From positions 270,001 through 302,000 of the forward strand of contig NZ_CP064924.1 of the NCBI RefSeq assembly GCF_018336915.1: a DNA stretch of 32,000 nucleotides, in the 5' to 3' direction. The stretch comes from Acaryochloris marina S15 (GTDB taxonomy: Bacteria > Cyanobacteriota > Cyanobacteriia > Thermosynechococcales > Thermosynechococcaceae). The notes under the pieces are model-generated. The model was not told where the DNA came from. It saw only the letters and a list, made by a program, of their open reading frames with translations, and searched no databases. The translations under genes were made by a program, and so were the position numbers. Below, one piece after another: positions 1 to 32,000 of this stretch (positions within the stretch are counted from its first letter, which is position 1; each line of letters opens with the position of its first letter).

Positions 1-762
1 GTCAACAGTATTTCCAGACTTAGATTGTTGAAACCCTTGAAATCCTACAACCCCTTCCTTGACACTTCCAACATTGATATTTCCTGATGGAGCTGTTATT
101 ATTCCGCCGTCAAAAGAAACGCCATTACCCAAAACAACCACTTGCTGACCAGGATTTACCCTAATTCCAGAAGTACTTCTACCAGCTCCAATTCCAATAC
201 TCGTAACGGGATCCACATTAAGTTGGTTACCATTACCTGTTAAAGCGATTTCACCAGACATACCATTGAACTTAACGAATTCTGGTTGCGTAGGTGATAA
301 AAATGAGTTATTACCATTCTCACTATAAAACTCAAGCCCATCATCAAACTGGATACTTGTAGCTGTAGAAGAGAAAAATGATCCACCAATATTGAGTTGG
401 ATTGAATTTCCAAAGAAGATGCCATTTGAATTGAGTATATAAAGATTAGCTGGATTTTGAGTCGCAATTAAGCCATCTAATACTGATACCCTGCCTCCAG
501 TCACCCTTGCAAAAATATTTACAATAGACCTACCATTTTCAAACAAAACTTGTTGATTACTATTTATATTTAATTCTTTAAAACTATGAAACAAGTTATT
601 ACTTGATTGTCTGCCACCATTAACTCGAATCAAGCTATTACTTTTCAATACTTGAGTATTTAATGATTGGTCAGGAGATACTTGAGCCAATACAAATGGC
701 TCAAGTATCAAGCTATCAAGACTTGCAATACTAAGTAGGATTAGGAATGACAGATTTTTCAT
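1..762 (-). CDS. Filamentous-hemagglutinin-type exoprotein, N-terminal two-partner-secretion (TPS / haemagglutination activity) domain. The 3' end runs off the window.
   Basis: Hand translation of the minus strand from ATG at 762-760 gives MKNLSFLILLSIASLDSLILEPFVLAQVSPDQ, which is signal-peptide-like. It continues NGGRQSSNNLFHSFKELNINSNQQVLFENGRSIVNIFARVTGGRVSVLDGLIATQNPANLYILNSNGIFFGNSIQLNIGGSFFSSTA. This matches the classic TPS-domain motif pattern (NLFHSF, NIxxRVTGG, ANLxxxNxNGIxFG, GGSF). The frame stays open for all 254 codons to position 1. It is missing from the ORF track because it has no stop in the window. Confidence 0.8.
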   Translation of the reverse strand, partial: MKNLSFLILLSIASLDSLILEPFVLAQVSPDQSLNTQVLKSNSLIRVNGGRQSSNNLFHSFKELNINSNQQVLFENGRSIVNIFARVTGGRVSVLDGLIATQNPANLYILNSNGIFFGNSIQLNIGGSFFSSTATSIQFDDGLEFYSENGNNSFLSPTQPEFVKFNGMSGEIALTGNGNQLNVDPVTSIGIGAGRSTSGIRVNPGQQVVVLGNGVSFDGGIITAPSGNINVGSVKEGVVGFQGFQQSKSGNTVD

Positions 763-1594
763 TTATTAAGTTATTCACAAAATCATCAAATAATTCAGCA
801 ACTAAAGTTCCATTATCTGTAGGCAATTGGTGATTTGCCTCTGCAATAACTTTTAATTGAGCGTTCGGGATTTTATCCTCATATGCTTGGCAATACCAAA
901 AAGGAATAGTGAGATCCTTCTCAGCTGCAATAATCAATGTTGCTGATGAAATATCTTGTATACTTCTATCAATTAGCTCAGTGCTCATTTCCCCTTTAAA
1001 TATACGACGAAACCAAGCCTTCATAATAGGTTCATAAAGCAACTGATATCGATAATGTTTAATAGTATTTACAGTCTCTTTCTTCTTGAAAATAGAAGAA
1101 AAGACAGAGACTAAGTTAAGAACCCAATCAATTATAGGAGTTTCCCATGACAAGGGTTTGAGTATTTGGTACTTGTCTAATTCTTCTGAGATTCCAGCAG
1201 GGGCAGCCAAGACAAGTCCTAATACTGATTCTTTATATTTTAAAGCATAGCTAGCAGCAATCCAGCCTCCAAGAGAATGACCAATAATATAGAAAGAGTC
1301 AATACATAAAGCCTTCATGAAGTGATGTATATATGAGACTTGTGACTCAATCTTGTAATCAATCTCTGGCTTAGATGATTCACCAAACCCTAGAAGATCT
1401 AAACTAATACATCGATACTTATTCTTTAATATCTGAGTTACAGCTCTCCAACAGCTTGATTCAGATAAGAAACCATGTAGAAGCAAAACAACAGGCCCTC
1501 TTCCTTCATCCTGGTATGCAGCTTTCACTATTTGTTTCTTATTCGATTCTAAGCATAATTCAAATGACTTTTGATTTTTAGTGAATAGGGCCAT
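731..1594 (-). CDS. alpha/beta-fold hydrolase
   Basis: 287-aa ORF. It has an oxyanion-type VVLLLHGF and a nucleophile elbow GHSLGG, then a late acidic residue and His (ANHQLP), as expected for the alpha/beta hydrolase fold. Its 3' end overlaps the start of the downstream TPS gene by 32 nt. Confidence 0.85.
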   Translation of the reverse strand: MALFTKNQKSFELCLESNKKQIVKAAYQDEGRGPVVLLLHGFLSESSCWRAVTQILKNKYRCISLDLLGFGESSKPEIDYKIESQVSYIHHFMKALCIDSFYIIGHSLGGWIAASYALKYKESVLGLVLAAPAGISEELDKYQILKPLSWETPIIDWVLNLVSVFSSIFKKKETVNTIKHYRYQLLYEPIMKAWFRRIFKGEMSTELIDRSIQDISSATLIIAAEKDLTIPFWYCQAYEDKIPNAQLKVIAEANHQLPTDNGTLVAELFDDFVNNLINEKSVIPNPT

Positions 1595-1783
1595 TCCGTT
1601 TCATGCCTTACGTCTTGCAAATCATTTAAAGAGTGGGTTCTTCAGCTCTCACATGTGAATATTTGAATCAACTCATGTATGAATGCCGTAGCCTCAAAAT
1701 CAAACTCACTTCGGATAAAGTAGCTTTCACACCTCTTTTAACCCAAATGCAGCATGATTCAATATTATTCATACGGATGAGAG

Positions 1784-2203
1784 TCAACCAGCTTTTGCGG
1801 TTGGATCCGGTTGGCAAGCCTGAAGTGTGGATGCGATTTCGGAAGCGTATTGATCTGCTTCTCGTGGATCGTTTACGAATGTCACGGTGCCGTTATCATT
1901 CGTCTTCCATCCCACCACTCGTTTAAGTGGCTTGTGTTCCCCCGTTTTCGGATCAGCATATGTCAATCGCCGTTGATCATACCTCGCTTTGGCGACTTGC
2001 TTCCAATTGCTTCCCTGATCTGGGAGACTTTCAGGATCGAGAGCGAGTAACCTTGTCCTGGGGGTGATCGGAGGTGCGGTAAAATGCCCTAAACCAGTGA
2101 AGATTATCCCTAATGCGTAGTTTTCGACATCTCCCGCTAATTTTTTTGACCTGGGCAACTCTTGCAATCCTCCCGGCAAACGCAGAGCAGACCCTGAAAC
2201 CAT
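1784..2203 (-). CDS. Hypothetical protein or gene remnant; start uncertain
   Basis: 139-aa ORF in a locally GC-richer patch. The C-terminal two thirds look protein-like (DPESLPDQGSNWKQVAKARYDQRRLTYADPKTGEHKPLKRVVGWKTNDNGTVTFVNDPREADQYASEIAS). The annotated 5' end overlaps the well-supported start of the divergent TPR gene at 2113 by about 90 nt. The real start, if the ORF is real, must be internal. No family recognised. Confidence 0.25.
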   Translation of the reverse strand: MVSGSALRLPGGLQELPRSKKLAGDVENYALGIIFTGLGHFTAPPITPRTRLLALDPESLPDQGSNWKQVAKARYDQRRLTYADPKTGEHKPLKRVVGWKTNDNGTVTFVNDPREADQYASEIASTLQACQPDPTAKAG

Positions 2204-2895
2204 CCGAGCTGCCCGCAGAACTATTGGTTGAAGCGGGGAATCGCAAAAACGAACTGCAAGATCACGAAGGTGCGATCGCAGATTACAACGCAGCCCTTAA
2301 GATCAAGCCTGATTATGCCCGAGCATTTTTTAATCTAGGGGTAGTTGCCTGTAATACAGGGGATACCAAAAACGAGATCAGATATTTCACGAAAGCGTTC
2401 GAGCTTGTCCCTTCAGATTACGAAGCTCTTATAGGAAGAGGCATGGCCCGGTTAAAGCTGGGAGAAATTGAAAAGGCTAAGGAAGATTTCAACGCCTCGC
2501 TGAGGCTAAACTCCAAGGACAAACGGACCTATATAGGTTTGGGAATAGTTGAGAAACGTAATGGCGACTTTACTGAAGCTCTTACGAATATCGACAAGGC
2601 CATACAGCTAGATCCAACATTCTCAGCGTCCTACCACGAAAGGGCCTTGGTGTATCAGCGGATGTCTCGGCTGTTTTCAAGAAAGTTTTTTGCCCAGGCG
2701 GCAATCGCTGATTATAAAAAAGCCATCAAGTTGGCCCCGGAGAATTTAGATGCCTATCTCGATAGGGCTATTCTGTATCTTGAATTTGGTCTAGCTCGGC
2801 TTGCGATCTCAGATTATGAAAAAGCAATTGAACTTCTAGCTGAACAAAATCAAGTGGCTGCAGTCAAGGAGATGAAAGATTCCTTATTGAGTTGA
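2113..2895 (+). CDS. Secreted TPR-repeat protein
   Basis: 260-aa ORF with an N-terminal signal-like segment (MRSFRHLPLIFLTWATLAILPANA/EQ). It has repeated 34-aa TPR signatures (AIADYNAALKIKPDYARAFFNLG; ALTNIDKAIQLDPTFSASYHERA; AIADYKKAIKLAPENLDAYLDRA). Confidence 0.85.
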   Translation: MRSFRHLPLIFLTWATLAILPANAEQTLKPSELPAELLVEAGNRKNELQDHEGAIADYNAALKIKPDYARAFFNLGVVACNTGDTKNEIRYFTKAFELVPSDYEALIGRGMARLKLGEIEKAKEDFNASLRLNSKDKRTYIGLGIVEKRNGDFTEALTNIDKAIQLDPTFSASYHERALVYQRMSRLFSRKFFAQAAIADYKKAIKLAPENLDAYLDRAILYLEFGLARLAISDYEKAIELLAEQNQVAAVKEMKDSLLS

Positions 2896-2955
2896 AAAAG
2901 AACGCAAACGATATTGAACAAAGTACTTACGCTGAGAAGTTAGCTGATTAGTCCA

Positions 2956-3801
2956 GTGGTGCTGTATTGGTACTGCTCTAGAGACCAATCAAAGAGATTC
3001 GGGGGGGCTGTTTTGCATAGGAAAACTAGAGGAATTTTCGTTAGGCCCATTCAATGGATGTGGGTTCAGCGATGGCCTTTGCTCATCATCATTGCTCCAG
3101 TTGTTGCAGGATTGACTTTTAATTTTATTGATGACTATTTGGCTCCAGAAAGAGCTATACATCCGACTGACAAGTTCTTACAAGAAAAGCAAATAGCTCA
3201 AGTCAAAAAAGATGTTCTTCAAATTACATCCCAAATTCTTGTAGGAATCACGGTACTATCTGGTGCTTACTTCACCTGGCAGCGGCTTGAGGTCAGCCGT
3301 GAGGATCAGATTACAGATCGCTACACCAAGGCTATCGATCAGCTTGGGAGCGAACATCTCGAAGTTCGTTTAGGTGGTATATATGCACTTGAGAGACTAG
3401 CCAAGGATTCTCCAAAGGATCAAGAGACTGTTATGGAGGTATTGACTGCCTTTGTTCGTGAAAATGCTTCATCTCAAATAACTATGCAAGCTAGCAGAGA
3501 TGAAAGTTCTGAGAAGGATACTGAAATTTCAGCTAATGAAGAGGATGTTAATGCATCTGGCAAGACAACTCCTAAAACAGATATCCAAACAATCTTAACT
3601 GTAATAGGAAGGCGTGAATGGGAAGTTTCAGGAAGAATAGATTTATCTGGGGCTAACTTGAGTGTACATTCCAGAACTATTTGTCCGTTTTCCAGAATTA
3701 GTGTCATAAAACTAATCCTTGAGCATTTCCTAGGACAGCATACTGATATTGTGCTGGAAGGCTGCGGTTCTGCGATCTTCGGTGAATACTGGCTGGGGTA
3801 G
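2956..3801 (+). pseudogene. 5' fragment of a membrane-anchored pentapeptide-repeat protein, interrupted at 3662/3663 by an inserted element
   Basis: TM segment (WPLLIIIAPVVAGLTF), then a module (ITDRYTKAIDQLGSEHLEVRLGGIYALERLAKDSPKDQETVMEVLTAFVRE ... DIQTILTVIGRR) collinear with the intact paralog at 12732-13832. Homology stops right after DLSGANLS. The last 46 codons are read from the inserted element. The true start may be ATG 3058 rather than GTG 2956. Confidence 0.8.
3663..3706 (+). repeat. Left terminal inverted repeat of the inserted element
   Basis: TGTACATTCCAGAACTATTTGTCCGTTTTCCAGAATTAGTGTCA. Its partner at 5565-5608, reverse-complemented, reads TGTACATTCCAGAATTATTTGACGCTGCTCCAGAATTAGTGTCA. 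Confidence 0.85.
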
Positions 3802-3883
3802 GGCTGTAGATCAGGTTTGGGATTGGCTCAACGCCAAAATAATCTGTGATAATTTAGCGTTGGTAGAGTTGCCATACCCCTTC

Positions 3884-5362
3884 CTATGAAGATGAAGGAT
3901 TTTTGGCTTTGGGAAGTCCTAGTTTTTGGCGAAACGGATCTGAATAGGTGGCTATCTGCCAGTTCAAAGCTGCTTTTACTTGTGCTGGTGTGATTTCTAG
4001 CACCCCTTTGAGATCGGCCCCTTTGAGATCGGCCCCTTTGAGATCGGCCCCTTTGAGATTGGCCCCTTCGAGATCGGCCCCTTTGAGATTGGCCCCTTCG
4101 AGATTGGCCCTGTAGAGCTTGGCCCCTTCGAGATTGGCCCTGTAGAGCTTGGCCTCTTCGAGATTGGCCCCTTGGAGATCGGCCCCTTTGAGCTTGGCCC
4201 CTTCGAGATTGGCCCTGTAGAGCTTGGCCTCTTCGAGATTGGCCCCTTGGAGATCGGCCCCTTTGAGCTTGGCCCCTTCGAGATCGGCCCCTTTGAGATT
4301 GGCCCCTTCGAGATTGGCCCTGTAGAGCTTGGCCTCTTCGAGATTGGCCCCTTGGAGATTGGCCACTTGGAGATTGGCCCCGTAGAGATAGGCCCCTTTG
4401 AGATTGGCCCCTTCGAGATTGGCCCTGTAGAGCTTGGCCTCTTCGAGATAGGCCCCTTTGAGATTGGCCCCTTTGAGATTGGCCCCGTAGAGCTTGGCCC
4501 CTTTGAGATTGGCCCCTTTGAGATTGGCCCTGTAGAGATTGGCCTCTTCGAGATTGGCCCCTTTGAGATAGGCCCCTTTGAGATTGGCCCCTTGGAGATT
4601 GGCCCCTTTGAGATTGGCCCCGTAGAGCTTGGCCTCTTCGAGATTGGCCCCGTAGAGATTGGCCCCGTAGAGATTGGCTTTGGATAACTCGGAACTGCTG
4701 AGGTTCAGCTCAAGTCTGCTAATGATATGCGCTTCTATCAAAAAACGCATAACACTACCTTTTCTTACTGAGTCATCTTCAAATCTCCGCAGGATAGATA
4801 ATGTCCTGGCTCGAATAACATCCAATGAAGAATCTAATAGCTCTTGCTCTTCCCGTATTCCATCGGGCAGTTGTTGTGATTCTCCTTCGCCTGAACTCTT
4901 GGTGTCACGGACCTTTGCAGAAATAGCCAGCAAATTCTTGTCAACCAAGAGTACTGATAGTCTGTCAAAGTATCCTTGAAGAATTTCTTCCTTTGCTTCC
5001 TCAGAAGCCAGCTCTCGCTGCTCTCTTGCTGCTGCTTCAGCTTGCTTTAGCTGTATTTGCTGAAATAACACCCCAAGAATTGCTAATGTCAGTGGCACTC
5101 CCAGAAGGCTCATCCAATCCCAAAATGTCTTTCCATCGTCAAATGTGGTTGTTCTAGTTGTCTTTACAGGCTTGCCCAACTTATCTGTTTGGTCAGATTG
5201 AACCGTTTCAGTTGTAACAGACTTCCCTTTCTCAATCCCCCAGCCACCGGGCCATAGCGTTGATCTTAGGCTCCCAAACAGAGACAAAAATACAATGATG
5301 AGTAATGCCCCAAGGATGTTATTCCTTTGTTTGGGGTTGAGTATTACTCTAGGAAACTTCAT
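3884..5362 (-). CDS. Membrane-anchored pentapeptide-repeat protein; cargo of the inserted element
   Basis: 492-aa ORF with two hydrophobic segments (ILGALLIIVFLSLFG; LLGVPLTLAILGVLF) and a coiled charged linker. About 46 consecutive A(N/D/K/Y)Lxx pentapeptides follow. The C-terminal tail LEITPAQVKAALNWQIATYSDPFRQKLGL is shared with the two paralogs in the window. Confidence 0.9.
   Translation of the reverse strand: MKFPRVILNPKQRNNILGALLIIVFLSLFGSLRSTLWPGGWGIEKGKSVTTETVQSDQTDKLGKPVKTTRTTTFDDGKTFWDWMSLLGVPLTLAILGVLFQQIQLKQAEAAAREQRELASEEAKEEILQGYFDRLSVLLVDKNLLAISAKVRDTKSSGEGESQQLPDGIREEQELLDSSLDVIRARTLSILRRFEDDSVRKGSVMRFLIEAHIISRLELNLSSSELSKANLYGANLYGANLEEAKLYGANLKGANLQGANLKGAYLKGANLEEANLYRANLKGANLKGAKLYGANLKGANLKGAYLEEAKLYRANLEGANLKGAYLYGANLQVANLQGANLEEAKLYRANLEGANLKGADLEGAKLKGADLQGANLEEAKLYRANLEGAKLKGADLQGANLEEAKLYRANLEGAKLYRANLEGANLKGADLEGANLKGADLKGADLKGADLKGVLEITPAQVKAALNWQIATYSDPFRQKLGLPKAKNPSSS
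4004..4682. repeat. 15-bp tandem DNA repeat array (about 46 units) encoding the pentapeptide repeats
   Basis: Near-identical 15-mers such as GAGATTGGCCCCTTC, GAGATCGGCCCCTTT and GAGCTTGGCCTCTTC recur without interruption. The periodicity is visible directly in the nucleotide sequence and leaves long antisense frames open. Confidence 0.9.
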
Positions 5363-5539
5363 AGATCCTTTGCTTAGCTGGAATCAGTGTACCTTTATCC
5401 TCAAGTGTTTTCTGCAAAATAAGAGATGACACCTAATTGTGGAAAGATTTGAAATGCTTTGGGAAGAAATGACATTTAATTAGCGAAATTTTGACTAGCA
5501 AGGAAAGATGTCGATAGGGCATCAAATCCATGTATAGCA

Positions 5540-6142
5540 ATGATTTTCATCATTTCTGGTTTTGTGACACTAATTCTGGAGCAGCGTCAAATAATTCTGG
5601 AATGTACATTGAGTGAGGTTACCCTGATTGGGGCTAACCTGATTGGGGCTAGTCTGAGCGAGGCTAATCTGAGCGAGGCTAATCTGATTGGGGCTAACTT
5701 GAGTACAGTTGACCTGATTGGGGCTAACCTGATTGGGGCTAGTCTGAGCGAGGCTAATCTGAGCGAGGCTAATCTGAGCGAGGCTAACCTGAGTACAGTT
5801 GACCTGAGTGAGGCTAACATGAGTGAGGCTAATCTGCGTAAGGCTAACTTGAGTGGGGCTAACCTGTATAGGGCTAATCTGCGTAAGGTTAACCTTACTC
5901 AGGTTAACCTGATTAGGGCTGTCCTGAATGGGGCTAATTTGCGTAGGGCTAACCTGTATAGGGCTAACCTGAATGGGGCTAATTTGCGTAAGGCTAAAGA
6001 CATCACCCCAGACCAGGTCAAGGAAGCCACGAACTGGGAACAGGCAACCTACAGTGATGACTTCAAAGCCGAACTAGGACTAACAGCCATCCCTGAAGAA
6101 TCCACAGAAAACCCTGAAGAACAGCCCCCACCCCAAAATTAA
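5540..6142 (+). pseudogene. 3' fragment of the interrupted pentapeptide-repeat gene. The homologous part is 5614-6142. The first 24 codons are element-derived and create a possible chimeric ORF.
   Basis: Pentapeptide repeats (ANLIG, ASLSE, ANLSE and others) followed by KDITPDQVKEATNWEQATYSDDFKAELGL, the same tail as the paralogs. The N-terminus MIFIISGFVTLILEQRQIILECTL is encoded inside the right end of the element, including the TIR. Confidence 0.8.
5565..5608 (-). repeat. Right terminal inverted repeat of the inserted element
   Basis: Reverse complement matches 3663-3706 at 38 of 44 positions. The outer 14 and inner 15 nt are identical, and the mismatches cluster in the middle. Confidence 0.85.
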
Positions 6143-6215
6143 GCTTTCCCAAGAAATCCCCCAGACCATATCCCTGAAGGCTACACTGAACCAGCCTTAG
6201 CACTGGATATCTGCA

Positions 6216-6836
6216 ATGCCACCTCAACTCATTTCTCTGAAGCCCAAGCCACCAGCCGAATCCCCGGTGACATCCTCGACAAACACCGAAGCACCCCCCA
6301 CATACCCAGACAAGGCATCATTCCCGACCATCGACCGGAAAGACGATCTGCCAGTGAAGCGCAAGGCGACTCCACAGCCTGAAGATGATGATCGCACCAT
6401 TGACCCCACCCCCAAATACGACCGCAGTGAACCCACCGATACTCGGAGAACGCAGCGAGGGTATTCAGCTCGGCAAACACCAGGACGAGTCCGACCCCCC
6501 AGAGTGTCTAGAGCTTTTGAGTCCAAATTCCACGCACTTGAGAAGCGTCAAAAGAATCTGGTTCAGCAGACCAAGCAAAAGGGTCAGCTAGAGTATCTGA
6601 CGGTTTCCAAAAGCGGCTCAGGGAAGTATTGGATCACCATCGAGGGCAGTGGCAAGCCCTTCATCAGAATTCCGTTTGAAAGTCCTGAGTTTTGTTTCGA
6701 GTGCGCCTTGGAATTGGAGGACACATTCGATGTTTTGCAGGTGTTGAGTCTGCGGCCAGGTGAGACGATGGAGCGGATCGAGGAGATGATCGGGGTGTGG
6801 TTGGATCGGGAGCGGGTGGCGAGGGTCTGGGGGTGA
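6216..6836 (+). CDS. Hypothetical protein with a Pro/Thr/Asp-rich disordered N-terminal half and a globular C-terminal half
   Basis: 206-aa ORF in a GC-rich patch. No recognisable family motifs. The competing ORFs in other frames are low-complexity shadows. Confidence 0.5.
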   Translation: MPPQLISLKPKPPAESPVTSSTNTEAPPTYPDKASFPTIDRKDDLPVKRKATPQPEDDDRTIDPTPKYDRSEPTDTRRTQRGYSARQTPGRVRPPRVSRAFESKFHALEKRQKNLVQQTKQKGQLEYLTVSKSGSGKYWITIEGSGKPFIRIPFESPEFCFECALELEDTFDVLQVLSLRPGETMERIEEMIGVWLDRERVARVWG

Positions 6837-6910
6837 TTGGGTTTAGGAGATGTCACTGAGATAGCTCAGGAGCCTTACTCAGTCTTTCAGGATGTCGGTG
6901 GTTCCTTGGT

Positions 6911-6929
6911 TCAGGGCAATCAGCCCTGA
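6911..6929 (+). terminator. Candidate intrinsic terminator hairpin downstream of 6216-6836
   Basis: TCAGGGC-AATCA-GCCCTGA forms a 7-bp stem with a 5-nt loop. It is followed by a T-rich but interrupted tract (TAGTTTCTGATTTATCTTT), about 75 nt after the stop codon. Confidence 0.3.
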
Positions 6930-7037
6930 TAGTTTCTGATTTATCTTTCGCTAGAGATATGCCGATCTTTCCACTGAGTTATGACTACTGGAAGATGGTC
7001 AGTAGTTAAGTTGTCAATTCCCTCAAAAGTATTTTTG

Positions 7038-7313
7038 CTAGAAATCCTTTGGTGTTAATATCTCAATCTGAGTAGTAGCAAAGAACCTATGCTTGTTATC
7101 TATCCAAGTGGACGAATTCTGAGTATGAGCATAATTAAAGTCTGTACTTAAGCTATGTGAACATTGAGGACAGACTTGGTCGCCACCACCACCTTTAATA
7201 ACTGATGATTCAGAGTCAGATATTTCTTCGAAGATAATCAGATCTTCTGATGCAGAATTAGCCTCACTATTCTTTAAGATAGATTGAATTAGTGAATGAA
7301 GTCTTGTTGTCAC
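7038..7313 (-). CDS. Small protein with a double-glycine-type leader; candidate bacteriocin or RiPP-like precursor
   Basis: 91-aa ORF with a GTG start, preceded by AGGAG 9 nt upstream. The N-terminal 40-44 aa end in EEISDSESSVIKGG(GG), with hydrophobic residues at -4, -12 and -15 and Glu at -8 relative to GG. The core of about 45-47 aa contains CPQC. Confidence 0.45.
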   Translation of the reverse strand: MTTRLHSLIQSILKNSEANSASEDLIIFEEISDSESSVIKGGGGDQVCPQCSHSLSTDFNYAHTQNSSTWIDNKHRFFATTQIEILTPKDF

Positions 7314-8122
7314 TATTTCATGCTCCTAGGTTACCTAAATTAGTAAAAGATTAAAGAAAAAGAGAGTTTTTCAATCTTAGAATGAATATTTAGGTTATGT
7401 ATTTATCTGTAATATCTCAGCATTTTATGCAAATTACTTGATATTTACAAGTAATTTATTTAAAAAATTAAAGATTTTTTATTCGACTAGCATCAGTTTT
7501 TATTTTATAAGTTAGTGAACTTATAACCTTCTCTCTGTAGACCGTAAACGATCAAGGCTGTGATAAGACGCCAACTACACTCATAACTTATACATAGATA
7601 GCTTTTTAGAAATTTTCAATAATCTGACTCTACTAAAAATAGATCCAACATCTGATCGCTGTGATGACCAAAATTGGTAGATACATAGCAATCTGAAATC
7701 AATCGTGAGATGTAGAGAGGCTGAAATCTTTACCAGTATCCATTTAGGTTGAATATAATTCTCACAACTCACGTCAGATCGCTATAGTAAGTACTCTTAT
7801 ACTAAATGGCGGGAAATCGCAGCTTAGATCGTTTTAGGCTGGCAATGGAGAATTGCAAATACCTCTCATTAAACGGACTCGTGCGGACAAACACAACCGC
7901 CGCTTCTACCACCTGACCCTCACCCTGTAGCTTCTGGCTTTCCTTAACGTAATTATCGTCTAGTAAAAGTTAATTATTTGAGCTTTCCTATTGCTTTTTT
8001 TAATGTGGTTTATATAGCTCAAAGTAGCCTAATCCTAAAAGAATCCTAGCCTTAAATCTGTCATTTTTTTAATCAGGGGAACCTAAAAATTTACTCGGGA
8101 CTCAGTAAGTAAGGATAAAAAA

Positions 8123-8617
8123 ATGAGGAACATGATGAATAAACAAAGCATTTTTATTGCCGCTGCTCTGTCATTTATCGCTACAGCAGTAACGGCACAA
8201 GAACTAAAATTTGATGGTATCGCCGACGTTAACCATACACGTAATGACAGTATTATTCTTGAGAAGGTTGACGGCGGTAGCCATAACGTAACTGTCCAGT
8301 CGAGAAATGGAGATGTGAATCTTTTCAAGGTAGATGGCGGAAGCTCTAATATTCGCATTATCGCCGAGGGGGATGTTCGCTTTTCACAAAAAATAGATGG
8401 TGGCAGCCGAGTCCATGTCGAAGCTAGAACGGGAGACATCTTCTTTGGTCAAAAAATAGATGGTGGTTCCGAAGTCGTTCTAATGGCCCCAAATGGCACA
8501 ATTACTCTAGCCCAGAAGATAGATGGTGGCTCAACCGTCCGCTGGTGTGCACAAAGTTTAGATGCAGGAAGTCAAGGTATTCGCGGAAGCTCGACTGTAA
8601 CTAGAGTTTGTCCTTAA
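8123..8617 (+). CDS. Secreted repeat protein with (K/Q)(I/V)DGGS repeats of about 21 aa; beta-solenoid-like
   Basis: Signal-peptide-like N-terminus (KQSIFIAAALSFIATAVTA/QE). There are at least 5 units of the form KVDGGSSNIRIIAEGDVRFSQ / KIDGGSRVHVEARTGDIFFGQ / KIDGGSEVVLMAPNGTITLAQ. AAGGA lies upstream of the ATG. Confidence 0.7.
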   Translation: MRNMMNKQSIFIAAALSFIATAVTAQELKFDGIADVNHTRNDSIILEKVDGGSHNVTVQSRNGDVNLFKVDGGSSNIRIIAEGDVRFSQKIDGGSRVHVEARTGDIFFGQKIDGGSEVVLMAPNGTITLAQKIDGGSTVRWCAQSLDAGSQGIRGSSTVTRVCP

Positions 8618-8817
8618 GAGACACAGTGAATAATTGAATGAGTAGTAAATAATTCAGGTAAAATTAGACCTCTTGCAATATTCATTTCATGATGTGCTAC
8701 TAACTTTATAAATGCCGTGAACTGATTTGGATAACAAATCGTTAGTTTAGTTATGCAAGAGGTCTAATAAAGGGATTCAAACCCCATTTTTGTTGTGAAC
8801 ACAAGTTGCTGGGATAA

Positions 8818-9156
8818 ATGATCCACCCCGCTTGCCAACGTTGCGATCTCTTCAGTGGATACCTCGCTGAAGGTTTCCTTGTCTGTGCCATCCATCCGAG
8901 TGGTCCCGATCAAAACCCTTGCCCCGATTTTGCGAAAGTGATCGAGGACTGGCAAACATTAGGGGCAATCTCTGAAAACGGTGAGCTGCTCAGGGACTGG
9001 GCAGGATATCTGACTTCGGTGGAGCGATCAGAGGTGCTGAAGAATCATCCGTACTTCACCGGAGTCTGCCCGAAGTGCGGTGCAAGTTTTGGGGATAGCA
9101 GGCCAGTCCATTACGATTGTGAAAGATGTGGTTGGATGGATGATTCGATCAATTGA
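8818..9156 (+). CDS. Cys-rich hypothetical protein with putative zinc-ribbon motifs
   Basis: 112-aa ORF with CQRC...C...C in the N-terminal part and CPKC...CERC at the C-terminus. The antisense ORF 8764-8955 lacks such features. Confidence 0.55.
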   Translation: MIHPACQRCDLFSGYLAEGFLVCAIHPSGPDQNPCPDFAKVIEDWQTLGAISENGELLRDWAGYLTSVERSEVLKNHPYFTGVCPKCGASFGDSRPVHYDCERCGWMDDSIN

Positions 9157-9217
9157 GGAAAACTAAGACTGGAAGCTGACTTAGCTTTTTTACTTATGCC
9201 TGATTTGACTACAGCTA

Positions 9218-9511
9218 ATGAACTGGATAATTCTGATAATTTGCGTGATTGCACTAATTCTTTACTGGAGTAAATGGATGCAGGGCCGAGGCAATCTTGG
9301 TAAGGTTATCGATTATAGCCAAGGGAAGAAAGGCACACGCAGGGAGCAATGGCAGAATTACTCTTCAAGCGAAGCAAAGCTGATTCAGAGGCTTGGATCT
9401 GAATCTACAGAGCGTCTGATCGTCAGCGTACTTCTGGATAATCCAACCAAATCGAGAGCCTGGTGTTCAGATAAAGCCTTAAGGGATCTAGAACGAGATC
9501 AAGGTTTGTAA
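9218..9511 (+). CDS. Small hypothetical protein with an N-terminal TM helix
   Basis: 97-aa ORF starting MNWIILIICVIALILYW. It ends 4 nt before the nuclease gene, so co-transcription is likely. Confidence 0.45.
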   Translation: MNWIILIICVIALILYWSKWMQGRGNLGKVIDYSQGKKGTRREQWQNYSSSEAKLIQRLGSESTERLIVSVLLDNPTKSRAWCSDKALRDLERDQGL

Positions 9512-9515
9512 GACA

Positions 9516-10043
9516 ATGCCAAATCTAAGACAGCTACTCTCTATCCTCCTTCCCCCTCTCCTTCTAGGATGCAGCCCACCCCCCAGCACCACGACCAACG
9601 ACATTAATCCGGTAAAGACAATCTCCTACACGGTTGTCAGCACTGGCGATGGCGATACCCTCAAAGTGCAATCTCAAGACGGTACATCGAGCAAAGTCCG
9701 TGTTGGATGTATTGATGCGCCTGAGTCCTCGCAGGAGTATGGACCGGAGGCAGGCCAAAGACTCAAGGTATTGCTACCCAGTGGAGCAACAATCGAGCTT
9801 CGGGAAATTGATATTGATCAATATGGTCGAACAGTGGCGGAGATCTATTCTGAGGGGAAATCGGTTGGGCTTCAGCTTGTCCGTGAAGGATATTCCGTGG
9901 TGTATCACCGTTACTTGGATGGGTGTTCTGATACAGCAGATCAGTATGTTGCTGCTGAGGAAGAGGCCAGATCTCAGAGATTGAATTTTTGGAGCCAGAG
10001 TGATCCGGTGATGCCGTGGGACTATCGGAGAGGGAAGCGGTAA
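9516..10043 (+). CDS. Staphylococcal-nuclease-like (thermonuclease/SNase) lipoprotein
   Basis: Lipobox LLLGC after a signal segment. The SNase-fold signature is present: GDGDTLKV...VRVGCIDAPES...GPEA...DQYGRTVAEI...G.SVGLQLVREGYSVVY. Confidence 0.85.
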   Translation: MPNLRQLLSILLPPLLLGCSPPPSTTTNDINPVKTISYTVVSTGDGDTLKVQSQDGTSSKVRVGCIDAPESSQEYGPEAGQRLKVLLPSGATIELREIDIDQYGRTVAEIYSEGKSVGLQLVREGYSVVYHRYLDGCSDTADQYVAAEEEARSQRLNFWSQSDPVMPWDYRRGKR

Positions 10044-10410
10044 TAGTGCTTTTAAGATAGTACTAAAGACCTATTACTTTAAAGCACTATTACTTTAAAG
10101 CACTATTACACTAAAGTCCTATTGCACTAAAAAACAATTAAGCTGAAGTAATATAATTTAATAGTGAAATTGTGCGAATATTTATTATTTCAAAAGTTCT
10201 ATTGCACTAAACTACTTTTGCACTAAACTACTATTTAGCTAAAGAGACTTATGCTAAAAGCCCCTAACTGTATAGATTCAAAGATTTTTGAAGGAGGTGT
10301 AGCAGAAGGGAACAAGCTTTATCTCCAATAATTTCAGAGAATTTTATAGATGATTACAGTGGAATAGAGCAACCTTCTTATTGCACTATTTTACTTTTGC
10401 ACTATACTGC
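10041..10410. repeat. Iteron-like repeats; candidate centromere (parS/parC), operator and/or origin region upstream of parA
   Basis: Four tandem 16-bp units lie at 10071-10134 (CTATTACTTTAAAGCA x2, CTATTACACTAAAGTC, CTATTGCACTAAAAAA). An inverted half site TAATAGTGC is at 10041-10049. Further copies lie at about 10199-10260 (CTATTGCACTAAA, CTACTTTTGCACTAAA, CTACTATTTAGCTAAAG) and about 10376-10410. An AT-rich spacer sits between the clusters. Related copies follow the partner gene at 11770-11803. Confidence 0.7.
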
Positions 10411-10478
10411 ATTAGTTCAGTAATGCTATTGATCTAGACATCTATCAGGCAAAAGTACCTTTCATCAAAAGCAGAATA

Positions 10479-11339
10479 ATGCCCAAACAAGCACCGACTC
10501 TTGTTCCTCTAGCGCTAGCAGGAGGACAAGGTAAAACCACAATTGCATTAATGACTGGGAGGATATTAGCGAGTTATGGCATCCCTGTACTATTTGTGGA
10601 TGCAGATCCACAAGCAAGTCTTACAGCTTTTCTTGGTGTAGACCCAGAAGATCGCCCAACTCTCTTGGAAGTTCTAACGCGATCTCCCGACAAACTACCT
10701 TTGTTCAAAGCCATACATGCTGTTCCAGAAAGTGAAAATATTTTTCTTATTCCATCTACTGATGAACTAGAGAATGCAAACCACTCATTAGCAGCATCAC
10801 CATCAAGTATCAATGTACTAAGAAATCGAATTCAACAAGTTGGCGAACAGGTAAAGAAAGAAGAAAAAATCACATCCAATTTTGGGATTATCATCATTGA
10901 CCCACCCCCAGAACGCTCACACCTTGCTCTCACTTCTCTGGGTAGTGGCGACTGCTGGGTTATTTGTGCCGAAGCTAATATTAAAGGTGTTCAATCACTC
11001 AAAAGAACAAAAGGATTAATTGAAACTTGTCAGTCAATGGTTCCTGCAGGTGAATTAATTGGGACAATACCTTTTCGAGCGAAATGGACTGGTTTGAACC
11101 CAACTAAAGTCACGAGAACCAACATTGAAGTCATGGAAGTCCTCGTTGGGAAAGATTTAATGCTTCCCCATGTATTAGAAAGTGATATTTACAAACGTGC
11201 AATAGACGAGCAAACTTTACCAGGAACACTGGGATATGAGCATTTAGAATTTCCGCTAAGGAGTCTTATCGAAAGAATGAGACCCTCACTCGGAAAATAC
11301 GCGAAGTCAATTCCAGTCTTGAATACGGAGGAAAATTAA
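10479..11339 (+). CDS. parA: ParA-family partition ATPase (small, type Ib-like)
   Basis: 286-aa ORF with a deviant Walker A context (LALAGGQGKTTIALMTG), then VLFVDADPQASLT and a Walker B-like IIIIDPPP. Confidence 0.85.
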   Translation: MPKQAPTLVPLALAGGQGKTTIALMTGRILASYGIPVLFVDADPQASLTAFLGVDPEDRPTLLEVLTRSPDKLPLFKAIHAVPESENIFLIPSTDELENANHSLAASPSSINVLRNRIQQVGEQVKKEEKITSNFGIIIIDPPPERSHLALTSLGSGDCWVICAEANIKGVQSLKRTKGLIETCQSMVPAGELIGTIPFRAKWTGLNPTKVTRTNIEVMEVLVGKDLMLPHVLESDIYKRAIDEQTLPGTLGYEHLEFPLRSLIERMRPSLGKYAKSIPVLNTEEN

Positions 11340-11767
11340 TGAGTCTCTTAGATAAGATTCGCCAGGAAACAGAAGTTCCTTCAGTCAAGGTTGAAACACG
11401 ACAGGATGCATTAATCGAGAATCTTGCAGAGGAAAACAACTCGACTCCACCACCATCGATCGATACCCATAAAGATATAGAAGCAAACTTATCAACAGAG
11501 CTTGCTTCATTTCCACCAATCGCTGACAAAAAGGTTGGTGTCAGATTAGAAGAGGATGTCCTTGCAGAATTGGAAGTTATTTGTAAGAAACACAAAATAA
11601 CGATAGAAACATTTCTTGAGGCCGCACTTAATGTCTGTCAACAAGATTCATCGGCAATGAATGCAGCCATAGGTGATGCTCAAACAAGACTCGCTAGGAG
11701 AAAAAGAGCAGGTACGATACGCTCAATTTTGACAAAATCTCAAAACTTATTTAAAAAAGAGCAATAG
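11339..11767 (+). CDS. Putative centromere-binding partition partner; ribbon-helix-helix-like (ParG/ParB functional analog)
   Basis: 142-aa ORF whose start overlaps the parA stop (TAATG). The central segment KKVGVRLEEDVLAELEVICKKHKITIETFLEAAL has the strand-helix-helix pattern of RHH DNA binders. Position and size fit a type Ib partner. The assignment is an inference. Confidence 0.5.
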   Translation: MSLLDKIRQETEVPSVKVETRQDALIENLAEENNSTPPPSIDTHKDIEANLSTELASFPPIADKKVGVRLEEDVLAELEVICKKHKITIETFLEAALNVCQQDSSAMNAAIGDAQTRLARRKRAGTIRSILTKSQNLFKKEQ

Positions 11768-11910
11768 CACTATTGCGCTAAAGTACAAAAGTGTAATAGT
11801 TTTGCTTACAAAGTTTTTAGTGATGACTGAAGTGTATTTAGTAGCTATGACTATATACGCCCAATATCTAGCAATCCTCTAGATCATCAGCAGAGCTTAT
11901 CATTCGGCCC

Positions 11911-12097
11911 AATTGAAGGGTTGCTGACACCAGCTGCAATCAAGCACTTTTTGGGTCCTGAAACAACGCAAATACGTTAGATCAGAATCTAAATTATTAC
12001 AGAGAGCTAAAGAGTATTGAGAGATATTAAGCTCTAGAAAGCTTACCCTATATAACTTCTAGGCTTTTTTGCAGATGGTGTCAGCGACCCTTTAATT
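11911..12097. mobile_element. MITE-like 187-bp unit bounded by 28-bp inverted repeats; possibly a decayed IS end
   Basis: AATTGAAGGGTTGCTGACACCAGCTGCA (11911-11938) pairs with the reverse complement of 12070-12097 (AATTAAAGGGTCGCTGACACCATCTGCA), 25/28 identical. There is no ORF inside. It abuts the transposase remnant. Confidence 0.4.
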
Positions 12098-12127
12098 ATC
12101 CCAACCCTAAACGCCTTACTGGATAAG

Positions 12128-12473
12128 CTTCTGTTTAAAATGAGAATTGCTGGCGCTGAAGGGTTCGTTTGACACTTTGATATTAGCCTGGATATTGCTC
12201 TTGGAGGTAGTCATACAGAGTAAGAGGCTCAAGCCTGGGTTCTCTTTGGAGCATTGGCTCCAGTTCAATGTCCCACACATCAGAAAGAGGATCTTTGTGG
12301 GTACGCCAGGTTCTTTGTGCCTTAGTGGTTGAGCGGTGCTGGCCTTTCTCTATTCGTCGGCCACTGCGTTCTGAAATGCCAGCAATGGTGGAGACTTGAG
12401 CTTGGGTACAGGATTGGTCTCTAGCTCGGTTATAAACTTCCACTTTGTAGGTTTCAATAAGTTGACCACGCAC
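12128..12473 (-). pseudogene. N-terminal remnant of a DDE-type transposase (HTH region); premature stop and truncation
   Basis: The 96-aa ORF has an HTH-like QAQVSTIAGISERSGRRIE followed by RTWRTHKDPLSDVWDIELEPMLQREPRLEPLTLYDYLQEQYPG. Past the TAA stop the same frame continues YQSVKRTLQRQQFSF, which resembles the conserved RTLQRR segment of such transposases. No catalytic domain follows. Family not assigned. Confidence 0.5.
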
Positions 12474-12731
12474 TAGATCTACTCCCTTTCTAATTTGGGA
12501 CTTGATCTAGTGTGTTTGTTATTGTTCGGTCAATACAGGGATAATTGACGCCAACTTAATTAGTGATCATGTTTTAAATGGCGATCTCATAACCGGTTAA
12601 GCAATTGACTTCGAGCTTGGTCTAATTGTTGCCTGACAATCTCTAGAATTACTGCTGTAAAACGTTTTCAAGCTAAAATAGAAACCACTAAGATCTCAAA
12701 TGGGCTCTATAGGAATAATCGATCTTTTATT

Positions 12732-13832
12732 TTGGATACCTCACAAAAAACTAGTCTAAACCCAACAAGATTACCCTTGCTGGTCTGTGGTAGCTTGCTC
12801 GTCGTCGCTCTACTGATAGGAGTTTGGAAATTACCCCAGCGTCAAGCATCCATGCTCAAACAGCGAATCGAGAGGGAAGAGAATACTGCGATTTCCCGCG
12901 AGAAACTATTTCAGCTTGAAAATACGACTCGTGAGAATTACTTGAAAATCATTCAATCATTTGGTGGACTTGGCTTTCTTTTGACAGGCTACTTTGCTTG
13001 GAGGAACTTGCAAATGGCTGAGAAAAATCGTGAACTTGCAGAGGGTAAGCAGGTAACAGAGCGCTTTAGCAAAGCTGTTGAACTTCTCTCCGATTCTAAG
13101 AAGCTTGAGGCCCGTATAGGTGGAATTTATATACTAGGCCGTATTGCTAATGATCATCCTAAAGATCAAATAACTGTGATGGAGGTACTAACAACCTTTA
13201 TTCGAGAAAAATCGTTAGGAAGTGACCTTGAATGCCAATGTGATGAAGAGTATAGTAACGCTGACATCCAATCTGCCCTTAATGTTATCGGCCGTCGTAA
13301 CGTTGAAAATGATGGAGTTAGAGGATTGTTTCTTTATGGTTCAAATCTAAGTGGTGTAGATCTTTGCGATACTAATTTCAGTAATACTGTCTTCAGTATG
13401 TGTGATCTCAGTAATGCCTATCTCCGTAAAACTAAGCTAATTAATACAAATTTTTCTGGTACTAAAATTAAAAAGACAAAGCTATGTGGAGCTTTTTTTA
13501 GTGGTGCTAACCTTAGCGGTGCTAACCTTAGCAGTACTGATCTAAGTGAATCTGATCTTACTGATGCTGACCTAAGTGAATCCGATCTAAGTGAATCTGA
13601 TCTTACTGATGCTGACCTAAGTGAATCCAATCTCACTGATGCTATTTTGAGTAGTGCCAACCTGAAGAGAGCTAACCTAAAAAGAGCAGATCTTCGTGAG
13701 ACTAAAGAAATAACTCCTAATCAGATCAAACAAGCAAGTAATTGGGAGCAAGCTCACTACAGCGACGATTTCAAAATTCAACTAGGACTATCAACCACCT
13801 CTGAAGAGTCAGCAGAAAAGCCCGAAGAATAG
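12732..13832 (+). CDS. Membrane-anchored pentapeptide-repeat protein; intact paralog of the interrupted gene
   Basis: 366-aa ORF with a TTG start. It has TM segments, then VTERFSKAVELLSDSKKLEARIGGIYILGRIANDHPKDQITVMEVLTTFIRE. Pentapeptide repeats follow (ANLSG, TDLSE, SDLTD, ADLSE and others), then the tail KEITPNQIKQASNWEQAHYSDDFKIQLGL. Confidence 0.85.
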   Translation: MDTSQKTSLNPTRLPLLVCGSLLVVALLIGVWKLPQRQASMLKQRIEREENTAISREKLFQLENTTRENYLKIIQSFGGLGFLLTGYFAWRNLQMAEKNRELAEGKQVTERFSKAVELLSDSKKLEARIGGIYILGRIANDHPKDQITVMEVLTTFIREKSLGSDLECQCDEEYSNADIQSALNVIGRRNVENDGVRGLFLYGSNLSGVDLCDTNFSNTVFSMCDLSNAYLRKTKLINTNFSGTKIKKTKLCGAFFSGANLSGANLSSTDLSESDLTDADLSESDLSESDLTDADLSESNLTDAILSSANLKRANLKRADLRETKEITPNQIKQASNWEQAHYSDDFKIQLGLSTTSEESAEKPEE

Positions 13833-14470
13833 TCCAACAAAATCGATCGACCATAAAAATCCCCTTTCTGCTCAATCTTAAATCCACCCAATAGCAGCCC
13901 AAGCCAAACCGCTACCAAAGGTAATCGAACTCCCCTCACCAGCTCCACAAACGACACCGCCCCCTTAGCCCCTTCCAAATACTCTCGGATCGCGCCCACC
14001 CATGCCCCCACATCTTCTACATGACTGACTTTCAGGGCAACTGCTTCCCCAGACTCCAGCTCATCGACAAACTCTAGAACCGCATCCTTACTAACTTCCC
14101 CCACAACAGACTCAACAGGAACCCCAGTGAACCCCTGGCGACTCTTCCGTGACTTCGGCTGACGACATAGATCCGAGACATCCAGAAACATCGTCTGCTG
14201 AATCATCCCAGCTAAGAAATCTTCATCCAACACTGGACCTTCTGAGTTGTATCTGTCTTCCCAACCCTGGATCATTAGCTCTGCCCGCTGCAAACAAACC
14301 TCAGCCATATCCTTGATCGCATCTCCAGCTACCCGGAGCTGTTCGTGGGGAGAACGGCCCTGTAGATGCTGCTCCAGTGAGGCACACATCAGGGAAATAT
14401 CAGCTTGCTCTGGTTCGTCTAAAGCAGAGGCCAAAGCACTGGCAAAATCAAGCTCAAGCTGAGTGAACAT
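13778..14470 (-). CDS. Hypothetical acidic protein
   Basis: 230-aa ORF, GC-rich, with its start overlapping the stop of the upstream ORF by 17 nt. Its 3' end overlaps the convergent pentapeptide gene by 55 nt. No family recognised. Confidence 0.55.
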   Translation of the reverse strand: MFTQLELDFASALASALDEPEQADISLMCASLEQHLQGRSPHEQLRVAGDAIKDMAEVCLQRAELMIQGWEDRYNSEGPVLDEDFLAGMIQQTMFLDVSDLCRQPKSRKSRQGFTGVPVESVVGEVSKDAVLEFVDELESGEAVALKVSHVEDVGAWVGAIREYLEGAKGAVSFVELVRGVRLPLVAVWLGLLLGGFKIEQKGDFYGRSILLDYSSGFSADSSEVVDSPS

Positions 14471-14981
14471 GGCGCTTATCCTTCAGTGGACATTCCGCAA
14501 TTTCACACTCGGTCGGTTCCATGCGGATCGGGGGTTCAAATTCTGTGATGCCATACCGATTGCCCAGCACCTTCAGCACCTCCTTCAAATACCGATTCAC
14601 TTGGGTATTCGTCATCCCCATACAGTGGACGGCTTCAATTTCCGCTAGCTTCTCACTCCCCTGCCAGACAGCGATAGCCAGAGCATGGAGGTGAGCATCC
14701 TTGGGCTTTTCCTTGTAAAGATAGAGCAAAGCCACGGGTGGGGCCAGGACGGGAATCGAGAAGGTTTCAGTGGTTTTTGCTGGCGCTGTTTTTGCTTTCT
14801 GGTCAGCGTATTCTCCTCGGCGCTTGGCATTGCTTTCTTTGCGGTGGCGATAGTGATTTCGTTTGCGATCGCAGGCATTATCCTTCCAGCACCCATCCCC
14901 TTGCGGCCCATGAACCCGCTTTGCTTCCATCCGGGAATAGTCGATGCATTGGAGGCAGATGGGGTTTGGAGGTAGTGGCAT
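14454..14981 (-). CDS. Hypothetical protein with a Cys-containing basic N-terminal region and a possible C-terminal HTH
   Basis: 175-aa ORF with CLQC...C...C followed by a Lys/Arg-rich stretch. The C-terminal part MTNTQVNRYLKEVLKVLGNRYGI is helix-turn-helix-like. The alternative-frame ORFs 14645-15022, 14685-14975 and 14738-15010 look like compositional shadows. Confidence 0.55.
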   Translation of the reverse strand: MPLPPNPICLQCIDYSRMEAKRVHGPQGDGCWKDNACDRKRNHYRHRKESNAKRRGEYADQKAKTAPAKTTETFSIPVLAPPVALLYLYKEKPKDAHLHALAIAVWQGSEKLAEIEAVHCMGMTNTQVNRYLKEVLKVLGNRYGITEFEPPIRMEPTECEIAECPLKDKRHVHSA

Positions 14982-15294
14982 GGTTCGTTCTTTTGGATCA
15001 ATACCCTTGAATAGATCATCAAAATCGAGGGGCTGACAGGACTAAATCAAACTAGTAAGCCATTAAAAAGCACTTAAAGAGGCAATAATTTCCATCCCCA
15101 CCAACGCCCTAGATTACAGAAATATCCTTAATAAATGCGTAAAGCATATCAAAAGTGCCGATAATTCTAGATGGGATTAAATTAAATTTCAAAATAGCGC
15201 TCCGTCATCATTAGCAATCTATCGCAGACCGTCAGTTCTATACGCTCAACCCAATAGAAAAAAGACAACAAAATATCCCTTAGATTAACGCTGA

Positions 15295-18200
15295 ATGACG
15301 AGTCCGAGCCCAGAACAGCAAACCATTCTATTTCTTGCCAGCAACCCTGATGGATTGCGACAAGTCGGACGAGAATTACGCGACATTAAAAACGGGTTAC
15401 GCAGATCTGAGCATCGAGATCAGTTCACTCTATGTCCCTGCCTGGATGTACGTACTAAAGATATTCAACGGGCATTATTGGATGAAACGCCTCAGATAAT
15501 TCACTTCGCTGGCAGTGGCAAAGGAGAAGCAGGACTCGTCTTTGAAGATCAAGCAGGCAATCCCAAACTTGTCGCAAGTGCAGCCCTAGCAGGTCTATTT
15601 ACTCTGTTTGCTGAGGACATCCACTGCGTCATTCTGAATGGGTGTTATACCCAGGTGCAAGCTCAAGCCATCGCTCAACATATTGATTATGTAGTAGGCA
15701 TGCAGCAGGCCATCAGCCACGAAGCGGCCCTGGCCTTTGCCGTGGGTTTCTATGATGCCTTGGGTGCAGGCCGAGACATTGAATTTGCCTTTAAGTTGGG
15801 ATGCAGTGCCATTCAAATAGAAGGCTTACCCGAATCTCTCACCCCGGTGTTGGTCCAAAAATCTAGCCTTCAATCCGCACCCCTCCACCCCTTACCCGAA
15901 CAGCAGACTCATGAAAAACTCTGGAAAGTGCCAGAGTTACCCCCCCACTTTTTACCGCGTCCTCAGACCCTAAAAGCCCTAAGAGAGAAGGTCCTTACGG
16001 ATCTAGCCCAGCCTGTCGTCATGACCGGGCAACGCGTCGGTGTTCAGGGTATGGGAGGCATTGGCAAGTCGGTGTTGGCCACAGCCCTAGCTCGTGACCC
16101 TCAAGTTCAATCGGCATTCCCTGACGGTATTTATTGGCTAACCGTGGGGATAGAACCCAACCTACTGGCTCAGCAAATCGCTCTAGCAGCAGCCCTCTGT
16201 GGTGAACGCCAGGTATTTGAAGATATCAATGAAGGGAAAAACCGCCTCCAAACCCTATGGCAAGGACGCCAAAGTCTATTGATTCTAGATGATGTCTGGT
16301 GCATCGCGGATGCTGACGTCTTCAATGTCCTGGGACATCAAAGTACCTTGGTAGTGACGACCCGTGACTCAGAATTAATCACAGGATTAGGGGCCACTGA
16401 CTTTTCCCTTTCGGTACTCCATGAGGATCAGGCGCTGGAGTTATTAGCCGCCTGGGTGGGCGTCCCCATCTCAGATCTACCCTCCCAAGCCCAGGAAGTA
16501 GCAAGAGAATGTGGCAACTTGCCCTTAGCCCTGGCCCAATGTGGTGCAATGGTGCGAGATTTAACCCCTTGGCCCCATGTTCTCAGTGCCTTACAAGATT
16601 CAGATCTTGAATTTATCCAAAAACAGTTTAGTCATTATTCCTACCCCGATGTCTTCAAAGCCCTGCATGTCAGTGCAACGGTCTTAGCAGAAACCAACCC
16701 CATCGCTGCCGAACGCTATCAAGAACTGGCAGTGTTTCCAGCCGATGAATTGATTCCTGAAGCAGTCATTGTTCGCCTATGGCAATATACCGGAGTATTA
16801 AAGGAGCGAGATGCGGGCAAAATCCTAACCACCTTATCGAGTAAAGCCATGCTGCGGCTAGAGGGGGACTATCCCCAGCGGCAAGTCAGCCTCCATGACT
16901 TACAGCAGGATTATTTACAAGCCCAGCAAGCCGACCAGAAGGCATTGCATCAGCAACTTCTGGAGGCTTATCACCAGGGCTGTCCAGAGGGATGGCATTG
17001 TGGACCGAAGGACGGGTATTTCTTTGAGCATTTGGCCCATCACCTCCAGCAGGCAGAACGCACCGATGAGTTACGGCAATTACTCTGGGACTATCGTTGG
17101 ATTCAACGCAAATTGGGAGTCACTGATATCAATGCCCTGCTATTGGACTATGAAACCTTACCCAAGGACCAAGACCTCAACAGTGTCCACAGTGGGTTAC
17201 GGTTATCTAGCCATGTATTAAATCAGCATCCTGAGCAGCTTCCCAGTCAGCTCTTTGGGCGTTTGATGAGTCAAGATTCACCCCATGTGACCGCATTGAC
17301 TCAATCTTTAGCTCAGGGACCGGGAGAATGCTGGATACGGTGTCTATTCCCCCATCTCAACCAAGCGGGGGGAGCATTAGTGCGCACCCTCACCGGACAT
17401 ACTTCCACTGTCTATGGCGTGAGCATCAGCCCCGATGGCCAAACCGTAGTCTCCGCGTCTTGGGACCAGACCCTGAAGGTGTGGGACCTGGAGACGGGCC
17501 AGGAGCAGCGCACCCTCACCGGACATACTAGCCTTGTCAATGGCGTGAGCATCAGCCCCGATGGCCAAACCGTAGTCTCCGCGTCTTGGGACAAGACCCT
17601 GAAGGTATGGGACCTGGCGACGGGCCAGGAGCAGCGCACCCTCACCGGACATATTGCCTCTGTCAATGGCGTGAGCATCAGCCCCGATGGCCAAACCGTA
17701 ATCTCCGCATCTAGTGACCATACCCTGAAGGTGTGGGATCTGGAGACGGGCCAGGAACAGCGCACCCTCACCGGACATACTGACTATGTCGAGGGCGTGA
17801 GCATCAGCCCCGATGGCCAAACCGTAGTCTCCGCGTCTAGGGACCAGACCCTGAAGGTGTGGGACCTGGAGACGGGCCAGGAGCAGCGCACCCTCACCGG
17901 ACATACTGACCCTGTCTATGGCGTCAGCATCAGCTCCGATGGCCAAACCGTAGTCTCCGCGTCTGGTGACCAGACCCTGAAGGTGTGGGACCTGGCGACG
18001 GGCCAGGAGCAGCGCACCCTCACCGGACATACTGCCTCTGTCGAGGGCGTGAGCATCAGCTCCGATGGCCAAACCGTAGTCTCCGCGTCTGGTGACCATA
18101 CCCTGAAGGTGTGGGACCTGGAGACGGGCCAGGAGCAGCGCACCCTCACCGGACATACTGCCTCTGTCGAGGGCGTGAGCATCAGCTCCGATGGCCAAAC

Positions 18201-19293
18201 CGTGGTCTCCGCGTCTGATGACCATACCCTGAAGGTGTGGGACCTGGAGACGGGCCAGGAGCAGCGCACCCTCACCGGACATACTGCCTCTGTCGAGGGC
18301 GTGAGCATCAGCTCCGATGGCCAAACCGTAGTCTCCGCGTCTGGTGACCATACCCTGAAGGTGTGGGACCTGGAGACGGGCCAGGAGCAGCGCACCCTCA
18401 CCGGACATACTTCCCTTGTCCATGGCGTGAGCATCAGCCCCGATGGCCAAACCGTAGTCTCCGCGTCTAAGGACCAGACCCTGAAGGTGTGGGACCTGGA
18501 GACGGGCCAGGAGCAGCGCACCCTCACCGGACATACTGCCTCTGTCACTGGCGTCAGCATCAGCCCCGATGGCCAAACCGTCGTCTCCGCGTCTTGGGAC
18601 AATACCCTGAAGGTGTGGGACCTGGAGACGGGCCAGGAGCAGCGCACCCTCACCGGACATACTGCCTATGTCACTGGCGTGAGCATCAGCCCCGATGGCC
18701 AAACCCTTGTCTCCACGTCTTTGGACAAGACCCTGAAGGTGTGGGACCTGGAGACGGGCCAGGAGCAGCGCACCCTCACCGGGCATACTGACCCTGTCAC
18801 TGGCGTGAGCATCAACCCCGATGGCCAAACCGTCGTCTCCGCGTCTTGGGACTGTACCCTGAAGGTGTGGGACCTGGAGACGGGCCAGGAGCAGCGCACC
18901 CTCACCGGACATACTTCCACTGTCACTGGCGTCAGCATCAGCCCCGATGGCCAAACCGTCGTCTCCGCGTCTTGGGACTGTACCCTGAAGGTGTGGGACC
19001 TGGAGACGGGCCAGGAGCAGCGCACCCTCACCGGACATACTGCCCCTGTCAATGGCGTGAGCATCAGCCCCGATGGCCAAACCCTTGTCTCCGCGTCTGA
19101 TGACCATACCCTGAAGGCATGGGACCTGCTGACCGGCATGGAAGTGATGAGCTTCACGGGAGAAGGTGCATTTCAATGTTGTGAGATTGCCCTAGATGGT
19201 CGCACCGTCATTGCTGGAGATGCTGGGGGACAGCTTTACTTTCTGCGGCTAGAAGGCCCCAGCTTTTCAGACGACGGGGAGGTTATCTCATGA
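15295..19293 (+). CDS. Apaf-1/NLR-like STAND NTPase: N-terminal caspase/CHAT-like domain, NB-ARC, then 14 near-identical WD40 repeats and 1 degenerate one
   Basis: 1332 aa.
- N-terminal domain (about 190 aa) has a caspase-like strand/helix pattern with IIHFAGSG ... VILNGCYT.
- NB-ARC motifs: P-loop GMGGIGKS, Walker B LLILDDVW, VVTTRD, a GLPL-type GNLPLAL, and an MHD-type LHD (VSLHDLQ).
- C-terminus: 14 x 42-aa units LTGHTxxVxGVSISPDGQTVVSASxDxTLKVWDLETGQEQRT plus a degenerate 15th blade. Confidence 0.9.
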   Translation: MTSPSPEQQTILFLASNPDGLRQVGRELRDIKNGLRRSEHRDQFTLCPCLDVRTKDIQRALLDETPQIIHFAGSGKGEAGLVFEDQAGNPKLVASAALAGLFTLFAEDIHCVILNGCYTQVQAQAIAQHIDYVVGMQQAISHEAALAFAVGFYDALGAGRDIEFAFKLGCSAIQIEGLPESLTPVLVQKSSLQSAPLHPLPEQQTHEKLWKVPELPPHFLPRPQTLKALREKVLTDLAQPVVMTGQRVGVQGMGGIGKSVLATALARDPQVQSAFPDGIYWLTVGIEPNLLAQQIALAAALCGERQVFEDINEGKNRLQTLWQGRQSLLILDDVWCIADADVFNVLGHQSTLVVTTRDSELITGLGATDFSLSVLHEDQALELLAAWVGVPISDLPSQAQEVARECGNLPLALAQCGAMVRDLTPWPHVLSALQDSDLEFIQKQFSHYSYPDVFKALHVSATVLAETNPIAAERYQELAVFPADELIPEAVIVRLWQYTGVLKERDAGKILTTLSSKAMLRLEGDYPQRQVSLHDLQQDYLQAQQADQKALHQQLLEAYHQGCPEGWHCGPKDGYFFEHLAHHLQQAERTDELRQLLWDYRWIQRKLGVTDINALLLDYETLPKDQDLNSVHSGLRLSSHVLNQHPEQLPSQLFGRLMSQDSPHVTALTQSLAQGPGECWIRCLFPHLNQAGGALVRTLTGHTSTVYGVSISPDGQTVVSASWDQTLKVWDLETGQEQRTLTGHTSLVNGVSISPDGQTVVSASWDKTLKVWDLATGQEQRTLTGHIASVNGVSISPDGQTVISASSDHTLKVWDLETGQEQRTLTGHTDYVEGVSISPDGQTVVSASRDQTLKVWDLETGQEQRTLTGHTDPVYGVSISSDGQTVVSASGDQTLKVWDLATGQEQRTLTGHTASVEGVSISSDGQTVVSASGDHTLKVWDLETGQEQRTLTGHTASVEGVSISSDGQTVVSASDDHTLKVWDLETGQEQRTLTGHTASVEGVSISSDGQTVVSASGDHTLKVWDLETGQEQRTLTGHTSLVHGVSISPDGQTVVSASKDQTLKVWDLETGQEQRTLTGHTASVTGVSISPDGQTVVSASWDNTLKVWDLETGQEQRTLTGHTAYVTGVSISPDGQTLVSTSLDKTLKVWDLETGQEQRTLTGHTDPVTGVSINPDGQTVVSASWDCTLKVWDLETGQEQRTLTGHTSTVTGVSISPDGQTVVSASWDCTLKVWDLETGQEQRTLTGHTAPVNGVSISPDGQTLVSASDDHTLKAWDLLTGMEVMSFTGEGAFQCCEIALDGRTVIAGDAGGQLYFLRLEGPSFSDDGEVIS
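17389..19152 (+). repeat. 14 tandem 126-bp repeats, in frame, encoding WD40 blades
   Basis: Direct inspection shows an exact 126-bp period starting at CTCACCGGACATAC. Units 6-8 are nearly identical at the DNA level. Differences between units fall in a few codons. Confidence 0.95.
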
Positions 19294-19429
19294 CTTAAAC
19301 CGTTCTAATATCCCTTCAATTCCTGCCTCAACGTTTGGGGTGTTCTCTCACAACCGAAGGCTATCGACGTCGCAATTCAATCATTGAGTGTTCCACTATC
19401 TTCTGCCCGAATTTATCCGCCCTACCCTC

Positions 19430-20527
19430 ATGACTGCCCAAACCATTCTCTTTCTCGCTGCGAATCCCAAAGATACTAAGACTCTTCGATTGGATCAGGA
19501 GTTAAGGGATATTGGTGAGGGTTTACAGCAGGCTCAACGTCGAGATGAGTTTAAGCTTGAACAGCGCCTGGCGGTTCGCCCCCATGATATTCAGCGGGCC
19601 ATGCTAGATCTGAATCCCCAGATCGTTCATTTCTCAGGCCATGGGAATGGGGATGAGGGCTTGGCCTTTGAGGATGTCAGTGGTAATACCCAGTTGGTCA
19701 GTGGTGAGGCGATTGCTGACCTGTTTAGCCTGTTTGCCGATCAACTGCGCTGCGTAGTCCTCAATGGCTGCTATACCGAGGTGCAAGCAAAGGCCATCTC
19801 GGAACATATTCCCTATGTTATCGGTATGAAACGGGCGATTGGGGATAAAGCGGCGATCTCCTTTGCCGTGGGATTCTATGATGCCCTGGGCTCTGGTCGA
19901 GATGTGGAGTTTGCCTTTAAGTTGGGCTGTGCCGCTATCCGCATGGAAGGCATTGAAGAACATCTCACCCCCGTTCTGATTAAAAAGCCCATTACTGAGG
20001 AAACTAAGGATCAGGATCAACCCAATGCTCAAACTCCTCCAACACCCGCGCCTTCTCCCATGACTCCAGACGCCGATGGACCCTTAGAGGTCTTTATTTC
20101 CTATTCCCATAAAGACGATGATTTACGAGAAGAGTTAGACATCCATCTTTCCAATCTGAAACGACAGGGGAAAATTGCTGCTTGGCATGATCGGGCGATT
20201 GAAGCAGGGGAAGAATGGGAAGCTCAAATCAAAGGCCATCTGGAGTCCGCTCAAATCATTCTGCTACTGGTCAGCCCACCCTTTATGGCCTCTGACTATT
20301 GCTACGACATTGAGATGCAACGAGCGATAGACCGCCATAACGAAGGCACAGCCCGAGTCATCCCTATTATTCTGCGTCCCTGTGACTGGAAAGGGTCACC
20401 CTTCAGTAAGCTGAAGATACTCCCTAAAGATGCCAAGCCCGTGACGAAATGGGCTGATCGCGATGAGGCATTCTTGGATGTCGTCAAAGGAATACGGAGG
20501 GCGGTAGAGTCCCTGACAAAAAAGTAG
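19430..20527 (+). CDS. Caspase/CHAT-like domain fused to a TIR domain (putative effector)
   Basis: The N-terminal domain is about 60% identical (100/163 positions, hand alignment) to the N-terminus of 15295-19293, but has an intact HFSGHG ... VLNGCYT dyad pattern. A Pro/Thr linker follows, then a TIR signature: VFISYSHKDD...GKIAAWHDRAIEAGEEW...IILLLVSPPFMASDYCYDIEMQRA, with a conserved Glu candidate. The preferred start is ATG 19430 (MTAQTILFLAANP, parallel to the MTSPSPEQQTILFLASNP N-terminus of 15295-19293) rather than the ORF-track GTG 19388. Confidence 0.85.
   Translation: MTAQTILFLAANPKDTKTLRLDQELRDIGEGLQQAQRRDEFKLEQRLAVRPHDIQRAMLDLNPQIVHFSGHGNGDEGLAFEDVSGNTQLVSGEAIADLFSLFADQLRCVVLNGCYTEVQAKAISEHIPYVIGMKRAIGDKAAISFAVGFYDALGSGRDVEFAFKLGCAAIRMEGIEEHLTPVLIKKPITEETKDQDQPNAQTPPTPAPSPMTPDADGPLEVFISYSHKDDDLREELDIHLSNLKRQGKIAAWHDRAIEAGEEWEAQIKGHLESAQIILLLVSPPFMASDYCYDIEMQRAIDRHNEGTARVIPIILRPCDWKGSPFSKLKILPKDAKPVTKWADRDEAFLDVVKGIRRAVESLTKK
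20518..20524 (+). promoter_or_regulatory. Candidate -1 ribosomal frameshift or slippage site: A AAA AAG followed immediately by a 0-frame TAG
   Basis: The last two sense codons of the TIR ORF are AAA AAG preceded by A. This is the same heptamer as the E. coli dnaX -1 site. The -1 frame is open from 20467 and runs without a stop into the NB-ARC-TPR ORF. GGAGG lies about 17-21 nt upstream. No convincing downstream hairpin was found by eye. Confidence 0.35.
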
Positions 20528-20676
20528 ACCACTCTTCGTCAGGACTCAGTCCACCAACGGAGAGTCATCAGGGCCAGGGACCAGAAGCCTCGTCATCTTC
20601 TCAGGCAAGTCCCCCTCATAACCTCCCTCGCAGCGGTGTCGTTGAATTTGTCGGTCGTGAACAAACGCTGCAGGAC

Positions 20677-23196
20677 TTGCACCAGCTCCTCCAAAAGAAC
20701 AATCCAGTAGCCCTTACTGCATTAGCAGGCATGGGTGGGATCGGAAAGACTGAACTTGCCCTGCAATATGCCATCTCCCAGCTCGATCAGGGTCAGTACC
20801 CTGGAGGACTTTGCTGGCTGCGAGTGAAAGGCCAGGCTCTAGCTGCCCAAATTATCGAATTTGCCCGGACCAAGTTGGCACTGGCCCTTCCGGATGGACT
20901 CAATGAAGATCAACAGGTGAGTTATATCTGGGGGCAATGGCCCACCGGAAAGGTGCTGATTATTTTTGATGATGTAAAGGACCTTGAGACCATCGAACCG
21001 TACTTACCGCCGTCAGACCCACGGTATAAAGTACTGATTACAACCCGACAGGATTTAGGTCTATCCGATCATTCCCTTTCCATTAAAGAACTGAGCGATA
21101 CCAGTGCCTTATCCCTGCTGAGAACCCTAGTTGGAGCAGACCGAATTGATGCTCAGCTCGACGATGCTCAAGCCTTATGTGGATGGGTGGGTAAATTGCC
21201 CTTAGGACTAGAGTTAGTGGGACGGTATCTAGCCAGAAAGCCAGACTGGTCCCTCCAAAAGCTGATCAAGCGACTTGAATCCAAGCGATTACAAGCCAAA
21301 GCCCTGACGACTCCAGCATCAGGAATGACCGCACAGTTTGGGGTCGCTGCTGCACTGGAATTAAGCTGGGTAGAGCTGAATGAGGCAGAGCAGGAACTGG
21401 CTTGCTTTTTGGGGATGTTTGCGGTTGCTCCTATTCCTTGGACTTTGGTTGAAGGATGTCTATCCGAACAGGATAAGGATGACTTAGAAGACATCAGAGA
21501 TGAAGGTTTGAAAGATAGGAACCTACTCAAACGAATAGAAGAGAGTACCTACCAACTCCATCAAATTGTTCAGGAGTTCTTTCGGATTAAGTTGAATGAG
21601 GATTCCGAACAGGGGAAATCCCTCAAAGCCGCTTATTGCAGAGGAATGGTTGCAGTTGCTCAGGGTATTAATCAGAATCCAACGATTGATGTGATTGCAG
21701 GGATGAGTGCCAGCATTCCCCATCTAGAGGAACTGATCCGACAGTGGATTGACCACCTCGGTGATGATGAATTGATGTGGCCCTATGTCGGTATTGGTCG
21801 ATTTTATGAAGGGCAAGGGAACTATGCATTGGCTTTACCTTGGTATCAAAAATGCCTAGAACAGACTCAACAAAGATTGGGCAATGAACACACCGATGTC
21901 GCAACTAGCCTCAATAACCTGGCAGGACTCTACAAAAACCAAGGACGATATGAGGAAGCAGAACCCCTCTATACACAAGCCCTACAGATGAGACAGAAGC
22001 CATTGGGCAATGAACACCCCGATGTCGCAACTAGCCTCAATAACCTGGCATTACTCTACGACAGCCAAGGACGGTATGAGGAGGCAGAACCCCTCTATAC
22101 ACAAGCCCTACAGATGACACAGAAGCTCTTGGGCAATGAACACCCCGATGTCGCTCTTAGCCTCAATAACCTGGCAGGACTCTACGACAACCAAGGACGG
22201 TATGAGGAGGCAGAACCCCTCTATACACAAGCCCTACAGATGAAAAAGAAGCTCTTGGGCAATGAACACCCCTCTGTCGCAAGTAGCCTCAATAACCTGG
22301 CAGGACTCTACAAAAACCAAGGACGGTATGAGGAGGCAGAACCCCTCTATACACAAGCCCTACAGATGACACAGAAGCTCTTGGGCAATGAACACCCCTC
22401 TGTCGCAAGTAGCCTCAATAACCTGGCAGCACTCTACGAGAACCAAGGACGGTATGAGGAGGCAGAACCCCTCTATACACAAGCCCTACAGATGAGACAG
22501 AAGCTCTTGGGCAATGAACACCCCTATGTCGCGACTAGCCTCAATAACCTGGCAGGACTCTACAAAAACCAAGGACGGTATGAGGAGGCAGAACCCCTCT
22601 ATACACAAGCCCTACAGATGACACAGAAGCTCTTGGGCAATGAACACCCCTCTGTCGCAAGTAGCCTCAATAACCTGGCAGCACTCTACGACAACCAAGG
22701 ACGGTATGAGGAGGCAGAACCCCTCTATACACAAGCCCTACAGATGAGACAGAAGCTATTGGGCAATGAACACCCCGATGTCGCAACTAGCCTCAATAAC
22801 CTGGCATTACTCTACGACAACCAAGGACGGTATGAGGAGGCAGAACCCCTCTATACACAAGCCCTGCAGATGAAAAAGAAGCTCTTGGGCAATGAACACC
22901 CCTCTGTCGCAAGTAGCCTCAATAACCTGGCAGGACTCTACAAAAACCAAGGACGGTATGAGGAGGCAGAACCCCTCTATACACAAGCCCTACAGATGAG
23001 ACAGAAGCTCTTGGGCAATGAACACCCCTCTGTCGCGACTAGCCTCAATAACCTGGCATTACTCTACAAAAACCAAGGACGGTATAAGGAGGCCAAATCT
23101 AATTTAAAGCAAGCACTAAAGATAGTAGAGGTCGTCTTGGGTCCAGAGCATCCTTCTACTCGGACCATGCGAAACAACTTAGAGTCCATCCCCTAG
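20677..23196 (+). CDS. NB-ARC STAND NTPase with a C-terminal TPR array (kinesin-light-chain-type 42-aa units). The coding frame is open upstream to 20467 with no start codon.
   Basis: P-loop GMGGIGKTELA, Walker B VLIIFDDV, ITTRQ, a GLPL-type GKLPLGLE, and an MHD-position LHQ. About 10 units follow of the form LLGNEHPxVAxSLNNLAxLYxNQGRYEEAEPLYTQALQMxxK. The ORF-track TTG start (20677) falls inside the conserved pre-P-loop helix ...GVVEFVGREQTLQDL|HQLLQ. The real N-terminus therefore lies upstream. Confidence 0.85.
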   Translation: MHQLLQKNNPVALTALAGMGGIGKTELALQYAISQLDQGQYPGGLCWLRVKGQALAAQIIEFARTKLALALPDGLNEDQQVSYIWGQWPTGKVLIIFDDVKDLETIEPYLPPSDPRYKVLITTRQDLGLSDHSLSIKELSDTSALSLLRTLVGADRIDAQLDDAQALCGWVGKLPLGLELVGRYLARKPDWSLQKLIKRLESKRLQAKALTTPASGMTAQFGVAAALELSWVELNEAEQELACFLGMFAVAPIPWTLVEGCLSEQDKDDLEDIRDEGLKDRNLLKRIEESTYQLHQIVQEFFRIKLNEDSEQGKSLKAAYCRGMVAVAQGINQNPTIDVIAGMSASIPHLEELIRQWIDHLGDDELMWPYVGIGRFYEGQGNYALALPWYQKCLEQTQQRLGNEHTDVATSLNNLAGLYKNQGRYEEAEPLYTQALQMRQKPLGNEHPDVATSLNNLALLYDSQGRYEEAEPLYTQALQMTQKLLGNEHPDVALSLNNLAGLYDNQGRYEEAEPLYTQALQMKKKLLGNEHPSVASSLNNLAGLYKNQGRYEEAEPLYTQALQMTQKLLGNEHPSVASSLNNLAALYENQGRYEEAEPLYTQALQMRQKLLGNEHPYVATSLNNLAGLYKNQGRYEEAEPLYTQALQMTQKLLGNEHPSVASSLNNLAALYDNQGRYEEAEPLYTQALQMRQKLLGNEHPDVATSLNNLALLYDNQGRYEEAEPLYTQALQMKKKLLGNEHPSVASSLNNLAGLYKNQGRYEEAEPLYTQALQMRQKLLGNEHPSVATSLNNLALLYKNQGRYKEAKSNLKQALKIVEVVLGPEHPSTRTMRNNLESIP
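21871..23130 (+). repeat. About 10 tandem 126-bp repeats, in frame, encoding TPR pairs
   Basis: Exact 126-bp periodicity with very high DNA identity between units. The last unit diverges in its second half. Confidence 0.9.
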
Positions 23197-23439
23197 AAAG
23201 CCACCAACCAAGACCAAATTAATCAAAGTCAGTCCTGGCAAGAACTTCAGAATCCGGCTGGGAAGGACTTATTTTTCGTGTAATTTTTTGTGTAATACAG
23301 ATTTTGGTAGAAAATCTGGAATTAAAATCACAGATCTAATATGGTGATCTTGGAATTCATACTCTGTGGTGCAAATTATTTTGTGTTTGGCTCAACATGC
23401 CGACTTGTCGCCTATGCGTCTGACTGAGCTGAAAACCTG

Positions 23440-23862
23440 TTAATCGGTGTAGTGTTCCTTCAGCCAGTTCACCAGATCAGAAGATTCAGTAAAGTCGAGC
23501 AATGCCTCACCAAGAGTTTCGAGTTGATCGAGGGAGAGGGATTGAATCTGGGATTGTAATTCAGGGGAAACGTCACCAATGCGGCGGGTGAGTTGGCGGA
23601 GGATGAGGGATTGGGCTTCTCTAAGAGCGCCAGACTGTTCACCTTCCTGTCGTCCTTCCTGGCGACCTTCGTCCAAGGCTTCCTGGTAAACTTTCGTTTG
23701 CTTGAGTTCGCTTAAGCCCAACATACTCTCTATCTCTTCCCGGCTCAGTTGTGGAAATTTATAGACCACAATCGTTTCAATCAACTCCATTATCGCCGCT
23801 ATCTTAGGATTTGTCTGTCTTTGCGTCTGAGCCCTTGATAGCATTGCTTTTGCTTGGGTCAC
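23440..23862 (-). CDS. DUF4351-like C-terminal module of the Rpn / PD-(D/E)XK putative-transposase family; the nuclease half is absent
   Basis: 140-aa ORF with YKFPQLSREEIESMLGLSELKQTKVYQEALDEGRQEGRQEGE...LILRQLTRRIGDVSPELQSQIQSLSLDQLETLGEALLDF. I recognise this pattern from the C-terminal half of cyanobacterial Rpn-family proteins. No N-terminal nuclease-like region lies upstream. Confidence 0.55.
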   Translation of the reverse strand: MTQAKAMLSRAQTQRQTNPKIAAIMELIETIVVYKFPQLSREEIESMLGLSELKQTKVYQEALDEGRQEGRQEGEQSGALREAQSLILRQLTRRIGDVSPELQSQIQSLSLDQLETLGEALLDFTESSDLVNWLKEHYTD

Positions 23863-23954
23863 AATATGAGGTTGAGCCGAGGTAAGCTATGGGTGAGTGA
23901 TATTAGATAAGGATGCATTTCAGGCCAGCTAAAAAAATCTGAGAAATATTATCT

Positions 23955-26690
23955 ATGTGGCCTGACTCACTTCGACATTGGAGTAAGCGAGCACGGCGGT
24001 CAATTGATCCTCGTCAAAGCCTCAAAGCTCGCTTACTGTTGATCACGTTTGGGATGGTTCTACTGCTCTCGACCGTTTTGAGTCTAGTGGTGGGCAACAT
24101 CAGCACGGAACAACTAGAAGCGGTCACTAATCAATCTTTAGAAGATCTGGCCTTTCAAGTGGCCGACAAGCTTGATCGCGGTATGTTTGAGCGCTATCGG
24201 GATTTGCAAATCATTGCCAGCCTTGACGTGCTGCGTCAACCGAGTGTCTCAATAACCACTGAGCGGAATCTGTTGGAACAGCTTCAGAAGTCCTACCCTA
24301 ACTATTCTTGGCTGGGGGTAGCAGACCCTGCAGGTATAGTGAAAGCCAGCACTGGAGGACTGCTGGAGGGAGAAAGTGTTGCCCAGCGTCCGTGGTTTCA
24401 GGCAGGACGGAAGCAGCCCTTTGTTGGTAGCATGCATGAGGCATTGATGCTAGAAAAACGGCCCTCTAATCCCACTGATGAATCATCCCGATTTGTGGAC
24501 TTGTCAACCCCTCTATTTGATGATCAGGGACAACTTCAGGGTGTTCTCGCTGTCCATTTAAGCTGGTCGTGGGCAAAGGAGACTACCCATCGGCTCATCA
24601 ATCCAGAAGCCAAACACAATCATGCTGAAATCTTGGTTCTCTGCCAAGACGGGCATGTATTGCTGGGACCAGCAGGTGTTCAGGGTGAAACATTACCGAT
24701 CACCATCCTTAAAGCCTCCAATACGAATCGGACAGGATATTTTATTGAGTCTTGGCCCAGTCAGGGGGAGTTTGTGACTGGCTGGGCCAAGACTAAGGGC
24801 TATCTCAGCTATCCTGGACTGGGCTGGATTGTGCTGGCCCGTCGATCGGTGACCCAAGCCTTCGCCCCAGCTCGGGTGCTACAGGCAAAGGTTTTGGGTT
24901 GGGGACTGGGTATCGGAACGCTGTTTGCATTGCTCAGTTGGTTGATTGCACGCCGCATCTCGTTCGTAACGATTAAACTCACCACTGCTGCTGATCGCAT
25001 TCGGCAAGGCAGCCCTGATGAAACCTTACCGACCGTTGAGGGACGAGATGAGTTGGCCCAGCTCTCGCGTTCCCTCCATCACATGGTCAATATGCTGCAA
25101 ATCCAACGGCAAAACCTACTGCTCACCAATCAACAGCTCCAAGATGAGCTACAACTCCGTGAGCAGGCCGAACATACAATTGGGGAGCAGGCTGCATTGC
25201 TGGACATTGCCACCGATGCAATTTTTGTACGGGATTTAGATAATCGCATTTTGTATTGGAATCAGGGGGCACAGCGCACCTATGGATGGTCAGCAGCAGA
25301 AGCCTGCGGCCAAAATGCAATCACCTTCCTCAATTTAACAAGTTCCCCCGAGCTAGACACCGCCGTACAAACTGTTCTTGAACAGGGCGAATGGCAAGGG
25401 GAGCTAGAAAAAGTGACCCAATCGAAACAAACAATCGTCGTTGATAGTCGCTGGTCGTTAGCCTGTAATGCAGAGGGTCAACCTGAATTCATCCTCACCG
25501 TTGATACGGACATTACTGAGCAAAAGCAGCTCGAGGTCCAGTTTCTGCGCGCCCAGCGACTAGAGAGCTTAGGCACCCTCGCCAGTGGCATCGCTCACGA
25601 TCTCAACAATATTTTCACCCCTATCATTGGTTCAGCGGGTCTCCTACCCATCACCCTAGACCCAGCAGACAGCAAGAGCCGCCGCTTGGTGCGGATGCTC
25701 AACGATAGCGCTCAACGCGGCAGCGAATTAGTCAAGCAAATTCTAGCTTTCGCACGGGGGGCTGAGGGGGAATTCATTACGCTCCAGGTCGGTCACCTAT
25801 TGGCCGAGATTCAACAGATCATCAGAAGCACGTTCCCAAAACACATTGAGCTGCAGGCCAATATTCCCACCCAGTCTCTGCCCACGGTGACCGCCGATGC
25901 AACCCAAGTCCATCAGATATTGATGAACCTTTGCGTGAATGCCCGTGATGCCATGCCTAACGGTGGCATTCTAAGTCTATCGGCCAAAGCAATAACAGTG
26001 GATGAACACTTTGCGGAGATACATATTGATGCAAAGACTGGGAAGTATGTCGCGATCACTGTTGCTGATACGGGTATGGGCATACCACTCGAGGTACAAG
26101 AGCGCATTTATGATCCCTTTTTCACGACCAAAGAGGTTGGCCAGGGTACAGGATTAGGGCTATCGACGGTGAGGGGCATTATCAAAGGTCATGGCGGATT
26201 TTTAGACCTTTATTCCGAGGTGGGTCGAGGAACAACCTTTACAGTGTTTATCCCCGCTGAACTCGATCATGAGATGGAGATACCTCAATATCCTGACTTA
26301 CAAGAGGGGCAGGGGCAGTTAATTTTAGTGGTGGATGACGAAGCGCTGATCCTGCAAATGACCAAGAGCACGTTAGAACTATTCAACTATCAAGTGGTCA
26401 CGGCTACGAATGGGAGAGATGCGATCGCTCAGTACAAGCAATATCACCCTGACCTTGTACTCATGGATATGATGATGCCGGAGCTAGGAGGGCAAGAAGC
26501 GATCTCAGCACTGAGAGACATCAATCCGCACCTCAAGATTGTTGCTACTAGCGGACTGATTACAGAGCAATTTTCTACTATCAGTGTTGATGCCTTTTTG
26601 CCTAAGCCTTATACTCTGCAAGAGTTACTTCAGACACTTGGGCAATTTCAGGAAAAGAACTCACATACTTTAGGCCATGAGATGCAATAG
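23955..26690 (+). CDS. Hybrid sensor histidine kinase: TM, extracytoplasmic sensor, TM, HAMP, PAS, HisKA, HATPase_c and receiver
   Basis: 911 aa.
- Two TM segments (LLLITFGMVLLLSTVLSLVVG; GLGIGTLFALLSWLIA) bracket a sensor domain of about 270 aa.
- HAMP-like linker.
- PAS (LLDIATDAIFVRDLDNRILYWNQGAQRTYGW).
- H-box SGIAHDLNNIFTPI, N-box LMNLCVNARDAM, G1 DTGMGI, G2 GTGLGLS.
- C-terminal receiver (LILVVDDE...DLVLMDMMMP...KIVATSG...LPKPY). Confidence 0.9.
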   Translation: MWPDSLRHWSKRARRSIDPRQSLKARLLLITFGMVLLLSTVLSLVVGNISTEQLEAVTNQSLEDLAFQVADKLDRGMFERYRDLQIIASLDVLRQPSVSITTERNLLEQLQKSYPNYSWLGVADPAGIVKASTGGLLEGESVAQRPWFQAGRKQPFVGSMHEALMLEKRPSNPTDESSRFVDLSTPLFDDQGQLQGVLAVHLSWSWAKETTHRLINPEAKHNHAEILVLCQDGHVLLGPAGVQGETLPITILKASNTNRTGYFIESWPSQGEFVTGWAKTKGYLSYPGLGWIVLARRSVTQAFAPARVLQAKVLGWGLGIGTLFALLSWLIARRISFVTIKLTTAADRIRQGSPDETLPTVEGRDELAQLSRSLHHMVNMLQIQRQNLLLTNQQLQDELQLREQAEHTIGEQAALLDIATDAIFVRDLDNRILYWNQGAQRTYGWSAAEACGQNAITFLNLTSSPELDTAVQTVLEQGEWQGELEKVTQSKQTIVVDSRWSLACNAEGQPEFILTVDTDITEQKQLEVQFLRAQRLESLGTLASGIAHDLNNIFTPIIGSAGLLPITLDPADSKSRRLVRMLNDSAQRGSELVKQILAFARGAEGEFITLQVGHLLAEIQQIIRSTFPKHIELQANIPTQSLPTVTADATQVHQILMNLCVNARDAMPNGGILSLSAKAITVDEHFAEIHIDAKTGKYVAITVADTGMGIPLEVQERIYDPFFTTKEVGQGTGLGLSTVRGIIKGHGGFLDLYSEVGRGTTFTVFIPAELDHEMEIPQYPDLQEGQGQLILVVDDEALILQMTKSTLELFNYQVVTATNGRDAIAQYKQYHPDLVLMDMMMPELGGQEAISALRDINPHLKIVATSGLITEQFSTISVDAFLPKPYTLQELLQTLGQFQEKNSHTLGHEMQ

Positions 26691-26701
26691 TAATGCATTG
26701 C

Positions 26702-26729
26702 ATCGTAAGCGACCATGGTCGCTTACGAT
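26702..26729. repeat. 28-bp perfect palindrome just downstream of the kinase stop; possible terminator hairpin or protein-binding site
   Basis: ATCGTAAGCGACCA|TGGTCGCTTACGAT is perfectly self-complementary. A half-site copy CCATGGTCGCTTACGA recurs at 26790-26805. Confidence 0.6.
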
Positions 26730-26825
26730 ATTTGAGTGACCCCAGAATCTGTTAGAACGAGCTCTGATTGATGGAACCATAACCCATCACCATGGTCGCT
26801 TACGAAATATTGTGCTTCGATTGTT

Positions 26826-27197
26826 CTATGGCTGTCGCAAGTCAACGGACAAGCAGCAAAAATAACGGGAGTCTGTGTTTTTATTTTTTTGATTAAGCCA
26901 TAGAAAACCAGGTGCCTGATGTGGATGTATCCCCCAAGCTGTAAGTGAAACAGCTACGCCCAGTAGGATGATCACGTTGGCTGCCAGAATACAGCCTGCG
27001 ACCACTGCAATCGTACTCATTGGTAACAGAACCTGCAAACCTAGAGCCAGTAATGCACCACTAATAGAAATGAGTGCCACAATTGGGAACCCCACCACTA
27101 ACCAACAGACCGTAAGAATAAAAACCCAGGTTAAAAAGCATTTAATTTTCTCCCCCAAAGACCAGTTAGGGAAGGGTAATGATTGCGATATGGTCAT
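26826..27197 (-). CDS. Hypothetical integral membrane protein
   Basis: At least three hydrophobic helices (FLTWVFILTVCWLVVGFPIVALISISGALLALGLQVLL; IAVVAGCILAANVIILLGVAVSL). The preferred start is ATG 27197, preceded by GAGGGA, rather than the ORF-track TTG 27242. Confidence 0.55.
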   Translation of the reverse strand: MTISQSLPFPNWSLGEKIKCFLTWVFILTVCWLVVGFPIVALISISGALLALGLQVLLPMSTIAVVAGCILAANVIILLGVAVSLTAWGIHPHQAPGFLWLNQKNKNTDSRYFCCLSVDLRQP

Positions 27198-27458
27198 AGT
27201 CTGTCCCTCAATTTTGGCAAGGTATTTATTATTTTTAAGCAAATATTGGCAAACCAGCCTTCAGAGAATTCGATTTTTGGATTTTCCCATTCTGTCATCT
27301 CTGAAGACAGGCTGATTCTTTAGAATAATTGAGTAGTTTGTCATATCCATGACATAGGTTTTTACATGTATATGACTTTAAGACAATCAGCAGTTTAGAT
27401 AGAGAGTGATGCTACTTAAAAGGTTTGACTGAAATCATTCAGGTAGTGAACGAGAATA

Positions 27459-29099
<1,641 letters not shown>

Positions 29100-29585
29100 T
29101 TACCTCTAATAATTGGGGATACTGTTCAAATCAGAAAAGTGTTAGTACTGAAGTATCCAGAATTTTGATTGAGAATTTTAGAAAAATTCAGTTCTTGAAA
29201 AAGTTAATTCCTCGTGTCAATGTCAGAAAAACTGCATTCAATAGTCAATAATATTGAGAATGATAATCTAAGACACTCAGCACTGATATTTTCATTTAAG
29301 TTGTTGAATTGATCGCAATAACAGAGGATTCTTACAACACGATTTCTTGATGAGAACTGTGCATCAAAGTATTGGAAGTACCCAAGTCAATGCCCAAATC
29401 ATAGGATAGGTATCTCAGGGGTCTAACAGATTTCCACCATGAGAGTTTTGTGATTTTTGGGGTAGATGAGGAACACCCTACTGCCTGAGAGAGTGTATGA
29501 GTCATGATCTAAAGGTGATTACAGATGGGAGGGAGATGAATGTTATTTCGCCTGGTGGGCCAATACTGAAGGGAGTTTCAAAATT

Positions 29586-30110
29586 CTATAAGGGCTGAGT
29601 CTTGTTTTGCTCAATCAACCCACGCATCATGTTTGCAGAGGTATGATCTTCTTGTGCGTCAAATAACTGAGCAGCTGTCTGGAAATCAGATAAGGCATCT
29701 TGACGATCATTCATCAGCAGACGAATCGTACCGCGATTGCCATAAGCTTCAGCCATAGTGGGAGTTAGTTCGATGGCACGGTTAAAATCCTTGATCGCAT
29801 TGTCAGTCTGACCAATTGAGAAATACGCAACACCACGATTGTAATAAACTTCCGAATTCGAGGTTGTTAATTGAATCGCTAGATCATAGGCTTCAATCGC
29901 ACCCACATAGTCTTCGGTAAAGGCTTTTTGAATCCCTGTCATCAGGTAATCTTGGGATTGATTTTTCCCAGGCTGGAGGATTGCCGCAGGATTTGTTTGA
30001 GAAGAATCACTATTAGGTCTAGCCTGAATAGATTGGCAACCAACTAGGGCCAGGCTGCTTACGAGGAAAGTAGTGCTAAGAATCCATTGAGTGGGACGGC
30101 TAGAAAACAT
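29586..30110 (-). CDS. TPR-repeat lipoprotein
   Basis: Lipobox SLALVGC after a signal segment. TPR signatures are present (AIEAYDLAIQLTTSNSEVYYNRG; AIKDFNRAIELTPTMAEAYGNRG). Confidence 0.8.
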   Translation of the reverse strand: MFSSRPTQWILSTTFLVSSLALVGCQSIQARPNSDSSQTNPAAILQPGKNQSQDYLMTGIQKAFTEDYVGAIEAYDLAIQLTTSNSEVYYNRGVAYFSIGQTDNAIKDFNRAIELTPTMAEAYGNRGTIRLLMNDRQDALSDFQTAAQLFDAQEDHTSANMMRGLIEQNKTQPL

Positions 30111-30339
30111 GGTTCAATCTCTTATAATAAATGGCTTGAGTAAAGCTGTAATCTGGCAACCCACAAGATTGTTGAAACCGTATCTTCATTGAAGCAAAAT
30201 TACTTAAACTCACCATCAGCAGAGAGGATGAAATTTATTGCATCTCCATCCTCCTTTTGGACTAGTCCGATCGGTTGATTCTGGGGTATGTCATTACCTA
30301 CATCTAGCTTGTGGTCAGCAGTCACTTTTCCTTAAGAGA

Positions 30340-31157
30340 TTAATTTTGCTTTATTTGTTGAATCCTCAATACCGTATGCTGATAATTTCCCAAATCTCCT
30401 TGCTTCTGGAAAAGATCAGCCGCGTGCTGTAAATCAACTAATCCACCATTTTTATCCCCAGTTTGGGCTTTAATCAGACCTCTATTTCCGTATGCCTCAG
30501 CTAATTCTGCATTTAGCTTTATAGCTTTTGTATAATTCGAAATCGCTTGGGAAGCGTTTTGCATTGCTGCATAAGTTCTCCCACGGTTATAATATGCATC
30601 AGCATAATCTGGCTGAAAGCGGATGGCTTGATTTAGATCCATCAATGCCATCTTCCATTCTCCTTGCACTGAACCAAATATTATTGCTCGAACGTTGTAT
30701 GCTTCAGCATAGTTTGGCTTTAACTGAATCGCTTTAGTTAAATCAATAATGGCCCGTCGAAATCGCCTATATCAGAGCGTGATTCTCCTCGGTTGTATAG
30801 TGCAATCGGGTGATCTGGATTAATTCTTAAAGCATGATTGAAGTCTTTAATCGCAACTTGATATTCACCTAAATCATGATAGGCAATTCCTCTATAAATA
30901 AATGCTGTTAGATATTGAGGATTTTCTTGAAGGGCTTGATTATAATGGTAAATAGCTTTTTGATAGTTTCCCTGCTTCGCTTGCTCTTTTCCTTCTTCTA
31001 ATAATTTTTGAACAGGGTCTGAAGAAAGTGAGATTTTAACTGATTTAGATTGCGATTGAGTAAATAGACCAGTTCCTGCTATTCCGAGAATAATGCTGAC
31101 AATTAAAGCAGTTTTCGAATAAGCTCCCATAAGATTTCCCACCAATAGTAATTTCAA
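30340..31157 (-). pseudogene. TPR-repeat protein split by a single frameshift (ORFs 30738-31157 and 30340-30669)
   Basis: The upstream ORF ends ...RSDIGDFDGPLLI*. Shifting one nucleotide at GACGGGCC (about 30750-30757) reads ...GDFDG AIIDLTKAIQLKPNYAEAYNVRAIIFGSVQGEWKMALMDLNQAIRFQPDYADAYYNRG. This continues the TPR periodicity directly into the downstream ORF. One missing G in the G-run would explain the split. Confidence 0.75.
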
Positions 31158-31659
31158 ATTTCTTCTAAGGGGAATGTCCGTTAATGCTAGTCAATAATAG
31201 TATGAAGTTTCAGCTTATTATTGATGTTGAAATGCCACTCATACTGCTGCGTCCACCTTCTCCTCTTCTTAAATTGTCTCTCGTCAGTCCCAGCAATCCG
31301 AGTGCCTGGACTTTTTAGCAAAATCCTTCCAATATTTCCACGAACTAGTACTTGAACCTAATGCACTAGCTGCGTAACAGAATCTATAGTCTTTAGGCCT
31401 TATTGAATCCGCATTCAAGGCTTCTGCCTCCATTTTATCTGAAACTCTTGCAGAAAAACGACTTTTGCCTTGTAGTTTTAGAAGACCAGTGCCCTGACAA
31501 CTTTTACAAATGAATAATTAATAGGGGATTTTTTTACTAAAAATGGGAAAGCATTTTTTTCTGAATAAAGGGTGATGTCATGGCTGATAGAATCCCAGGG
31601 CTGTTTCATTTATCTGAAAGACTTTCTATGCATGACTTCTTGGACTTTTGAATATAGGG

Positions 31660-32000
31660 TTATGTCATCTTAAACAAGGACTTTAAGTTGTCTAAGCTAA
31701 AGCCAGCTAATCGTTGTGCTTGAGTCACATCTCGAACATGATGTACCTTATTTTCGACTCCCCAATATCCACGAATTCGGTCAGCAAGAACTTGCACAGG
31801 CTCCACAAATGAAGCAACGTAGTAACGAGTCTCTGTAGAGCTTTCAACGATATTAGCTCGATAGATTTGGCGCTCGGAGACGATACGAATTATGCTTTGT
31901 AACCCCGGAAACGCAGGAATACCAGCTAAGTCATGACTGATACTGATTGTCCTTTTTTCAATACGTCCATGTCCCTTGTTTATTTGCTTTATTGTCTGTT
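31660..32000 (-). mobile_element. ISAs1-family-like (IS4 superfamily) transposase, C-terminal part. The 5' end is outside the window and the C-terminus looks shortened.
   Basis: Hand translation of the minus strand, frame starting at 31998, gives QTIKQINKGHGRIEKRTISISHDLAGIPAFPGLQSIIRIVSERQIYRANIVESSTETRYYVASFVEPVQVLADRIRGYWGVENKVHHVRDVTQAQ...*. The motifs GHGRIE, PGL, SER, RYY(V)AS and IRGYWGVENKVHHVRDV match ISAs1-type transposases. It is absent from the ORF track because it is an edge ORF. Confidence 0.65.

Follow-up and report, generated by a model that had tools for sequence, protein, structure and literature searches.

An interrupted pentapeptide-repeat gene

The stretch of DNA that we analysed (the window, 32 kb) is from a plasmid of Acaryochloris marina, and it contains a pentapeptide-repeat protein (PRP) gene that is interrupted by an insertion of 1946 bp (window positions 3663-5608). 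The 5' part of the target gene (2956-3662, plus strand) encodes an N-terminal membrane and helical domain and runs up to the first pentapeptide unit (...RIDLSGANLS). The 3' part (5614-6142, plus strand) encodes some 25 pentapeptide units and ends in the tail ITPDQVKEATNWEQATYSDDF. The start codon of the target gene is likely to be downstream of 2956: candidates include the ATG at 3056 (used by P0361), the ATG at 3088, and the non-ATG start of the NCBI annotation (P0003).

The insertion, which we will call the cassette, has imperfect terminal inverted repeats. The two arms of 50 nt each (3663-3712 and 5559-5608) are complementary at 43 of 50 positions (86%). A first-pass annotation, made from the sequence alone, had described an insertion flanked by inverted repeats that match at 38 of 44 positions; this count is correct for the outer 44 nt, and the arms extend to 50 nt. 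The termini are TGT...ACA, with the 8-bp terminus TGTACATT at both ends. A 21-nt motif from the terminus has exactly two occurrences in the window, one on each strand, and none in 100 shuffles. The cassette is bracketed by a direct repeat of TTGAG (3658-3662 and 5609-5613), the two copies of a target-site duplication. The first-pass annotation had allowed for a duplication as long as TTGAGTG. The TTGAG part of this claim stands, but the 7-bp version does not, as the duplications of three related elements (described below) are also of 5 bp.

If the cassette and one copy of TTGAG are removed, then the two parts of the target gene form an ORF of 1236 nt (411 codons plus the stop codon), with the junction GCTAACTTGAGTGAGGTTACC. 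The restored PRP of 411 amino acids can be aligned over its full length, junction included, to P0004, a homologue that is not interrupted (57% identity, E = 1e-143), so excision does restore a single ORF, as had been predicted. We also looked for an empty target site, which was a suggested check. Neither an empty site nor an uninterrupted ortholog with this junction was found: the best uninterrupted homologues are 55-57% identical, and the homologues on plasmids in PLSDB are only 35-45% identical (37% in Acaryochloris).

The insertion disrupted a plasmid-borne PRP gene and left a truncated 5' ORF and possibly a 3' ORF. Both of the chimeric ORFs that had been noted are present. The 5' chimera (2956-3801, plus strand) joins the 5' part of the target to an element-encoded tail, and it is in NCBI, tail included, as a hypothetical protein from Acaryochloris marina (QUY45631.1 / WP_212666676.1). 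The putative 3' chimera (5540-6142, plus strand) starts at an ATG within the end of the element.

None of the ORFs of at least 60 amino acids within the cassette has a transposase domain, which agrees with the first-pass annotation. More specifically, no ORF for TnsB (a DDE transposase with rve and Mu-transpos_C domains) or for TnsC (an AAA+ ATPase) was found in the cassette or in the rest of the 32-kb window. Because these ORFs are absent, we classify the cassette as non-autonomous.

The cargo gene

The sole credible gene of the cassette lies at 3884-5362 on the minus strand. As had been reported, it encodes a membrane PRP of 492 amino acids (Pfam Pentapeptide, E = 2e-94). At its N-terminus the protein has two hydrophobic segments; it also has a helical domain and roughly 45 pentapeptide units, and its tail is ITPAQVKAALNWQIATYSDPF. 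The repeats are also visible in the DNA as a regular 15-bp tandem array of 45 units (4003-4678), with a higher-order period of 105 bp at 90% identity. An exact look-up of the protein found no record of it. Its N-terminal domain is of a family that is widespread among cyanobacteria (331 matches with E ≤ 1e-5), and the neighbourhoods of the closest homologues (L014-L017) contain no Tn7-like ends. A scan of the cassette for promoters and terminators gave matches that were no more common than in shuffled sequence.

The cargo and the target had been described as members of the same family. This is true of the pentapeptide repeats and of the C-terminal tail, but the likeness is confined to these regions, and the N-terminal domains have no detectable homology. 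At the DNA level, the cargo and target genes share no exact match of more than 12 nt.

Asymmetric ends with predicted TnsB sites

The end of the cassette at 3663-3712 (plus strand) is of the type that is distant from tnsB in autonomous relatives. Here, TGTACATT is followed by two TnsB-type sub-repeats of about 22 bp (at 3671-3712; TTCCAGAACTATTTGTCC and TTCCAGAATTAGTGTCAT), and no third site is recognisable within 250 nt. This end aligns with the corresponding ends of three other elements from our survey (L013, L001, and L002) and of an element from Trichormus (Anabaena) variabilis. The end at 5559-5608 (minus strand) is of the type that is beside tnsB in autonomous relatives, and it too has TGTACATT and two sub-repeats. 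Further in, directly upstream of the cargo's start codon, are two inner TnsB-type sites (5422-5489, minus strand; CCACAATTAGGTGTCATC and GCTAATTAAATGTCATTTC) which are kept in L013 and L001. So the tnsB-side type of end has four predicted sites in total (5422-5600, minus strand). We infer that the sub-repeats are TnsB-binding sites; as predicted from their sequences, these direct repeats are arranged asymmetrically, with twice as many on the tnsB-side type of end (four) as on the other (two).

A second copy and related elements

A second copy of the cassette is present in an Acaryochloris plasmid contig from another sample (L013, positions 622-1965). Its identity to the window's copy is 98.9% over the 5' part of the cargo gene; over the 3' end of that gene and the adjoining end of the element, it is 96%. 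The protein from its cargo gene is 200 amino acids shorter. This copy has a different duplication (TGTAC) and lies inside another PRP gene, beside an Acaryochloris-type plasmid replication gene. The predicted junction of its uninterrupted target is GATCTGAGATGTACCTTACTC, and the homologues of this target on plasmids in PLSDB are only 37-43% identical. Since the same gene-poor structure is found at a second site with another duplication, the cassette must have transposed in that form. At one end, the two copies diverge in the outer 125 nt, although they are otherwise 96-99% identical; this suggests that sequence is exchanged within a population of ends that are related and active.

Another element with the same ends is in an Acaryochloris MAG (L001, positions 784-3818). 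It has the duplication AATTC and an unrelated cargo: it has no recognisable transposase gene, and its two large ORFs, which were the only ones tested, have no match in Pfam or NCBIfam. When we searched the window, L001, and L013 against Rfam, the sole match was a tRNA, and there was no match in the window.

Other searches gave less. Comparing the cassette to plasmids with megablast gave only a 39-nt repeat match. Solo related ends are present in plasmids of Crinalium, Nostoc, and Trichormus (L018-L020), with no partner end within 6 kb. A scan of metagenomes with the terminal motif gave five matches, all of which we rejected as chance matches (low-GC coding DNA without a second site), and a scan of viral contigs with the two-site pattern gave no match.

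The cassette's family

BLASTN with the 50-nt end of the cassette found matches in cyanobacterial plasmids and one weak match (E = 0.3) in a Mesorhizobium plasmid. In plasmid A of T. variabilis, the matching ends (88% identity over 43 nt) bound an element of 4005 bp with the duplication GTTGA. This element encodes a protein of 614 amino acids with rve and Mu-transpos_C domains that matches ShCAST TnsB over its full length (403 bits, E = 1e-119), as well as a TniB/AAA_22 ATPase of 302 amino acids that matches ShTnsC (E = 6e-15). It was described as a minimal TnsB-TnsC transposon that is sister to the type V-K CASTs and has three identical copies (Hsieh et al., bioRxiv 10.1101/2024.11.13.623437).

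Because the cassette's ends match those of an element whose transposase and ATPase match ShCAST TnsB and ShTnsC, we place it in the TnsBC / type V-K CAST clade. All four elements have a 5-bp duplication (TTGAG in the window, TGTAC in L013, AATTC in L001, and GTTGA in T. variabilis). Given the inverted repeats, the duplication, and the second copy elsewhere, we think it very likely that the 1946-bp cassette is a non-autonomous Tn7-like transposon, or mobile insertion cassette (MIC), of this clade, with one PRP gene as its passenger. The cassette was presumably moved in trans. The first-pass annotation had proposed a transposase-less cassette that is mobilised in trans, and the additional copies of the terminal repeats (which it had suggested looking for), the second site, and the TnsB/TnsC relatives with matching ends all support this.

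We considered three other explanations. The cassette might be the dead remnant of an autonomous transposon whose transposition genes were deleted in situ. Non-autonomous elements do generally arise by internal deletion, and we did not find a helper. However, the same combination of ends and PRP gene recurs at another, independent site, where the duplication is different, and the divergence of the outer 125 nt of one end, beside 96-99% identity elsewhere, also argues against this explanation, so we consider it very unlikely. The inverted repeats might instead be sites at which a recombinase inverts the segment (an alternative that the first-pass annotation had itself raised) or excises it. They do surround a gene-sized segment, but this seems inconsistent with the 5-bp direct duplication outside the repeats, with the presence of the same segment between other flanks with other duplications, and with the homology of the repeats to the ends of TnsB-type transposons. 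Also, we recognised no recombinase gene when we read the translations of the window's ORFs by eye. We give this alternative almost no credence.

Finally, the cassette might be a MIC from a classical insertion sequence family, and be moved by the transposase of that family instead of by TnsB. Termini of the form TG...CA and duplications of 3-5 bp are also found in families such as IS3, IS21, and IS481, and the T. variabilis TnsB has a sub-threshold match to the IS481 model (37 bits, with a cut-off of 224), which reflects the common rve fold. But the cassette's ends have specific homology (88% over 43 nt) with those of an element that has TnsB and TnsC, the transposase of that element is a full-length match to ShCAST TnsB, and asymmetric ends with multiple sites are the architecture of Tn7- and Mu-type elements. 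Furthermore, BLASTN found no insertion sequence on Acaryochloris plasmids with the cassette's terminal repeats. An origin from a classical family therefore seems highly improbable: the family is Tn7-like (the TnsBC / V-K CAST clade), and not a classical insertion sequence.

Comparison with known elements

A close likeness is to the T. variabilis ATCC 29413 transposon (CP000117.1 group). Its ends consist of TGTACATT, NNAGAAYTATTTGTC, 8 nt, and AGAATTAGTGTC, and are homologous to those of the cassette; one end has extra inner sites of the AATTAAATG type; and it makes a 5-bp duplication. But it is autonomous, and its 4005 bp encode TnsB, TnsC, and a 180-amino-acid protein of unknown function, whereas the cassette has a PRP gene instead. 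The hosts also differ (Nostocales for the T. variabilis element and Acaryochloris for the cassette).

ShCAST is known to have a 5-bp duplication, an 8-bp terminal sequence, and multiple 22-bp TnsB sites with asymmetric spacing (PMC9371665). According to primer sequences, its ends begin with TGTACAGTGAC and TGTACAGT and an inner site is ACAAATTAAATGTCATC (PMC9527255). The window's ends begin with TGTACATTCCAG, and the cassette's inner sites (such as GCTAATTAAATGTCATTTC) resemble this left-end inner site of ShCAST. The cassette and ShCAST share the terminal hexamer TGTACA, the 8-bp terminus, the asymmetric arrangement of 22-bp TnsB sites, and the 5-bp duplication. On the other hand, four sites per end were described for ShCAST, and only two are recognisable at one end of the cassette. 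Type V-K CASTs carry cas12k, a tracrRNA, and a CRISPR array, while the window has no ORF of the size of cas12k and no tniQ or tnsB/tnsC, and no CRISPR array or tracrRNA came to notice in our general inspection of it. Type V-K CASTs insert 60-66 bp from a protospacer flanked by GTN, usually at a tRNA gene. The cassette is inside a protein-coding gene, and the window has no tRNA gene.

Another likeness is to the qnrS2 MIC in IncU plasmids of Aeromonas, which has inverted repeats and no transposase, carries a pentapeptide-repeat passenger, and disrupts another gene (PMC5444012). The cassette has the hallmarks of a MIC: inverted repeats, a duplication, no transposase, a passenger gene, and copies at different sites. 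However, the MICs known so far come from insertion sequences or from elements of the Tn3 type and have short and simple inverted repeats (22 bp for qnrS2), while the cassette has multi-site ends of the Tn7/Mu type. Defective elements of the Tn402/Tn5053 family (the class 1 integrons, such as In2) are non-autonomous relatives with TniA (TnsB) and TniB (TnsC); they have kept their terminal repeats and, if tni genes are supplied in trans, they move and produce duplications of 5 bp. But these belong to a distant transposase lineage, have inverted repeats of 25 bp, target res sites, and have ends with no sequence similarity to those of the cassette.

Proposed mechanism

We propose that all the cassette has kept from an element of the TnsBC / type V-K CAST clade is the cis-acting ends. 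TnsB and TnsC, possibly with TniQ or another selector, would be encoded elsewhere in the Acaryochloris genome and would bind the sub-repeats. This helper would pair the two ends and join their 3' ends to the target at staggered positions 5 bp apart. Because elements of this clade lack TnsA, movement would probably be replicative (Mu-like), and would give a cointegrate that host recombination would later resolve.

As for the autonomous partner that the first-pass annotation had suggested looking for, relatives with matching ends and TnsB/TnsC do exist, but a cognate in Acaryochloris did not turn up. Among the Acaryochloris sequences that we searched, no TnsB/TnsC has exactly matching ends (TGTACATTCCAGAA...), and TnsB of the V-K/TnsBC clade is absent from the Acaryochloris plasmids in PLSDB. 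We rejected two TnsB/TnsC loci from the same series of sequencing runs (L011 and L012) as the helper: they have no matching sites nearby and no match to known plasmids.

Implications and target choice

Tn7-like and CAST elements are usually presented as large autonomous units, and in the literature that we searched, we saw no report of natural cassettes that have V-K-clade ends but lack a transposase. Such cassettes would mean that V-K-clade machinery acts in trans to move small passengers, and that it does so in cyanobacteria and on plasmids. The natural ends of these cassettes are minimal (by our site predictions, two sites in about 50 bp and four in about 190 bp), and they could serve as a guide for building compact V-K-type donors.

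PRPs recur in this clade as both cargo and target. In a related autonomous element (L009), a homologous PRP gene lies between predicted transposase-binding sites of the tnsB-side end; none of the other TnsB-clade loci that we checked (L010, L021, L022, and L023) has a PRP gene beside tnsB. If the recurrence is real, then it would imply an unknown rule of target choice or of gene capture.

A tentative idea, which we consider possible but rather doubtful, is that the cassette or its machinery preferentially inserts into pentapeptide-repeat arrays, which are coding DNA with a period of 15 bp. If true, this would link PRPs to this clade of transposons, either because the target is chosen by DNA structure or because PRP genes are captured as a by-product of targeting. 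Both of the known insertions of the PRP-carrying cassette are inside the PRP arrays of two unrelated PRP genes, with one of the two being subject to ascertainment bias, whereas within the 112 kb of Acaryochloris DNA that we examined, such arrays account for only about 0.9%. The PRP gene in L009 also speaks for the idea. Against it, the insertions in the window and in L013 are in opposite orientations and in different registers of the repeat. When their flanks are compared at fixed distances from each end, they have no target motif in common, and they share no candidate protospacer beside them. Neither of the two target genes has DNA homology to the cargo beyond 12 nt. Elements with the same ends are also found outside of PRP genes (L001, L002, and L003); the one in L001 is 14 bp 3' of a tRNA-Gly gene.

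Footprint of the insertion

The first-pass annotation had interpreted the segment at 3663–5608 as a transposase-less mobile cassette that splits a pentapeptide-repeat protein (PRP) gene. Our analysis supports this interpretation and allows it to be made more precise. A repeat search found inverted arms of 50 nt at 3663–3712 and 5559–5608 (86% complementary). By direct comparison, the arms are identical at 43 of 50 positions, and at 38 of 44 over the span that was originally reported. Within the window, the terminal 21-mer has just two occurrences, one on each strand, and it is absent from 100 shuffles. As claimed, TTGAG lies immediately outside both termini of the 1946-bp insert, and removing the insert along with one copy of TTGAG does restore a continuous ORF (1236 nt, with the junction GCTAACTTGAGTGAGGTTACC). 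The restored protein aligns end to end with P0004, an uninterrupted homologue (57% identity, E = 1e-143), and the alignment crosses the junction unbroken (RIDLSGANLS/EVTLIGANL, with the slash at the junction, versus RIDLSGSNLH-GANL).

ORF and domain searches agree that the insert has no transposase and that its only credible gene is the cargo, which encodes a 492-aa PRP on the minus strand; the other ORFs, which are antisense to this gene, are without a transposase domain. NCBI lists the chimeric ORF that was expected at the 5' side of the target (the truncated gene plus a 45-aa element-encoded tail) among the proteins of Acaryochloris marina, as hypothetical and encoded on a contig of 309,759 bp, and the same ORF was independently assembled from run SRR12447961. 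Given the NCBI deposit, the insertion cannot be put down to an artefact of the window.

A second copy of the cassette

Searching with the N-terminal domain of the cargo found one 100%-identical protein (P0241), which is encoded on a 2599-bp contig (L013, from run SRR12447970) that carries the cassette. This copy has exact termini, different flanks, and a different duplication (TGTAC), which supports the view that the cassette moves. Once the cassette is removed, L013 has an unbroken ORF that encodes another PRP. In its first 113 nt, the contig matches CyRepA1 replication genes from Acaryochloris plasmids at their 3' end.

Identity between the two copies is 98.9% in the 5' portion of the cargo gene, and 96% across its 3' portion and the adjoining end. 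They are sharply unlike in the outermost ~125 nt of the four-site right end (5483–5608 in the window and 622–744 in L013), where L013 resembles the L001 element from an Acaryochloris metagenome-assembled genome (MAG). This suggests that the copies are mosaic and that ends have been exchanged by recombination among related elements. Also, the cargo of L013 is 200 amino acids shorter. In the window, the cargo gene includes a very regular tandem array (4003–4678; 15 bp × 45), in which a higher-order unit of 105 bp recurs at 90% identity, so the difference could reflect either recent expansion or contraction of the array or its collapse during short-read assembly.

The ends resemble those of CRISPR-associated transposons of type V-K

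Both ends of the cassette start with TGTACATT, followed by two direct sub-repeats of ~22 bp (TTCCAGAAyTATTTGnC and TCCAGAATTAGTGTCA). Two more copies of the motif lie 125–185 nt inward at the right end (GCTAATTAAATGTCATTTC and CCACAATTAGGTGTCATC), and the left end has no recognisable further copies. This anatomy of terminus, 5-bp duplication, and asymmetric ~22-bp repeats is shared with ShCAST, a type V-K CRISPR-associated transposon (CAST). The ends of ShCAST have an 8-bp terminal sequence beside a 5-bp duplication, and several 22-bp transposase sites whose spacing is uneven and differs between the two ends (Park et al., PMC9371665). According to primer sequences (PMC9527255), both ShCAST ends begin with TGTACAGTGAC, and the left end contains ACAAATTAAATGTCATC.

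Other copies of the inverted repeats, for which a search had been proposed, do exist. A scan of a genome collection for the terminal motif found one locus (L001), and a BLASTN search of plasmids with the 50-nt end found matches in those of cyanobacteria, plus one weak match in a Mesorhizobium plasmid (E = 0.3). The match in plasmid A of T. variabilis ATCC 29413 is one end of an autonomous 4005-bp element with the duplication GTTGA. The genes of this element specify a 614-aa DDE protein, which carries rve and Mu-transpos_C domains, and an ATPase of the TniB/AAA_22 type (302 aa). Against solved structures, the DDE protein is homologous to ShCAST TnsB over its full length (403 bits, E = 1e-119), and the ATPase matches ShTnsC (E = 6e-15). 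The T. variabilis element has three identical copies and was placed as sister to type V-K CAST; TnsBC elements transpose replicatively, as Mu does (bioRxiv 10.1101/2024.11.13.623437).

Because its ends are homologous to those of an element with TnsB and TnsC, we classify the window element, by sequence, as a transposase-less member of the TnsBC / V-K CAST-related clade. It has every predicted cis-acting feature of Tn7-like TnsBC and V-K CAST elements and lacks only the proteins; without these it is, by definition, non-autonomous. In short, it is a mobile insertion cassette by function and Tn7-like TnsBC / V-K CAST by lineage. A cassette of this kind with a PRP gene as its passenger is already known from Aeromonas plasmids (the qnrS2 cassette; PMC5444012). 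In the literature searched, we found no description of a natural transposase-less derivative of this clade, nor any report that links a PRP gene to TnsB/TnsC.

We also noticed that L023 (6823–10760; from ENA ERZ25039498 contig_13715) holds a T. variabilis-type element, complete with TnsB, TnsC, and the 180-aa protein, that has mismatched 5 bp outside its ends (CACAG versus GCTGA). This mismatch may be due to recombination between two copies or to an adjacent deletion. Plasmids of Crinalium, Nostoc, and Trichormus have single ends of the same type (TGTCCATTAAAGAATTATTTGTC..., at position 6001 of L018, L019, and L020), and neither a partner end nor an annotated tnsB lies within 6 kb of them. These may be solo ends or decayed elements.

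Search for a helper and an empty site

The ORFs of the window include no tnsB, tnsC, or tniQ, and none is the size of cas12k; nor does the window contain a tRNA. Runs from the same SRR series contain TnsB homologues that are 59% identical to the T. variabilis protein (L011 and L012). Neither locus has matching end sites nearby. We found no helper and no empty target site for the cassette. Since this clade lacks TnsA, we infer that the cassette would move replicatively.

PRP genes as both cargo and target

Cargo and target had been assigned to one family. This holds for the repeats and the C-terminal tail (ITPxQ(V/I)KxAxNW), which are all that they have in common, but not for their N-terminal domains, which are not detectably homologous. 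At the DNA level, the longest exact match between cargo and target does not exceed 12 nt, and an unrelated control gave the same result. Recombination between the two genes therefore does not account for the arrangement.

Both known insertions (2/2) are inside PRP arrays, and by our scan such arrays make up ~0.9% of 112 kb of Acaryochloris DNA, cargo excluded. As the window case was noticed for its PRP feature, L013 is the sole sample without bias (p about 0.01). Neither the repeat register nor the orientation relative to the coding strand is the same in the two insertions. The two targets have no common 12-mer at comparable distances from either end, which speaks against a selector that is sequence-specific and has a fixed geometry.

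An autonomous tnsB-tnsC-tniQ element (L009 2207–7022, from a Logan SRR22386051 contig) also carries a PRP gene. It encodes a 338-aa membrane protein, which belongs to the same subfamily as the window cargo (46% identity), and lies between the predicted inner transposase-binding sites of the tnsB-side end. Relative to these sites, its position is as in the window cassette, with the opposite orientation. PRP genes are absent from the five other clade loci that were fetched by TnsB (L010, L011, L021, L022, and L023) and from the T. variabilis element. Outside transposons, members of the cargo's subfamily occur widely in cyanobacteria. We view a preference for PRP arrays as a lead and not as a finding.

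The L001 element and a non-coding module

In L001 (from contig NZ_JANQOY010000033.1 of MAG IP29b_bin.148; region 699–3828 of L001), a 3035-bp segment (784–3818) is bounded by the same two end types and by the duplication AATTC, and the distance to tRNA-Gly(TCC), downstream of which it lies, is 14 bp. Its ORFs include no evident transposase, and its 472-aa and 166-aa proteins have no match in Pfam or NCBIfam. The tRNA adjoins the tnsB-distal end type, which is the arrangement reported for natural V-K CASTs; this terminus is tandemly duplicated (29 bp, at 784 and 813).

Just inside the two-site (left-type) end is a conserved non-coding module of ~200 nt, which is found twice in L001 (836–1062 and 2634–2862) and once on plasmid pMB05 of Acaryochloris 'Moss Beach' (L002, 12031–12256). 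It is absent from the window cassette. The module comprises a binding-site-like repeat, a hairpin (GTGTCACA...TGTGAC), ~150 nt, and a second site-like repeat. The fold of its alignment shows little covariation (2/53 pairs), and an Rfam scan of L001 gave no match for it.

Other features of the window

Three large ORFs lie in a row at 15295–23196. The first (1332 aa) has a long run of near-identical units of ~42 aa that look WD40-like by eye, and it shares an N-terminal domain of ~190 aa with the second (379 aa). The third (839 aa) has ~10 near-identical TPR-like units (...NLAxLYxNQGRYEEAEPLYTQALQM...). These may form a signalling or defence-type island.

Follow-up and report, generated by a model that had tools for sequence, protein, structure and literature searches.

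Phage tail chaperones G/GT and retroviral Gag/Gag-Pol are produced as an abundant short form and a rare frameshifted long form that have a common N-terminal module. In E. coli, dnaX (tau/gamma) relies on a −1 programmed frameshift at A_AAA_AAG with a downstream stem-loop, and to our knowledge −1 programmed frameshifting in bacterial cellular genes is known from a handful of cases only (dnaX, copA, csoS2, cdd and transposases; reviewed in PMC5009743). Caspase-like/NB-ARC/WD40 orthologues of Apaf-1 have already been published from cyanobacteria (PMC13581612; PMC7159879). In type IV Thoeris, a TIR signal activates a caspase-like protease (bioRxiv 10.1101/2024.10.24.620036), and in EAD-type pairs the same non-enzymatic N-terminal EAD is found in an NTPase and in the product of the adjacent effector gene (Kaur et al. 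2020).

We analyzed a window of 32,000 nucleotides from Acaryochloris marina S15, which carries three co-oriented ORFs (15295-19293, 19388/19430-20527 and 20677-23196). Their domain identities are backed by Pfam, PADLOC, an AlphaFold model and PDB matches; these profile and fold searches bore out the CHAT-like, TIR, NB-ARC, WD40 and TPR modules listed in an initial annotation of the sequence. The locus is best read as an NLR/Apaf-1-like conflict cassette (AP-ATPase STAND), with three reading frames that probably give three proteins. The initial annotation overstated how unusual the arrangement is, as the published Apaf-1 orthologues illustrate: cyanobacterial catalogues already include architectures like those of ORF1, ORF2 and ORF3, and what is new is the junction between ORF2 and ORF3. 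We did not find this junction described in the literature on frameshifting with TIR, STAND, NLR or anti-phage systems, of which our coverage is incomplete. The genes and their domains are as follows.

13778..14981 (−): two divergently oriented ORFs of unassigned function (175 aa at 14454-14981; 230 aa at 13778-14470)
15295..19293 (+): ORF1, 1332 aa, Apaf-1-like STAND sensor (probable pseudo-CHAT, NB-ARC, APAF1_C helical domain, WD40 array)
15313..15861 (+): CHAT-like domain of ORF1 (aa 7-189)
16030..16674 (+): ORF1 NB-ARC, aa 246-460, with the P-loop GMGGIGKS at 16048-16071
16939..17163 (+): ORF1 APAF1_C helical domain, aa 549-623 (Pfam E 1.8e-12)
17389..19278 (+): ORF1 WD40 array, 14 blades and one degenerate
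19430..20527 (+): ORF2, 365 aa, CHAT-TIR effector, the short 0-frame product, from ATG 19430
19433..19987 (+): ORF2 CHAT (caspase-fold) domain, with HFSGHG and LNGCYT
20066..20524 (+): ORF2 TIR domain (TIR_2; ThsB1-type in PADLOC), with the invariant Glu in CYDIEMQRA
20677..23196 (+): ORF3 as usually annotated (TTG start), 839 aa, NB-ARC and TPR
20728..20751 (+): ORF3 P-loop GMGGIGKT
21877..23093 (+): ORF3 TPR array, ~10 units of 42 aa, 126-nt repeats 93% identical

ORF1 is of the Apaf-1 type, combining an APAF1_C helical domain, an MHD-like motif and a C-terminal repeat sensor. Its NB-ARC domain was detected at E 5e-27 (95.1 bits, curated cut-off 23.5), with GMGGIGKS as Walker A and LLILDDV as Walker B. 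The blade count and MHD reading first proposed both held, with 14 WD40 blades plus a degenerate one, each full blade being exactly 42 aa, and LHD at aa 533. The 126-nt WD40 repeats are 93% identical, and their differences are limited to a few positions. The N-terminal domain is 60% identical to the CHAT domain of ORF2 over the shared 183 aa and matched the PADLOC 'chat' model at 2.9e-16, its Pfam CHAT score (23.5 bits) falling just below the 24-bit cut-off. With Ser in place of the catalytic His (HFAGSG) and only the Cys retained (LNGCYT), the domain has no His-Cys dyad; given this loss and the sub-cut-off score, we consider ORF1 homologous to the CHAT family and do not class it as an active protease. 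In ORF1-type proteins adjoining a CHAT-TIR gene the His is replaced by S or R, and GHG is kept in the sole in-frame CHAT-NB-ARC protein that lacks a CHAT-TIR neighbor, as well as in ~140 of ~160 family members. Without its catalytic His, the CHAT-like domain of ORF1 is probably an inactive docking pseudo-protease; the loss, seen in ORF1-type proteins only, fits the adaptor-like role initially ascribed to the domain shared by ORF1 and ORF2.

ORF2 most likely starts at ATG 19430, which gives the 365 aa seen in its homologues. Its CHAT domain (Pfam 1.9e-9, 37.8 bits) is followed by a TIR_2 domain (2.8e-16, 60.5 bits, cut-off 28) that PADLOC recognized as a ThsB1-type TIR at 6.5e-63. The best PDB match of the AlphaFold model (pLDDT 81) was the SAVED-CHAT protease 8tl0 (E 5e-11), followed by caspase-4/-9/-11 and MALT1, and the ORF2 profile matched 8tl0 at 7.9e-22. 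Fold searches with the second half retrieved the TIR domains of MAL, SPARTA, TLR10, RPPT, L6, Roq1 and SARM1. The predicted catalytic dyad, H71 (HFSGHG) and C114 (LNGCYT), does not vary among 25 homologues and aligns with HFIGHG and LNAC of 8tl0. E295 of the TIR domain (CYDIEMQRA), a candidate catalytic Glu, is also invariant and aligns by sequence with the D-ELEQA segment of the Cat1 TIR. The C-terminus is KK in 59 of 81 near-full-length CHAT-TIR homologues. In ORF3, the NB-ARC domain (4.9e-14, 52.6 bits, cut-off 23.5) has GMGGIGKT as Walker A, VLIIFDDV as Walker B and LHQ at the MHD-equivalent place, and the match begins at profile position 11 at residue 3.

The setting is that of a plasmid, as initially annotated, with a ParA gene at 10479-11339 and an Rpn/transposase-like remnant near 23666-23868. 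The three genes, whose co-localization the initial annotation had proposed to check, occur together on at least four other Acaryochloris plasmids, and on an unrelated metagenome contig an ORF1 orthologue (60% identity) immediately precedes a CHAT-TIR gene. Paralogous copies of the cassette are present on several plasmids of one strain. Decay is visible in some copies, with ORF1 and ORF3 split in L003 and shortened ORFs in L001. The two upstream minus-strand ORFs (13778-14981) travel with the cassette on other Acaryochloris plasmids and returned zero Pfam matches; whether they are part of the system is uncertain. Simple terminator and promoter scans between the three ORFs found nothing exceeding shuffled expectation. 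PADLOC detected no complete system in the three ORFs, only single-domain models: the Avs/bNACHT models, a family assignment suggested for checking at the outset, gave no match, and the matches were to generic chat, TPR and HEAT-ARM (WD40) models. The ThsA models matched neither ORF1, ORF2 nor ORF3, so that the locus falls outside Thoeris, the TIR alone resembling ThsB1. Pfam matches to EAD1, EAD and TRADD-N were absent from the window and present in other family members. Since no PADLOC system model fits the cassette, it is solely the architecture that suggests a role in defense.

The ORF2/ORF3 junction comprises four elements.

20518..20524 (+): slippery heptamer A_AAA_AAG, in the ORF2 frame (ACA AAA AAG)
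20525..20527 (+): ORF2 stop TAG, directly 3' of the heptamer; the next codon after a −1 slip is GTA (Val)
20531..20565 (+): stem-loop, putative frameshift stimulator, beginning 6 nt past the heptamer
20524..20676 (+): −1 frame linker VDHSSSGLSPP...PPHNLPRSGVVEFVGREQTLQD, with no ATG, GTG or TTG

ORF2 and ORF3 lie in frames 0 and −1, and ORF2 ends ACA AAA AAG TAG. This heptamer, of the dnaX type, stands in the 0-frame X_XXY_YYZ register and does not vary among the 16 junctions aligned. From 20464 the −1 frame runs open across the gap; its first ATG, GTG or TTG comes 51 codons after the slip, and reading continues through NLPRSGVVEFVGRE into the NB-ARC domain. Variable sites in the linker fall 16/9/21 at −1 frame codon positions 1/2/3, and the other frames contain stops. 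By this pattern the linker evolves as coding sequence, and it includes part of the conserved NB-ARC module: the pre-P-loop motif NLPRSGVVEFVGRE, upstream of the annotated TTG, is present in nearly all of 150 homologues among the matches listed. Most of these 150, again among the matches listed, have in-frame N-terminal effector domains, and the in-frame relatives found include CHAT-TIR-STAND-TPR and TIR-NB-ARC-TPR proteins (e.g. L148). Frameshifting would yield a CHAT-TIR-NB-ARC-TPR protein of 1255 aa, and it is most likely as the C-terminal 890 aa of this product that ORF3 is translated.

The predicted stem-loop consists of a 9-bp stem (20531-20539 with 20557-20565) and an inner hairpin (20542-45 with 20549-52), with a z-score of −2.65. 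Five of seven folded junctions had z-scores of −2.0 to −4.0, the stems of L007 and L012 being weak. Across the 16-junction alignment, an 8-bp helix starts 6 nt past the heptamer, with compensatory changes in 8/8 pairs; 82.8% of its cells are paired vs 63.8% in shuffles (0/500 reached this value) and 39-57% in slid controls. An Rfam scan of 20300-20800 at a permissive threshold returned chance snoRNA-like matches only and no known frameshift element. The SD-like GGAGG (20497-20501), considered as a dnaX-like stimulator, was rejected as a general one: its conservation is limited to Acaryochloris and Stenomitos, and it overlaps conserved RRAV codons.

The heptamer, stop and open −1 frame are identical in five other Acaryochloris copies despite ~14% divergence. 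The same design, by which we mean heptamer, adjacent stop, 6-nt spacer, covarying stem and long −1 ORF, was found in Stenomitos, Acaryochloridaceae, Coleofasciculaceae, Leptothoe, Leptolyngbyales, Elainellaceae and several metagenome contigs; beyond Acaryochloris, these lineages have 55-77% CHAT-TIR identity and unrelated linkers. The −1 ORFs are open for 300-1158 codons, and the modules that they encode vary (NB-ARC-TPR, NB-ARC-WD40, nSTAND1, AAA_16). The third base of the codon preceding KK is A in every case, although the encoded residue differs (T, P, S, A, L, G). Two natural controls, L167 (GCA AAG AAG TAA) and L171 (TTA AAG AAG TAG), keep KK and have neither the slippery run, the stem nor the −1 ORF. 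Nucleotide conservation at the junction thus exceeds what the protein needs and is lost where no −1 ORF follows, as at a frameshift site. Heptamer and long −1 ORF are associated (19/21 vs 4/17, Fisher p = 4e-5), including when the Acaryochloris copies are collapsed to one lineage (p = 4e-4). Exceptions are L020 and L169, with a heptamer and a short −1 ORF (5 and 35 codons), and L015, with a long −1 NB-ARC ORF and no heptamer. The junction geometry was shown by 24 of the 1490 A6[AG] sites in all fetched loci, every one at an effector/NTPase junction. Microcystis copies have a ~10-A run (GAT AAA AAA AAA AGA TAG) leading into a VMAP-C ORF, L130 has an 8-A run (GTA AAA AAA AAG), and in L175 the upstream effector is other than CHAT-TIR. 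Hairpins 3' of the in-frame stops in L174 and L176 were no better than shuffles, and we therefore make no readthrough claim for these loci. We conclude that comparative evidence strongly supports a predicted programmed −1 frameshift joining ORF2 and ORF3; the initial annotation had suspected a recoding junction and had read the two ORFs together, and both the frame arrangement and the in-frame relatives agree with it.

The two ORFs could also be ordinary separate genes, with ORF3 starting from TTG 20677 and A_AAA_AAG-stop simply encoding a conserved Lys-Lys C-terminus. RefSeq gives the pREB7 and pREB8 homologues of A. marina MBIC11017 in this way, as two CDSs with a TTG start, and a TTG-initiated protein would retain beta1 and the P-loop. 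In some lineages the −1 frame has a TTG or GTG after 4-17 codons, and in three of them coupled re-initiation is possible because a TTG lies 4 codons in. However, the TTG is a Leu codon that has changed to TTA in L003, and the first −1 frame start codon in L003 and L074 is the Met within GMGGIGKT. The 51 codons upstream are coding-like and hold the motif common to nearly all of the 150 homologues among the matches listed. Selection on KK as such would also sit poorly with the A fixed at the preceding wobble base, the covarying stem, and the switch to AAG AAG with no stem where the −1 ORF is missing; we regard separate translation as very unlikely. That the pair is a decaying pseudogene, in which a 1-nt indel (or a sequencing error) in the A-run split an ancestral in-frame CHAT-TIR-NB-ARC-TPR gene, would agree with the existence of in-frame relatives, with the decay of some cassette copies (L003, L001) and with the proneness of homopolymers to indels. 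Yet the same junction is present in independently sequenced complete plasmids and is shared by distant genera with unrelated linkers and at least four types of downstream module. The stop sits exactly 3' of the heptamer, the covarying stem keeps a fixed 6-nt spacing and the −1 ORFs stay open for 300-1158 codons, all of which makes decay extremely improbable.

RNA polymerase slippage on the A-run would join the frames at transcription and give the same protein. Six A is short for efficient polymerase slippage, although A6 could allow some. Long A-runs are known slippage sites (reviewed in PMC5009743). The ~10-A run of Microcystis and the 8-A run of L130 are in keeping with such a route, but the run at most sites is just six A long and precedes an invariant G. 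These sites also have a conserved stem-loop, spaced at 6 nt as is typical of stimulators of ribosomal −1 frameshifting, and we give transcriptional slippage a low probability. Ribosomal frameshifting is the reading we retain. As to function, the cassette might serve regulated cell death, kin discrimination or plasmid addiction and not anti-phage defense. Repeats that are homogenized except at a few variable positions, as are the WD40 and TPR arrays here, resemble fungal allorecognition NLRs. The failure of every PADLOC system model, the plasmid location beside ParA and the paralogues on several plasmids of one strain point the same way, but related STAND, TIR and CHAT modules are anti-phage in other bacteria (PMC13581612; bioRxiv 10.1101/2024.10.24.620036), and we consider a non-defense role unlikely.

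Our preferred reading, which we hold to be fairly probable on sequence grounds, is that the locus is a cell-death/defense cassette composed of the sensor ORF1, a CHAT-TIR effector and a −1 frameshifted CHAT-TIR-NB-ARC-TPR receptor. ORF1, with its WD40 propellers, NB-ARC and His-less CHAT-like domain, would act as a sensor. A fraction of ribosomes would slip −1 on A_AAA_AAG, aided by the adjacent TAG and the stem-loop 6 nt downstream, and read the linker into ORF3 to yield the 1255-aa receptor, so that frameshifting may set the ratio of free to sensor-tethered effector. A ligand on the TPR or WD40 sensors could then trigger NB-ARC oligomerization. Free CHAT-TIR would be recruited through homotypic CHAT and/or TIR contacts, binding the CHAT-TIR of the long form and the pseudo-CHAT of ORF1. 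Recruitment would turn on TIR NAD+ chemistry and CHAT proteolysis and end in growth arrest or cell death.

More tentatively, and a little short of an even chance, recoding at the effector/NOD boundary could be a general, selected route by which cyanobacterial NLR-like systems obtain a fixed free:tethered ratio from one mRNA, mainly through A_AAA_AAG, a stop and a stem-loop, with a rare long form nucleating and an abundant short form polymerizing on it, in the logic of Gag/Gag-Pol or G/GT. Candidate boundary recoding serves NB-ARC-TPR, NB-ARC-WD40, nSTAND1, AAA_16 and VMAP-C partners, and possible variants are longer A-runs and stop-codon readthrough in Bell-like/NB-ARC pairs. If true, this would add to the bacterial −1 frameshift cases a family that would be widespread, since 59/81 close CHAT-TIR homologues end in KK, and would constitute the first programmed −1 frameshift in an NLR-like immune or cell-death receptor. 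For the question of how STAND systems set effector/sensor stoichiometry, it suggests a concrete, testable answer. For annotation, hundreds of cyanobacterial pairs of a 'TIR domain-containing protein' and an N-terminally truncated 'tetratricopeptide repeat' or 'NB-ARC' protein may be halves of one recoded gene. Heptamer, stop, 6 nt and stem would also make a compact, portable frameshift cassette of cyanobacterial origin.

Compared with known recoding sites, the junction resembles dnaX and IS3 orfA-orfAB in its identical heptamer, its ~6 nt spacer and its two predicted products sharing an N-terminus. Unlike in dnaX, where the frameshift yields the short product, here it would yield the long one, as in IS3 orfAB. 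It differs from both in that the 0-frame stop of ORF2 abuts the heptamer, in having no conserved upstream SD-like element and in having no Rfam match. The logic of a short and a long form, which may co-assemble at a fixed ratio, is that of G/GT and Gag/Gag-Pol, whose proteins are unrelated to ORF2 and ORF3.

Among STAND proteins, ORF1 is like published Apaf-1-like members (PMC7159879) in its caspase-fold, NB-ARC and APAF1_C domains and its WD40 blades for two propellers, but the catalytic His is missing from its caspase-fold, which has a separate, predicted-active CHAT-TIR gene as partner. ORF3 is a typical NB-ARC-TPR STAND (PMC7159879), whose homologues bear swappable N-terminal effectors; unlike them, it has no effector in its own frame and would gain one only via the −1 frame change. 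The order TIR-NB-ARC-repeat of the frameshift product is that of plant TNLs and of in-frame bacterial TIR-NB-ARC-TPR proteins (L148), and the TIR fold of ORF2 matches those of L6, RPP1, Roq1 and RPS4. In contrast to plant TNLs, the product would have an extra N-terminal CHAT and TPR in place of LRR, with TIR and NB-ARC joined by recoding and not in a continuous ORF.

The CHAT domain of ORF2 is closest in sequence and fold (E 8e-22, 5e-11) to the type III CRISPR SAVED-CHAT protease 8tl0, which works as a filament, and the pairing of TIR with a caspase-like protease seen in type IV Thoeris recurs in ORF2. Unlike these systems, the locus has no SAVED sensor or separate ThsA-like partner, and CHAT and TIR are fused in one chain coupled to STAND NTPases. 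Finally, EAD pairs (PMC7159879) and Bell-BASS/NLR amyloid pairs (bioRxiv 10.1101/2020.01.06.895854) are likewise adjacent effector and STAND genes with a common N-terminal module and presumed homotypic recruitment. Here, however, the module common to ORF1 and ORF2 is a caspase-fold and not an EAD or amyloid motif, and what ORF2 and ORF3 would share is a whole effector translated onto the sensor.

Three co-oriented ORFs occupy positions 15295-23196. In a sequence search, the closest matches of the window were Acaryochloris plasmids, led by 'Moss Beach' pMB04 (93% identity) and followed by pREB8 and pREB7 of A. marina MBIC11017 (~87%). These matches, together with a ParA gene, agree with the plasmid setting proposed in the initial annotation. 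The ORF1-ORF2-ORF3 order was found again on pMB04, pMB06, pREB7 and pREB8, and homologues of the three genes thus co-localise elsewhere, as expected of the single system that had been suggested. Pentapeptide-repeat proteins also lie nearby. The main features are:

10479-11339, ParA, in the surroundings of the cassette
13778-14981, minus strand, two divergent upstream ORFs of 175 aa (Cys-rich N-terminus) and 230 aa
15295-19293, plus strand, ORF1, CHAT-like domain, NB-ARC and WD40 blades
19430-20527, plus strand, ORF2, CHAT and TIR
20677-23196, plus strand, ORF3 (TTG start as annotated), NB-ARC and TPR units
23955-26690, directly downstream of the cassette, dCache-HAMP-PAS hybrid histidine kinase with a receiver domain
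27459-29093, minus strand, downstream of the cassette, plasmid-borne GroEL/Cpn60 paralogue

The two upstream ORFs gave no Pfam match, and every Acaryochloris plasmid copy of the cassette has them upstream in divergent orientation; relatives with ~34% identity lie close to a CHAT-like gene on plasmid2 of Calothrix sp. NIES-4105 (locus L046).

ORF1 (1332 aa) contains an NB-ARC (E 5e-27), an Apaf-1 helical domain (E 1.8e-12), an LHD motif at residue 533, and 14 WD40 blades of exactly 42 aa each plus one degenerate blade. Its N-terminus is borderline for Pfam CHAT (23.5 vs 24 bits), clear for PADLOC 'chat' (2.9e-16), and 60% identical to that of ORF2 over 183 aa. Profiles, repeat count and this identity bear out both the Apaf-1-like composition first read by eye and the N-terminal domain common to two of the proteins. 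Profile matches and PADLOC identify ORF2 as CHAT plus TIR, and because its homologues measure 362-371 aa, its start was placed at ATG 19430. The AlphaFold model of ORF2 (pLDDT 81) matches the SAVED-CHAT protease 8tl0 first, then caspases and MALT1, and its second half matches the TIR domains of MAL, SPARTA, TLRs and the plant receptors L6, Roq1 and RPPT. In a PDB profile search, the HFSGHG and LNGCY motifs of ORF2 align with HFIGHG and LNAC of 8tl0. ORF3 comprises an NB-ARC and ~10 TPR units. The domain, model and PDB matches therefore indicate that the original parts list was correct, including its NB-ARC, TIR and caspase-fold assignments. The WD40 array (17382-19128) and the TPR array (21877-23093) both consist of 126-nt tandem repeats with 93% identity, in which each unit varies in amino acid at only a few positions. 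This combination of concerted evolution and hypervariable sites resembles that of fungal NLR repeats.

The 3' end of ORF2 reads ACA AAA AAG TAG (20516-20527) and carries, in the ORF2 register, A_AAA_AAG (20518-20524), which is the -1 slippery heptamer of the dnaX/IS type (reviewed in PMC5009743). From 20464 onward no stop interrupts the -1 frame, which encodes VDHSSSGLSPP...PPHNLPRSGVVEFVGREQTLQD ahead of the annotated TTG of ORF3, and the 51 codons between the slip site and this TTG include no ATG, GTG or TTG. A tandem slip is predicted to make GTA the next codon and to yield a 1255-aa CHAT-TIR-NB-ARC-TPR protein, the two halves of which are annotated as separate genes in RefSeq. Six nucleotides past the heptamer lies a stem-loop in which 20531-20539 pairs with 20557-20565 (z -2.65).

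Heptamer, TAG and open -1 frame are kept in five other Acaryochloris copies, the linkers of which (the -1-frame stretch leading into ORF3) carry many substitutions. The same ending was recovered, by scanning genome and metagenome collections and by looking up single homologues, in Stenomitos, Acaryochloridaceae, Coleofasciculaceae, Leptothoe, Leptolyngbyales, Elainellaceae and several uncultured lineages, at 55-77% protein identity and with unrelated linker sequences. The codon preceding the terminal KK is ACA, CCA, TCA, GCA, TTA, CTA or GGA, always with the final A that X_XXY_YYZ requires. The -1 ORFs span 194-1158 codons and encode NB-ARC-TPR, NB-ARC-APAF1_C-WD40, nSTAND1, a 300-aa AAA_16 ATPase, TPR only, or an unknown domain. 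Two loci provide natural controls (L167 and L171): their KK C-terminus is encoded AAG AAG, without a stem, and the -1 frame runs for only 12 and 19 codons. The heptamer was associated with a long -1 ORF (19/21 vs 4/17, p = 4e-5; p = 4e-4 with Acaryochloris as one lineage). The 3.2 Mb of fetched sequence contain 1490 A6[AG] sites; the junction geometry is seen at only 24 of them, every one at such a junction. Exceptions are a heptamer with just a short -1 ORF (L020, L169), a long -1 NB-ARC ORF without the heptamer (L015), a TTG 4 codons into the -1 frame in three lineages, and weak stems (L007, L012).

The stem-loop is built from different sequences in other lineages, with z as low as -4.0. Across an alignment of 16 junctions, an 8-bp helix is 82.8% paired vs 63.8% in shuffles (0/500), with compensatory changes in 8/8 pairs; pairing falls to 39-57% when the partner columns are slid. 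An Rfam search of the junction returned no matching element. When the variable sites of the linker are sorted by -1-frame codon position (1/2/3), the counts are 16/9/21; stops interrupt the other frames. The linker and NB-ARC together served as query in an exhaustive search, which gave 41,985 homologues; among the 150 matches listed, nearly all align from PPHNLPRSG...FVGRE, upstream of the TTG, and most have in-frame N-terminal effectors (full CHAT, Peptidase_C14, TRADD-like N or ParA-like). The codon-position counts, the stops in the other frames and these homologues indicate that the linker is coding sequence. In-frame relatives include a CHAT-TIR-STAND-TPR protein (L098) and a TIR-NB-ARC-TPR protein (L148), which show that the long type of architecture occurs naturally.

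Six lines of evidence (conservation within the genus, recurrence across lineages, natural controls, RNA structure, coding linker and in-frame relatives) support a programmed -1 frameshift at the junction. Sequence comparison shows that two frames are joined, without an independent start, at a slippery site that is conserved, has a stop right next to it and is followed at a set spacing by a covarying stem-loop. This comparative evidence strongly supports the earlier suggestion that ORF2 and ORF3 be read together as a TIR-NB-ARC-repeat protein and, with the domain matches and co-localisation, supports the initial interpretation.

We propose that most ribosomes would stop, releasing a 41-kDa CHAT-TIR protein, and that a minority would slip to produce a sensor-tethered form; the stop adjoining the heptamer may contribute a 'shifty stop' effect. 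Ligand binding would drive NB-ARC oligomerisation and cluster the CHAT-TIR heads, which could recruit free CHAT-TIR via homotypic contacts. According to the descriptions of the structure matches, 8tl0 works as a filament, and so do several TIR domains. The predicted output is NAD+ chemistry, proteolysis or both, upon which the cell would arrest or die.

ORF1 may feed into the same effector. In every ORF1-type protein found adjoining a CHAT-TIR gene, the His of the GHG motif (the catalytic position) is replaced by S or R and the Cys is retained. The His is kept in ~140 of ~160 family members, including the sole in-frame CHAT-NB-ARC protein without a CHAT-TIR neighbour. We infer that the ORF1 CHAT-like domain is a docking pseudo-protease, which would bring a second specificity to this effector. 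Outside Acaryochloris, one metagenome contig has a CHAT-TIR gene directly preceded by an orthologue of ORF1 that is 60% identical over 699 aa. In L167 (6207-7832), a gene for an FGE-sulfatase domain, a type reported as a STAND sensor (PMC13581612), comes after the non-slippery CHAT-TIR and ORF1 orthologue.

Several related junctions differ in design. A metagenome locus (JGI 3300037509; L175:1655-1715) carries a 163-aa helical upstream gene of no Pfam family that ends GCA AAA AAG TCG TAG; in the -1 frame, 887 codons stay open and reach into NB-ARC-TPR, and 6 nt past the heptamer a stem-loop begins (z -3.0). This is the recoding design of the cassette with an upstream gene other than CHAT-TIR. 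The CHAT-TIR genes of Microcystis (L025:8160-9162 and L026) finish with GAT AAA AAA AAA AGA TAG, where ~10 A stand in a row, and a VMAP-C domain of 325-330 aa is encoded in their -1 frame; in this long-A-run variant, slippage might take place during transcription. A CHAT-only ORF in L130 has GTA AAA AAA AAG and then a P-loop ORF. At L174:737-830 and L176:2896-3005, a helical protein of 142/152 aa, which has a C-terminus rich in Gly and Asn and resembles Bell/BASS by eye, shares its frame with the next NB-ARC-TPR ORF, with one stop between them (ACT TGA CTA GAG...; TAT TAG CTG CAG...). No start codon precedes the NLPxSG motif there and hairpins local to the stops are not significant; the junction could reflect stop-codon readthrough or decay. 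Stand-alone CHAT-TIR genes of Nostoc (L010, 8063-8084; L011; L031) and Calothrix NIES-2100 (L008) have no -1 ORF and retain a junction relic, either a new TAA with an in-frame TCA AAA AAG TAG six codons on or a truncated TCA AAA TAG. They look like frameshift sites decayed after loss of the sensor module. The paralogous cassette on pMB06 (L003, 3912-11438) is visibly decaying: its ORF1 has broken into a CHAT piece and an NB-ARC piece and its ORF3 into two, yet ORF2 still has an intact heptamer and stop.

By the PADLOC models, the cassette is neither Avs nor bNACHT, families among which the initial annotation had proposed to search. The PADLOC search also ruled out Thoeris, since ThsA is absent; type IV Thoeris is known for TIR-to-caspase signalling (bioRxiv 10.1101/2024.10.24.620036). 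Cyanobacterial caspase-like/NB-ARC/WD40 Apaf-1 orthologues and modular effector-STAND-repeat systems of multicellular bacteria have been published (PMC13581612; PMC7159879), and effector/NLR gene pairs with a small common module are known as EAD pairs and Bell-BASS pairs (bioRxiv 10.1101/2020.01.06.895854). In the literature searched, we found no account of a frameshift linking an effector to an NLR-like sensor. We conclude that the cassette architecture itself is of an already known kind, and that the conserved recoding junction, with good comparative support, appears to be its new feature.

Follow-up and report, generated by a model that had tools for sequence, protein, structure and literature searches.

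Koonin and Aravind are said to have described, in 2002, bacterial Apaf-1-like STAND proteins (AP-ATPase/NB-ARC plus WD40) that carry a caspase-like or CHAT domain at the N-terminus. Bacterial relatives of Apaf-1 with an N-terminal caspase-like domain have been read as direct-acting 'all-in-one' receptors, and the animal apoptosome recruits a separate caspase through a CARD (PMC13581612, Nature 2026). Adaptor domains common to the NTPase core and to effectors are the principle of the EAD systems (Kaur et al. 2020, PMC7159879; 2021, PMC8195603). NLR/effector pairs with a common amyloid motif include fungal HET-S/NWD2 and bacterial BASS; CHAT and TIR2 are among the amyloid-motif effectors, and two-gene layouts have been contrasted with 'all-in-one' layouts (bioRxiv 10.1101/2020.01.06.895854). 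In type IV Thoeris, a TIR signal activates a caspase-like protease (bioRxiv 10.1101/2024.10.24.620036). SAVED-CHAT (8tl0) is a type III-B CRISPR-associated protease that is activated on an oligomeric scaffold via CHAT-CHAT contacts.

The window analysed here, a stretch of 32,000 nucleotides from Acaryochloris marina S15, contains a plasmid-borne cassette of three genes of the Apaf-1-like conflict type, probably with an anti-phage or cell-suicide function. The features of the cassette, in window coordinates, are:

15295-19293, + strand: gene 1, the sensor ORF, 1332 aa; an Apaf-1-like STAND protein with pseudo-CHAT, linker, NB-ARC, APAF1_C and 14 WD40
15295-15870, + strand: pseudo-CHAT domain, N-terminal in gene 1 (Pfam CHAT, PADLOC chat, AF2 model)
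15514-15516, + strand: Ser74 codon of gene 1, AGT, read directly; replaces the catalytic His
15643-15645, + strand: Cys117 of gene 1, kept
about 16030-16674, + strand: NB-ARC of gene 1 (Pfam 2.7e-27; P-loop GMGGIGKS)
about 16939-17163, + strand: APAF1_C helical domain of gene 1 (Pfam 7.9e-13)
17382-19128, + strand: WD40 repeat array of gene 1, a 126-bp unit in 13.9 copies at 93% identity (Pfam WD40, 14 stretches)
19430-20527, + strand: gene 2, the CHAT-TIR protein, 365 aa from ATG
19430-19990, + strand: intact CHAT domain of gene 2 (Pfam CHAT, PADLOC chat, 8tl0 match, AF2 and Foldseek)
19640-19642, + strand: His71 codon of gene 2, CAT, read directly
19769-19771, + strand: Cys114 of gene 2
about 20090-20524, + strand: TIR domain of gene 2 (Pfam TIR_2 2.6e-16; PADLOC ThsB1 6.1e-63)
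20677-23196, + strand: gene 3, an NB-ARC-TPR STAND protein, NB-ARC from ORF residue 3
21877-23093, + strand: TPR array of gene 3, a 126-bp unit in 9.7 copies at 93% identity

Gene 1 has the parts that define Apaf-1-like AP-ATPase STAND proteins, namely a P-loop NB-ARC, an APAF1_C helical domain and C-terminal WD40 repeats, which presumably form a ligand-sensing propeller. The N-terminus of gene 1 gave no Death-like or EAD match in Pfam that would indicate a CARD or Death-fold adaptor; a CHAT domain occupies that place instead. None of the EAD profiles (Pfam EAD1-EAD12) matched genes 1-3 at E<=0.01, and an NCBIfam search assigned no family to the sensor N-domain. CHAT is the sole module common to genes 1 and 2. 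The start taken for gene 2 is the same ATG that PGAP uses in homologous plasmids; its TIR domain keeps an SDYCYDIEM motif with the presumed catalytic Glu (aligned to SDWCWD-EL of the Cat1 TIR). Gene 3 lacks an N-terminal effector domain, its NB-ARC beginning at residue 3, and is a conserved third gene of the cassette (pMB06, pREB7, pREB8, L032, L033 and L037).

The two CHAT copies are paralogous. Residues 1-190 of the sensor and 1-186 of the TIR protein are identical at 109 of 187 positions (58%), close to the hand count of 100 in 163 for residues about 9-190 and about 5-190 in the earlier note, and BLASTP of the N-terminal regions gave 118/222 identities (E 2e-83). Identity between the window copies is highest in the C-terminal third (two helices and the last strand), at 69%. 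Between the NB-ARC domains of genes 1 and 3, identity is just 30% over 194 aa (E 5e-10); the NTPase modules are therefore far more divergent than the CHAT copies, as that note had also claimed. A recent local duplication giving rise to genes 1 and 2 was excluded because the two copies, which are 58% identical, each have much nearer kin in other places, at 81% and 87% identity. The motif that holds the catalytic His position reads IIHFAGSGKG in the sensor and IVHFSGHGNG in the partner, and both proteins have LNGCYT, so that the earlier reading of a sensor with Ser (codon AGT) and a retained Cys, next to a TIR protein with the full HFSGHG/LNGCYT dyad pattern, holds at the level of codons.

Profile and structure searches agreed on a caspase fold. 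Pfam CHAT (PF12770; caspase-hemoglobinase fold, clan CD) scored 40.1 bits for the partner and 27.0 bits for the sensor, both above the gathering cutoff of 24, and the PADLOC 'chat' model scored 5.8e-27 and 9.6e-17, respectively. The sole significant sequence match in the PDB was the SAVED-CHAT protease 8tl0 (E 1.5e-16 with the partner CHAT), limited to the CHAT part of that protein (chain residues 289-455). AF2 models had pLDDT values of 88.9 (partner) and 85.8 (sensor), with the same order of strands and helices in both. Foldseek, run with the partner model only, returned 8tl0 first (E 1e-11, TMq 0.79), followed by caspases-4/8/9/6/3/7 (E ~1e-4). The strand order proposed from the letters (TILFLA, helices, HFxGHG, VLNGC) is that of the AlphaFold model, in which b1 spans residues 4-11 (TILFLAAN), b3 residues 65-70 just before GHG, and b4 residues 108-112 just before GC.

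In the alignment to 8tl0, the HFSGHG His falls on chain residue 355 and the LNGC Cys on chain residue 402. Adding the constant offset of 20 gives H375 and C422, the two residues lying 47 apart in either numbering. Both positions named in the earlier note thus correspond to catalytic residues, and because the sensor position aligns with H375 the His-to-Ser change falls at the catalytic His. The dyad of the partner (H71 and C114) is complete, and the family-conserved D22 and D139 are both present in its CHAT domain. From these alignments and models, the sensor CHAT copy is one that has lost its active site and kept its fold.

The sensor copy belongs to a clade of 19 His-less members that carry S, N, R or Q at position 71. 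Between distant cyanobacteria, identity within the clade is 62-78%, and G20, L21, R22, K32 and I109 are conserved residues specific to it. The clade has also replaced T16, L19-D22 (the loop after b1), S69, and the A136, G138 and D139 of the loop after b5, which are 86-98% conserved among 187 His-bearing relatives; D22 and D139 align with acidic residues of SAVED-CHAT. D139 is missing in other, independent His-less variants as well, and the Cys is present in nearly all of these. A possible tie between the Ser variant and NB-ARC fusions was borne out in part: loss of the His marks one CHAT-NB-ARC-WD40 clade, with S, N, R or Q at the position, but other CHAT-NB-ARC fusions keep the His. A scan of metagenome contigs with the sensor N-terminus added nothing to the His-less loci, giving ordinary CHAT proteins and NB-ARC relatives alone.

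Could the sensor CHAT still be a protease, in which a non-canonical general base serves the remaining Cys, and gene 1 be an ordinary 'all-in-one' caspase-STAND? Such an enzyme would fit with the presence of the Cys114 equivalent in 19/19 members of the clade and with the purifying selection on the domain. The His position is not fixed, however, and so offers no conserved replacement base, while D22, D139 and other conserved residues of the active-site loops were lost together. The H375A/C422A form of 8tl0, with both residues replaced, has no activity, but it cannot separate the effect of the His from that of the Cys. On balance, we regard residual protease activity as very improbable.

Selection on the sensor CHAT was compared with that on the partner over five Acaryochloris cassettes (window, pMB04, pMB06, pREB7 and pREB8). 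The dN/dS ratio was 0.12-0.38 for the sensor CHAT and 0.07-0.20 for the partner CHAT, and the sensor pseudo-CHAT is under purifying selection. The sensor motif was HFAGSG in 4/5 cassettes and HFAGRG in 1/5; that of the partner was HFSGHG in 5/5. Frameshifted or truncated sensors are common among metagenomic and plasmid copies (pMB06, L032, L033, L037 and L039), and some cassettes may therefore be decaying. This observation, and a rate of evolution about 2x that of the partner, would be expected if the sensor CHAT were a one-time effector in decay, now functionless, that resembles gene 2 through shared ancestry only. Yet ratios this far under 1, the clade-wide identity with its shared specific residues and the retention of a full-length domain leave such a relic little chance. 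Several homologues are split between CHAT and NB-ARC, and a programmed frameshift there was ruled out as the explanation; the break points differ between loci (CHAT domain, linker or P-loop), which points to decay or assembly errors in the homologues.

At 11 of the 13 His-less loci, the gene that lies next downstream, in the same orientation, codes for a His-bearing CHAT domain joined to a module that varies (TIR, TRADD-N plus TIR, HetE-N-like, or unknown), and an NB-ARC-TPR gene usually comes after it. Pairing was recorded at L028-L031, L032 (two cassettes), L033, L034, L037 and L039. L036 and L038, the two loci that depart from this pattern, have been truncated or interrupted by an insertion sequence. 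The paired loci are not phylogenetically independent, amounting in effect to one large clade plus one extra lineage, and common descent of the whole cassette can also explain the adjacency. In the extra lineage (L090), a CHAT(HFCGQG)-STAND-TPR gene adjoins a gene for CHAT(HFSGHG)-TRADD-N-AAA_26-DRTGG. Three CHAT-NB-ARC fusions that keep the His and whose flanks can be read (L040, L041 and L006) lack a neighbouring second CHAT gene placed as in the cassette. The controls, His-bearing sensors with no partner, amount to only about 3 loci; L042, which has no downstream sequence, was left out. About 5 kb upstream of the L040 fusion lies an opposite-strand CHAT-FGE gene, beside retroelement genes, that we take to be a separate system.

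The same combination occurs within single proteins. Tandem-CHAT proteins carry one intact and one degenerate copy in 20/26 cases, and single-copy CHAT proteins are intact in 289/325 (Fisher p 4e-7 for the contrast). Most relatives of this CHAT domain have EAD1 or EAD9 tails. The partner CHAT is an ordinary family member, up to 81% identical to stand-alone proteins, with no apparent specialisation toward the sensor copy.

Comparative genomics suggests that the two CHAT domains pair physically. The conserved adjacency and the intact-plus-degenerate tandems also appear to back the earlier idea of homotypic adaptors or of a pseudo-protease/protease pair. Our main reading, to which we give a probability of about 0.5, is that the apoptosome-like sensor uses its pseudo-protease to dock or activate the CHAT-TIR effector, by CHAT-CHAT contact. 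Gene 1 would then be a STAND sensor with a dead CHAT, gene 2 the effector and gene 3 a second sensor. Ligand binding at the gene 1 repeats would lead to NTP-dependent oligomerisation of the sensor, which would cluster the pseudo-CHAT domains. The clustered domains would dock the CHAT of gene 2 via homotypic caspase-fold contacts, and proximity would turn on the partner protease, the oligomerisation-dependent TIR NADase, or both. The pseudo-CHAT would thus play the part of the CARD in Apaf-1, or that of cFLIP-type pseudo-caspases for caspase-8. The physical pairing, its activating as opposed to inhibitory sense, and the immune role are what we infer.

The retention of the Cys in nearly all His-less copies counts against a pure adaptor role, which leaves that residue unexplained. 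We put forward, tentatively, a more specific proposal: the working unit of this CHAT subfamily may be a heterodimer of an intact and a degenerate copy, and an oligomerised sensor, with the dead half at its N-terminus, may serve as an apoptosome, recruiting a separate caspase-TIR executioner and switching it on by induced proximity.

The evidence for pairing would also serve if the pseudo-CHAT were a brake that heterodimerises with the active CHAT and holds CHAT-TIR inactive, in the manner of short cFLIP, until activation of the sensor frees it. For caspase domains that are inactive, Kaur et al. (2020, PMC7159879) suggested a dominant-negative or peptide-binding function in conflict systems, and the sequence gives nothing to tell activation from inhibition. 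Nevertheless, STAND N-terminal domains normally work on oligomerisation rather than release, and we consider a brake unlikely. The dead CHAT might instead be an integrated decoy, a sensing surface that baits a phage inhibitor or protease aimed at the many CHAT proteases of the cell. With 13131 representatives, many of them at 70-80% identity, the CHAT family is both very large and strongly conserved, which makes it a plausible target for invaders; decoy functions of inactive enzyme copies have been discussed by Kaur et al. (PMC7159879). However, the domain occupies the canonical effector/adaptor position in a protein that already has a WD40 sensor array of the hypervariable type, and a decoy leaves unaccounted for both the tight adjacency to a His-bearing CHAT with variable modules and the intact-plus-degenerate tandems. 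We consider it improbable.

The cassette and its clade suggest an intermediate design, in which a receptor with a dead caspase fold is accompanied by a separate live caspase-fold protein bearing an executioner module (TIR or others). If the domains do pair, a large class of cyanobacterial STAND systems would gain a concrete mechanism of effector recruitment, the frequency of intact-plus-degenerate CHAT tandems would be explained, and the regulation of caspases by pseudo-caspases would not be confined to animals. Should the heterodimer proposal be correct, Apaf-1/caspase-9 logic would be reached without a CARD, and bacteria would have an equivalent of cFLIP/caspase-8 or of separase with its pseudo-protease/protease pair. 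The CHAT domains are small and soluble (~185 aa) and suited to biochemistry.

With the Apaf-1-like STAND proteins the cassette shares NB-ARC, APAF1_C and WD40, a caspase fold in place of CARD, and a cyanobacterial host. It differs from the 'all-in-one' forms in that the N-domain of the window protein is without the catalytic His and the loop residues, and in that an intact CHAT-effector gene comes next; the His-bearing all-in-one versions (L006, L040 and L041) have no such CHAT partner. Like the EAD systems, it places one module on both a STAND sensor and a neighbouring protein with variable effector domains, but that module is a 185-aa caspase fold, inactive in the sensor and intact in the neighbour, rather than a small helical Death-like adaptor. 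SAVED-CHAT is the closest solved relative of the window CHAT in both sequence and fold. There is no Pfam match to a SAVED domain in the cassette, which, unlike SAVED-CHAT, would not sense cyclic oligoadenylate; its scaffold would be a STAND oligomer, and one CHAT partner is dead.

The EACC1-caspase 'System 4' and the VMAP ternary systems of Kaur et al. resemble the cassette in fusing a constant caspase domain to many effector modules. Those systems are mainly actinobacterial. The core here is an Apaf-1-like STAND; EACC1, vWA, MoxR and VMAP genes are absent at the cassette, and 14941-15300, with stops in all three forward frames, holds no small ORF that could be a 5' single-TM EACC1 gene. The amyloid-motif pairs also consist of two genes, the NLR having at its N-terminus a counterpart of a module on the neighbouring effector, but there the module is an amyloid-forming motif of ~20-40 aa and here it is a folded, enzyme-type domain of 185 aa. 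A ThsB-like TIR and a caspase-fold protease are found in one defence unit in type IV Thoeris as well, whereas in the window TIR and CHAT are in a single polypeptide between two STAND sensors, and nothing points to a diffusible signal. The neighbouring genes scanned encode STAND NTPases, a histidine kinase and hypothetical proteins, with no ThsA-type effector (SIR2/SLOG, Macro-TM or stand-alone caspase) among them. In the literature searched, we found no description of a pseudo-CHAT or pseudo-caspase on bacterial NLRs.

Pseudo-caspases paired with caspases are exemplified by cFLIP with caspase-8, and separase combines a pseudo-protease domain with an active protease domain. cFLIP is a DED protein with an inactive caspase domain (PMC8195603). 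As in these pairs, a degenerate caspase fold goes with an intact paralogue, in trans in the cassette and in cis in the 20/26 tandems. The CHAT subfamily is unrelated to them in detail, its pairing is suggested by genomics, and recruitment would proceed without DED or CARD. We rate the cassette as a variant of known STAND, EAD and caspase systems; new are the His-less clade, its conserved His-bearing CHAT partner, the independent case of His-to-Gln replacement, and the tandems of intact and degenerate copies.

Three co-directional genes, together referred to hereafter as the cassette, form the core of the window. They and the neighbors that bear on their origin are as follows.

15295-19293: gene 1, the sensor, 1332 aa; 190-aa N-terminal domain, NB-ARC (P-loop GMGGIGKS), APAF1_C helical domain, 14 WD40
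19430-20527: gene 2, the partner, 365 aa from ATG; 186-aa N-terminal domain, Pro/Thr-rich linker, TIR
20677-23196: gene 3, NB-ARC-TPR, without an N-terminal domain
3884-5362 (-), 5540-6142 and 12732-13832: pentapeptide-repeat proteins, three within 10 kb
9516-11767: staphylococcal-nuclease homologue, ParA-type ATPase (10479-11339) and an overlapping 142-aa ORF
13778-14470 (-) and 14454-14981 (-): two hypothetical ORFs (230 and 175 aa) that overlap each other, upstream of the sensor and divergent from it

The homologous N-terminal domain that the earlier note had seen on the sensor and the TIR protein was borne out by BLASTP (118/222 identities between the N-terminal regions, E 2e-83); within the CHAT domain 109 of 187 residues (58%) are identical. 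The NTPase modules are far more divergent, as that note had claimed, with 30% identity over 194 residues between the NB-ARC domains of genes 1 and 3. Its motif readings were exact: the sensor has HFAGSG (IIHFAGSGKG; Ser74, codon AGT at 15514-15516), the partner has HFSGHG (IVHFSGHGNG; His71, codon CAT at 19640-19642) and LNGCYT is retained in both. Identity peaks (69%) in the C-terminal third, made up of two helices and the final strand. Recent local duplication was rejected as the origin of the pair because each copy is much closer to proteins from elsewhere (up to 81% identity for the copy on the partner and 87% for that on the sensor) than to its window neighbor.

Several results support assignment of the domain to the caspase/CHAT fold. 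Pfam CHAT scored 40.1 bits for the partner and 27.0 bits for the sensor copy, both above the gathering cutoff of 24, and both domains matched the PADLOC 'chat' model. The sole significant match in a PDB sequence search was the SAVED-CHAT protease 8tl0 (E 1.5e-16). AlphaFold2 models built from 41-sequence alignments were confident (pLDDT 88.9 and 85.8) and shared the same b-a-b order, with GHG or GSG after strand 3 and Cys after strand 4. Foldseek with the partner model returned 8tl0 at the top (E 1e-11, TMq 0.79), then caspases-4, -8, -9, -6, -3 and -7. The proposed His/Cys catalytic dyad also found support: HMMER aligned the partner pair with 8tl0 chain positions 355 and 402, which a constant offset of 20 converts to H375 and C422, and the spacing is 47 residues in both proteins. 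Protease activity is abolished in the SAVED-CHAT H375A/C422A double mutant. Together, the fold match and the dyad alignment support the conclusion that the sensor Ser occupies the position of the catalytic His.

Short CHAT modules of this kind are very common: among 50%-identity cluster representatives, a full HMMER scan gave 13131 at E<=1e-3 and 3715 at E<=1e-30. Close relatives are mostly cyanobacterial, 190-310 aa long, and often carry an EAD1 or EAD9 adaptor tail. When the 169 nearest homologues were aligned with the two window copies, HFSGHG was present in 152 of the 171 sequences and the Cys was invariant. The exceptions cluster among the nearest relatives of the sensor, carry HFAG[S/N/R/Q]G, and have C-terminal tails that run into a gene 1-type linker and NB-ARC P-loop. 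With sensor residues 1-560 as query, CHAT-NB-ARC-WD40 proteins (full or partial) at 62-73% identity all lacked the His, whereas another CHAT-NB-ARC group at 45-52% identity kept HFSGHG. The tie between the Ser variant and NB-ARC fusions, which the earlier note had proposed to check, thus holds in part: it applies to the sensor-like group, as S, N, R or Q, and does not extend to the second.

Comparison of 19 members of this His-less clade with 187 His-bearing relatives showed that T16, L19, R20, L21, D22, S69, A136, G138 and D139, each 86-98% conserved in the family, are replaced in the clade. T16 and L19-D22 lie in the loop after strand 1, which also has a one-residue deletion, and A136, G138 and D139 lie in the loop after strand 5. 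D22 and D139 are matched by acidic residues in SAVED-CHAT and sit where strands 1 and 5 end on their C-terminal side; from topology, this region would be where caspase-fold enzymes form the substrate pocket. The active site has been lost in a coordinated manner, by more than a single substitution, and D139 is usually gone too in independent His-less variants elsewhere in the family. Position 71 is not fixed in the clade (R6, N6, S5, Q2). Cys114 is kept in 19/19 members, and the catalytic Cys persists in nearly all copies lacking His and D139, independent lineages included. A role as a purely structural adaptor would leave this Cys unexplained. The alternative that the sensor CHAT is still a non-canonical protease is unlikely; the retained Cys speaks for it, and the variable residue at position 71 and the replaced loop residues speak against it. 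Sensor-type His-less CHAT domains (70-74% identity to the window sensor copy) were also seen in the proteins P0234 and P0213, where EAD1+TIR and a GUN4-like domain are the fusion partners, so the pseudo-CHAT module has been shuffled between architectures.

Metagenomic and MAG loci of the His-less clade show the same gene arrangement as the window cassette (sensor residue in parentheses; H, His-bearing).

L033: sensor (Asn), CHAT(H)-TRADD-N-TIR, NB-ARC-TPR
L037: sensor (Ser), HetE-N-like-CHAT(H), NB-ARC-TPR
L032: two tandem cassettes of the L037 type
L034/L035: truncated sensor (Asn), directly followed by CHAT(H)-unknown
L039: sensor (Arg), CHAT-TIR
L036, L038: truncated or disrupted by an insertion sequence

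In 11 of 13 His-less loci, counting the window, four plasmids and both L032 cassettes, a His-bearing CHAT is encoded by the gene immediately downstream of the sensor, in the same orientation. The CHAT part of this gene is constant and the other part varies between loci, the pattern expected if CHAT couples and the rest is payload. No such partner accompanied the His-bearing CHAT-NB-ARC genes with readable flanks, a small control set (L040, L041, L006). L040 does have a CHAT-FGE gene, on the other strand and about 5 kb upstream, that neighbors retroelement genes; we treated it as a separate system. This CHAT-FGE-sulfatase protein (L040 440-4232) adjoins a reverse transcriptase and bAvd, which together look like a diversity-generating retroelement, and lies 5 kb from the His-bearing CHAT-NB-ARC-WD40 gene. 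In the one independent lineage tested, the gene for P0397 (CHAT(HFCGQG)-STAND-TPR, with a different P-loop type) adjoins one for CHAT(HFSGHG)-TRADD-N-AAA_26-DRTGG. In the overall sample the His was lost in 11/24 CHATs followed by a P-loop versus 25/301 otherwise (Fisher p 6e-6; counts not phylogenetically independent), and about ten of those 25 come from truncated proteins that belong to the His-less clade. In metagenomic cassettes the His-less sensors are preceded, at a distance of about 65 nt, by a conserved 46-aa ORF, MTDPITLTASAIASLAFQEFIKSGAGELAKKFTGEAIAKMGQLREL (L033 6140-6280, L034 7794-7934, L035 132-272; remnants in L037 and L032). This ORF resembles the N-terminal helices of HetE-N-like partners; it is absent upstream of the window sensor.

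The cassette is also present on pMB04 and pMB06 ('Moss Beach' strain) and on pREB7 and pREB8 (A. marina MBIC11017). Across the five Acaryochloris cassettes the partner His is present in 5/5, and the sensor has Ser in 4/5 and Arg in pREB7. Pairwise dN/dS ranged over 0.12-0.38 in the sensor CHAT and 0.07-0.20 in the partner CHAT; on these ratios the dead copy is somewhat relaxed yet clearly under purifying selection, which speaks against the unlikely alternative of a relic. Many homologous sensors are broken by frameshift or truncation (L029 5298-9172, L032, L033 6347-8900, L037 1477-5569, L039 9001-12724), which could be pseudogenisation or assembly error. A conserved recoding site was rejected, as the breaks fall at different places (CHAT domain, linker, P-loop or WD40 region).

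Intact and degenerate copies also occur together within single proteins. Among 26 sampled proteins with two or three complete CHAT copies (P0291-P0301, P0305, P0310, P0319, P0392 and others), 20 combined at least one intact dyad with at least one degenerate copy, five were all intact and one had none intact, compared to an intact dyad in 289/325 single-copy proteins (Fisher p 4e-7). The degenerate copy was second in 14 of the mixed proteins and first in six. That 20/26 mix the two suggests that the pairing is a general property of this CHAT subfamily.

SAVED-CHAT, the closest solved relative, becomes active once its sensor domains polymerise and CHAT domains touch. TIR NADases generally need oligomerisation. 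The gene 2 TIR matches the PADLOC ThsB1 model (6.1e-63) and retains SDYCYDIEM, aligned to the WCWD-EL motif of Cat1 TIR. From the first two properties we propose that ligand would cause the WD40 sensor to oligomerise and cluster its pseudo-CHAT domains, that these would dock the intact CHAT of gene 2, and that proximity would switch on the gene 2 protease and/or TIR domain. The conserved C-terminal third is a candidate interface. Less probable alternatives are that the pseudo-CHAT acts as a dominant-negative brake, which would fit the conserved sensor-partner arrangement as well, or as an integrated decoy, which would not explain that arrangement. The docking model does not account for the retained Cys or the role of gene 3.

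Conjugative or mobilisable Acaryochloris plasmids share 87-93% DNA identity with the window, whose other genes include ParA, a staphylococcal-type nuclease, pentapeptide-repeat proteins, a hybrid histidine kinase and GroEL. The 9516-11767 region looks like a plasmid partition region, which fits a plasmid origin. The copies of the cassette on pMB04 and in L033 have flanking pentapeptide-repeat genes too. The 230-aa and 175-aa ORFs had no Pfam match. At least 13 Acaryochloris plasmids, many of which lack the cassette, share the conserved DNA of these ORFs, so the two probably belong to the plasmid backbone and lie outside the system. The WD40 (17382-19128; 13.9 units) and TPR (21877-23093; 9.7 units) arrays both have a 126-bp repeat with 93% internal identity. 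Sensor length varies among copies (787 aa on pMB04, 1293 aa on pREB7/8, 1332 aa in the window), suggesting that repeat units are gained and lost, as they are in fungal NLRs whose repeats show high internal conservation.

A literature search of incomplete coverage turned up neither a clade of His-less CHAT domains on Apaf-1-like sensors that have an intact CHAT-effector gene as partner nor the intact/degenerate bias of tandem CHAT proteins. The proposed pairing is directly testable. Cyanobacterial Apaf-1-like STANDs with a CHAT/caspase-like N-terminus are known and have been read as direct effectors (PMC13581612). In our model the pseudo-CHAT would take the role of CARD in Apaf-1, or of EAD in the systems of Kaur and Aravind, where adaptor modules are common to NTPases and effectors (Kaur et al., PMC7159879, PMC8195603). 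Motif-sharing NLR/effector pairs are described in fungi and filamentous bacteria (bioRxiv 10.1101/2020.01.06.895854). The vWA-MoxR-VMAP systems, which are unrelated to the cassette, have inactive caspase domains accompanied by active ones (Kaur et al. 2020, PMC7159879).

Follow-up and report, generated by a model that had tools for sequence, protein, structure and literature searches.

The 14 near-identical WD40 units found in the window (the whole 32,000-nucleotide stretch of DNA analysed) probably make up the ligand-sensing part of an Acaryochloris marina NLR-like STAND ATPase, encoded on a plasmid and comprising a CHAT-like adaptor, NB-ARC, APAF1_C and a tandem WD40 propeller, a reading to which a probability of about 0.7 was assigned. 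As a "recently amplified", highly repetitive WD40 array, the blades belong to the WRAP type. Five codons per blade gather almost only non-synonymous differences, the other 37 are under purifying selection and near-identical between blades, unit number changes between loci and the window has gained at least one unit very recently. The array is a clear new example of a kind of system already known from cyanobacterial and fungal relatives; the phenomenon itself was published by Hu et al. 2017 (PMC5587647), Dyrka et al. 2020, Dunin-Horkawicz 2014 and in the work on fungal HET-E/D, and further supporting literature is available (PMC9218822, PMC6805158, PMC1805685).

Table 1. Features of the locus, with positions in the window
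Feature	Position	Strand	Evidence
NLR-like STAND gene, 1332 aa	15295..19293	+	ORF list; Pfam and PADLOC matches
N-terminal caspase-fold (CHAT-like) domain, aa 18-175	15346..15819	+	PADLOC 'chat' 9.5e-17; Pfam CHAT weak
NB-ARC nucleotide-binding oligomerisation domain, aa 246-460	16030..16674	+	Pfam PF00931 5.1e-27
APAF1_C helical domain, aa 549-623	16939..17163	+	Pfam PF17908 1.8e-12
14 highly repetitive 126-bp (42-aa) WD40 units	17389..19152	+	TRF; unit table; identity matrix; Pfam
Hypervariable codons per unit (s, unit start)	s+15..s+20 (positions 6, 7); s+24..s+26 (9); s+72..s+74 (25); s+78..s+80 (27)	+	per-codon variation
Units 6-8, very recent local duplication	18019..18396	+	identity matrix
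Degenerate terminal blade (unit 15) and C-terminal tail	19153..19290	+	conserved in all paralogues
CHAT-like + TIR effector gene	19430..20527	+	Pfam TIR_2 2.8e-16, CHAT 1.9e-9; PADLOC ThsB-like TIR 6.5e-63
NB-ARC + TPR gene	20467..23196	+	Pfam NB-ARC 4.9e-14, TPR_12 1.7e-164; ORF list; frame analysis
Candidate -1 frameshift cassette: A_AAA_AAG 20518-20524, TAG 20525-20527, 6-nt spacer, hairpin 20531-20565	20518..20569	+	sequence, frames
Ten highly repetitive 126-bp (42-aa) TPR units, second STAND gene	21877..23136	+	TRF; unit table, entropies

Domain organization of the WD40 protein

The 1332-aa protein, which falls into a common 90 % cluster with the Acaryochloris marina NB-ARC proteins WP_249370341 and WP_235112363, is composed, in this order, of a CHAT-like domain, NB-ARC, APAF1_C and 14+1 WD40 blades, the WD40 region covering aa 699-1328. 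It follows the tripartite STAND/NLR plan of an N-terminal effector or adaptor (CHAT-like), a NOD (NB-ARC) and a C-terminal repeat sensor (WD40). The motifs read in the translation are Walker A (GMGGIGKS), Walker B (LLILDDVW) and GNLPLA, and the presence of NB-ARC with both Walker motifs places the protein in the NB-ARC clade of STAND proteins. It is probably a plasmid-borne NLR-like "innate immunity" protein with the WD40 array at its sensor end. The N-terminal CHAT-like domain, a probable homotypic adaptor, shares 60 % identity (8e-81) with its N-terminal counterpart in the neighbouring TIR protein and reads GSG where that copy and PDB 8TL0 have GHG.

In the PADLOC search (PADLOC-DB 2.0) no model matched the NB-ARC part, the N-terminus of the NLR matched 'chat' only and the N-terminal half of the NB-ARC-TPR protein had no match. 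The NTPase/sensor protein matched none of the anti-phage STAND systems (Avs, others) catalogued in that database. Since no PADLOC model matches the NB-ARC part, the proposed defence role is based on architecture and context.

Structure of the repeat array

Tandem Repeats Finder detected a repeat with a period of 126, 13.9 copies, 93 % matches and a score of 2855 at 17382-19128. Units were obtained by cutting the + strand ORF from 17389, unit k starting at s = 17389+126(k-1), which gave 14 in-frame 42-aa units and a degenerate 15th. Pfam WD40 matched 14 stretches (4.1e-170), and the WD40 tetrad H4, S22, D26 and W32 was invariant in all 14 units. The mean pairwise identity of the 14 units was 90.6 % at the nucleotide and 85 % at the amino-acid level; units 1-13 shared 88-100 % nucleotide identity with each other and 80-84 % with unit 14, whose lower identity is due to its unique 3' end (GMEVMS). 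The 14 consecutive, almost identical 126-bp units reported in the earlier note were recovered by repeat finding, unit cutting and the identity matrix alike, but the feature had been ended at 19260 and the stop of the gene lies at 19293.

The same note described units 6-8 as near-duplicates and units 12 and 13 as sharing an SWDC variant, and both statements are correct. Unit 6 is identical to unit 8 (100 %), unit 7 is 98 % identical to both (2 nt differ), and units 12 and 13 both carry W-D-C. The P15S marker is present in all of units 5-8, and an exact self-match of 163 nt at an offset of 252 links 17997-18159 with the sequence from 18249 onward. Unit 15 (19153-19278) shows only 31-35 % nucleotide identity to the other units and is therefore a divergent terminal blade outside the DNA repeat; the FTGEGAF...EVIS ending is common to all six Acaryochloris arrays.

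Hypervariable positions and selection

Most amino-acid differences sit in 5 of the 42 codons. Amino-acid entropy reached 1.5-2.5 bits at unit positions 6, 7, 9, 25 and 27 and stayed below 1 bit everywhere else, and the same five positions ranked highest independently in the S15, L004 and L005 arrays. In a further 26 highly repetitive NB-ARC-WD40 homologues, position 25 was most often one of the top five (22/26), positions 6, 7 and 9 were so in 21/26 each and position 27 in 16/26. Every residue string listed in the earlier note was found, with TDPVT and TSTVT as additional ones.

Nei-Gojobori dN/dS, computed here among recombining paralogous units and not equivalent to a formal site-model test, was 9.0 at the five codons versus 0.29 at the other 37 in the window, 26 versus 0.52 in L004 and 12 versus 0.30 in L005. 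The ratio of extra amino-acid to extra synonymous alleles was 20:1 in the hypervariable and 7:8 in the remaining codons (Fisher p = 0.0015). Entropy and dN/dS contradict an even spread, in agreement with the confinement of variation to a few codons proposed earlier.

Such codon-specific variation might be produced by targeted hypermutation, with a diversity-generating retroelement (DGR) or a similar device rewriting the five codons. DGRs diversify the putative antigen sensors that conflict systems use in multicellular bacteria, cyanobacteria among them (PMC10907252, PMC7517822). The explanation is nevertheless hardly credible: Pfam revealed no reverse transcriptase in the 16 largest ORFs of the window, no template repeat is present, all four bases are used at codon positions 1 and 2 and the changes are not adenine-specific, the reverse transcriptase near L001 is of the group II intron type (RVT_1 + GIIM + HNH), and the pattern recurs in many unrelated genomes. 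With no reverse transcriptase in those ORFs and changes at all bases, the array was not classified as a DGR target.

Predicted structure and number of blades

The AlphaFold model (single-sequence, mean pLDDT 74.9, moderate confidence) contains four strands per unit in 14/14 units, with strand a at 8-13, b at 19-24, c at 28-33 and d at 39-2. The d-a loop includes positions 6-7, strand a has position 9 as its second residue, and the b-c turn Asp lies between positions 25 and 27. According to the WD40 hotspot fingerprint rule (PMC3419727), positions 7, 9 and 25 correspond to R1-2, R1 and D-1 of the canonical top face; in this nomenclature position 6 is R1-3 and position 27 is D+1. The term "top face" refers here to loop identity combined with the published rule. 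The predicted loops and the rule agree in locating the variable sites on the top face, as had been proposed from the sequence, and the idea of a rapidly diversifying recognition surface gains support from dN/dS, the location of the sites and the differences between strains.

The best Foldseek matches were tandem-propeller proteins (probability 1.00). Model confidence dips between units 7 and 8, and blade 15 is modelled with a pLDDT below 50. Fifteen blades in total, as counted in the earlier note, are indeed present, but their division into propellers of 7 and 8 is not established. Three of the five related arrays have 13+1 = 14 blades, like WRAP (7+7), versus 14+1 = 15 in the window. The 15th blade of the window looks like a very recent one-unit gain.

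Variation among related Acaryochloris loci

The six Acaryochloris arrays contain 14 (window), 13, 13, 13, 8 and 1 full units, as counted in public assemblies; highly repetitive WD40 arrays are known to suffer mis-assembly from short reads (PMC12222747). The single unit of the Moss Beach copy is a hybrid of the first and last units, as expected from recombinational deletion. The 62 units display 59 distinct hypervariable combinations, none of the full combinations is common to the window and the related arrays checked, and even the first and last units, whose positions are anchored, differ in their hypervariable content. Repeat number and content, whose invariance would have spoken against diversification, thus vary among strains and paralogues.

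Mis-assembly or collapse of the 1.8-kb tandem repeat could in principle generate the unit number and order as well as the strain differences, since Illumina reads fail to rebuild highly repetitive WD40 arrays in Podospora (PMC12222747) and the Moss Beach copy with its 1+1 units might be a collapsed array. It is quite unlikely as the source of the pattern, given that every array keeps its reading frame and intact, unique terminal units, that four of them were taken from plasmid records deposited as complete and circular, that the anchored units differ and that codon-structured variation recurring at these five positions cannot be a product of mis-assembly.

Outside the repeats, the gene departs from that of the window by only about 5-12 % of nucleotides over four DNA loci, and by 4 % of amino acids from S15. 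Units of the window and L005 diverge by 4.7 % within arrays and 4.5 % between them, near the 5.2 % of the flanks; homogenisation since the split is therefore not demonstrated for this pair, which shared descent from one amplified array would explain equally well. The older-looking pREB7 array (L006) contains units diverged to 17 %, and pREB7 units differ from pREB8 units by 13.8 %; between-paralogue exchange within this genome was not seen.

Both the window/L005 values and the pREB7 array are consistent with a single recent amplification from one blade followed by mere divergence at the least-constrained surface sites, with no ongoing concerted evolution, and Pereira and Lupas described continuous amplification followed by decay (PMC9218822). 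However, neutral surface sites predict dN/dS of about 1, whereas values of 9-26 were observed, and pN at the hypervariable codons was 0.54 as compared to pS of 0.06-0.10 in the same units. The identity of units 6 and 8, the varying copy number among close relatives and two L004-diagnostic nucleotide columns (11/12 L004 units versus 13/13 window units) also argue against it, so that amplification and divergence by themselves are a rather improbable account. Of the ongoing unequal crossing-over or gene conversion postulated earlier, recent unit gain is upheld and the evidence for homogenisation is moderate, not strong.

The locus was found on conjugative plasmids in several non-identical copies. 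The three-gene module, with the CHAT-like-TIR and NB-ARC-TPR genes immediately downstream on the same strand, is kept at the window and at all four related plasmid loci examined as DNA, as in the gene coupling of WRAP. L001 consists of 1+1 units and the L005 gene is split; these copies look damaged, therefore some copies may be decaying.

These observations also bear on a non-immune role, in which the protein would serve housekeeping or signalling as a platform, the variation reflecting several endogenous partners bound blade by blade. Hu et al. tie many cyanobacterial WD40 proteins to kinases and general signalling (PMC5587647). The NB-ARC/APAF1_C/TIR/caspase-fold context, the plasmid copies, the fact that contact residues are entirely replaced between close relatives and the existence of damaged copies fit conflict systems, not conserved partners, which leaves the platform role very unlikely.

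Comparison with known systems

The Nostoc propeller WRAP (2YMU) was the best sequence match (E 1e-213) and the best fold match, with 54 % identity in the fold alignment. Both arrays form the C-terminal end of a STAND ATPase and consist of 42-residue near-identical blades with internal identity well above 60 %; in both cases a TIR-bearing STAND gene, possibly with a caspase domain, is coupled to the array gene. The few substitutions in WRAP are non-synonymous, six of them at the position aligning with window position 9 (R1), and disrupted and variable-length forms are reported among its relatives as well. WRAP blades are, however, almost identical (10 differences/563 residues), whereas five positions per blade are near saturation in the window, and there are 14 (7+7) of them versus 15. 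Unlike in WRAP, the caspase-fold domain is present on both the WD40 and the TIR protein, TIR and NB-ARC-TPR are encoded in different reading frames, and the locus is plasmid-borne in several copies.

Hu et al. 2017 (PMC5587647) found highly repetitive prokaryotic WD40 repeats to be conserved except at predicted interaction hotspots, and Dyrka et al. 2020 (10.1101/2020.01.06.895854) reported WD and TPR repeats with 80-90 % internal identity in bacterial NLRs and proposed a fungal-type diversification regime for them. The array of the window belongs to the same class and adds to this general pattern a worked case with dN/dS per codon class, differing copy numbers and a complete exchange of hypervariable residues between paralogues on plasmids.

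Like the array of the window, fungal HET-E/HET-D (Paoletti et al. 2007, PMC1805685; PMC12222747) have 42-aa WD40 units that are 80-100 % identical and polymorphic in number, with a few codons of the propeller interaction surface under diversifying selection (PMC1805685); 55 combinations were counted in 69 fungal units and 59 in 62 Acaryochloris units, in both cases nearly one per unit. Fungal positions 11, 12, 14, 30 and 32 would correspond to window positions 6, 7, 9, 25 and 27 if a five-residue offset applies. HET-E/HET-D have a NACHT NOD and a HET effector in place of NB-ARC + APAF1_C and CHAT-like/TIR, respectively, and Pfam found neither NACHT nor HET in the 1332-aa protein. There is no RIP here, unlike in the fungus, where the role is allorecognition. 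The fungal HET-E/HNWD parallel drawn earlier therefore holds as an analogue and not as membership of the same family.

Apaf-1 (3SFZ, second-best structural match, E 8e-42) has in common with the window protein NB-ARC, the APAF1_C helical domain, tandem WD40 propellers and 15 blades (14+1 in the window). Its blades are divergent and not hypervariable, and its CARD is replaced by the CHAT-like domain, so the protein was not assigned to the Apaf-1-like scaffolds.

Proposed mechanism and downstream genes

For an array acting as the sensor of an NLR-like protein, inter-unit recombination (unequal crossing-over, gene conversion, re-amplification) would keep the scaffold uniform and reshuffle the blades, and diversifying selection on top-face residues would alter propeller binding. 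Ligand binding may free putative NB-ARC oligomerisation, and the N-terminal caspase-fold domain could recruit the adjacent CHAT-like-TIR protein via the domain they share. The TIR domain would then be a putative effector, either NAD-consuming or signalling, of a conflict response directed against phages or mobile elements, or possibly serving self/non-self recognition.

Translation from the ATG at 19430 yields the 365-aa form of the TIR domain protein annotated at four related loci, and a longer ORF begins with GTG at 19388. The NB-ARC-TPR frame, -1 relative to the TIR gene, is open from 20467 with the earliest ATG/GTG/TTG at 20677, and its TPR repeat has by TRF a period of 126, 9.7 copies and 93 % matches. 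The TIR gene ends with A_AAA_AAG-TAG, and NB-ARC-TPR carries on in the -1 frame, lacking a start codon. The outer pairs of the hairpin reach 20527-20569, and its consensus fold is -15.7 kcal/mol (5 loci; MFE -15.2, z -2.65). A_AAA_AAG and the hairpin at this junction are a candidate programmed frameshift site.

Structure of the WD40 array

The tandem WD40 units of 126 bp described in the earlier note were recovered by TRF with a period of 126, 13.9 copies and 93 % matches. In the frame read from 17389 they make up 14 units of 42 amino acids, followed by a terminal blade of just 31–35 % nucleotide identity to the other units, i.e. without similarity. Units 1–13 are 88–100 % identical to one another and unit 14 shows lower identity to them (80–84 %) because of its unique 3' part. 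Units 6–8 are indeed near-duplicates: units 6 and 8 match exactly, and unit 7 is two bases off. A very recent local duplication is evident from an exact self-match of 163 nt (offset 252). Every residue string listed in the earlier note is present in the array.

The minus-strand ORF 17377–19176 (599 aa) and the other long antisense and off-frame ORFs in the array were rejected as genes: the repeat unit happens to be stop-free in those frames, and the plus-strand frame runs on from NB-ARC with a WD40 match of 4e-170. GC3 was 0.76–0.78 in the highly repetitive WD40 arrays (in the window, 17389–19152 was compared with 15295–17388), 0.63 in the diverged array of pREB7 and 0.48–0.50 both over the N-terminal region of these genes and in the genes next to them. 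This rise may stem from a founder-unit effect or from GC-biased conversion.

Features of the Acaryochloris marina S15 window (window positions)
Feature	Position	Strand	Remarks
Pentapeptide-repeat protein gene	3884–5362	−	
15-bp-period DNA array of pentapeptide-repeat gene	4003–4678		
Pentapeptide-repeat protein gene	5540–6142	+	
15-bp-period DNA array of pentapeptide-repeat gene	5610–5982		
16-bp direct repeats	10062–10243		
ParA-like gene	10479–11339		upstream of NLR gene
Pentapeptide-repeat protein gene	12732–13832	+	
15-bp-period DNA array of pentapeptide-repeat gene	13498–13643		
Two overlapping hypothetical genes	13778–14981	−	230 and 175 aa; no Pfam hit; upstream of and divergent from NLR gene
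NLR-like STAND ORF	15295–19293	+	1332 aa; the array is its sensor domain
N-terminal caspase-fold (CHAT-like) domain of NLR protein			short; PADLOC 'chat' 9.5e-17
IIHFAGSG motif, NLR caspase fold	15496–15519		
NB-ARC domain of NLR protein			5e-27
APAF1_C helical domain of NLR protein			1.8e-12
WD40 repeats of NLR protein			start at residue 699
WD40 units 1–14	17389–19152		
CHAT-like-TIR gene	19430–20527		365 aa
IVHFSGHG motif, TIR-protein caspase fold	19622–19645		
NB-ARC-TPR frame	20467–23196		
Heptamer A_AAA_AAG	20518–20524		
Stop codon of TIR gene	20525–20527		
Hairpin	20531–20565		
TPR units of NB-ARC-TPR gene	21877–23136		ten units of 126 bp, 93 % identity

Hypervariable codons and selection

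With the unit numbered from L1-T2-G3-H4 onward, variation is concentrated at a few fixed positions, in line with the earlier note, the entropy being 1.5–2.5 bits at positions 6, 7, 9, 25 and 27 and below 1 bit elsewhere. The WD40 tetrad H4, S22, D26 and W32 is invariant across units. The per-codon comparison proposed in the earlier note revealed an excess of dN/dS at the five codons over the other 37 in the window (units 1–13), in pREB8 and in pMB06 (see the table of arrays). As a second check, alleles were counted instead of pairs: extra alleles at the five codons number 20 for amino acids and 1 for synonymous changes, against 7 and 8, respectively, at the remaining codons (Fisher p = 0.0015).

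Since codons picked by their own variability may introduce a bias, the positions were redefined on other arrays. The top five variable positions in S15, pREB8 and pMB06 each were exactly 6, 7, 9, 25 and 27. When positions were defined from the pooled other arrays, 38 replaced 27 because the diverged pREB7 array dominates the pool, so the per-array definitions provide the cleaner control. In a further set of 26 highly repetitive NB-ARC-WD40 homologues, drawn from metagenomes and other cyanobacteria, position 25 was on the top-five list of 22, positions 6, 7 and 9 were each on that of 21, and position 27 was on that of 16, which makes the pattern a property of the family and not of the window gene alone. 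Targeted mutagenesis of the DGR type was considered and rejected, as no RT was found among the 16 largest window ORFs scanned (Pfam) and no A-specific pattern was seen.

Predicted placement of the variable positions on the propeller

The top face of a WD40 propeller is formed by the d-a and b-c connections. In a single-sequence AlphaFold model of residues 671–1332 (mean pLDDT 74.9) each unit has four strands, a (8–13), b (19–24), c (28–33) and d (39–2). Positions 6 and 7 fall in the modelled d-a loop, position 9 is the second residue of strand a, and positions 25 and 27 lie on either side of the Asp in the three-residue b-c turn; the mildly variable positions 15 and 35 are in bottom loops. Three general top-face hotspots can be derived from sequence according to Wu et al. 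(PMC3419727): R1 within (V/L/I)-R1-R2-(V/L/I), R1-2 two residues earlier and D-1 before the tetrad Asp. The motifs V8-x9-G10-V11 and x25-D26 thus make positions 9, 7 and 25 R1, R1-2 and D-1, with positions 6 and 27 as their neighbours. The top-face placement claimed previously is therefore predicted by strand topology and the hotspot rule, not by measured geometry. The split into propellers of 7 and 8 blades suggested in the earlier note is a possible arrangement: the model loses confidence between units 7 and 8, and blade 15 is modelled poorly; 14 blades are present in three of the five related arrays, and the extra blade of the window array is a recent duplicate.

Related loci and turnover of units

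The gene order NB-ARC-WD40, CHAT-like-TIR, NB-ARC-TPR is common to the window and four related plasmid loci examined as DNA. The six arrays compared contain from 1 to 14 full units and differ in content; all copy numbers are as assembled, and short-read assembly is known to render highly repetitive WD40 arrays unreliably (PMC12222747). The lone unit of the Moss Beach CP071721 locus is a hybrid of first-unit start and last-unit end, as recombinational deletion would leave.

WD40 arrays compared: units, divergence of the non-repeat 2.1 kb from the window, and dN/dS
Array	Full units + terminal blade	Divergence	dN/dS, five hypervariable codons	dN/dS, other 37 codons
Window (units 1–13 for dN/dS)	14+1		9.0 (pN 0.54, pS 0.10)	0.29
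L004, MBIC11017 pREB8	13+1	11.6 %	26	0.52
L006, MBIC11017 pREB7	13+1, diverged units	9.2 %		
L005, Moss Beach pMB06	13+1	5.2 %	12	0.30
P0001, S15 plasmid, protein only	8+1			
L001, Moss Beach CP071721	1+1	5.9 %		

The window and the related arrays have no complete hypervariable combination in common, and this holds for the first and last units too, which are anchored by position. In all, 59 distinct combinations were counted over 62 units. Loop triplets and turn pairs re-assort, the W-K pair being found with 10 different d-a triplets.

The earlier note had proposed ongoing unequal crossing-over or gene conversion. Gain, loss and re-amplification of units are well supported, and continuous gene conversion between units is only plausible. 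Ongoing homogenisation is favoured by the copy-number differences, the identical unit pair, the P15S marker confined to adjacent units 5–8, two nucleotide columns (one synonymous) present in 11 of 12 pREB8 units vs 0 of 13 window units, and a divergence in pREB8 that is smaller within the array (3.8 %) than between arrays (7.8 %). The claim is limited by the window and pMB06 units, which diverge by 4.7 % within vs 4.5 % between arrays, by pREB7 and pREB8 of one genome sharing no units (13.8 %), and by the drift of the pREB7 array to 17 %.

Two related copies look damaged (L001 9651–12011 and L005 7298–11172). The CP071721 gene has one hybrid unit and the terminal blade left, and its locus has transposase fragments and an RT of the group II intron type on its flanks. 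The pMB06 NLR gene is broken in two, a CHAT fragment of 226 aa and an NB-ARC-WD40 ORF; the NB-ARC-TPR gene of pMB06 is split too.

The NLR-like protein and its putative partner

The 1332-aa product is an NLR-like STAND protein. At 90 % identity it clusters with NB-ARC proteins from Acaryochloris sp. 'Moss Beach' and from a plasmid of Acaryochloris marina S15, and its non-repeat part is 96 % identical in amino acids to the S15 protein. The N-terminal caspase-fold domains of the NLR and of the adjacent TIR protein share 60 % identity (8e-81).

To the established architecture, neighbours, selection pattern and copy-number variation a conditional mechanism can be added. The top face of the propeller would bind a rapidly changing ligand, and binding would lead to NB-ARC oligomerisation. 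By analogy with effector-associated domains, in which the same domain occurs on core and effector (PMC7159879), the NLR caspase-fold domain could recruit the adjacent TIR protein by homotypic contact, and the ThsB-like TIR (PADLOC 6.5e-63) would be the output. As no PADLOC model covers the NB-ARC part, the putative defence role of the module is based on context.

The caspase folds were compared in the window and in L001, L004, L005 and L006. LNGC is kept in both copies; the TIR-protein motif lines up with GHG in 8TL0, a CHAT protein of solved structure, and the NLR motif has Arg for Ser in pREB7. With Ser or Arg vs the His of GHG, the NLR copy may have lost catalysis and serve as an adaptor, and the TIR-protein copy may be an active protease, as judged from these residues.

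The TIR/NB-ARC-TPR junction and the TPR array

The TIR gene ends in ACA AAA AAG TAG, which includes the heptamer. The NB-ARC-TPR frame is −1 relative to it and has no ATG, GTG or TTG until 20677 (210 nt). In all five loci the −1 frame is the sole stop-free frame of the 153-nt 'spacer', whose pN/pS of 0.57 vs 0.50 in the next 200 codons indicates that it evolves like coding sequence. A hairpin begins 6 nt past the heptamer (MFE −15.2 kcal/mol, z = −2.65), and the whole arrangement, with the stop-free −1 frame and the hairpin at that distance, is kept in 5/5 Acaryochloris loci. The conceptual −1 fusion, with the predicted junction peptide ...SLTKKVDHSSSGL..., is colinear through the junction with the single-ORF TIR-NB-ARC proteins P0146 and P0129 (53 % identity, 8e-48).

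The junction is thus, from its sequence, a candidate programmed −1 frameshift; an inherited frameshift mutation would give the same layout. In the more distant metagenomic module L010 the arrangement is missing, as the middle gene lacks TIR and the NB-ARC-TPR gene has its own ATG, and with this both explanations stand. Stand-alone CHAT-TIR genes elsewhere occur in other contexts. Support for the programmed frameshift is therefore confined to Acaryochloris.

The TPR array follows the same evolutionary style as the WD40 array with a different repeat fold. Variation among its units gathers at positions 7, 10, 17, 20, 39 and 40. Compared by protein length alone, the NB-ARC-TPR protein (839 aa) is 168 aa, or four units, longer than its 671-aa paralogues in pREB7 and pREB8; the anchor motif LGNEHP located no TPR units in L004 or L006.

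In L010 (4854–6100) and protein P0007, motifs rich in Asn, Gln and Gly were noted at three sites. They precede the CHAT domain in the middle gene (e.g. NNQIIGQSVGSTVVNVSGGTVSIGPQ), follow the CHAT remnant ahead of NB-ARC in the WD40 protein, and stand at the NB-ARC-TPR N-terminus. These motifs resemble the NLR-associated amyloid signalling motifs described by Dyrka et al. 2020 and are not present in the window genes.

Relation to known systems

Bacterial NLR-like STAND proteins are now seen as pattern-recognition receptors. How their sensor domains acquire new specificity is far less clear than for plant, animal and fungal NLRs.

The best sequence and fold match to the window array is WRAP (2YMU), a 14-blade propeller of Nostoc punctiforme. 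WRAP is described as part of a STAND ATPase coupled to a TIR-STAND gene, possibly with a caspase domain, and its relatives with recently amplified or disrupted propellers have been read as a sign of fast turnover in prokaryotic innate immunity (PMC9218822, PMC6805158). Hu et al. described the variation of highly repetitive WD40s at predicted hotspot sites (PMC5587647), and Dyrka et al. put forward a fungal-type regime for the repeats of bacterial NLRs (10.1101/2020.01.06.895854). In fungal HNWD proteins 69 units gave 55 combinations with repeat-number polymorphism, and interaction-surface codons are under positive selection (PMC1805685). The likeness to HNWD drawn in the earlier note extends to the same signature but not to membership: HNWD use NACHT and HET, so the window gene works like them without being one of them. 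Apaf-1 similarly combines NB-ARC, APAF1_C and tandem propellers; it differs in its CARD and its divergent blades.

The array as first described is confirmed and its interpretation supported. The pattern is already published for cyanobacterial highly repetitive WD40 proteins and fungal HNWD, and no new principle is involved; the locus is less a surprise than a good natural test bed. A wider reading, to which a probability of about 0.3 is assigned, is that Acaryochloris plasmids carry a recombination-driven receptor repertoire in which WD40 (and TPR) blades of paralogous NLR-like genes serve as interchangeable cassettes. Gain, loss and shuffling of units together with selection on five codons would re-specify an innate immune sensor at the pace of strain divergence, and a programmed −1 frameshift may supply the second receptor of the module, with free CHAT-TIR and a CHAT-TIR-NB-ARC-TPR fusion made from one mRNA. 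If true, such a repertoire would be a bacterial equivalent of HET-E/D in fungi.

Within one genus, the six arrays, with 1 to 14 full units, form a compact natural series on conjugative plasmids that have been sequenced, combining near-identical scaffolds with fully different contact residues. This series could directly test the 'concerted evolution plus diversifying selection' model for bacterial NLR repeats. The idealised blades with five variable positions are a natural library for specificity mapping, and a crystal structure of WRAP exists.

Plasmid setting

The window is cyanobacterial plasmid DNA, and Megablast with the region gave matches on Acaryochloris plasmids only. The 16-bp direct repeats, which precede the ParA-like gene by ~240–420 bp, may represent iterons or a partition site. 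The pair of overlapping hypothetical genes also occurs on at least seven other Acaryochloris plasmids without an NLR-module match (Megablast) and is probably plasmid backbone outside the module. The first 15-bp-period array of the pentapeptide-repeat genes comprises 45 copies (82 % identity) and also shows a super-period of 105 bp (90 %).

Follow-up and report, generated by a model that had tools for sequence, protein, structure and literature searches.

The window analyzed here, a 32,000-nucleotide stretch of the Acaryochloris marina S15 genome, carries two adjoining open reading frames that together resemble an NLR-like gene. ORF1 encodes CHAT (2.4e-09) and TIR_2 (2.6e-16) domains according to Pfam, is matched by the PADLOC chat model (6e-27), and begins at either ATG 19430 or GTG 19388. 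ORF2 encodes an NB-ARC domain and approximately 10 TPR_12 repeats (Pfam). The gene upstream of this pair encodes a sensor-like protein that has the same CHAT domain as ORF1 without TIR; the N-terminal CHAT-like domain of this protein and its ORF1 counterpart share 60% identity (BLASTP 109/183). No promoter-like or terminator-like site was found on the + strand between ORF1 and ORF2. The features of the locus are as follows.

15295 to 19293, + strand: upstream partner gene with CHAT-like, NB-ARC, APAF1_C, and WD40 domains (Pfam), 1332 aa.
19430 to 20527, + strand: ORF1, the 0-frame CHAT-TIR effector module (365 aa counted from ATG 19430), with the end ...AVESLTKK-TAG.
20496 to 20501, + strand: GGAGGG, Shine-Dalgarno-like, its 3' end 16 nt 5' of the heptamer (17 nt for GGAGG at 20496 to 20500).
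20518 to 20524, + strand: slippery heptamer A_AAA_AAG of the X_XXY_YYZ type, 0 frame, the proposed -1 shift site.
20524 to 20619, + strand: Ser/Pro-rich linker formed by codons 1 to 32 of ORF2 (-1 frame; VDHSSSGLSPPTESHQGQGPEASSSSQASPPH), matching the 28- to 32-aa linker of single-ORF homologs.
20525 to 20527, + strand: 0-frame stop codon TAG, abutting the heptamer and terminating the short product.
20531 to 20565, + strand: predicted RNA stem-loop with a 9-bp stem (ACUCUUCGU/ACGGAGAGU) and an inner 4-bp stem (GGAC/GUCC), the proposed downstream stimulator.
20620 to 20676, + strand: conserved pre-P-loop segment NLPRSGVVEFVGREQTLQD, coding, yet 5' of the first possible ORF2 start codon.
20677 to 23196, + strand: remaining -1 frame part of ORF2, with the NB-ARC NTPase and the TPR_12 array (Pfam).
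21877 to 23093, + strand: array of 126-nt tandem repeats (9.7 copies, 93% match) that codes for the TPR sensor repeats.

As an earlier reading of the sequence alone had reported, the CHAT-TIR ORF ends with CTG ACA AAA AAG TAG (20513 to 20527), wherein the A6 run at 20518 to 20523 forms part of the heptamer. The same sequence-only reading was also correct that the open stretch of the -1 frame begins at 20467 and contains no ATG, GTG, or TTG before TTG 20677. This frame extends to 23196 (stop codon at 23194 to 23196) and reads ...KKVDHSSSGLSPPTESHQGQGPEASSSSQASPPHNLPRSGVVEFVGREQTLQDLHQLLQKNN... and on through the P-loop, ahead of which its only start codons are TTG 20677 and ATG 20731, the latter located within GMGGIGKT. 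Counted from 20524, ORF2 comprises 890 codons, and thus the two product sizes originally put forward, 365 aa and about 1255 aa, agree with the sequence (365 + 890 = 1255 aa for the predicted fusion, with the junction peptide ...SLTKKVDHSSSGLSPPTESHQ). Among the approximately 7000 codons of the long ORFs in the window, an in-frame A_AAA_AAR occurs only once.

Six distinct Acaryochloris copies of the pair were compared, namely those of the window, MAG IP29b_bin.148, plasmids pREB7 and pREB8 of MBIC11017, and plasmids pMB04 and pMB06 of Moss Beach. The upstream partner gene is present 5' of the pair in all four plasmid copies. We counted the Acaryochloris copies as one lineage because plasmid paralogs may exchange sequence. 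The sequence AAAAAAGTAG is found in all six, the A6-G-TAG arrangement is invariant, and there are no indels over 261 aligned columns at dS values of up to 0.5. The dN/dS values are 0.14 to 0.24 for CHAT-TIR and 0.11 to 0.23 for the NB-ARC region of ORF2 (dS up to 0.35), even though every copy carries the shift. On these sequence comparisons, ORF2 is under purifying selection as a working coding sequence. In the 150 nt from the junction to the TTG, stop codons in the six copies total 10 when read in the 0 frame and 19 in the +1 frame, but are absent from the -1 frame, which also has the lowest pN/pS (0.47, versus 0.74 and 1.61 in the 0 and +1 frames, respectively). ORF2 is intact over 722 to 890 codons in four copies and is broken in the other two, after 168 codons in pMB06 and after 587 in pMB04. 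The number of TPR repeats varies by copy, with ORF2 lengths of 890 aa in the window, 814 aa in L001, and 722 aa in both L005 and L006.

The sequence-only reading had identified no convincing stimulatory hairpin. However, the stem-loop listed above begins 6 nt after the heptamer, yields an alifold energy of -15.8 kcal/mol, and preserves its pairs in the six copies with one U-G to C-G change; no double compensatory change was found within Acaryochloris. Variable sites make up 19% of stem positions versus 44% elsewhere in the linker. The window hairpin stands out from local coding windows (empirical p = 0.025), and its signal against shuffles when taken alone is modest (z-score -1.5, p 0.07). Across loci, hairpins are enriched over local coding windows with a combined p of 1e-5 to 2e-6. 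Other loci with the A6G form mostly place a hairpin 3 to 7 nt after the heptamer, with stem sequences that differ between lineages, and no significant structure was found downstream of the heptamer in L018 and L020.

Two additional elements may contribute to a shift. The TAG adjacent to the heptamer may act as an extra stimulator, and GGAGGG may, with some uncertainty, serve as an upstream one. The latter does not vary among the six Acaryochloris copies or in L008; it doubles as coding sequence for the conserved residues IRRA, and several other slippery lineages lack it. The optimal spacing of Shine-Dalgarno-like elements of the dnaX type is approximately 10 to 14 nt, and the 17 nt observed here is indeed farther, as had been remarked from the sequence. 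By analogy with E. coli, a tRNA-Lys(CUU) in Acaryochloris would reduce slippage on AAG.

Comparison with relatives revealed that the fused architecture exists. Three single-ORF proteins of 1125 to 1132 aa (P0001, P0003 from Leptolyngbya sp. BL-A-14, and P0004) share ~50% identity with the query over 98 to 99% of its length, and have TIR, a linker of 28 to 32 aa, NLPRSGV, and the P-loop in the order predicted for the trans-frame product. The segment NLPRSGVVEFVGR, which is located upstream of TTG 20677, is identical in P0001 and P0004 and near-identical in P0003, P0010, P0029, and L091. The slippery heptamer and the A-tract are absent at the junction from the DNA of P0001, P0003, and P0004, and in a collection of 5.8 billion proteins the search found no fused allele with an identity above ~50%.

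The arrangement of A_AAA_AAR followed by a stop codon is likewise conserved. An in-frame A_AAA_AAG or A_AAA_AAA located zero to one codon before the stop is present in 15 CHAT-TIR lineages (Acaryochloris and 14 others), such that at least 15 lineages of cyanobacterial type carry the signal at the same place. The stop adjoins the heptamer in most of these, and lies one codon later in L018, L021, L022, and L025. A long -1 ORF (235 codons or more, or still open where the contig ends) follows in 12 of the 15 lineages, always in the -1 frame and never in the +1 frame. At least seven architectures are represented by these ORFs, including NB-ARC-TPR (the window and L092), NB-ARC-WD40 (L056), AAA_16 (L020 and L094), nSTAND1 (L018), CHASE2 (L014, 3e-55), VMAP-C (L021), and TPR (L016). 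The remaining three lineages (L009, L091, and L093) have only short remnants of 35 to 74 codons. None of the seven lineages without the heptamer has a -1 ORF (Fisher exact p ~7e-4, calculated from our survey counts), and where ORF2 is entirely gone the heptamer has decayed, to GCA AGG AAG TAG in L011 and GCA AAG AAG TAA in L012. Downstream ORFs are broken or truncated in five loci that have the heptamer (L003, L004, L009, L091, and L093), and thus the site can persist without a functional ORF2.

The codon 5' of the heptamer is ACA, CCA, TCA, GCA, CTA, or GAA, and its third base is constantly A despite the differing amino acids; judged from this pattern, selection at the base ahead of the heptamer acts on the nucleotide itself. 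Of the 311 ORFs with 150 codons or more in all fetched loci, 19 have A_AAA_AAR within five codons of the stop, and 17 of these belong to the CHAT-TIR family.

Of the explanations raised by the sequence-only reading, the comparative data favor programmed -1 ribosomal frameshifting, which probably operates at the effector-sensor junction of this NLR-like gene. Ribosomes would translate the CHAT-TIR ORF and arrive at A_AAA_AAG, which is directly followed by TAG and, from 6 nt downstream, by the stem-loop. The majority would terminate to give free CHAT-TIR, whereas a fraction would shift one nucleotide backward at the lysine codons, with AAA-AAG re-pairing as AAA-AAA. The shifted ribosomes would then read GTA GAC CAC... 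and continue for 890 codons, yielding a CHAT-TIR-linker-NB-ARC-TPR protein of 1255 aa with the same layout as the single-ORF homologs of other cyanobacteria. From the sequence data, we infer both that the slip occurs on the ribosome and that its efficiency is partial.

A different arrangement is implied by the NCBI annotation, wherein ORF2 is a separate gene translated alone from TTG 20677, CTG 20668, or ATG 20731, and the heptamer reflects a conserved Lys-Lys C-terminus. Public annotations start ORF2 at CTG 20668 or TTG 20677, or at the ATG inside the P-loop in other copies; P0002 (842 aa) begins with MQDLHQ, P0006 to P0008 with MHQLLQ, and P0015 and P0044 with MGGIGKT. True coupled pairs with an ATGA overlap occur among CHAT-X loci (L064 and L084 to L087). 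TTG 20677 is kept in five of six Acaryochloris copies, and some independent initiation of ORF2 may take place. However, the 51 codons 5' of this TTG are coding in the -1 frame by their lack of stops, their pN/pS (the lowest of the three frames), and the presence of NLPRSGVVEFVGR in distant homologs. Annotated starts vary by copy, no position near the junction is conserved for -1 frame start codons across lineages, and ORF2 lies in the -1 frame in 12 of 12 lineages and abuts the heptamer without a spacer; the base preceding the heptamer is itself constrained. Among the relatives linked to CHAT-TIR via the junction, none was found to have a conserved start codon from which a sensor gene could be translated separately, a feature that had been named as evidence against a shift. 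Translation as two separate genes is therefore unlikely. An identical product would result if RNA polymerase added one A within the A-run, and transcriptional slippage is efficient at runs of nine or more. L021, L022, and L025 have A10 without a downstream hairpin, and L015 has A9. However, the run is no longer than A6 or A7 in the window and most lineages, and polymerase slippage is generally low at such lengths; the hairpin spacing of the A6G loci suits a ribosomal stimulator, which polymerase slippage does not need. Thermus dnaX is cited in PMC3711429 as an example of transcriptional slippage; at the junction described here we consider it quite improbable.

It is very unlikely that the pair is a conserved but inactive split gene, in which ORF2 yields no protein and an old frameshift was passed between plasmid copies through duplication and gene conversion. 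The additional breaks in pMB06 and pMB04 and the remnants in L009, L091, and L093 are in keeping with such a history. In contrast, the low dN/dS of ORF2 in copies that all carry the shift argues against inactivation, including the recent kind first suggested, as do the four intact copies and the decay of the heptamer in L011 and L012. Moreover, in 11 other lineages this junction is followed by long, intact -1 ORFs from unrelated families, and therefore one inherited mutation is insufficient. Toggling of a fused gene by changes in A-tract length during replication had also been considered from the sequence, as one added A would join the frames and homopolymer switches are known from other bacteria. 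Such phase variation is highly improbable given that every Acaryochloris copy has exactly A6, that a closely related fused protein was not recovered from the 5.8-billion-protein collection, that the split state is present in 15 of 15 lineages, that the frames remain split in L008 despite its G to A change (A_AAA_AAA), and that fused homologs have no junction A-tract. Homopolymers are error-prone on some platforms, but the identical junction recurs in genomes, plasmids, MAGs, and metagenomes that were sequenced independently, comprising six Acaryochloris copies and 14 other lineages, which leaves a negligible chance that the true gene is a single ORF obscured by a sequencing or assembly error.

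Programmed frameshifting thus remains the probable explanation. Because its signal is placed identically in at least 15 lineages and before many different sensor domains, a programmed frameshift not described before seems more likely to us than a broken gene; no published description of a frameshift between CHAT-TIR and a sensor was found. We speculate that the shift fixes a ratio of free to sensor-tethered effector. If so, free CHAT-TIR could join an activated oligomer via homotypic CHAT or TIR contacts, and might also be recruited by the neighboring CHAT-NB-ARC-WD40 sensor.

The closest known signal is that of E. coli dnaX (tau/gamma), which consists of A_AAA_AAG, a stem-loop ~6 nt downstream, and an upstream Shine-Dalgarno-like element (PMC3711429). 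The CHAT-TIR locus shares these three elements and, like dnaX, would make two products with a common N-terminus from one gene. In dnaX, however, the shift gives the shorter product, whereas here it would give the longer one; the CHAT-TIR locus also has a 0-frame stop right after the heptamer, its Shine-Dalgarno-like element is 17 nt away, compared with about 10 nt in dnaX, and the proteins are unrelated. No Rfam frameshift-element family matched the junction. In the OrfA/OrfAB transposases of the IS3 family and the G/GT tail chaperones of phages, as proposed here, the short product ends near the slip site, a -1 shift adds a C-terminal module, and signal efficiency sets the product ratio. The A_AAA_AAG heptamer is frequent in IS3 elements (reviewed in PMC5009743). 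Unlike those systems, the module in the window is a CHAT-TIR effector, neither a transposase nor a virion protein, and the downstream sensor or NTPase domains are diverse.

Single-ORF CHAT-TIR-NB-ARC-TPR and TIR-NB-ARC-TPR proteins of cyanobacteria (P0001, P0003, P0004, P0010, and P0030) share the domain order, linker length, and NLPRSGVVEFVGR, at ~50% identity over 98 to 99% of the query; with one frame and no junction heptamer, they would provide the tethered form only. The locus also resembles the two-gene conflict systems of multicellular bacteria that pair an effector with a STAND NTPase (Kaur et al. 2020, PMC7159879; Kaur et al. 2021, PMC8195603), in having CHAT/caspase-like and TIR effectors, NB-ARC/STAND NTPases with TPR or WD40 arrays, and, in relatives, VMAP-C and effector-associated domains. 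Some CHAT-X relatives of the window locus are ATGA-coupled gene pairs. In the descriptions of the conflict systems, effector and NTPase are linked by fusion or adaptor domains (PMC7159879, PMC8195603), and none of the terms frameshift, recoding, and slippage was found in PMC7159879. Finally, the TIR domain of the window is a strong match to the PADLOC ThsB1 model (6e-63) and thus resembles the ThsB TIR of Thoeris, from which it differs in being joined to CHAT and, via the proposed shift, to an NB-ARC-TPR sensor.

The Acaryochloris marina ORF encoding the CHAT-TIR protein (ORF1) ends with CTG ACA AAA AAG TAG (window positions 20513–20527), wherein the slippery heptamer A_AAA_AAG directly precedes the stop codon and is overlapped by a long −1 frame ORF (ORF2) that encodes an NB-ARC-TPR protein. 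This arrangement is probably best explained by programmed −1 ribosomal frameshifting, a reading that is favored by the organization and conservation of the locus. The sequence-only reading had described the same junction, and all of its sequence statements are correct, including the placement of GGAGG 17 nt 5′ of the heptamer. No other in-frame A_AAA_AAG occurs in the long ORFs of the window, which total ∼7000 codons. The main features of the locus are as follows.

15295–19293, + strand: upstream partner gene, encoding a protein with CHAT-like, NB-ARC, APAF1_C and WD40 regions
ATG 19430 (or GTG 19388) to 20527, + strand: ORF1, 365 aa, CHAT domain and TIR_2 domain
20496–20500, + strand: GGAGG, which also encodes conserved residues
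20518–20524, + strand: slippery heptamer A_AAA_AAG, X_XXY_YYZ type, in the ORF1 frame
20531–20565, + strand: hairpin predicted by RNAfold, 9-bp stem ACUCUUCGU/ACGGAGAGU with an inner GGAC/GUCC stem
Open from 20467, stop codon 23194–23196, + strand: ORF2, −1 frame
21877–23093, + strand: TPR tandem repeat, 126-nt unit, 9.7 copies, 93% match

ORF2 encodes, in order, a Ser/Pro-rich linker, the motif NLPRSGVVEFVGREQTLQDL, the P-loop GMGGIGKT, an NB-ARC domain (PF00931, Pfam 5.2e-15) and about 10 TPR_12 repeats (Pfam 6e-164 over nine stretches of the C-terminal array). Ribosomes that do not shift would release free CHAT-TIR (predicted mass, 40 kDa), and those that shift would produce a CHAT-TIR-NB-ARC-TPR fusion with a predicted length of 365 + 890 = 1255 aa, a predicted mass of ∼138 kDa and a predicted junction peptide of ...AVESLTKKVDHSSSGLSPPTESHQGQGPEASSSSQASPPHNLPR. 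Only if the frameshift happens do CHAT and TIR share a polypeptide with NB-ARC at this locus.

The homologs P0001, P0003 (from Leptolyngbya sp. BL-A-14) and P0004, which are 1125 to 1132 aa in length, are such polypeptides encoded by one ORF each. Their layout, consisting of TIR, a linker of 28 to 32 aa, NLPRSGVVEFVGR and the P-loop, is the one predicted for the trans-frame product. The junctions of the single-ORF homologs contain no slippery sequence (...ACC AGC AAG CGG ACT... and ...GCG CAA CCG GAT...). The superfamily includes fused, coupled and frameshifted layouts, and some of its more distant CHAT-X members are ordinary gene pairs with an ATGA overlap. The gene for P0001 is adjoined on the opposite strand by a Peptidase_C14 (caspase-like)-TIR gene (locus L090, 4162–5651, − strand).

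The claim that the downstream ORF lacks a start codon of its own is borne out. Up to and within the P-loop, the only −1 frame start codons are TTG 20677 and ATG 20731, of which the latter lies inside the P-loop and the former sits 3′ of conserved coding sequence. Indeed, the motif NLPRSGVVEFVGR is located 5′ of TTG 20677 and is shared without change by homologs whose overall identity is only ∼50%. Near-junction −1 frame start codons vary in position among lineages, and thus the relatives likewise offer no conserved start for a separate gene.

Database entries reflect this situation. ORF2 is 100% identical to an 842-aa NCBI “tetratricopeptide repeat protein” (P0002) annotated to begin with MQDLHQ at CTG 20668, and its Acaryochloris homologs P0006–P0008, P0015 and P0044 are annotated to begin either at the equivalent of TTG 20677 (MHQLLQ...) or at the P-loop-internal ATG (MGGIGKT...). 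Every one of these annotated starts (20668–20731 in the window) truncates the NLPRSGVVEFVGR segment, and it is evident from this inconsistency and truncation that annotation pipelines fail to locate a real N-terminus for the ORF2 protein. If the site is real, it would correct public records for many cyanobacterial genomes, in which sensor halves now carry arbitrary CTG or TTG starts, P-loop-internal starts or a flag marking them as broken.

Other routes to ORF2 translation were considered. Initiation at ATT 20470 is ruled out because this codon is TTT in the pREB7 copy, and termination-reinitiation is ruled out because no start codon occurs within 150 nt here and none is positionally conserved elsewhere. 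Readthrough of the stop codon is also ruled out, as the sensor lies outside the 0 frame. The + strand between ORF1 and ORF2 carries no promoter-like or terminator-like site, and a tRNA scan detected no tRNA genes in the window. Slip-prone reading of AAG in the dnaX/IS3 class goes with tRNA-Lys(UUU) and a lack of tRNA-Lys(CUU). A separate group of Acaryochloris sensors represented by P0037 (group B) was rejected as another start-less case, since an ATG of its own and a ∼100-aa N-terminal domain are present. This paralog group is 72% identical to the sensor, and in A. marina MBIC10699 pREC3 (L007, about 3650–4090) the ATG (MNPKINKG...) overlaps the 3′ end of a 146-aa ORF and the NCBI start at 4090 appears to be ∼140 codons too far 3′.

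Five further copies of the locus with 87 to 93% DNA identity were recovered, from MBIC11017 (plasmids pREB7 and pREB8), “Moss Beach” (plasmids pMB04 and pMB06) and the metagenome-assembled genome IP29b_bin.148. DNA for the Acaryochloris paralogs P0006, P0015, P0037 and P0044 was obtained through a plasmid collection; a scan of genome contigs yielded two loci only. All copies share the gene order CHAT-NB-ARC-WD40, CHAT-TIR, NB-ARC-TPR. Pairwise Nei-Gojobori comparisons gave dN/dS values of 0.14 to 0.24 for CHAT-TIR (dS 0.16–0.51) and 0.11 to 0.23 for the first 115 codons of NB-ARC past the TTG (dS 0.09–0.35). Therefore, both ORFs have been under the same purifying selection throughout the divergence of these copies, all of which are frameshifted. 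Over the 150 nt from the junction to the TTG, the −1 frame has no stop codons in the six copies and a pN/pS of 0.47, compared with 10 stops and 0.74 for the 0 frame and 19 stops and 1.61 for the +1 frame.

These data bear on the three explanations that would make the junction an accident or a switch. A homopolymer sequencing error was proposed earlier, but five further copies share the junction, and AAAAAAGTAG is present in all six Acaryochloris copies without a single indel over 261 aligned columns. If the frameshift were instead a recent inactivating mutation, the low dN/dS of ORF2 among frameshifted copies would not be expected. Individual copies do decay, as indicated by secondary breaks within ORF2 of pMB06 (L003 3419–3931, at 168 codons) and pMB04 (L004 3419–5188, at 587 codons), and even there CHAT-TIR and the slip site are still intact. 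Phase variation, in which the tract length would toggle the fusion, is opposed by the presence of A6 in six of six copies; moreover, no fused allele of this clade was found among 5.8 billion proteins, wherein the best full-length match is ∼50% identical. Thus, all three are contradicted, and programmed frameshifting is retained as the preferred reading. ORF2 itself varies in length (890, 814, 722 and 722 aa by copy), which suggests that the sensor array expands and contracts.

The sequence-only reading had reported no convincing stimulatory hairpin. On this point it does not hold, because RNAfold predicts one that begins 6 nt 3′ of the heptamer. Each of the six Acaryochloris copies keeps the hairpin; a single U-G to C-G change occurs among them, double compensatory changes are absent, and 19% of the stem positions are variable versus 44% in the remaining linker. 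Relative to 45-nt windows of the surrounding coding sequence, the empirical p value is 0.025 for the window hairpin, 0.003 for L001, 0.009 for L009 (stem CCCGUUCUCAGU/ACUGAGAACGGG), 0.004 for L056 (stem GGGUCAGCGA/UCGCUGACCC) and 0.04 to 0.05 for L014, L015 and L016; L018 and L020 have no significant hairpin by this measure. Hairpins are also predicted in L008, L014, L015, L092, L093 and L094, and the combined enrichment (Fisher) is p = 1e-5 to 2e-6. In other lineages with A_AAA_AAG, the predicted hairpins mostly lie 3 to 7 nt 3′ of the heptamer and have unrelated stem sequences; stems and loop lengths are too divergent between lineages for reliable automatic alignment. A search of 20300–20800 for Rfam frameshift elements (cmscan, E ≤10) returned nothing but chance matches to snoRNAs on the other strand.

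Shine-Dalgarno-like stimulators of frameshifting are optional in the dnaX/IS3 class and are spaced ∼10 to 14 nt upstream of the slip site. L014 and L018 carry GAGGA or GGAGG ∼9 nt upstream of the heptamer, and other lineages are without such an element. In most lineages, the stop codon directly follows the heptamer. Judging from known “shifty stops,” the adjacent stop may favor P-site slippage while the A site awaits release factor.

The wider family was surveyed in loci that contain the TIR C-terminus, recovered by scanning metagenomes with a CHAT-TIR alignment and by four look-ups picked only by a KK C-terminus and contig extent. Lineages were counted by eye from identity levels and the counts are approximate, with Acaryochloris taken as one lineage. 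In 15 lineages, A_AAA_AAG or A_AAA_AAA occurs in frame, either at the stop codon or one codon 5′ of it. For 12 of these, the −1 frame leads into an ORF that either spans 235 codons or more or runs off the contig end without a stop, and the +1 frame never does; the other three (L009, L091 and L093) have just 35 to 74 downstream codons. None of the seven lineages lacking the heptamer has a −1 ORF (12/3 against 0/7, Fisher exact p ∼7e-4, computed from these counts). The −1 ORFs encode diverse products.

Products encoded by −1 ORFs downstream of CHAT-TIR slip sites
NB-ARC-TPR: window, L092
NB-ARC-APAF1-WD40: L056
AAA_16: L020, L094
nSTAND1 / AAA_35: L018
CHASE2 (3e-55): L014
VMAP-C: L021, L022
TPR: L016
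Cyclase-like (weak match): L015

Of the 311 ORFs with 150 or more codons at all loci, A_AAA_AAR lies no more than five codons from the stop in 19, of which 17 belong to the CHAT-TIR family. The codon preceding the heptamer specifies Thr, Pro, Ser, Ala, Leu or Glu and its third base is always A, and thus this codon is under selection at the nucleotide level. In L008, a change of AAG to AAA leaves a canonical heptamer and unchanged frames. Two lineages without the heptamer, L011 (GCA AGG AAG TAG, with a linker remnant still there) and L012 (GCA AAG AAG TAA), look like decayed slip sites. Among the relatives that carry a taxonomic name are Thermosynechococcaceae, Stenomitos, Elainellaceae, Leptolyngbya, Nostoc and Calothrix. 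In the protein search, CHAT-TIR ORFs of 357 to 388 aa account for about 85 of the best 120 hits, and thousands more rank below them. A Nostoc-type subclade (L010 4563–4590; P0144, P0149, P0159) stops early at ...AVNSL-TAA; in L010, a relic, tcAAAAAAGTAGat, that looks like a decayed slip site is located ∼10 nt 3′ of the early stop, and another frame there reads KKVDYSS. In L091 (1–806), two genes, one CHAT-GUN4 and one GAF-like, precede the CHAT-TIR ORF, the downstream NB-ARC is truncated at 74 codons, and a HicB/PIN pair is nearby.

The A run differs in length among loci, being A6 in the window, A9 in L015 (1888–1899) and A10 in L021 and L022 (just 5′ of TAG at 2395 and 2332, respectively) and in L025 (2117–2126). 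Transcriptional slippage requires a homopolymer of ∼8 to 9 or more A or T residues, a length that the A9 and A10 relatives reach and that the A6 of the window falls below. A downstream hairpin is absent at the A10 loci L021 and L025, and so the A10 loci may use transcriptional instead of ribosomal slippage. The A_AAA_AAG and A10 loci would then parallel the dnaX genes of E. coli and Thermus, a ribosomal and transcriptional pair (PMC3711429).

The CHAT-like domain of the upstream partner and the CHAT domain of ORF1 share 60% identity, and the two genes keep their synteny in every plasmid copy. Given the shared CHAT, homotypic contacts might bring free CHAT-TIR into the oligomers formed by either sensor. 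The TIR of ORF1 matches the Thoeris ThsB model (PADLOC, 6e-63), and PADLOC matches at the locus are at the domain level only. We lean modestly toward the view that the order CHAT-TIR effector, A_AAA_AAG, stop, hairpin could constitute a portable recoding cassette in a whole family of cyanobacterial NLR-like immune or conflict genes, recombined in front of seven or more unrelated architectures of sensors or NTPases, which would set the ratio of free to tethered effector at each locus and may let free effector also serve neighboring sensors that share CHAT. If true, recoding would be a device for stoichiometry and wiring in prokaryotic innate immunity. Should the site be real, it would mark a recoded gene family that is new and widely conserved, and it would suggest a testable NLR-like design principle, wherein a fixed free:tethered ratio of TIR or caspase-like effectors bears on their assembly and amplification on STAND oligomers. 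Neighboring genes encode a hybrid histidine kinase (dCache-HAMP-PAS-HisKA-HATPase-REC, 23955–26690) and a pentapeptide-repeat protein (12732–13832), and no obvious link of either to the frameshift locus was seen.

Only a handful of bacterial cellular genes are known to use programmed frameshifting, among them dnaX, prfB, copA, csoS2 and cdd. We found no description of frameshifting in bacterial TIR/STAND systems in the literature searched, the coverage of which was partial. The CHAT-TIR family is not mentioned in a survey of prokaryotic frameshifting (PMC3711429) or in the review PMC5009743, and the text supplements of Antonov 2013 do not mention Acaryochloris, TIR, TPR, NB-ARC or CHAT. Effector-STAND conflict systems of multicellular bacteria comprise the same protein class (PMC7159879, PMC8195603), and the former report does not mention frameshift, recoding or slippage. 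The site is classed here as a known type of recoding in a new biological setting.

That type is the signal class of dnaX and IS3, in which an X_XXY_YYZ heptamer is combined with an RNA structure ∼5 to 9 nt downstream and a −1 ORF. The window site has the corresponding in-frame heptamer, an overlapping start-less −1 ORF and a predicted hairpin 6 nt away, with the heptamer and frame relation kept and ORF2 under purifying selection. It differs from dnaX in that the upstream Shine-Dalgarno-like element of dnaX is closer to the heptamer than GGAGG is here. The product logic of ORF1 and the predicted fusion is like that of IS3 OrfAB and phage G/GT, and with bacterial NLR-like STAND systems the predicted fusion shares a central NB-ARC P-loop NTPase and a C-terminal repeat array.
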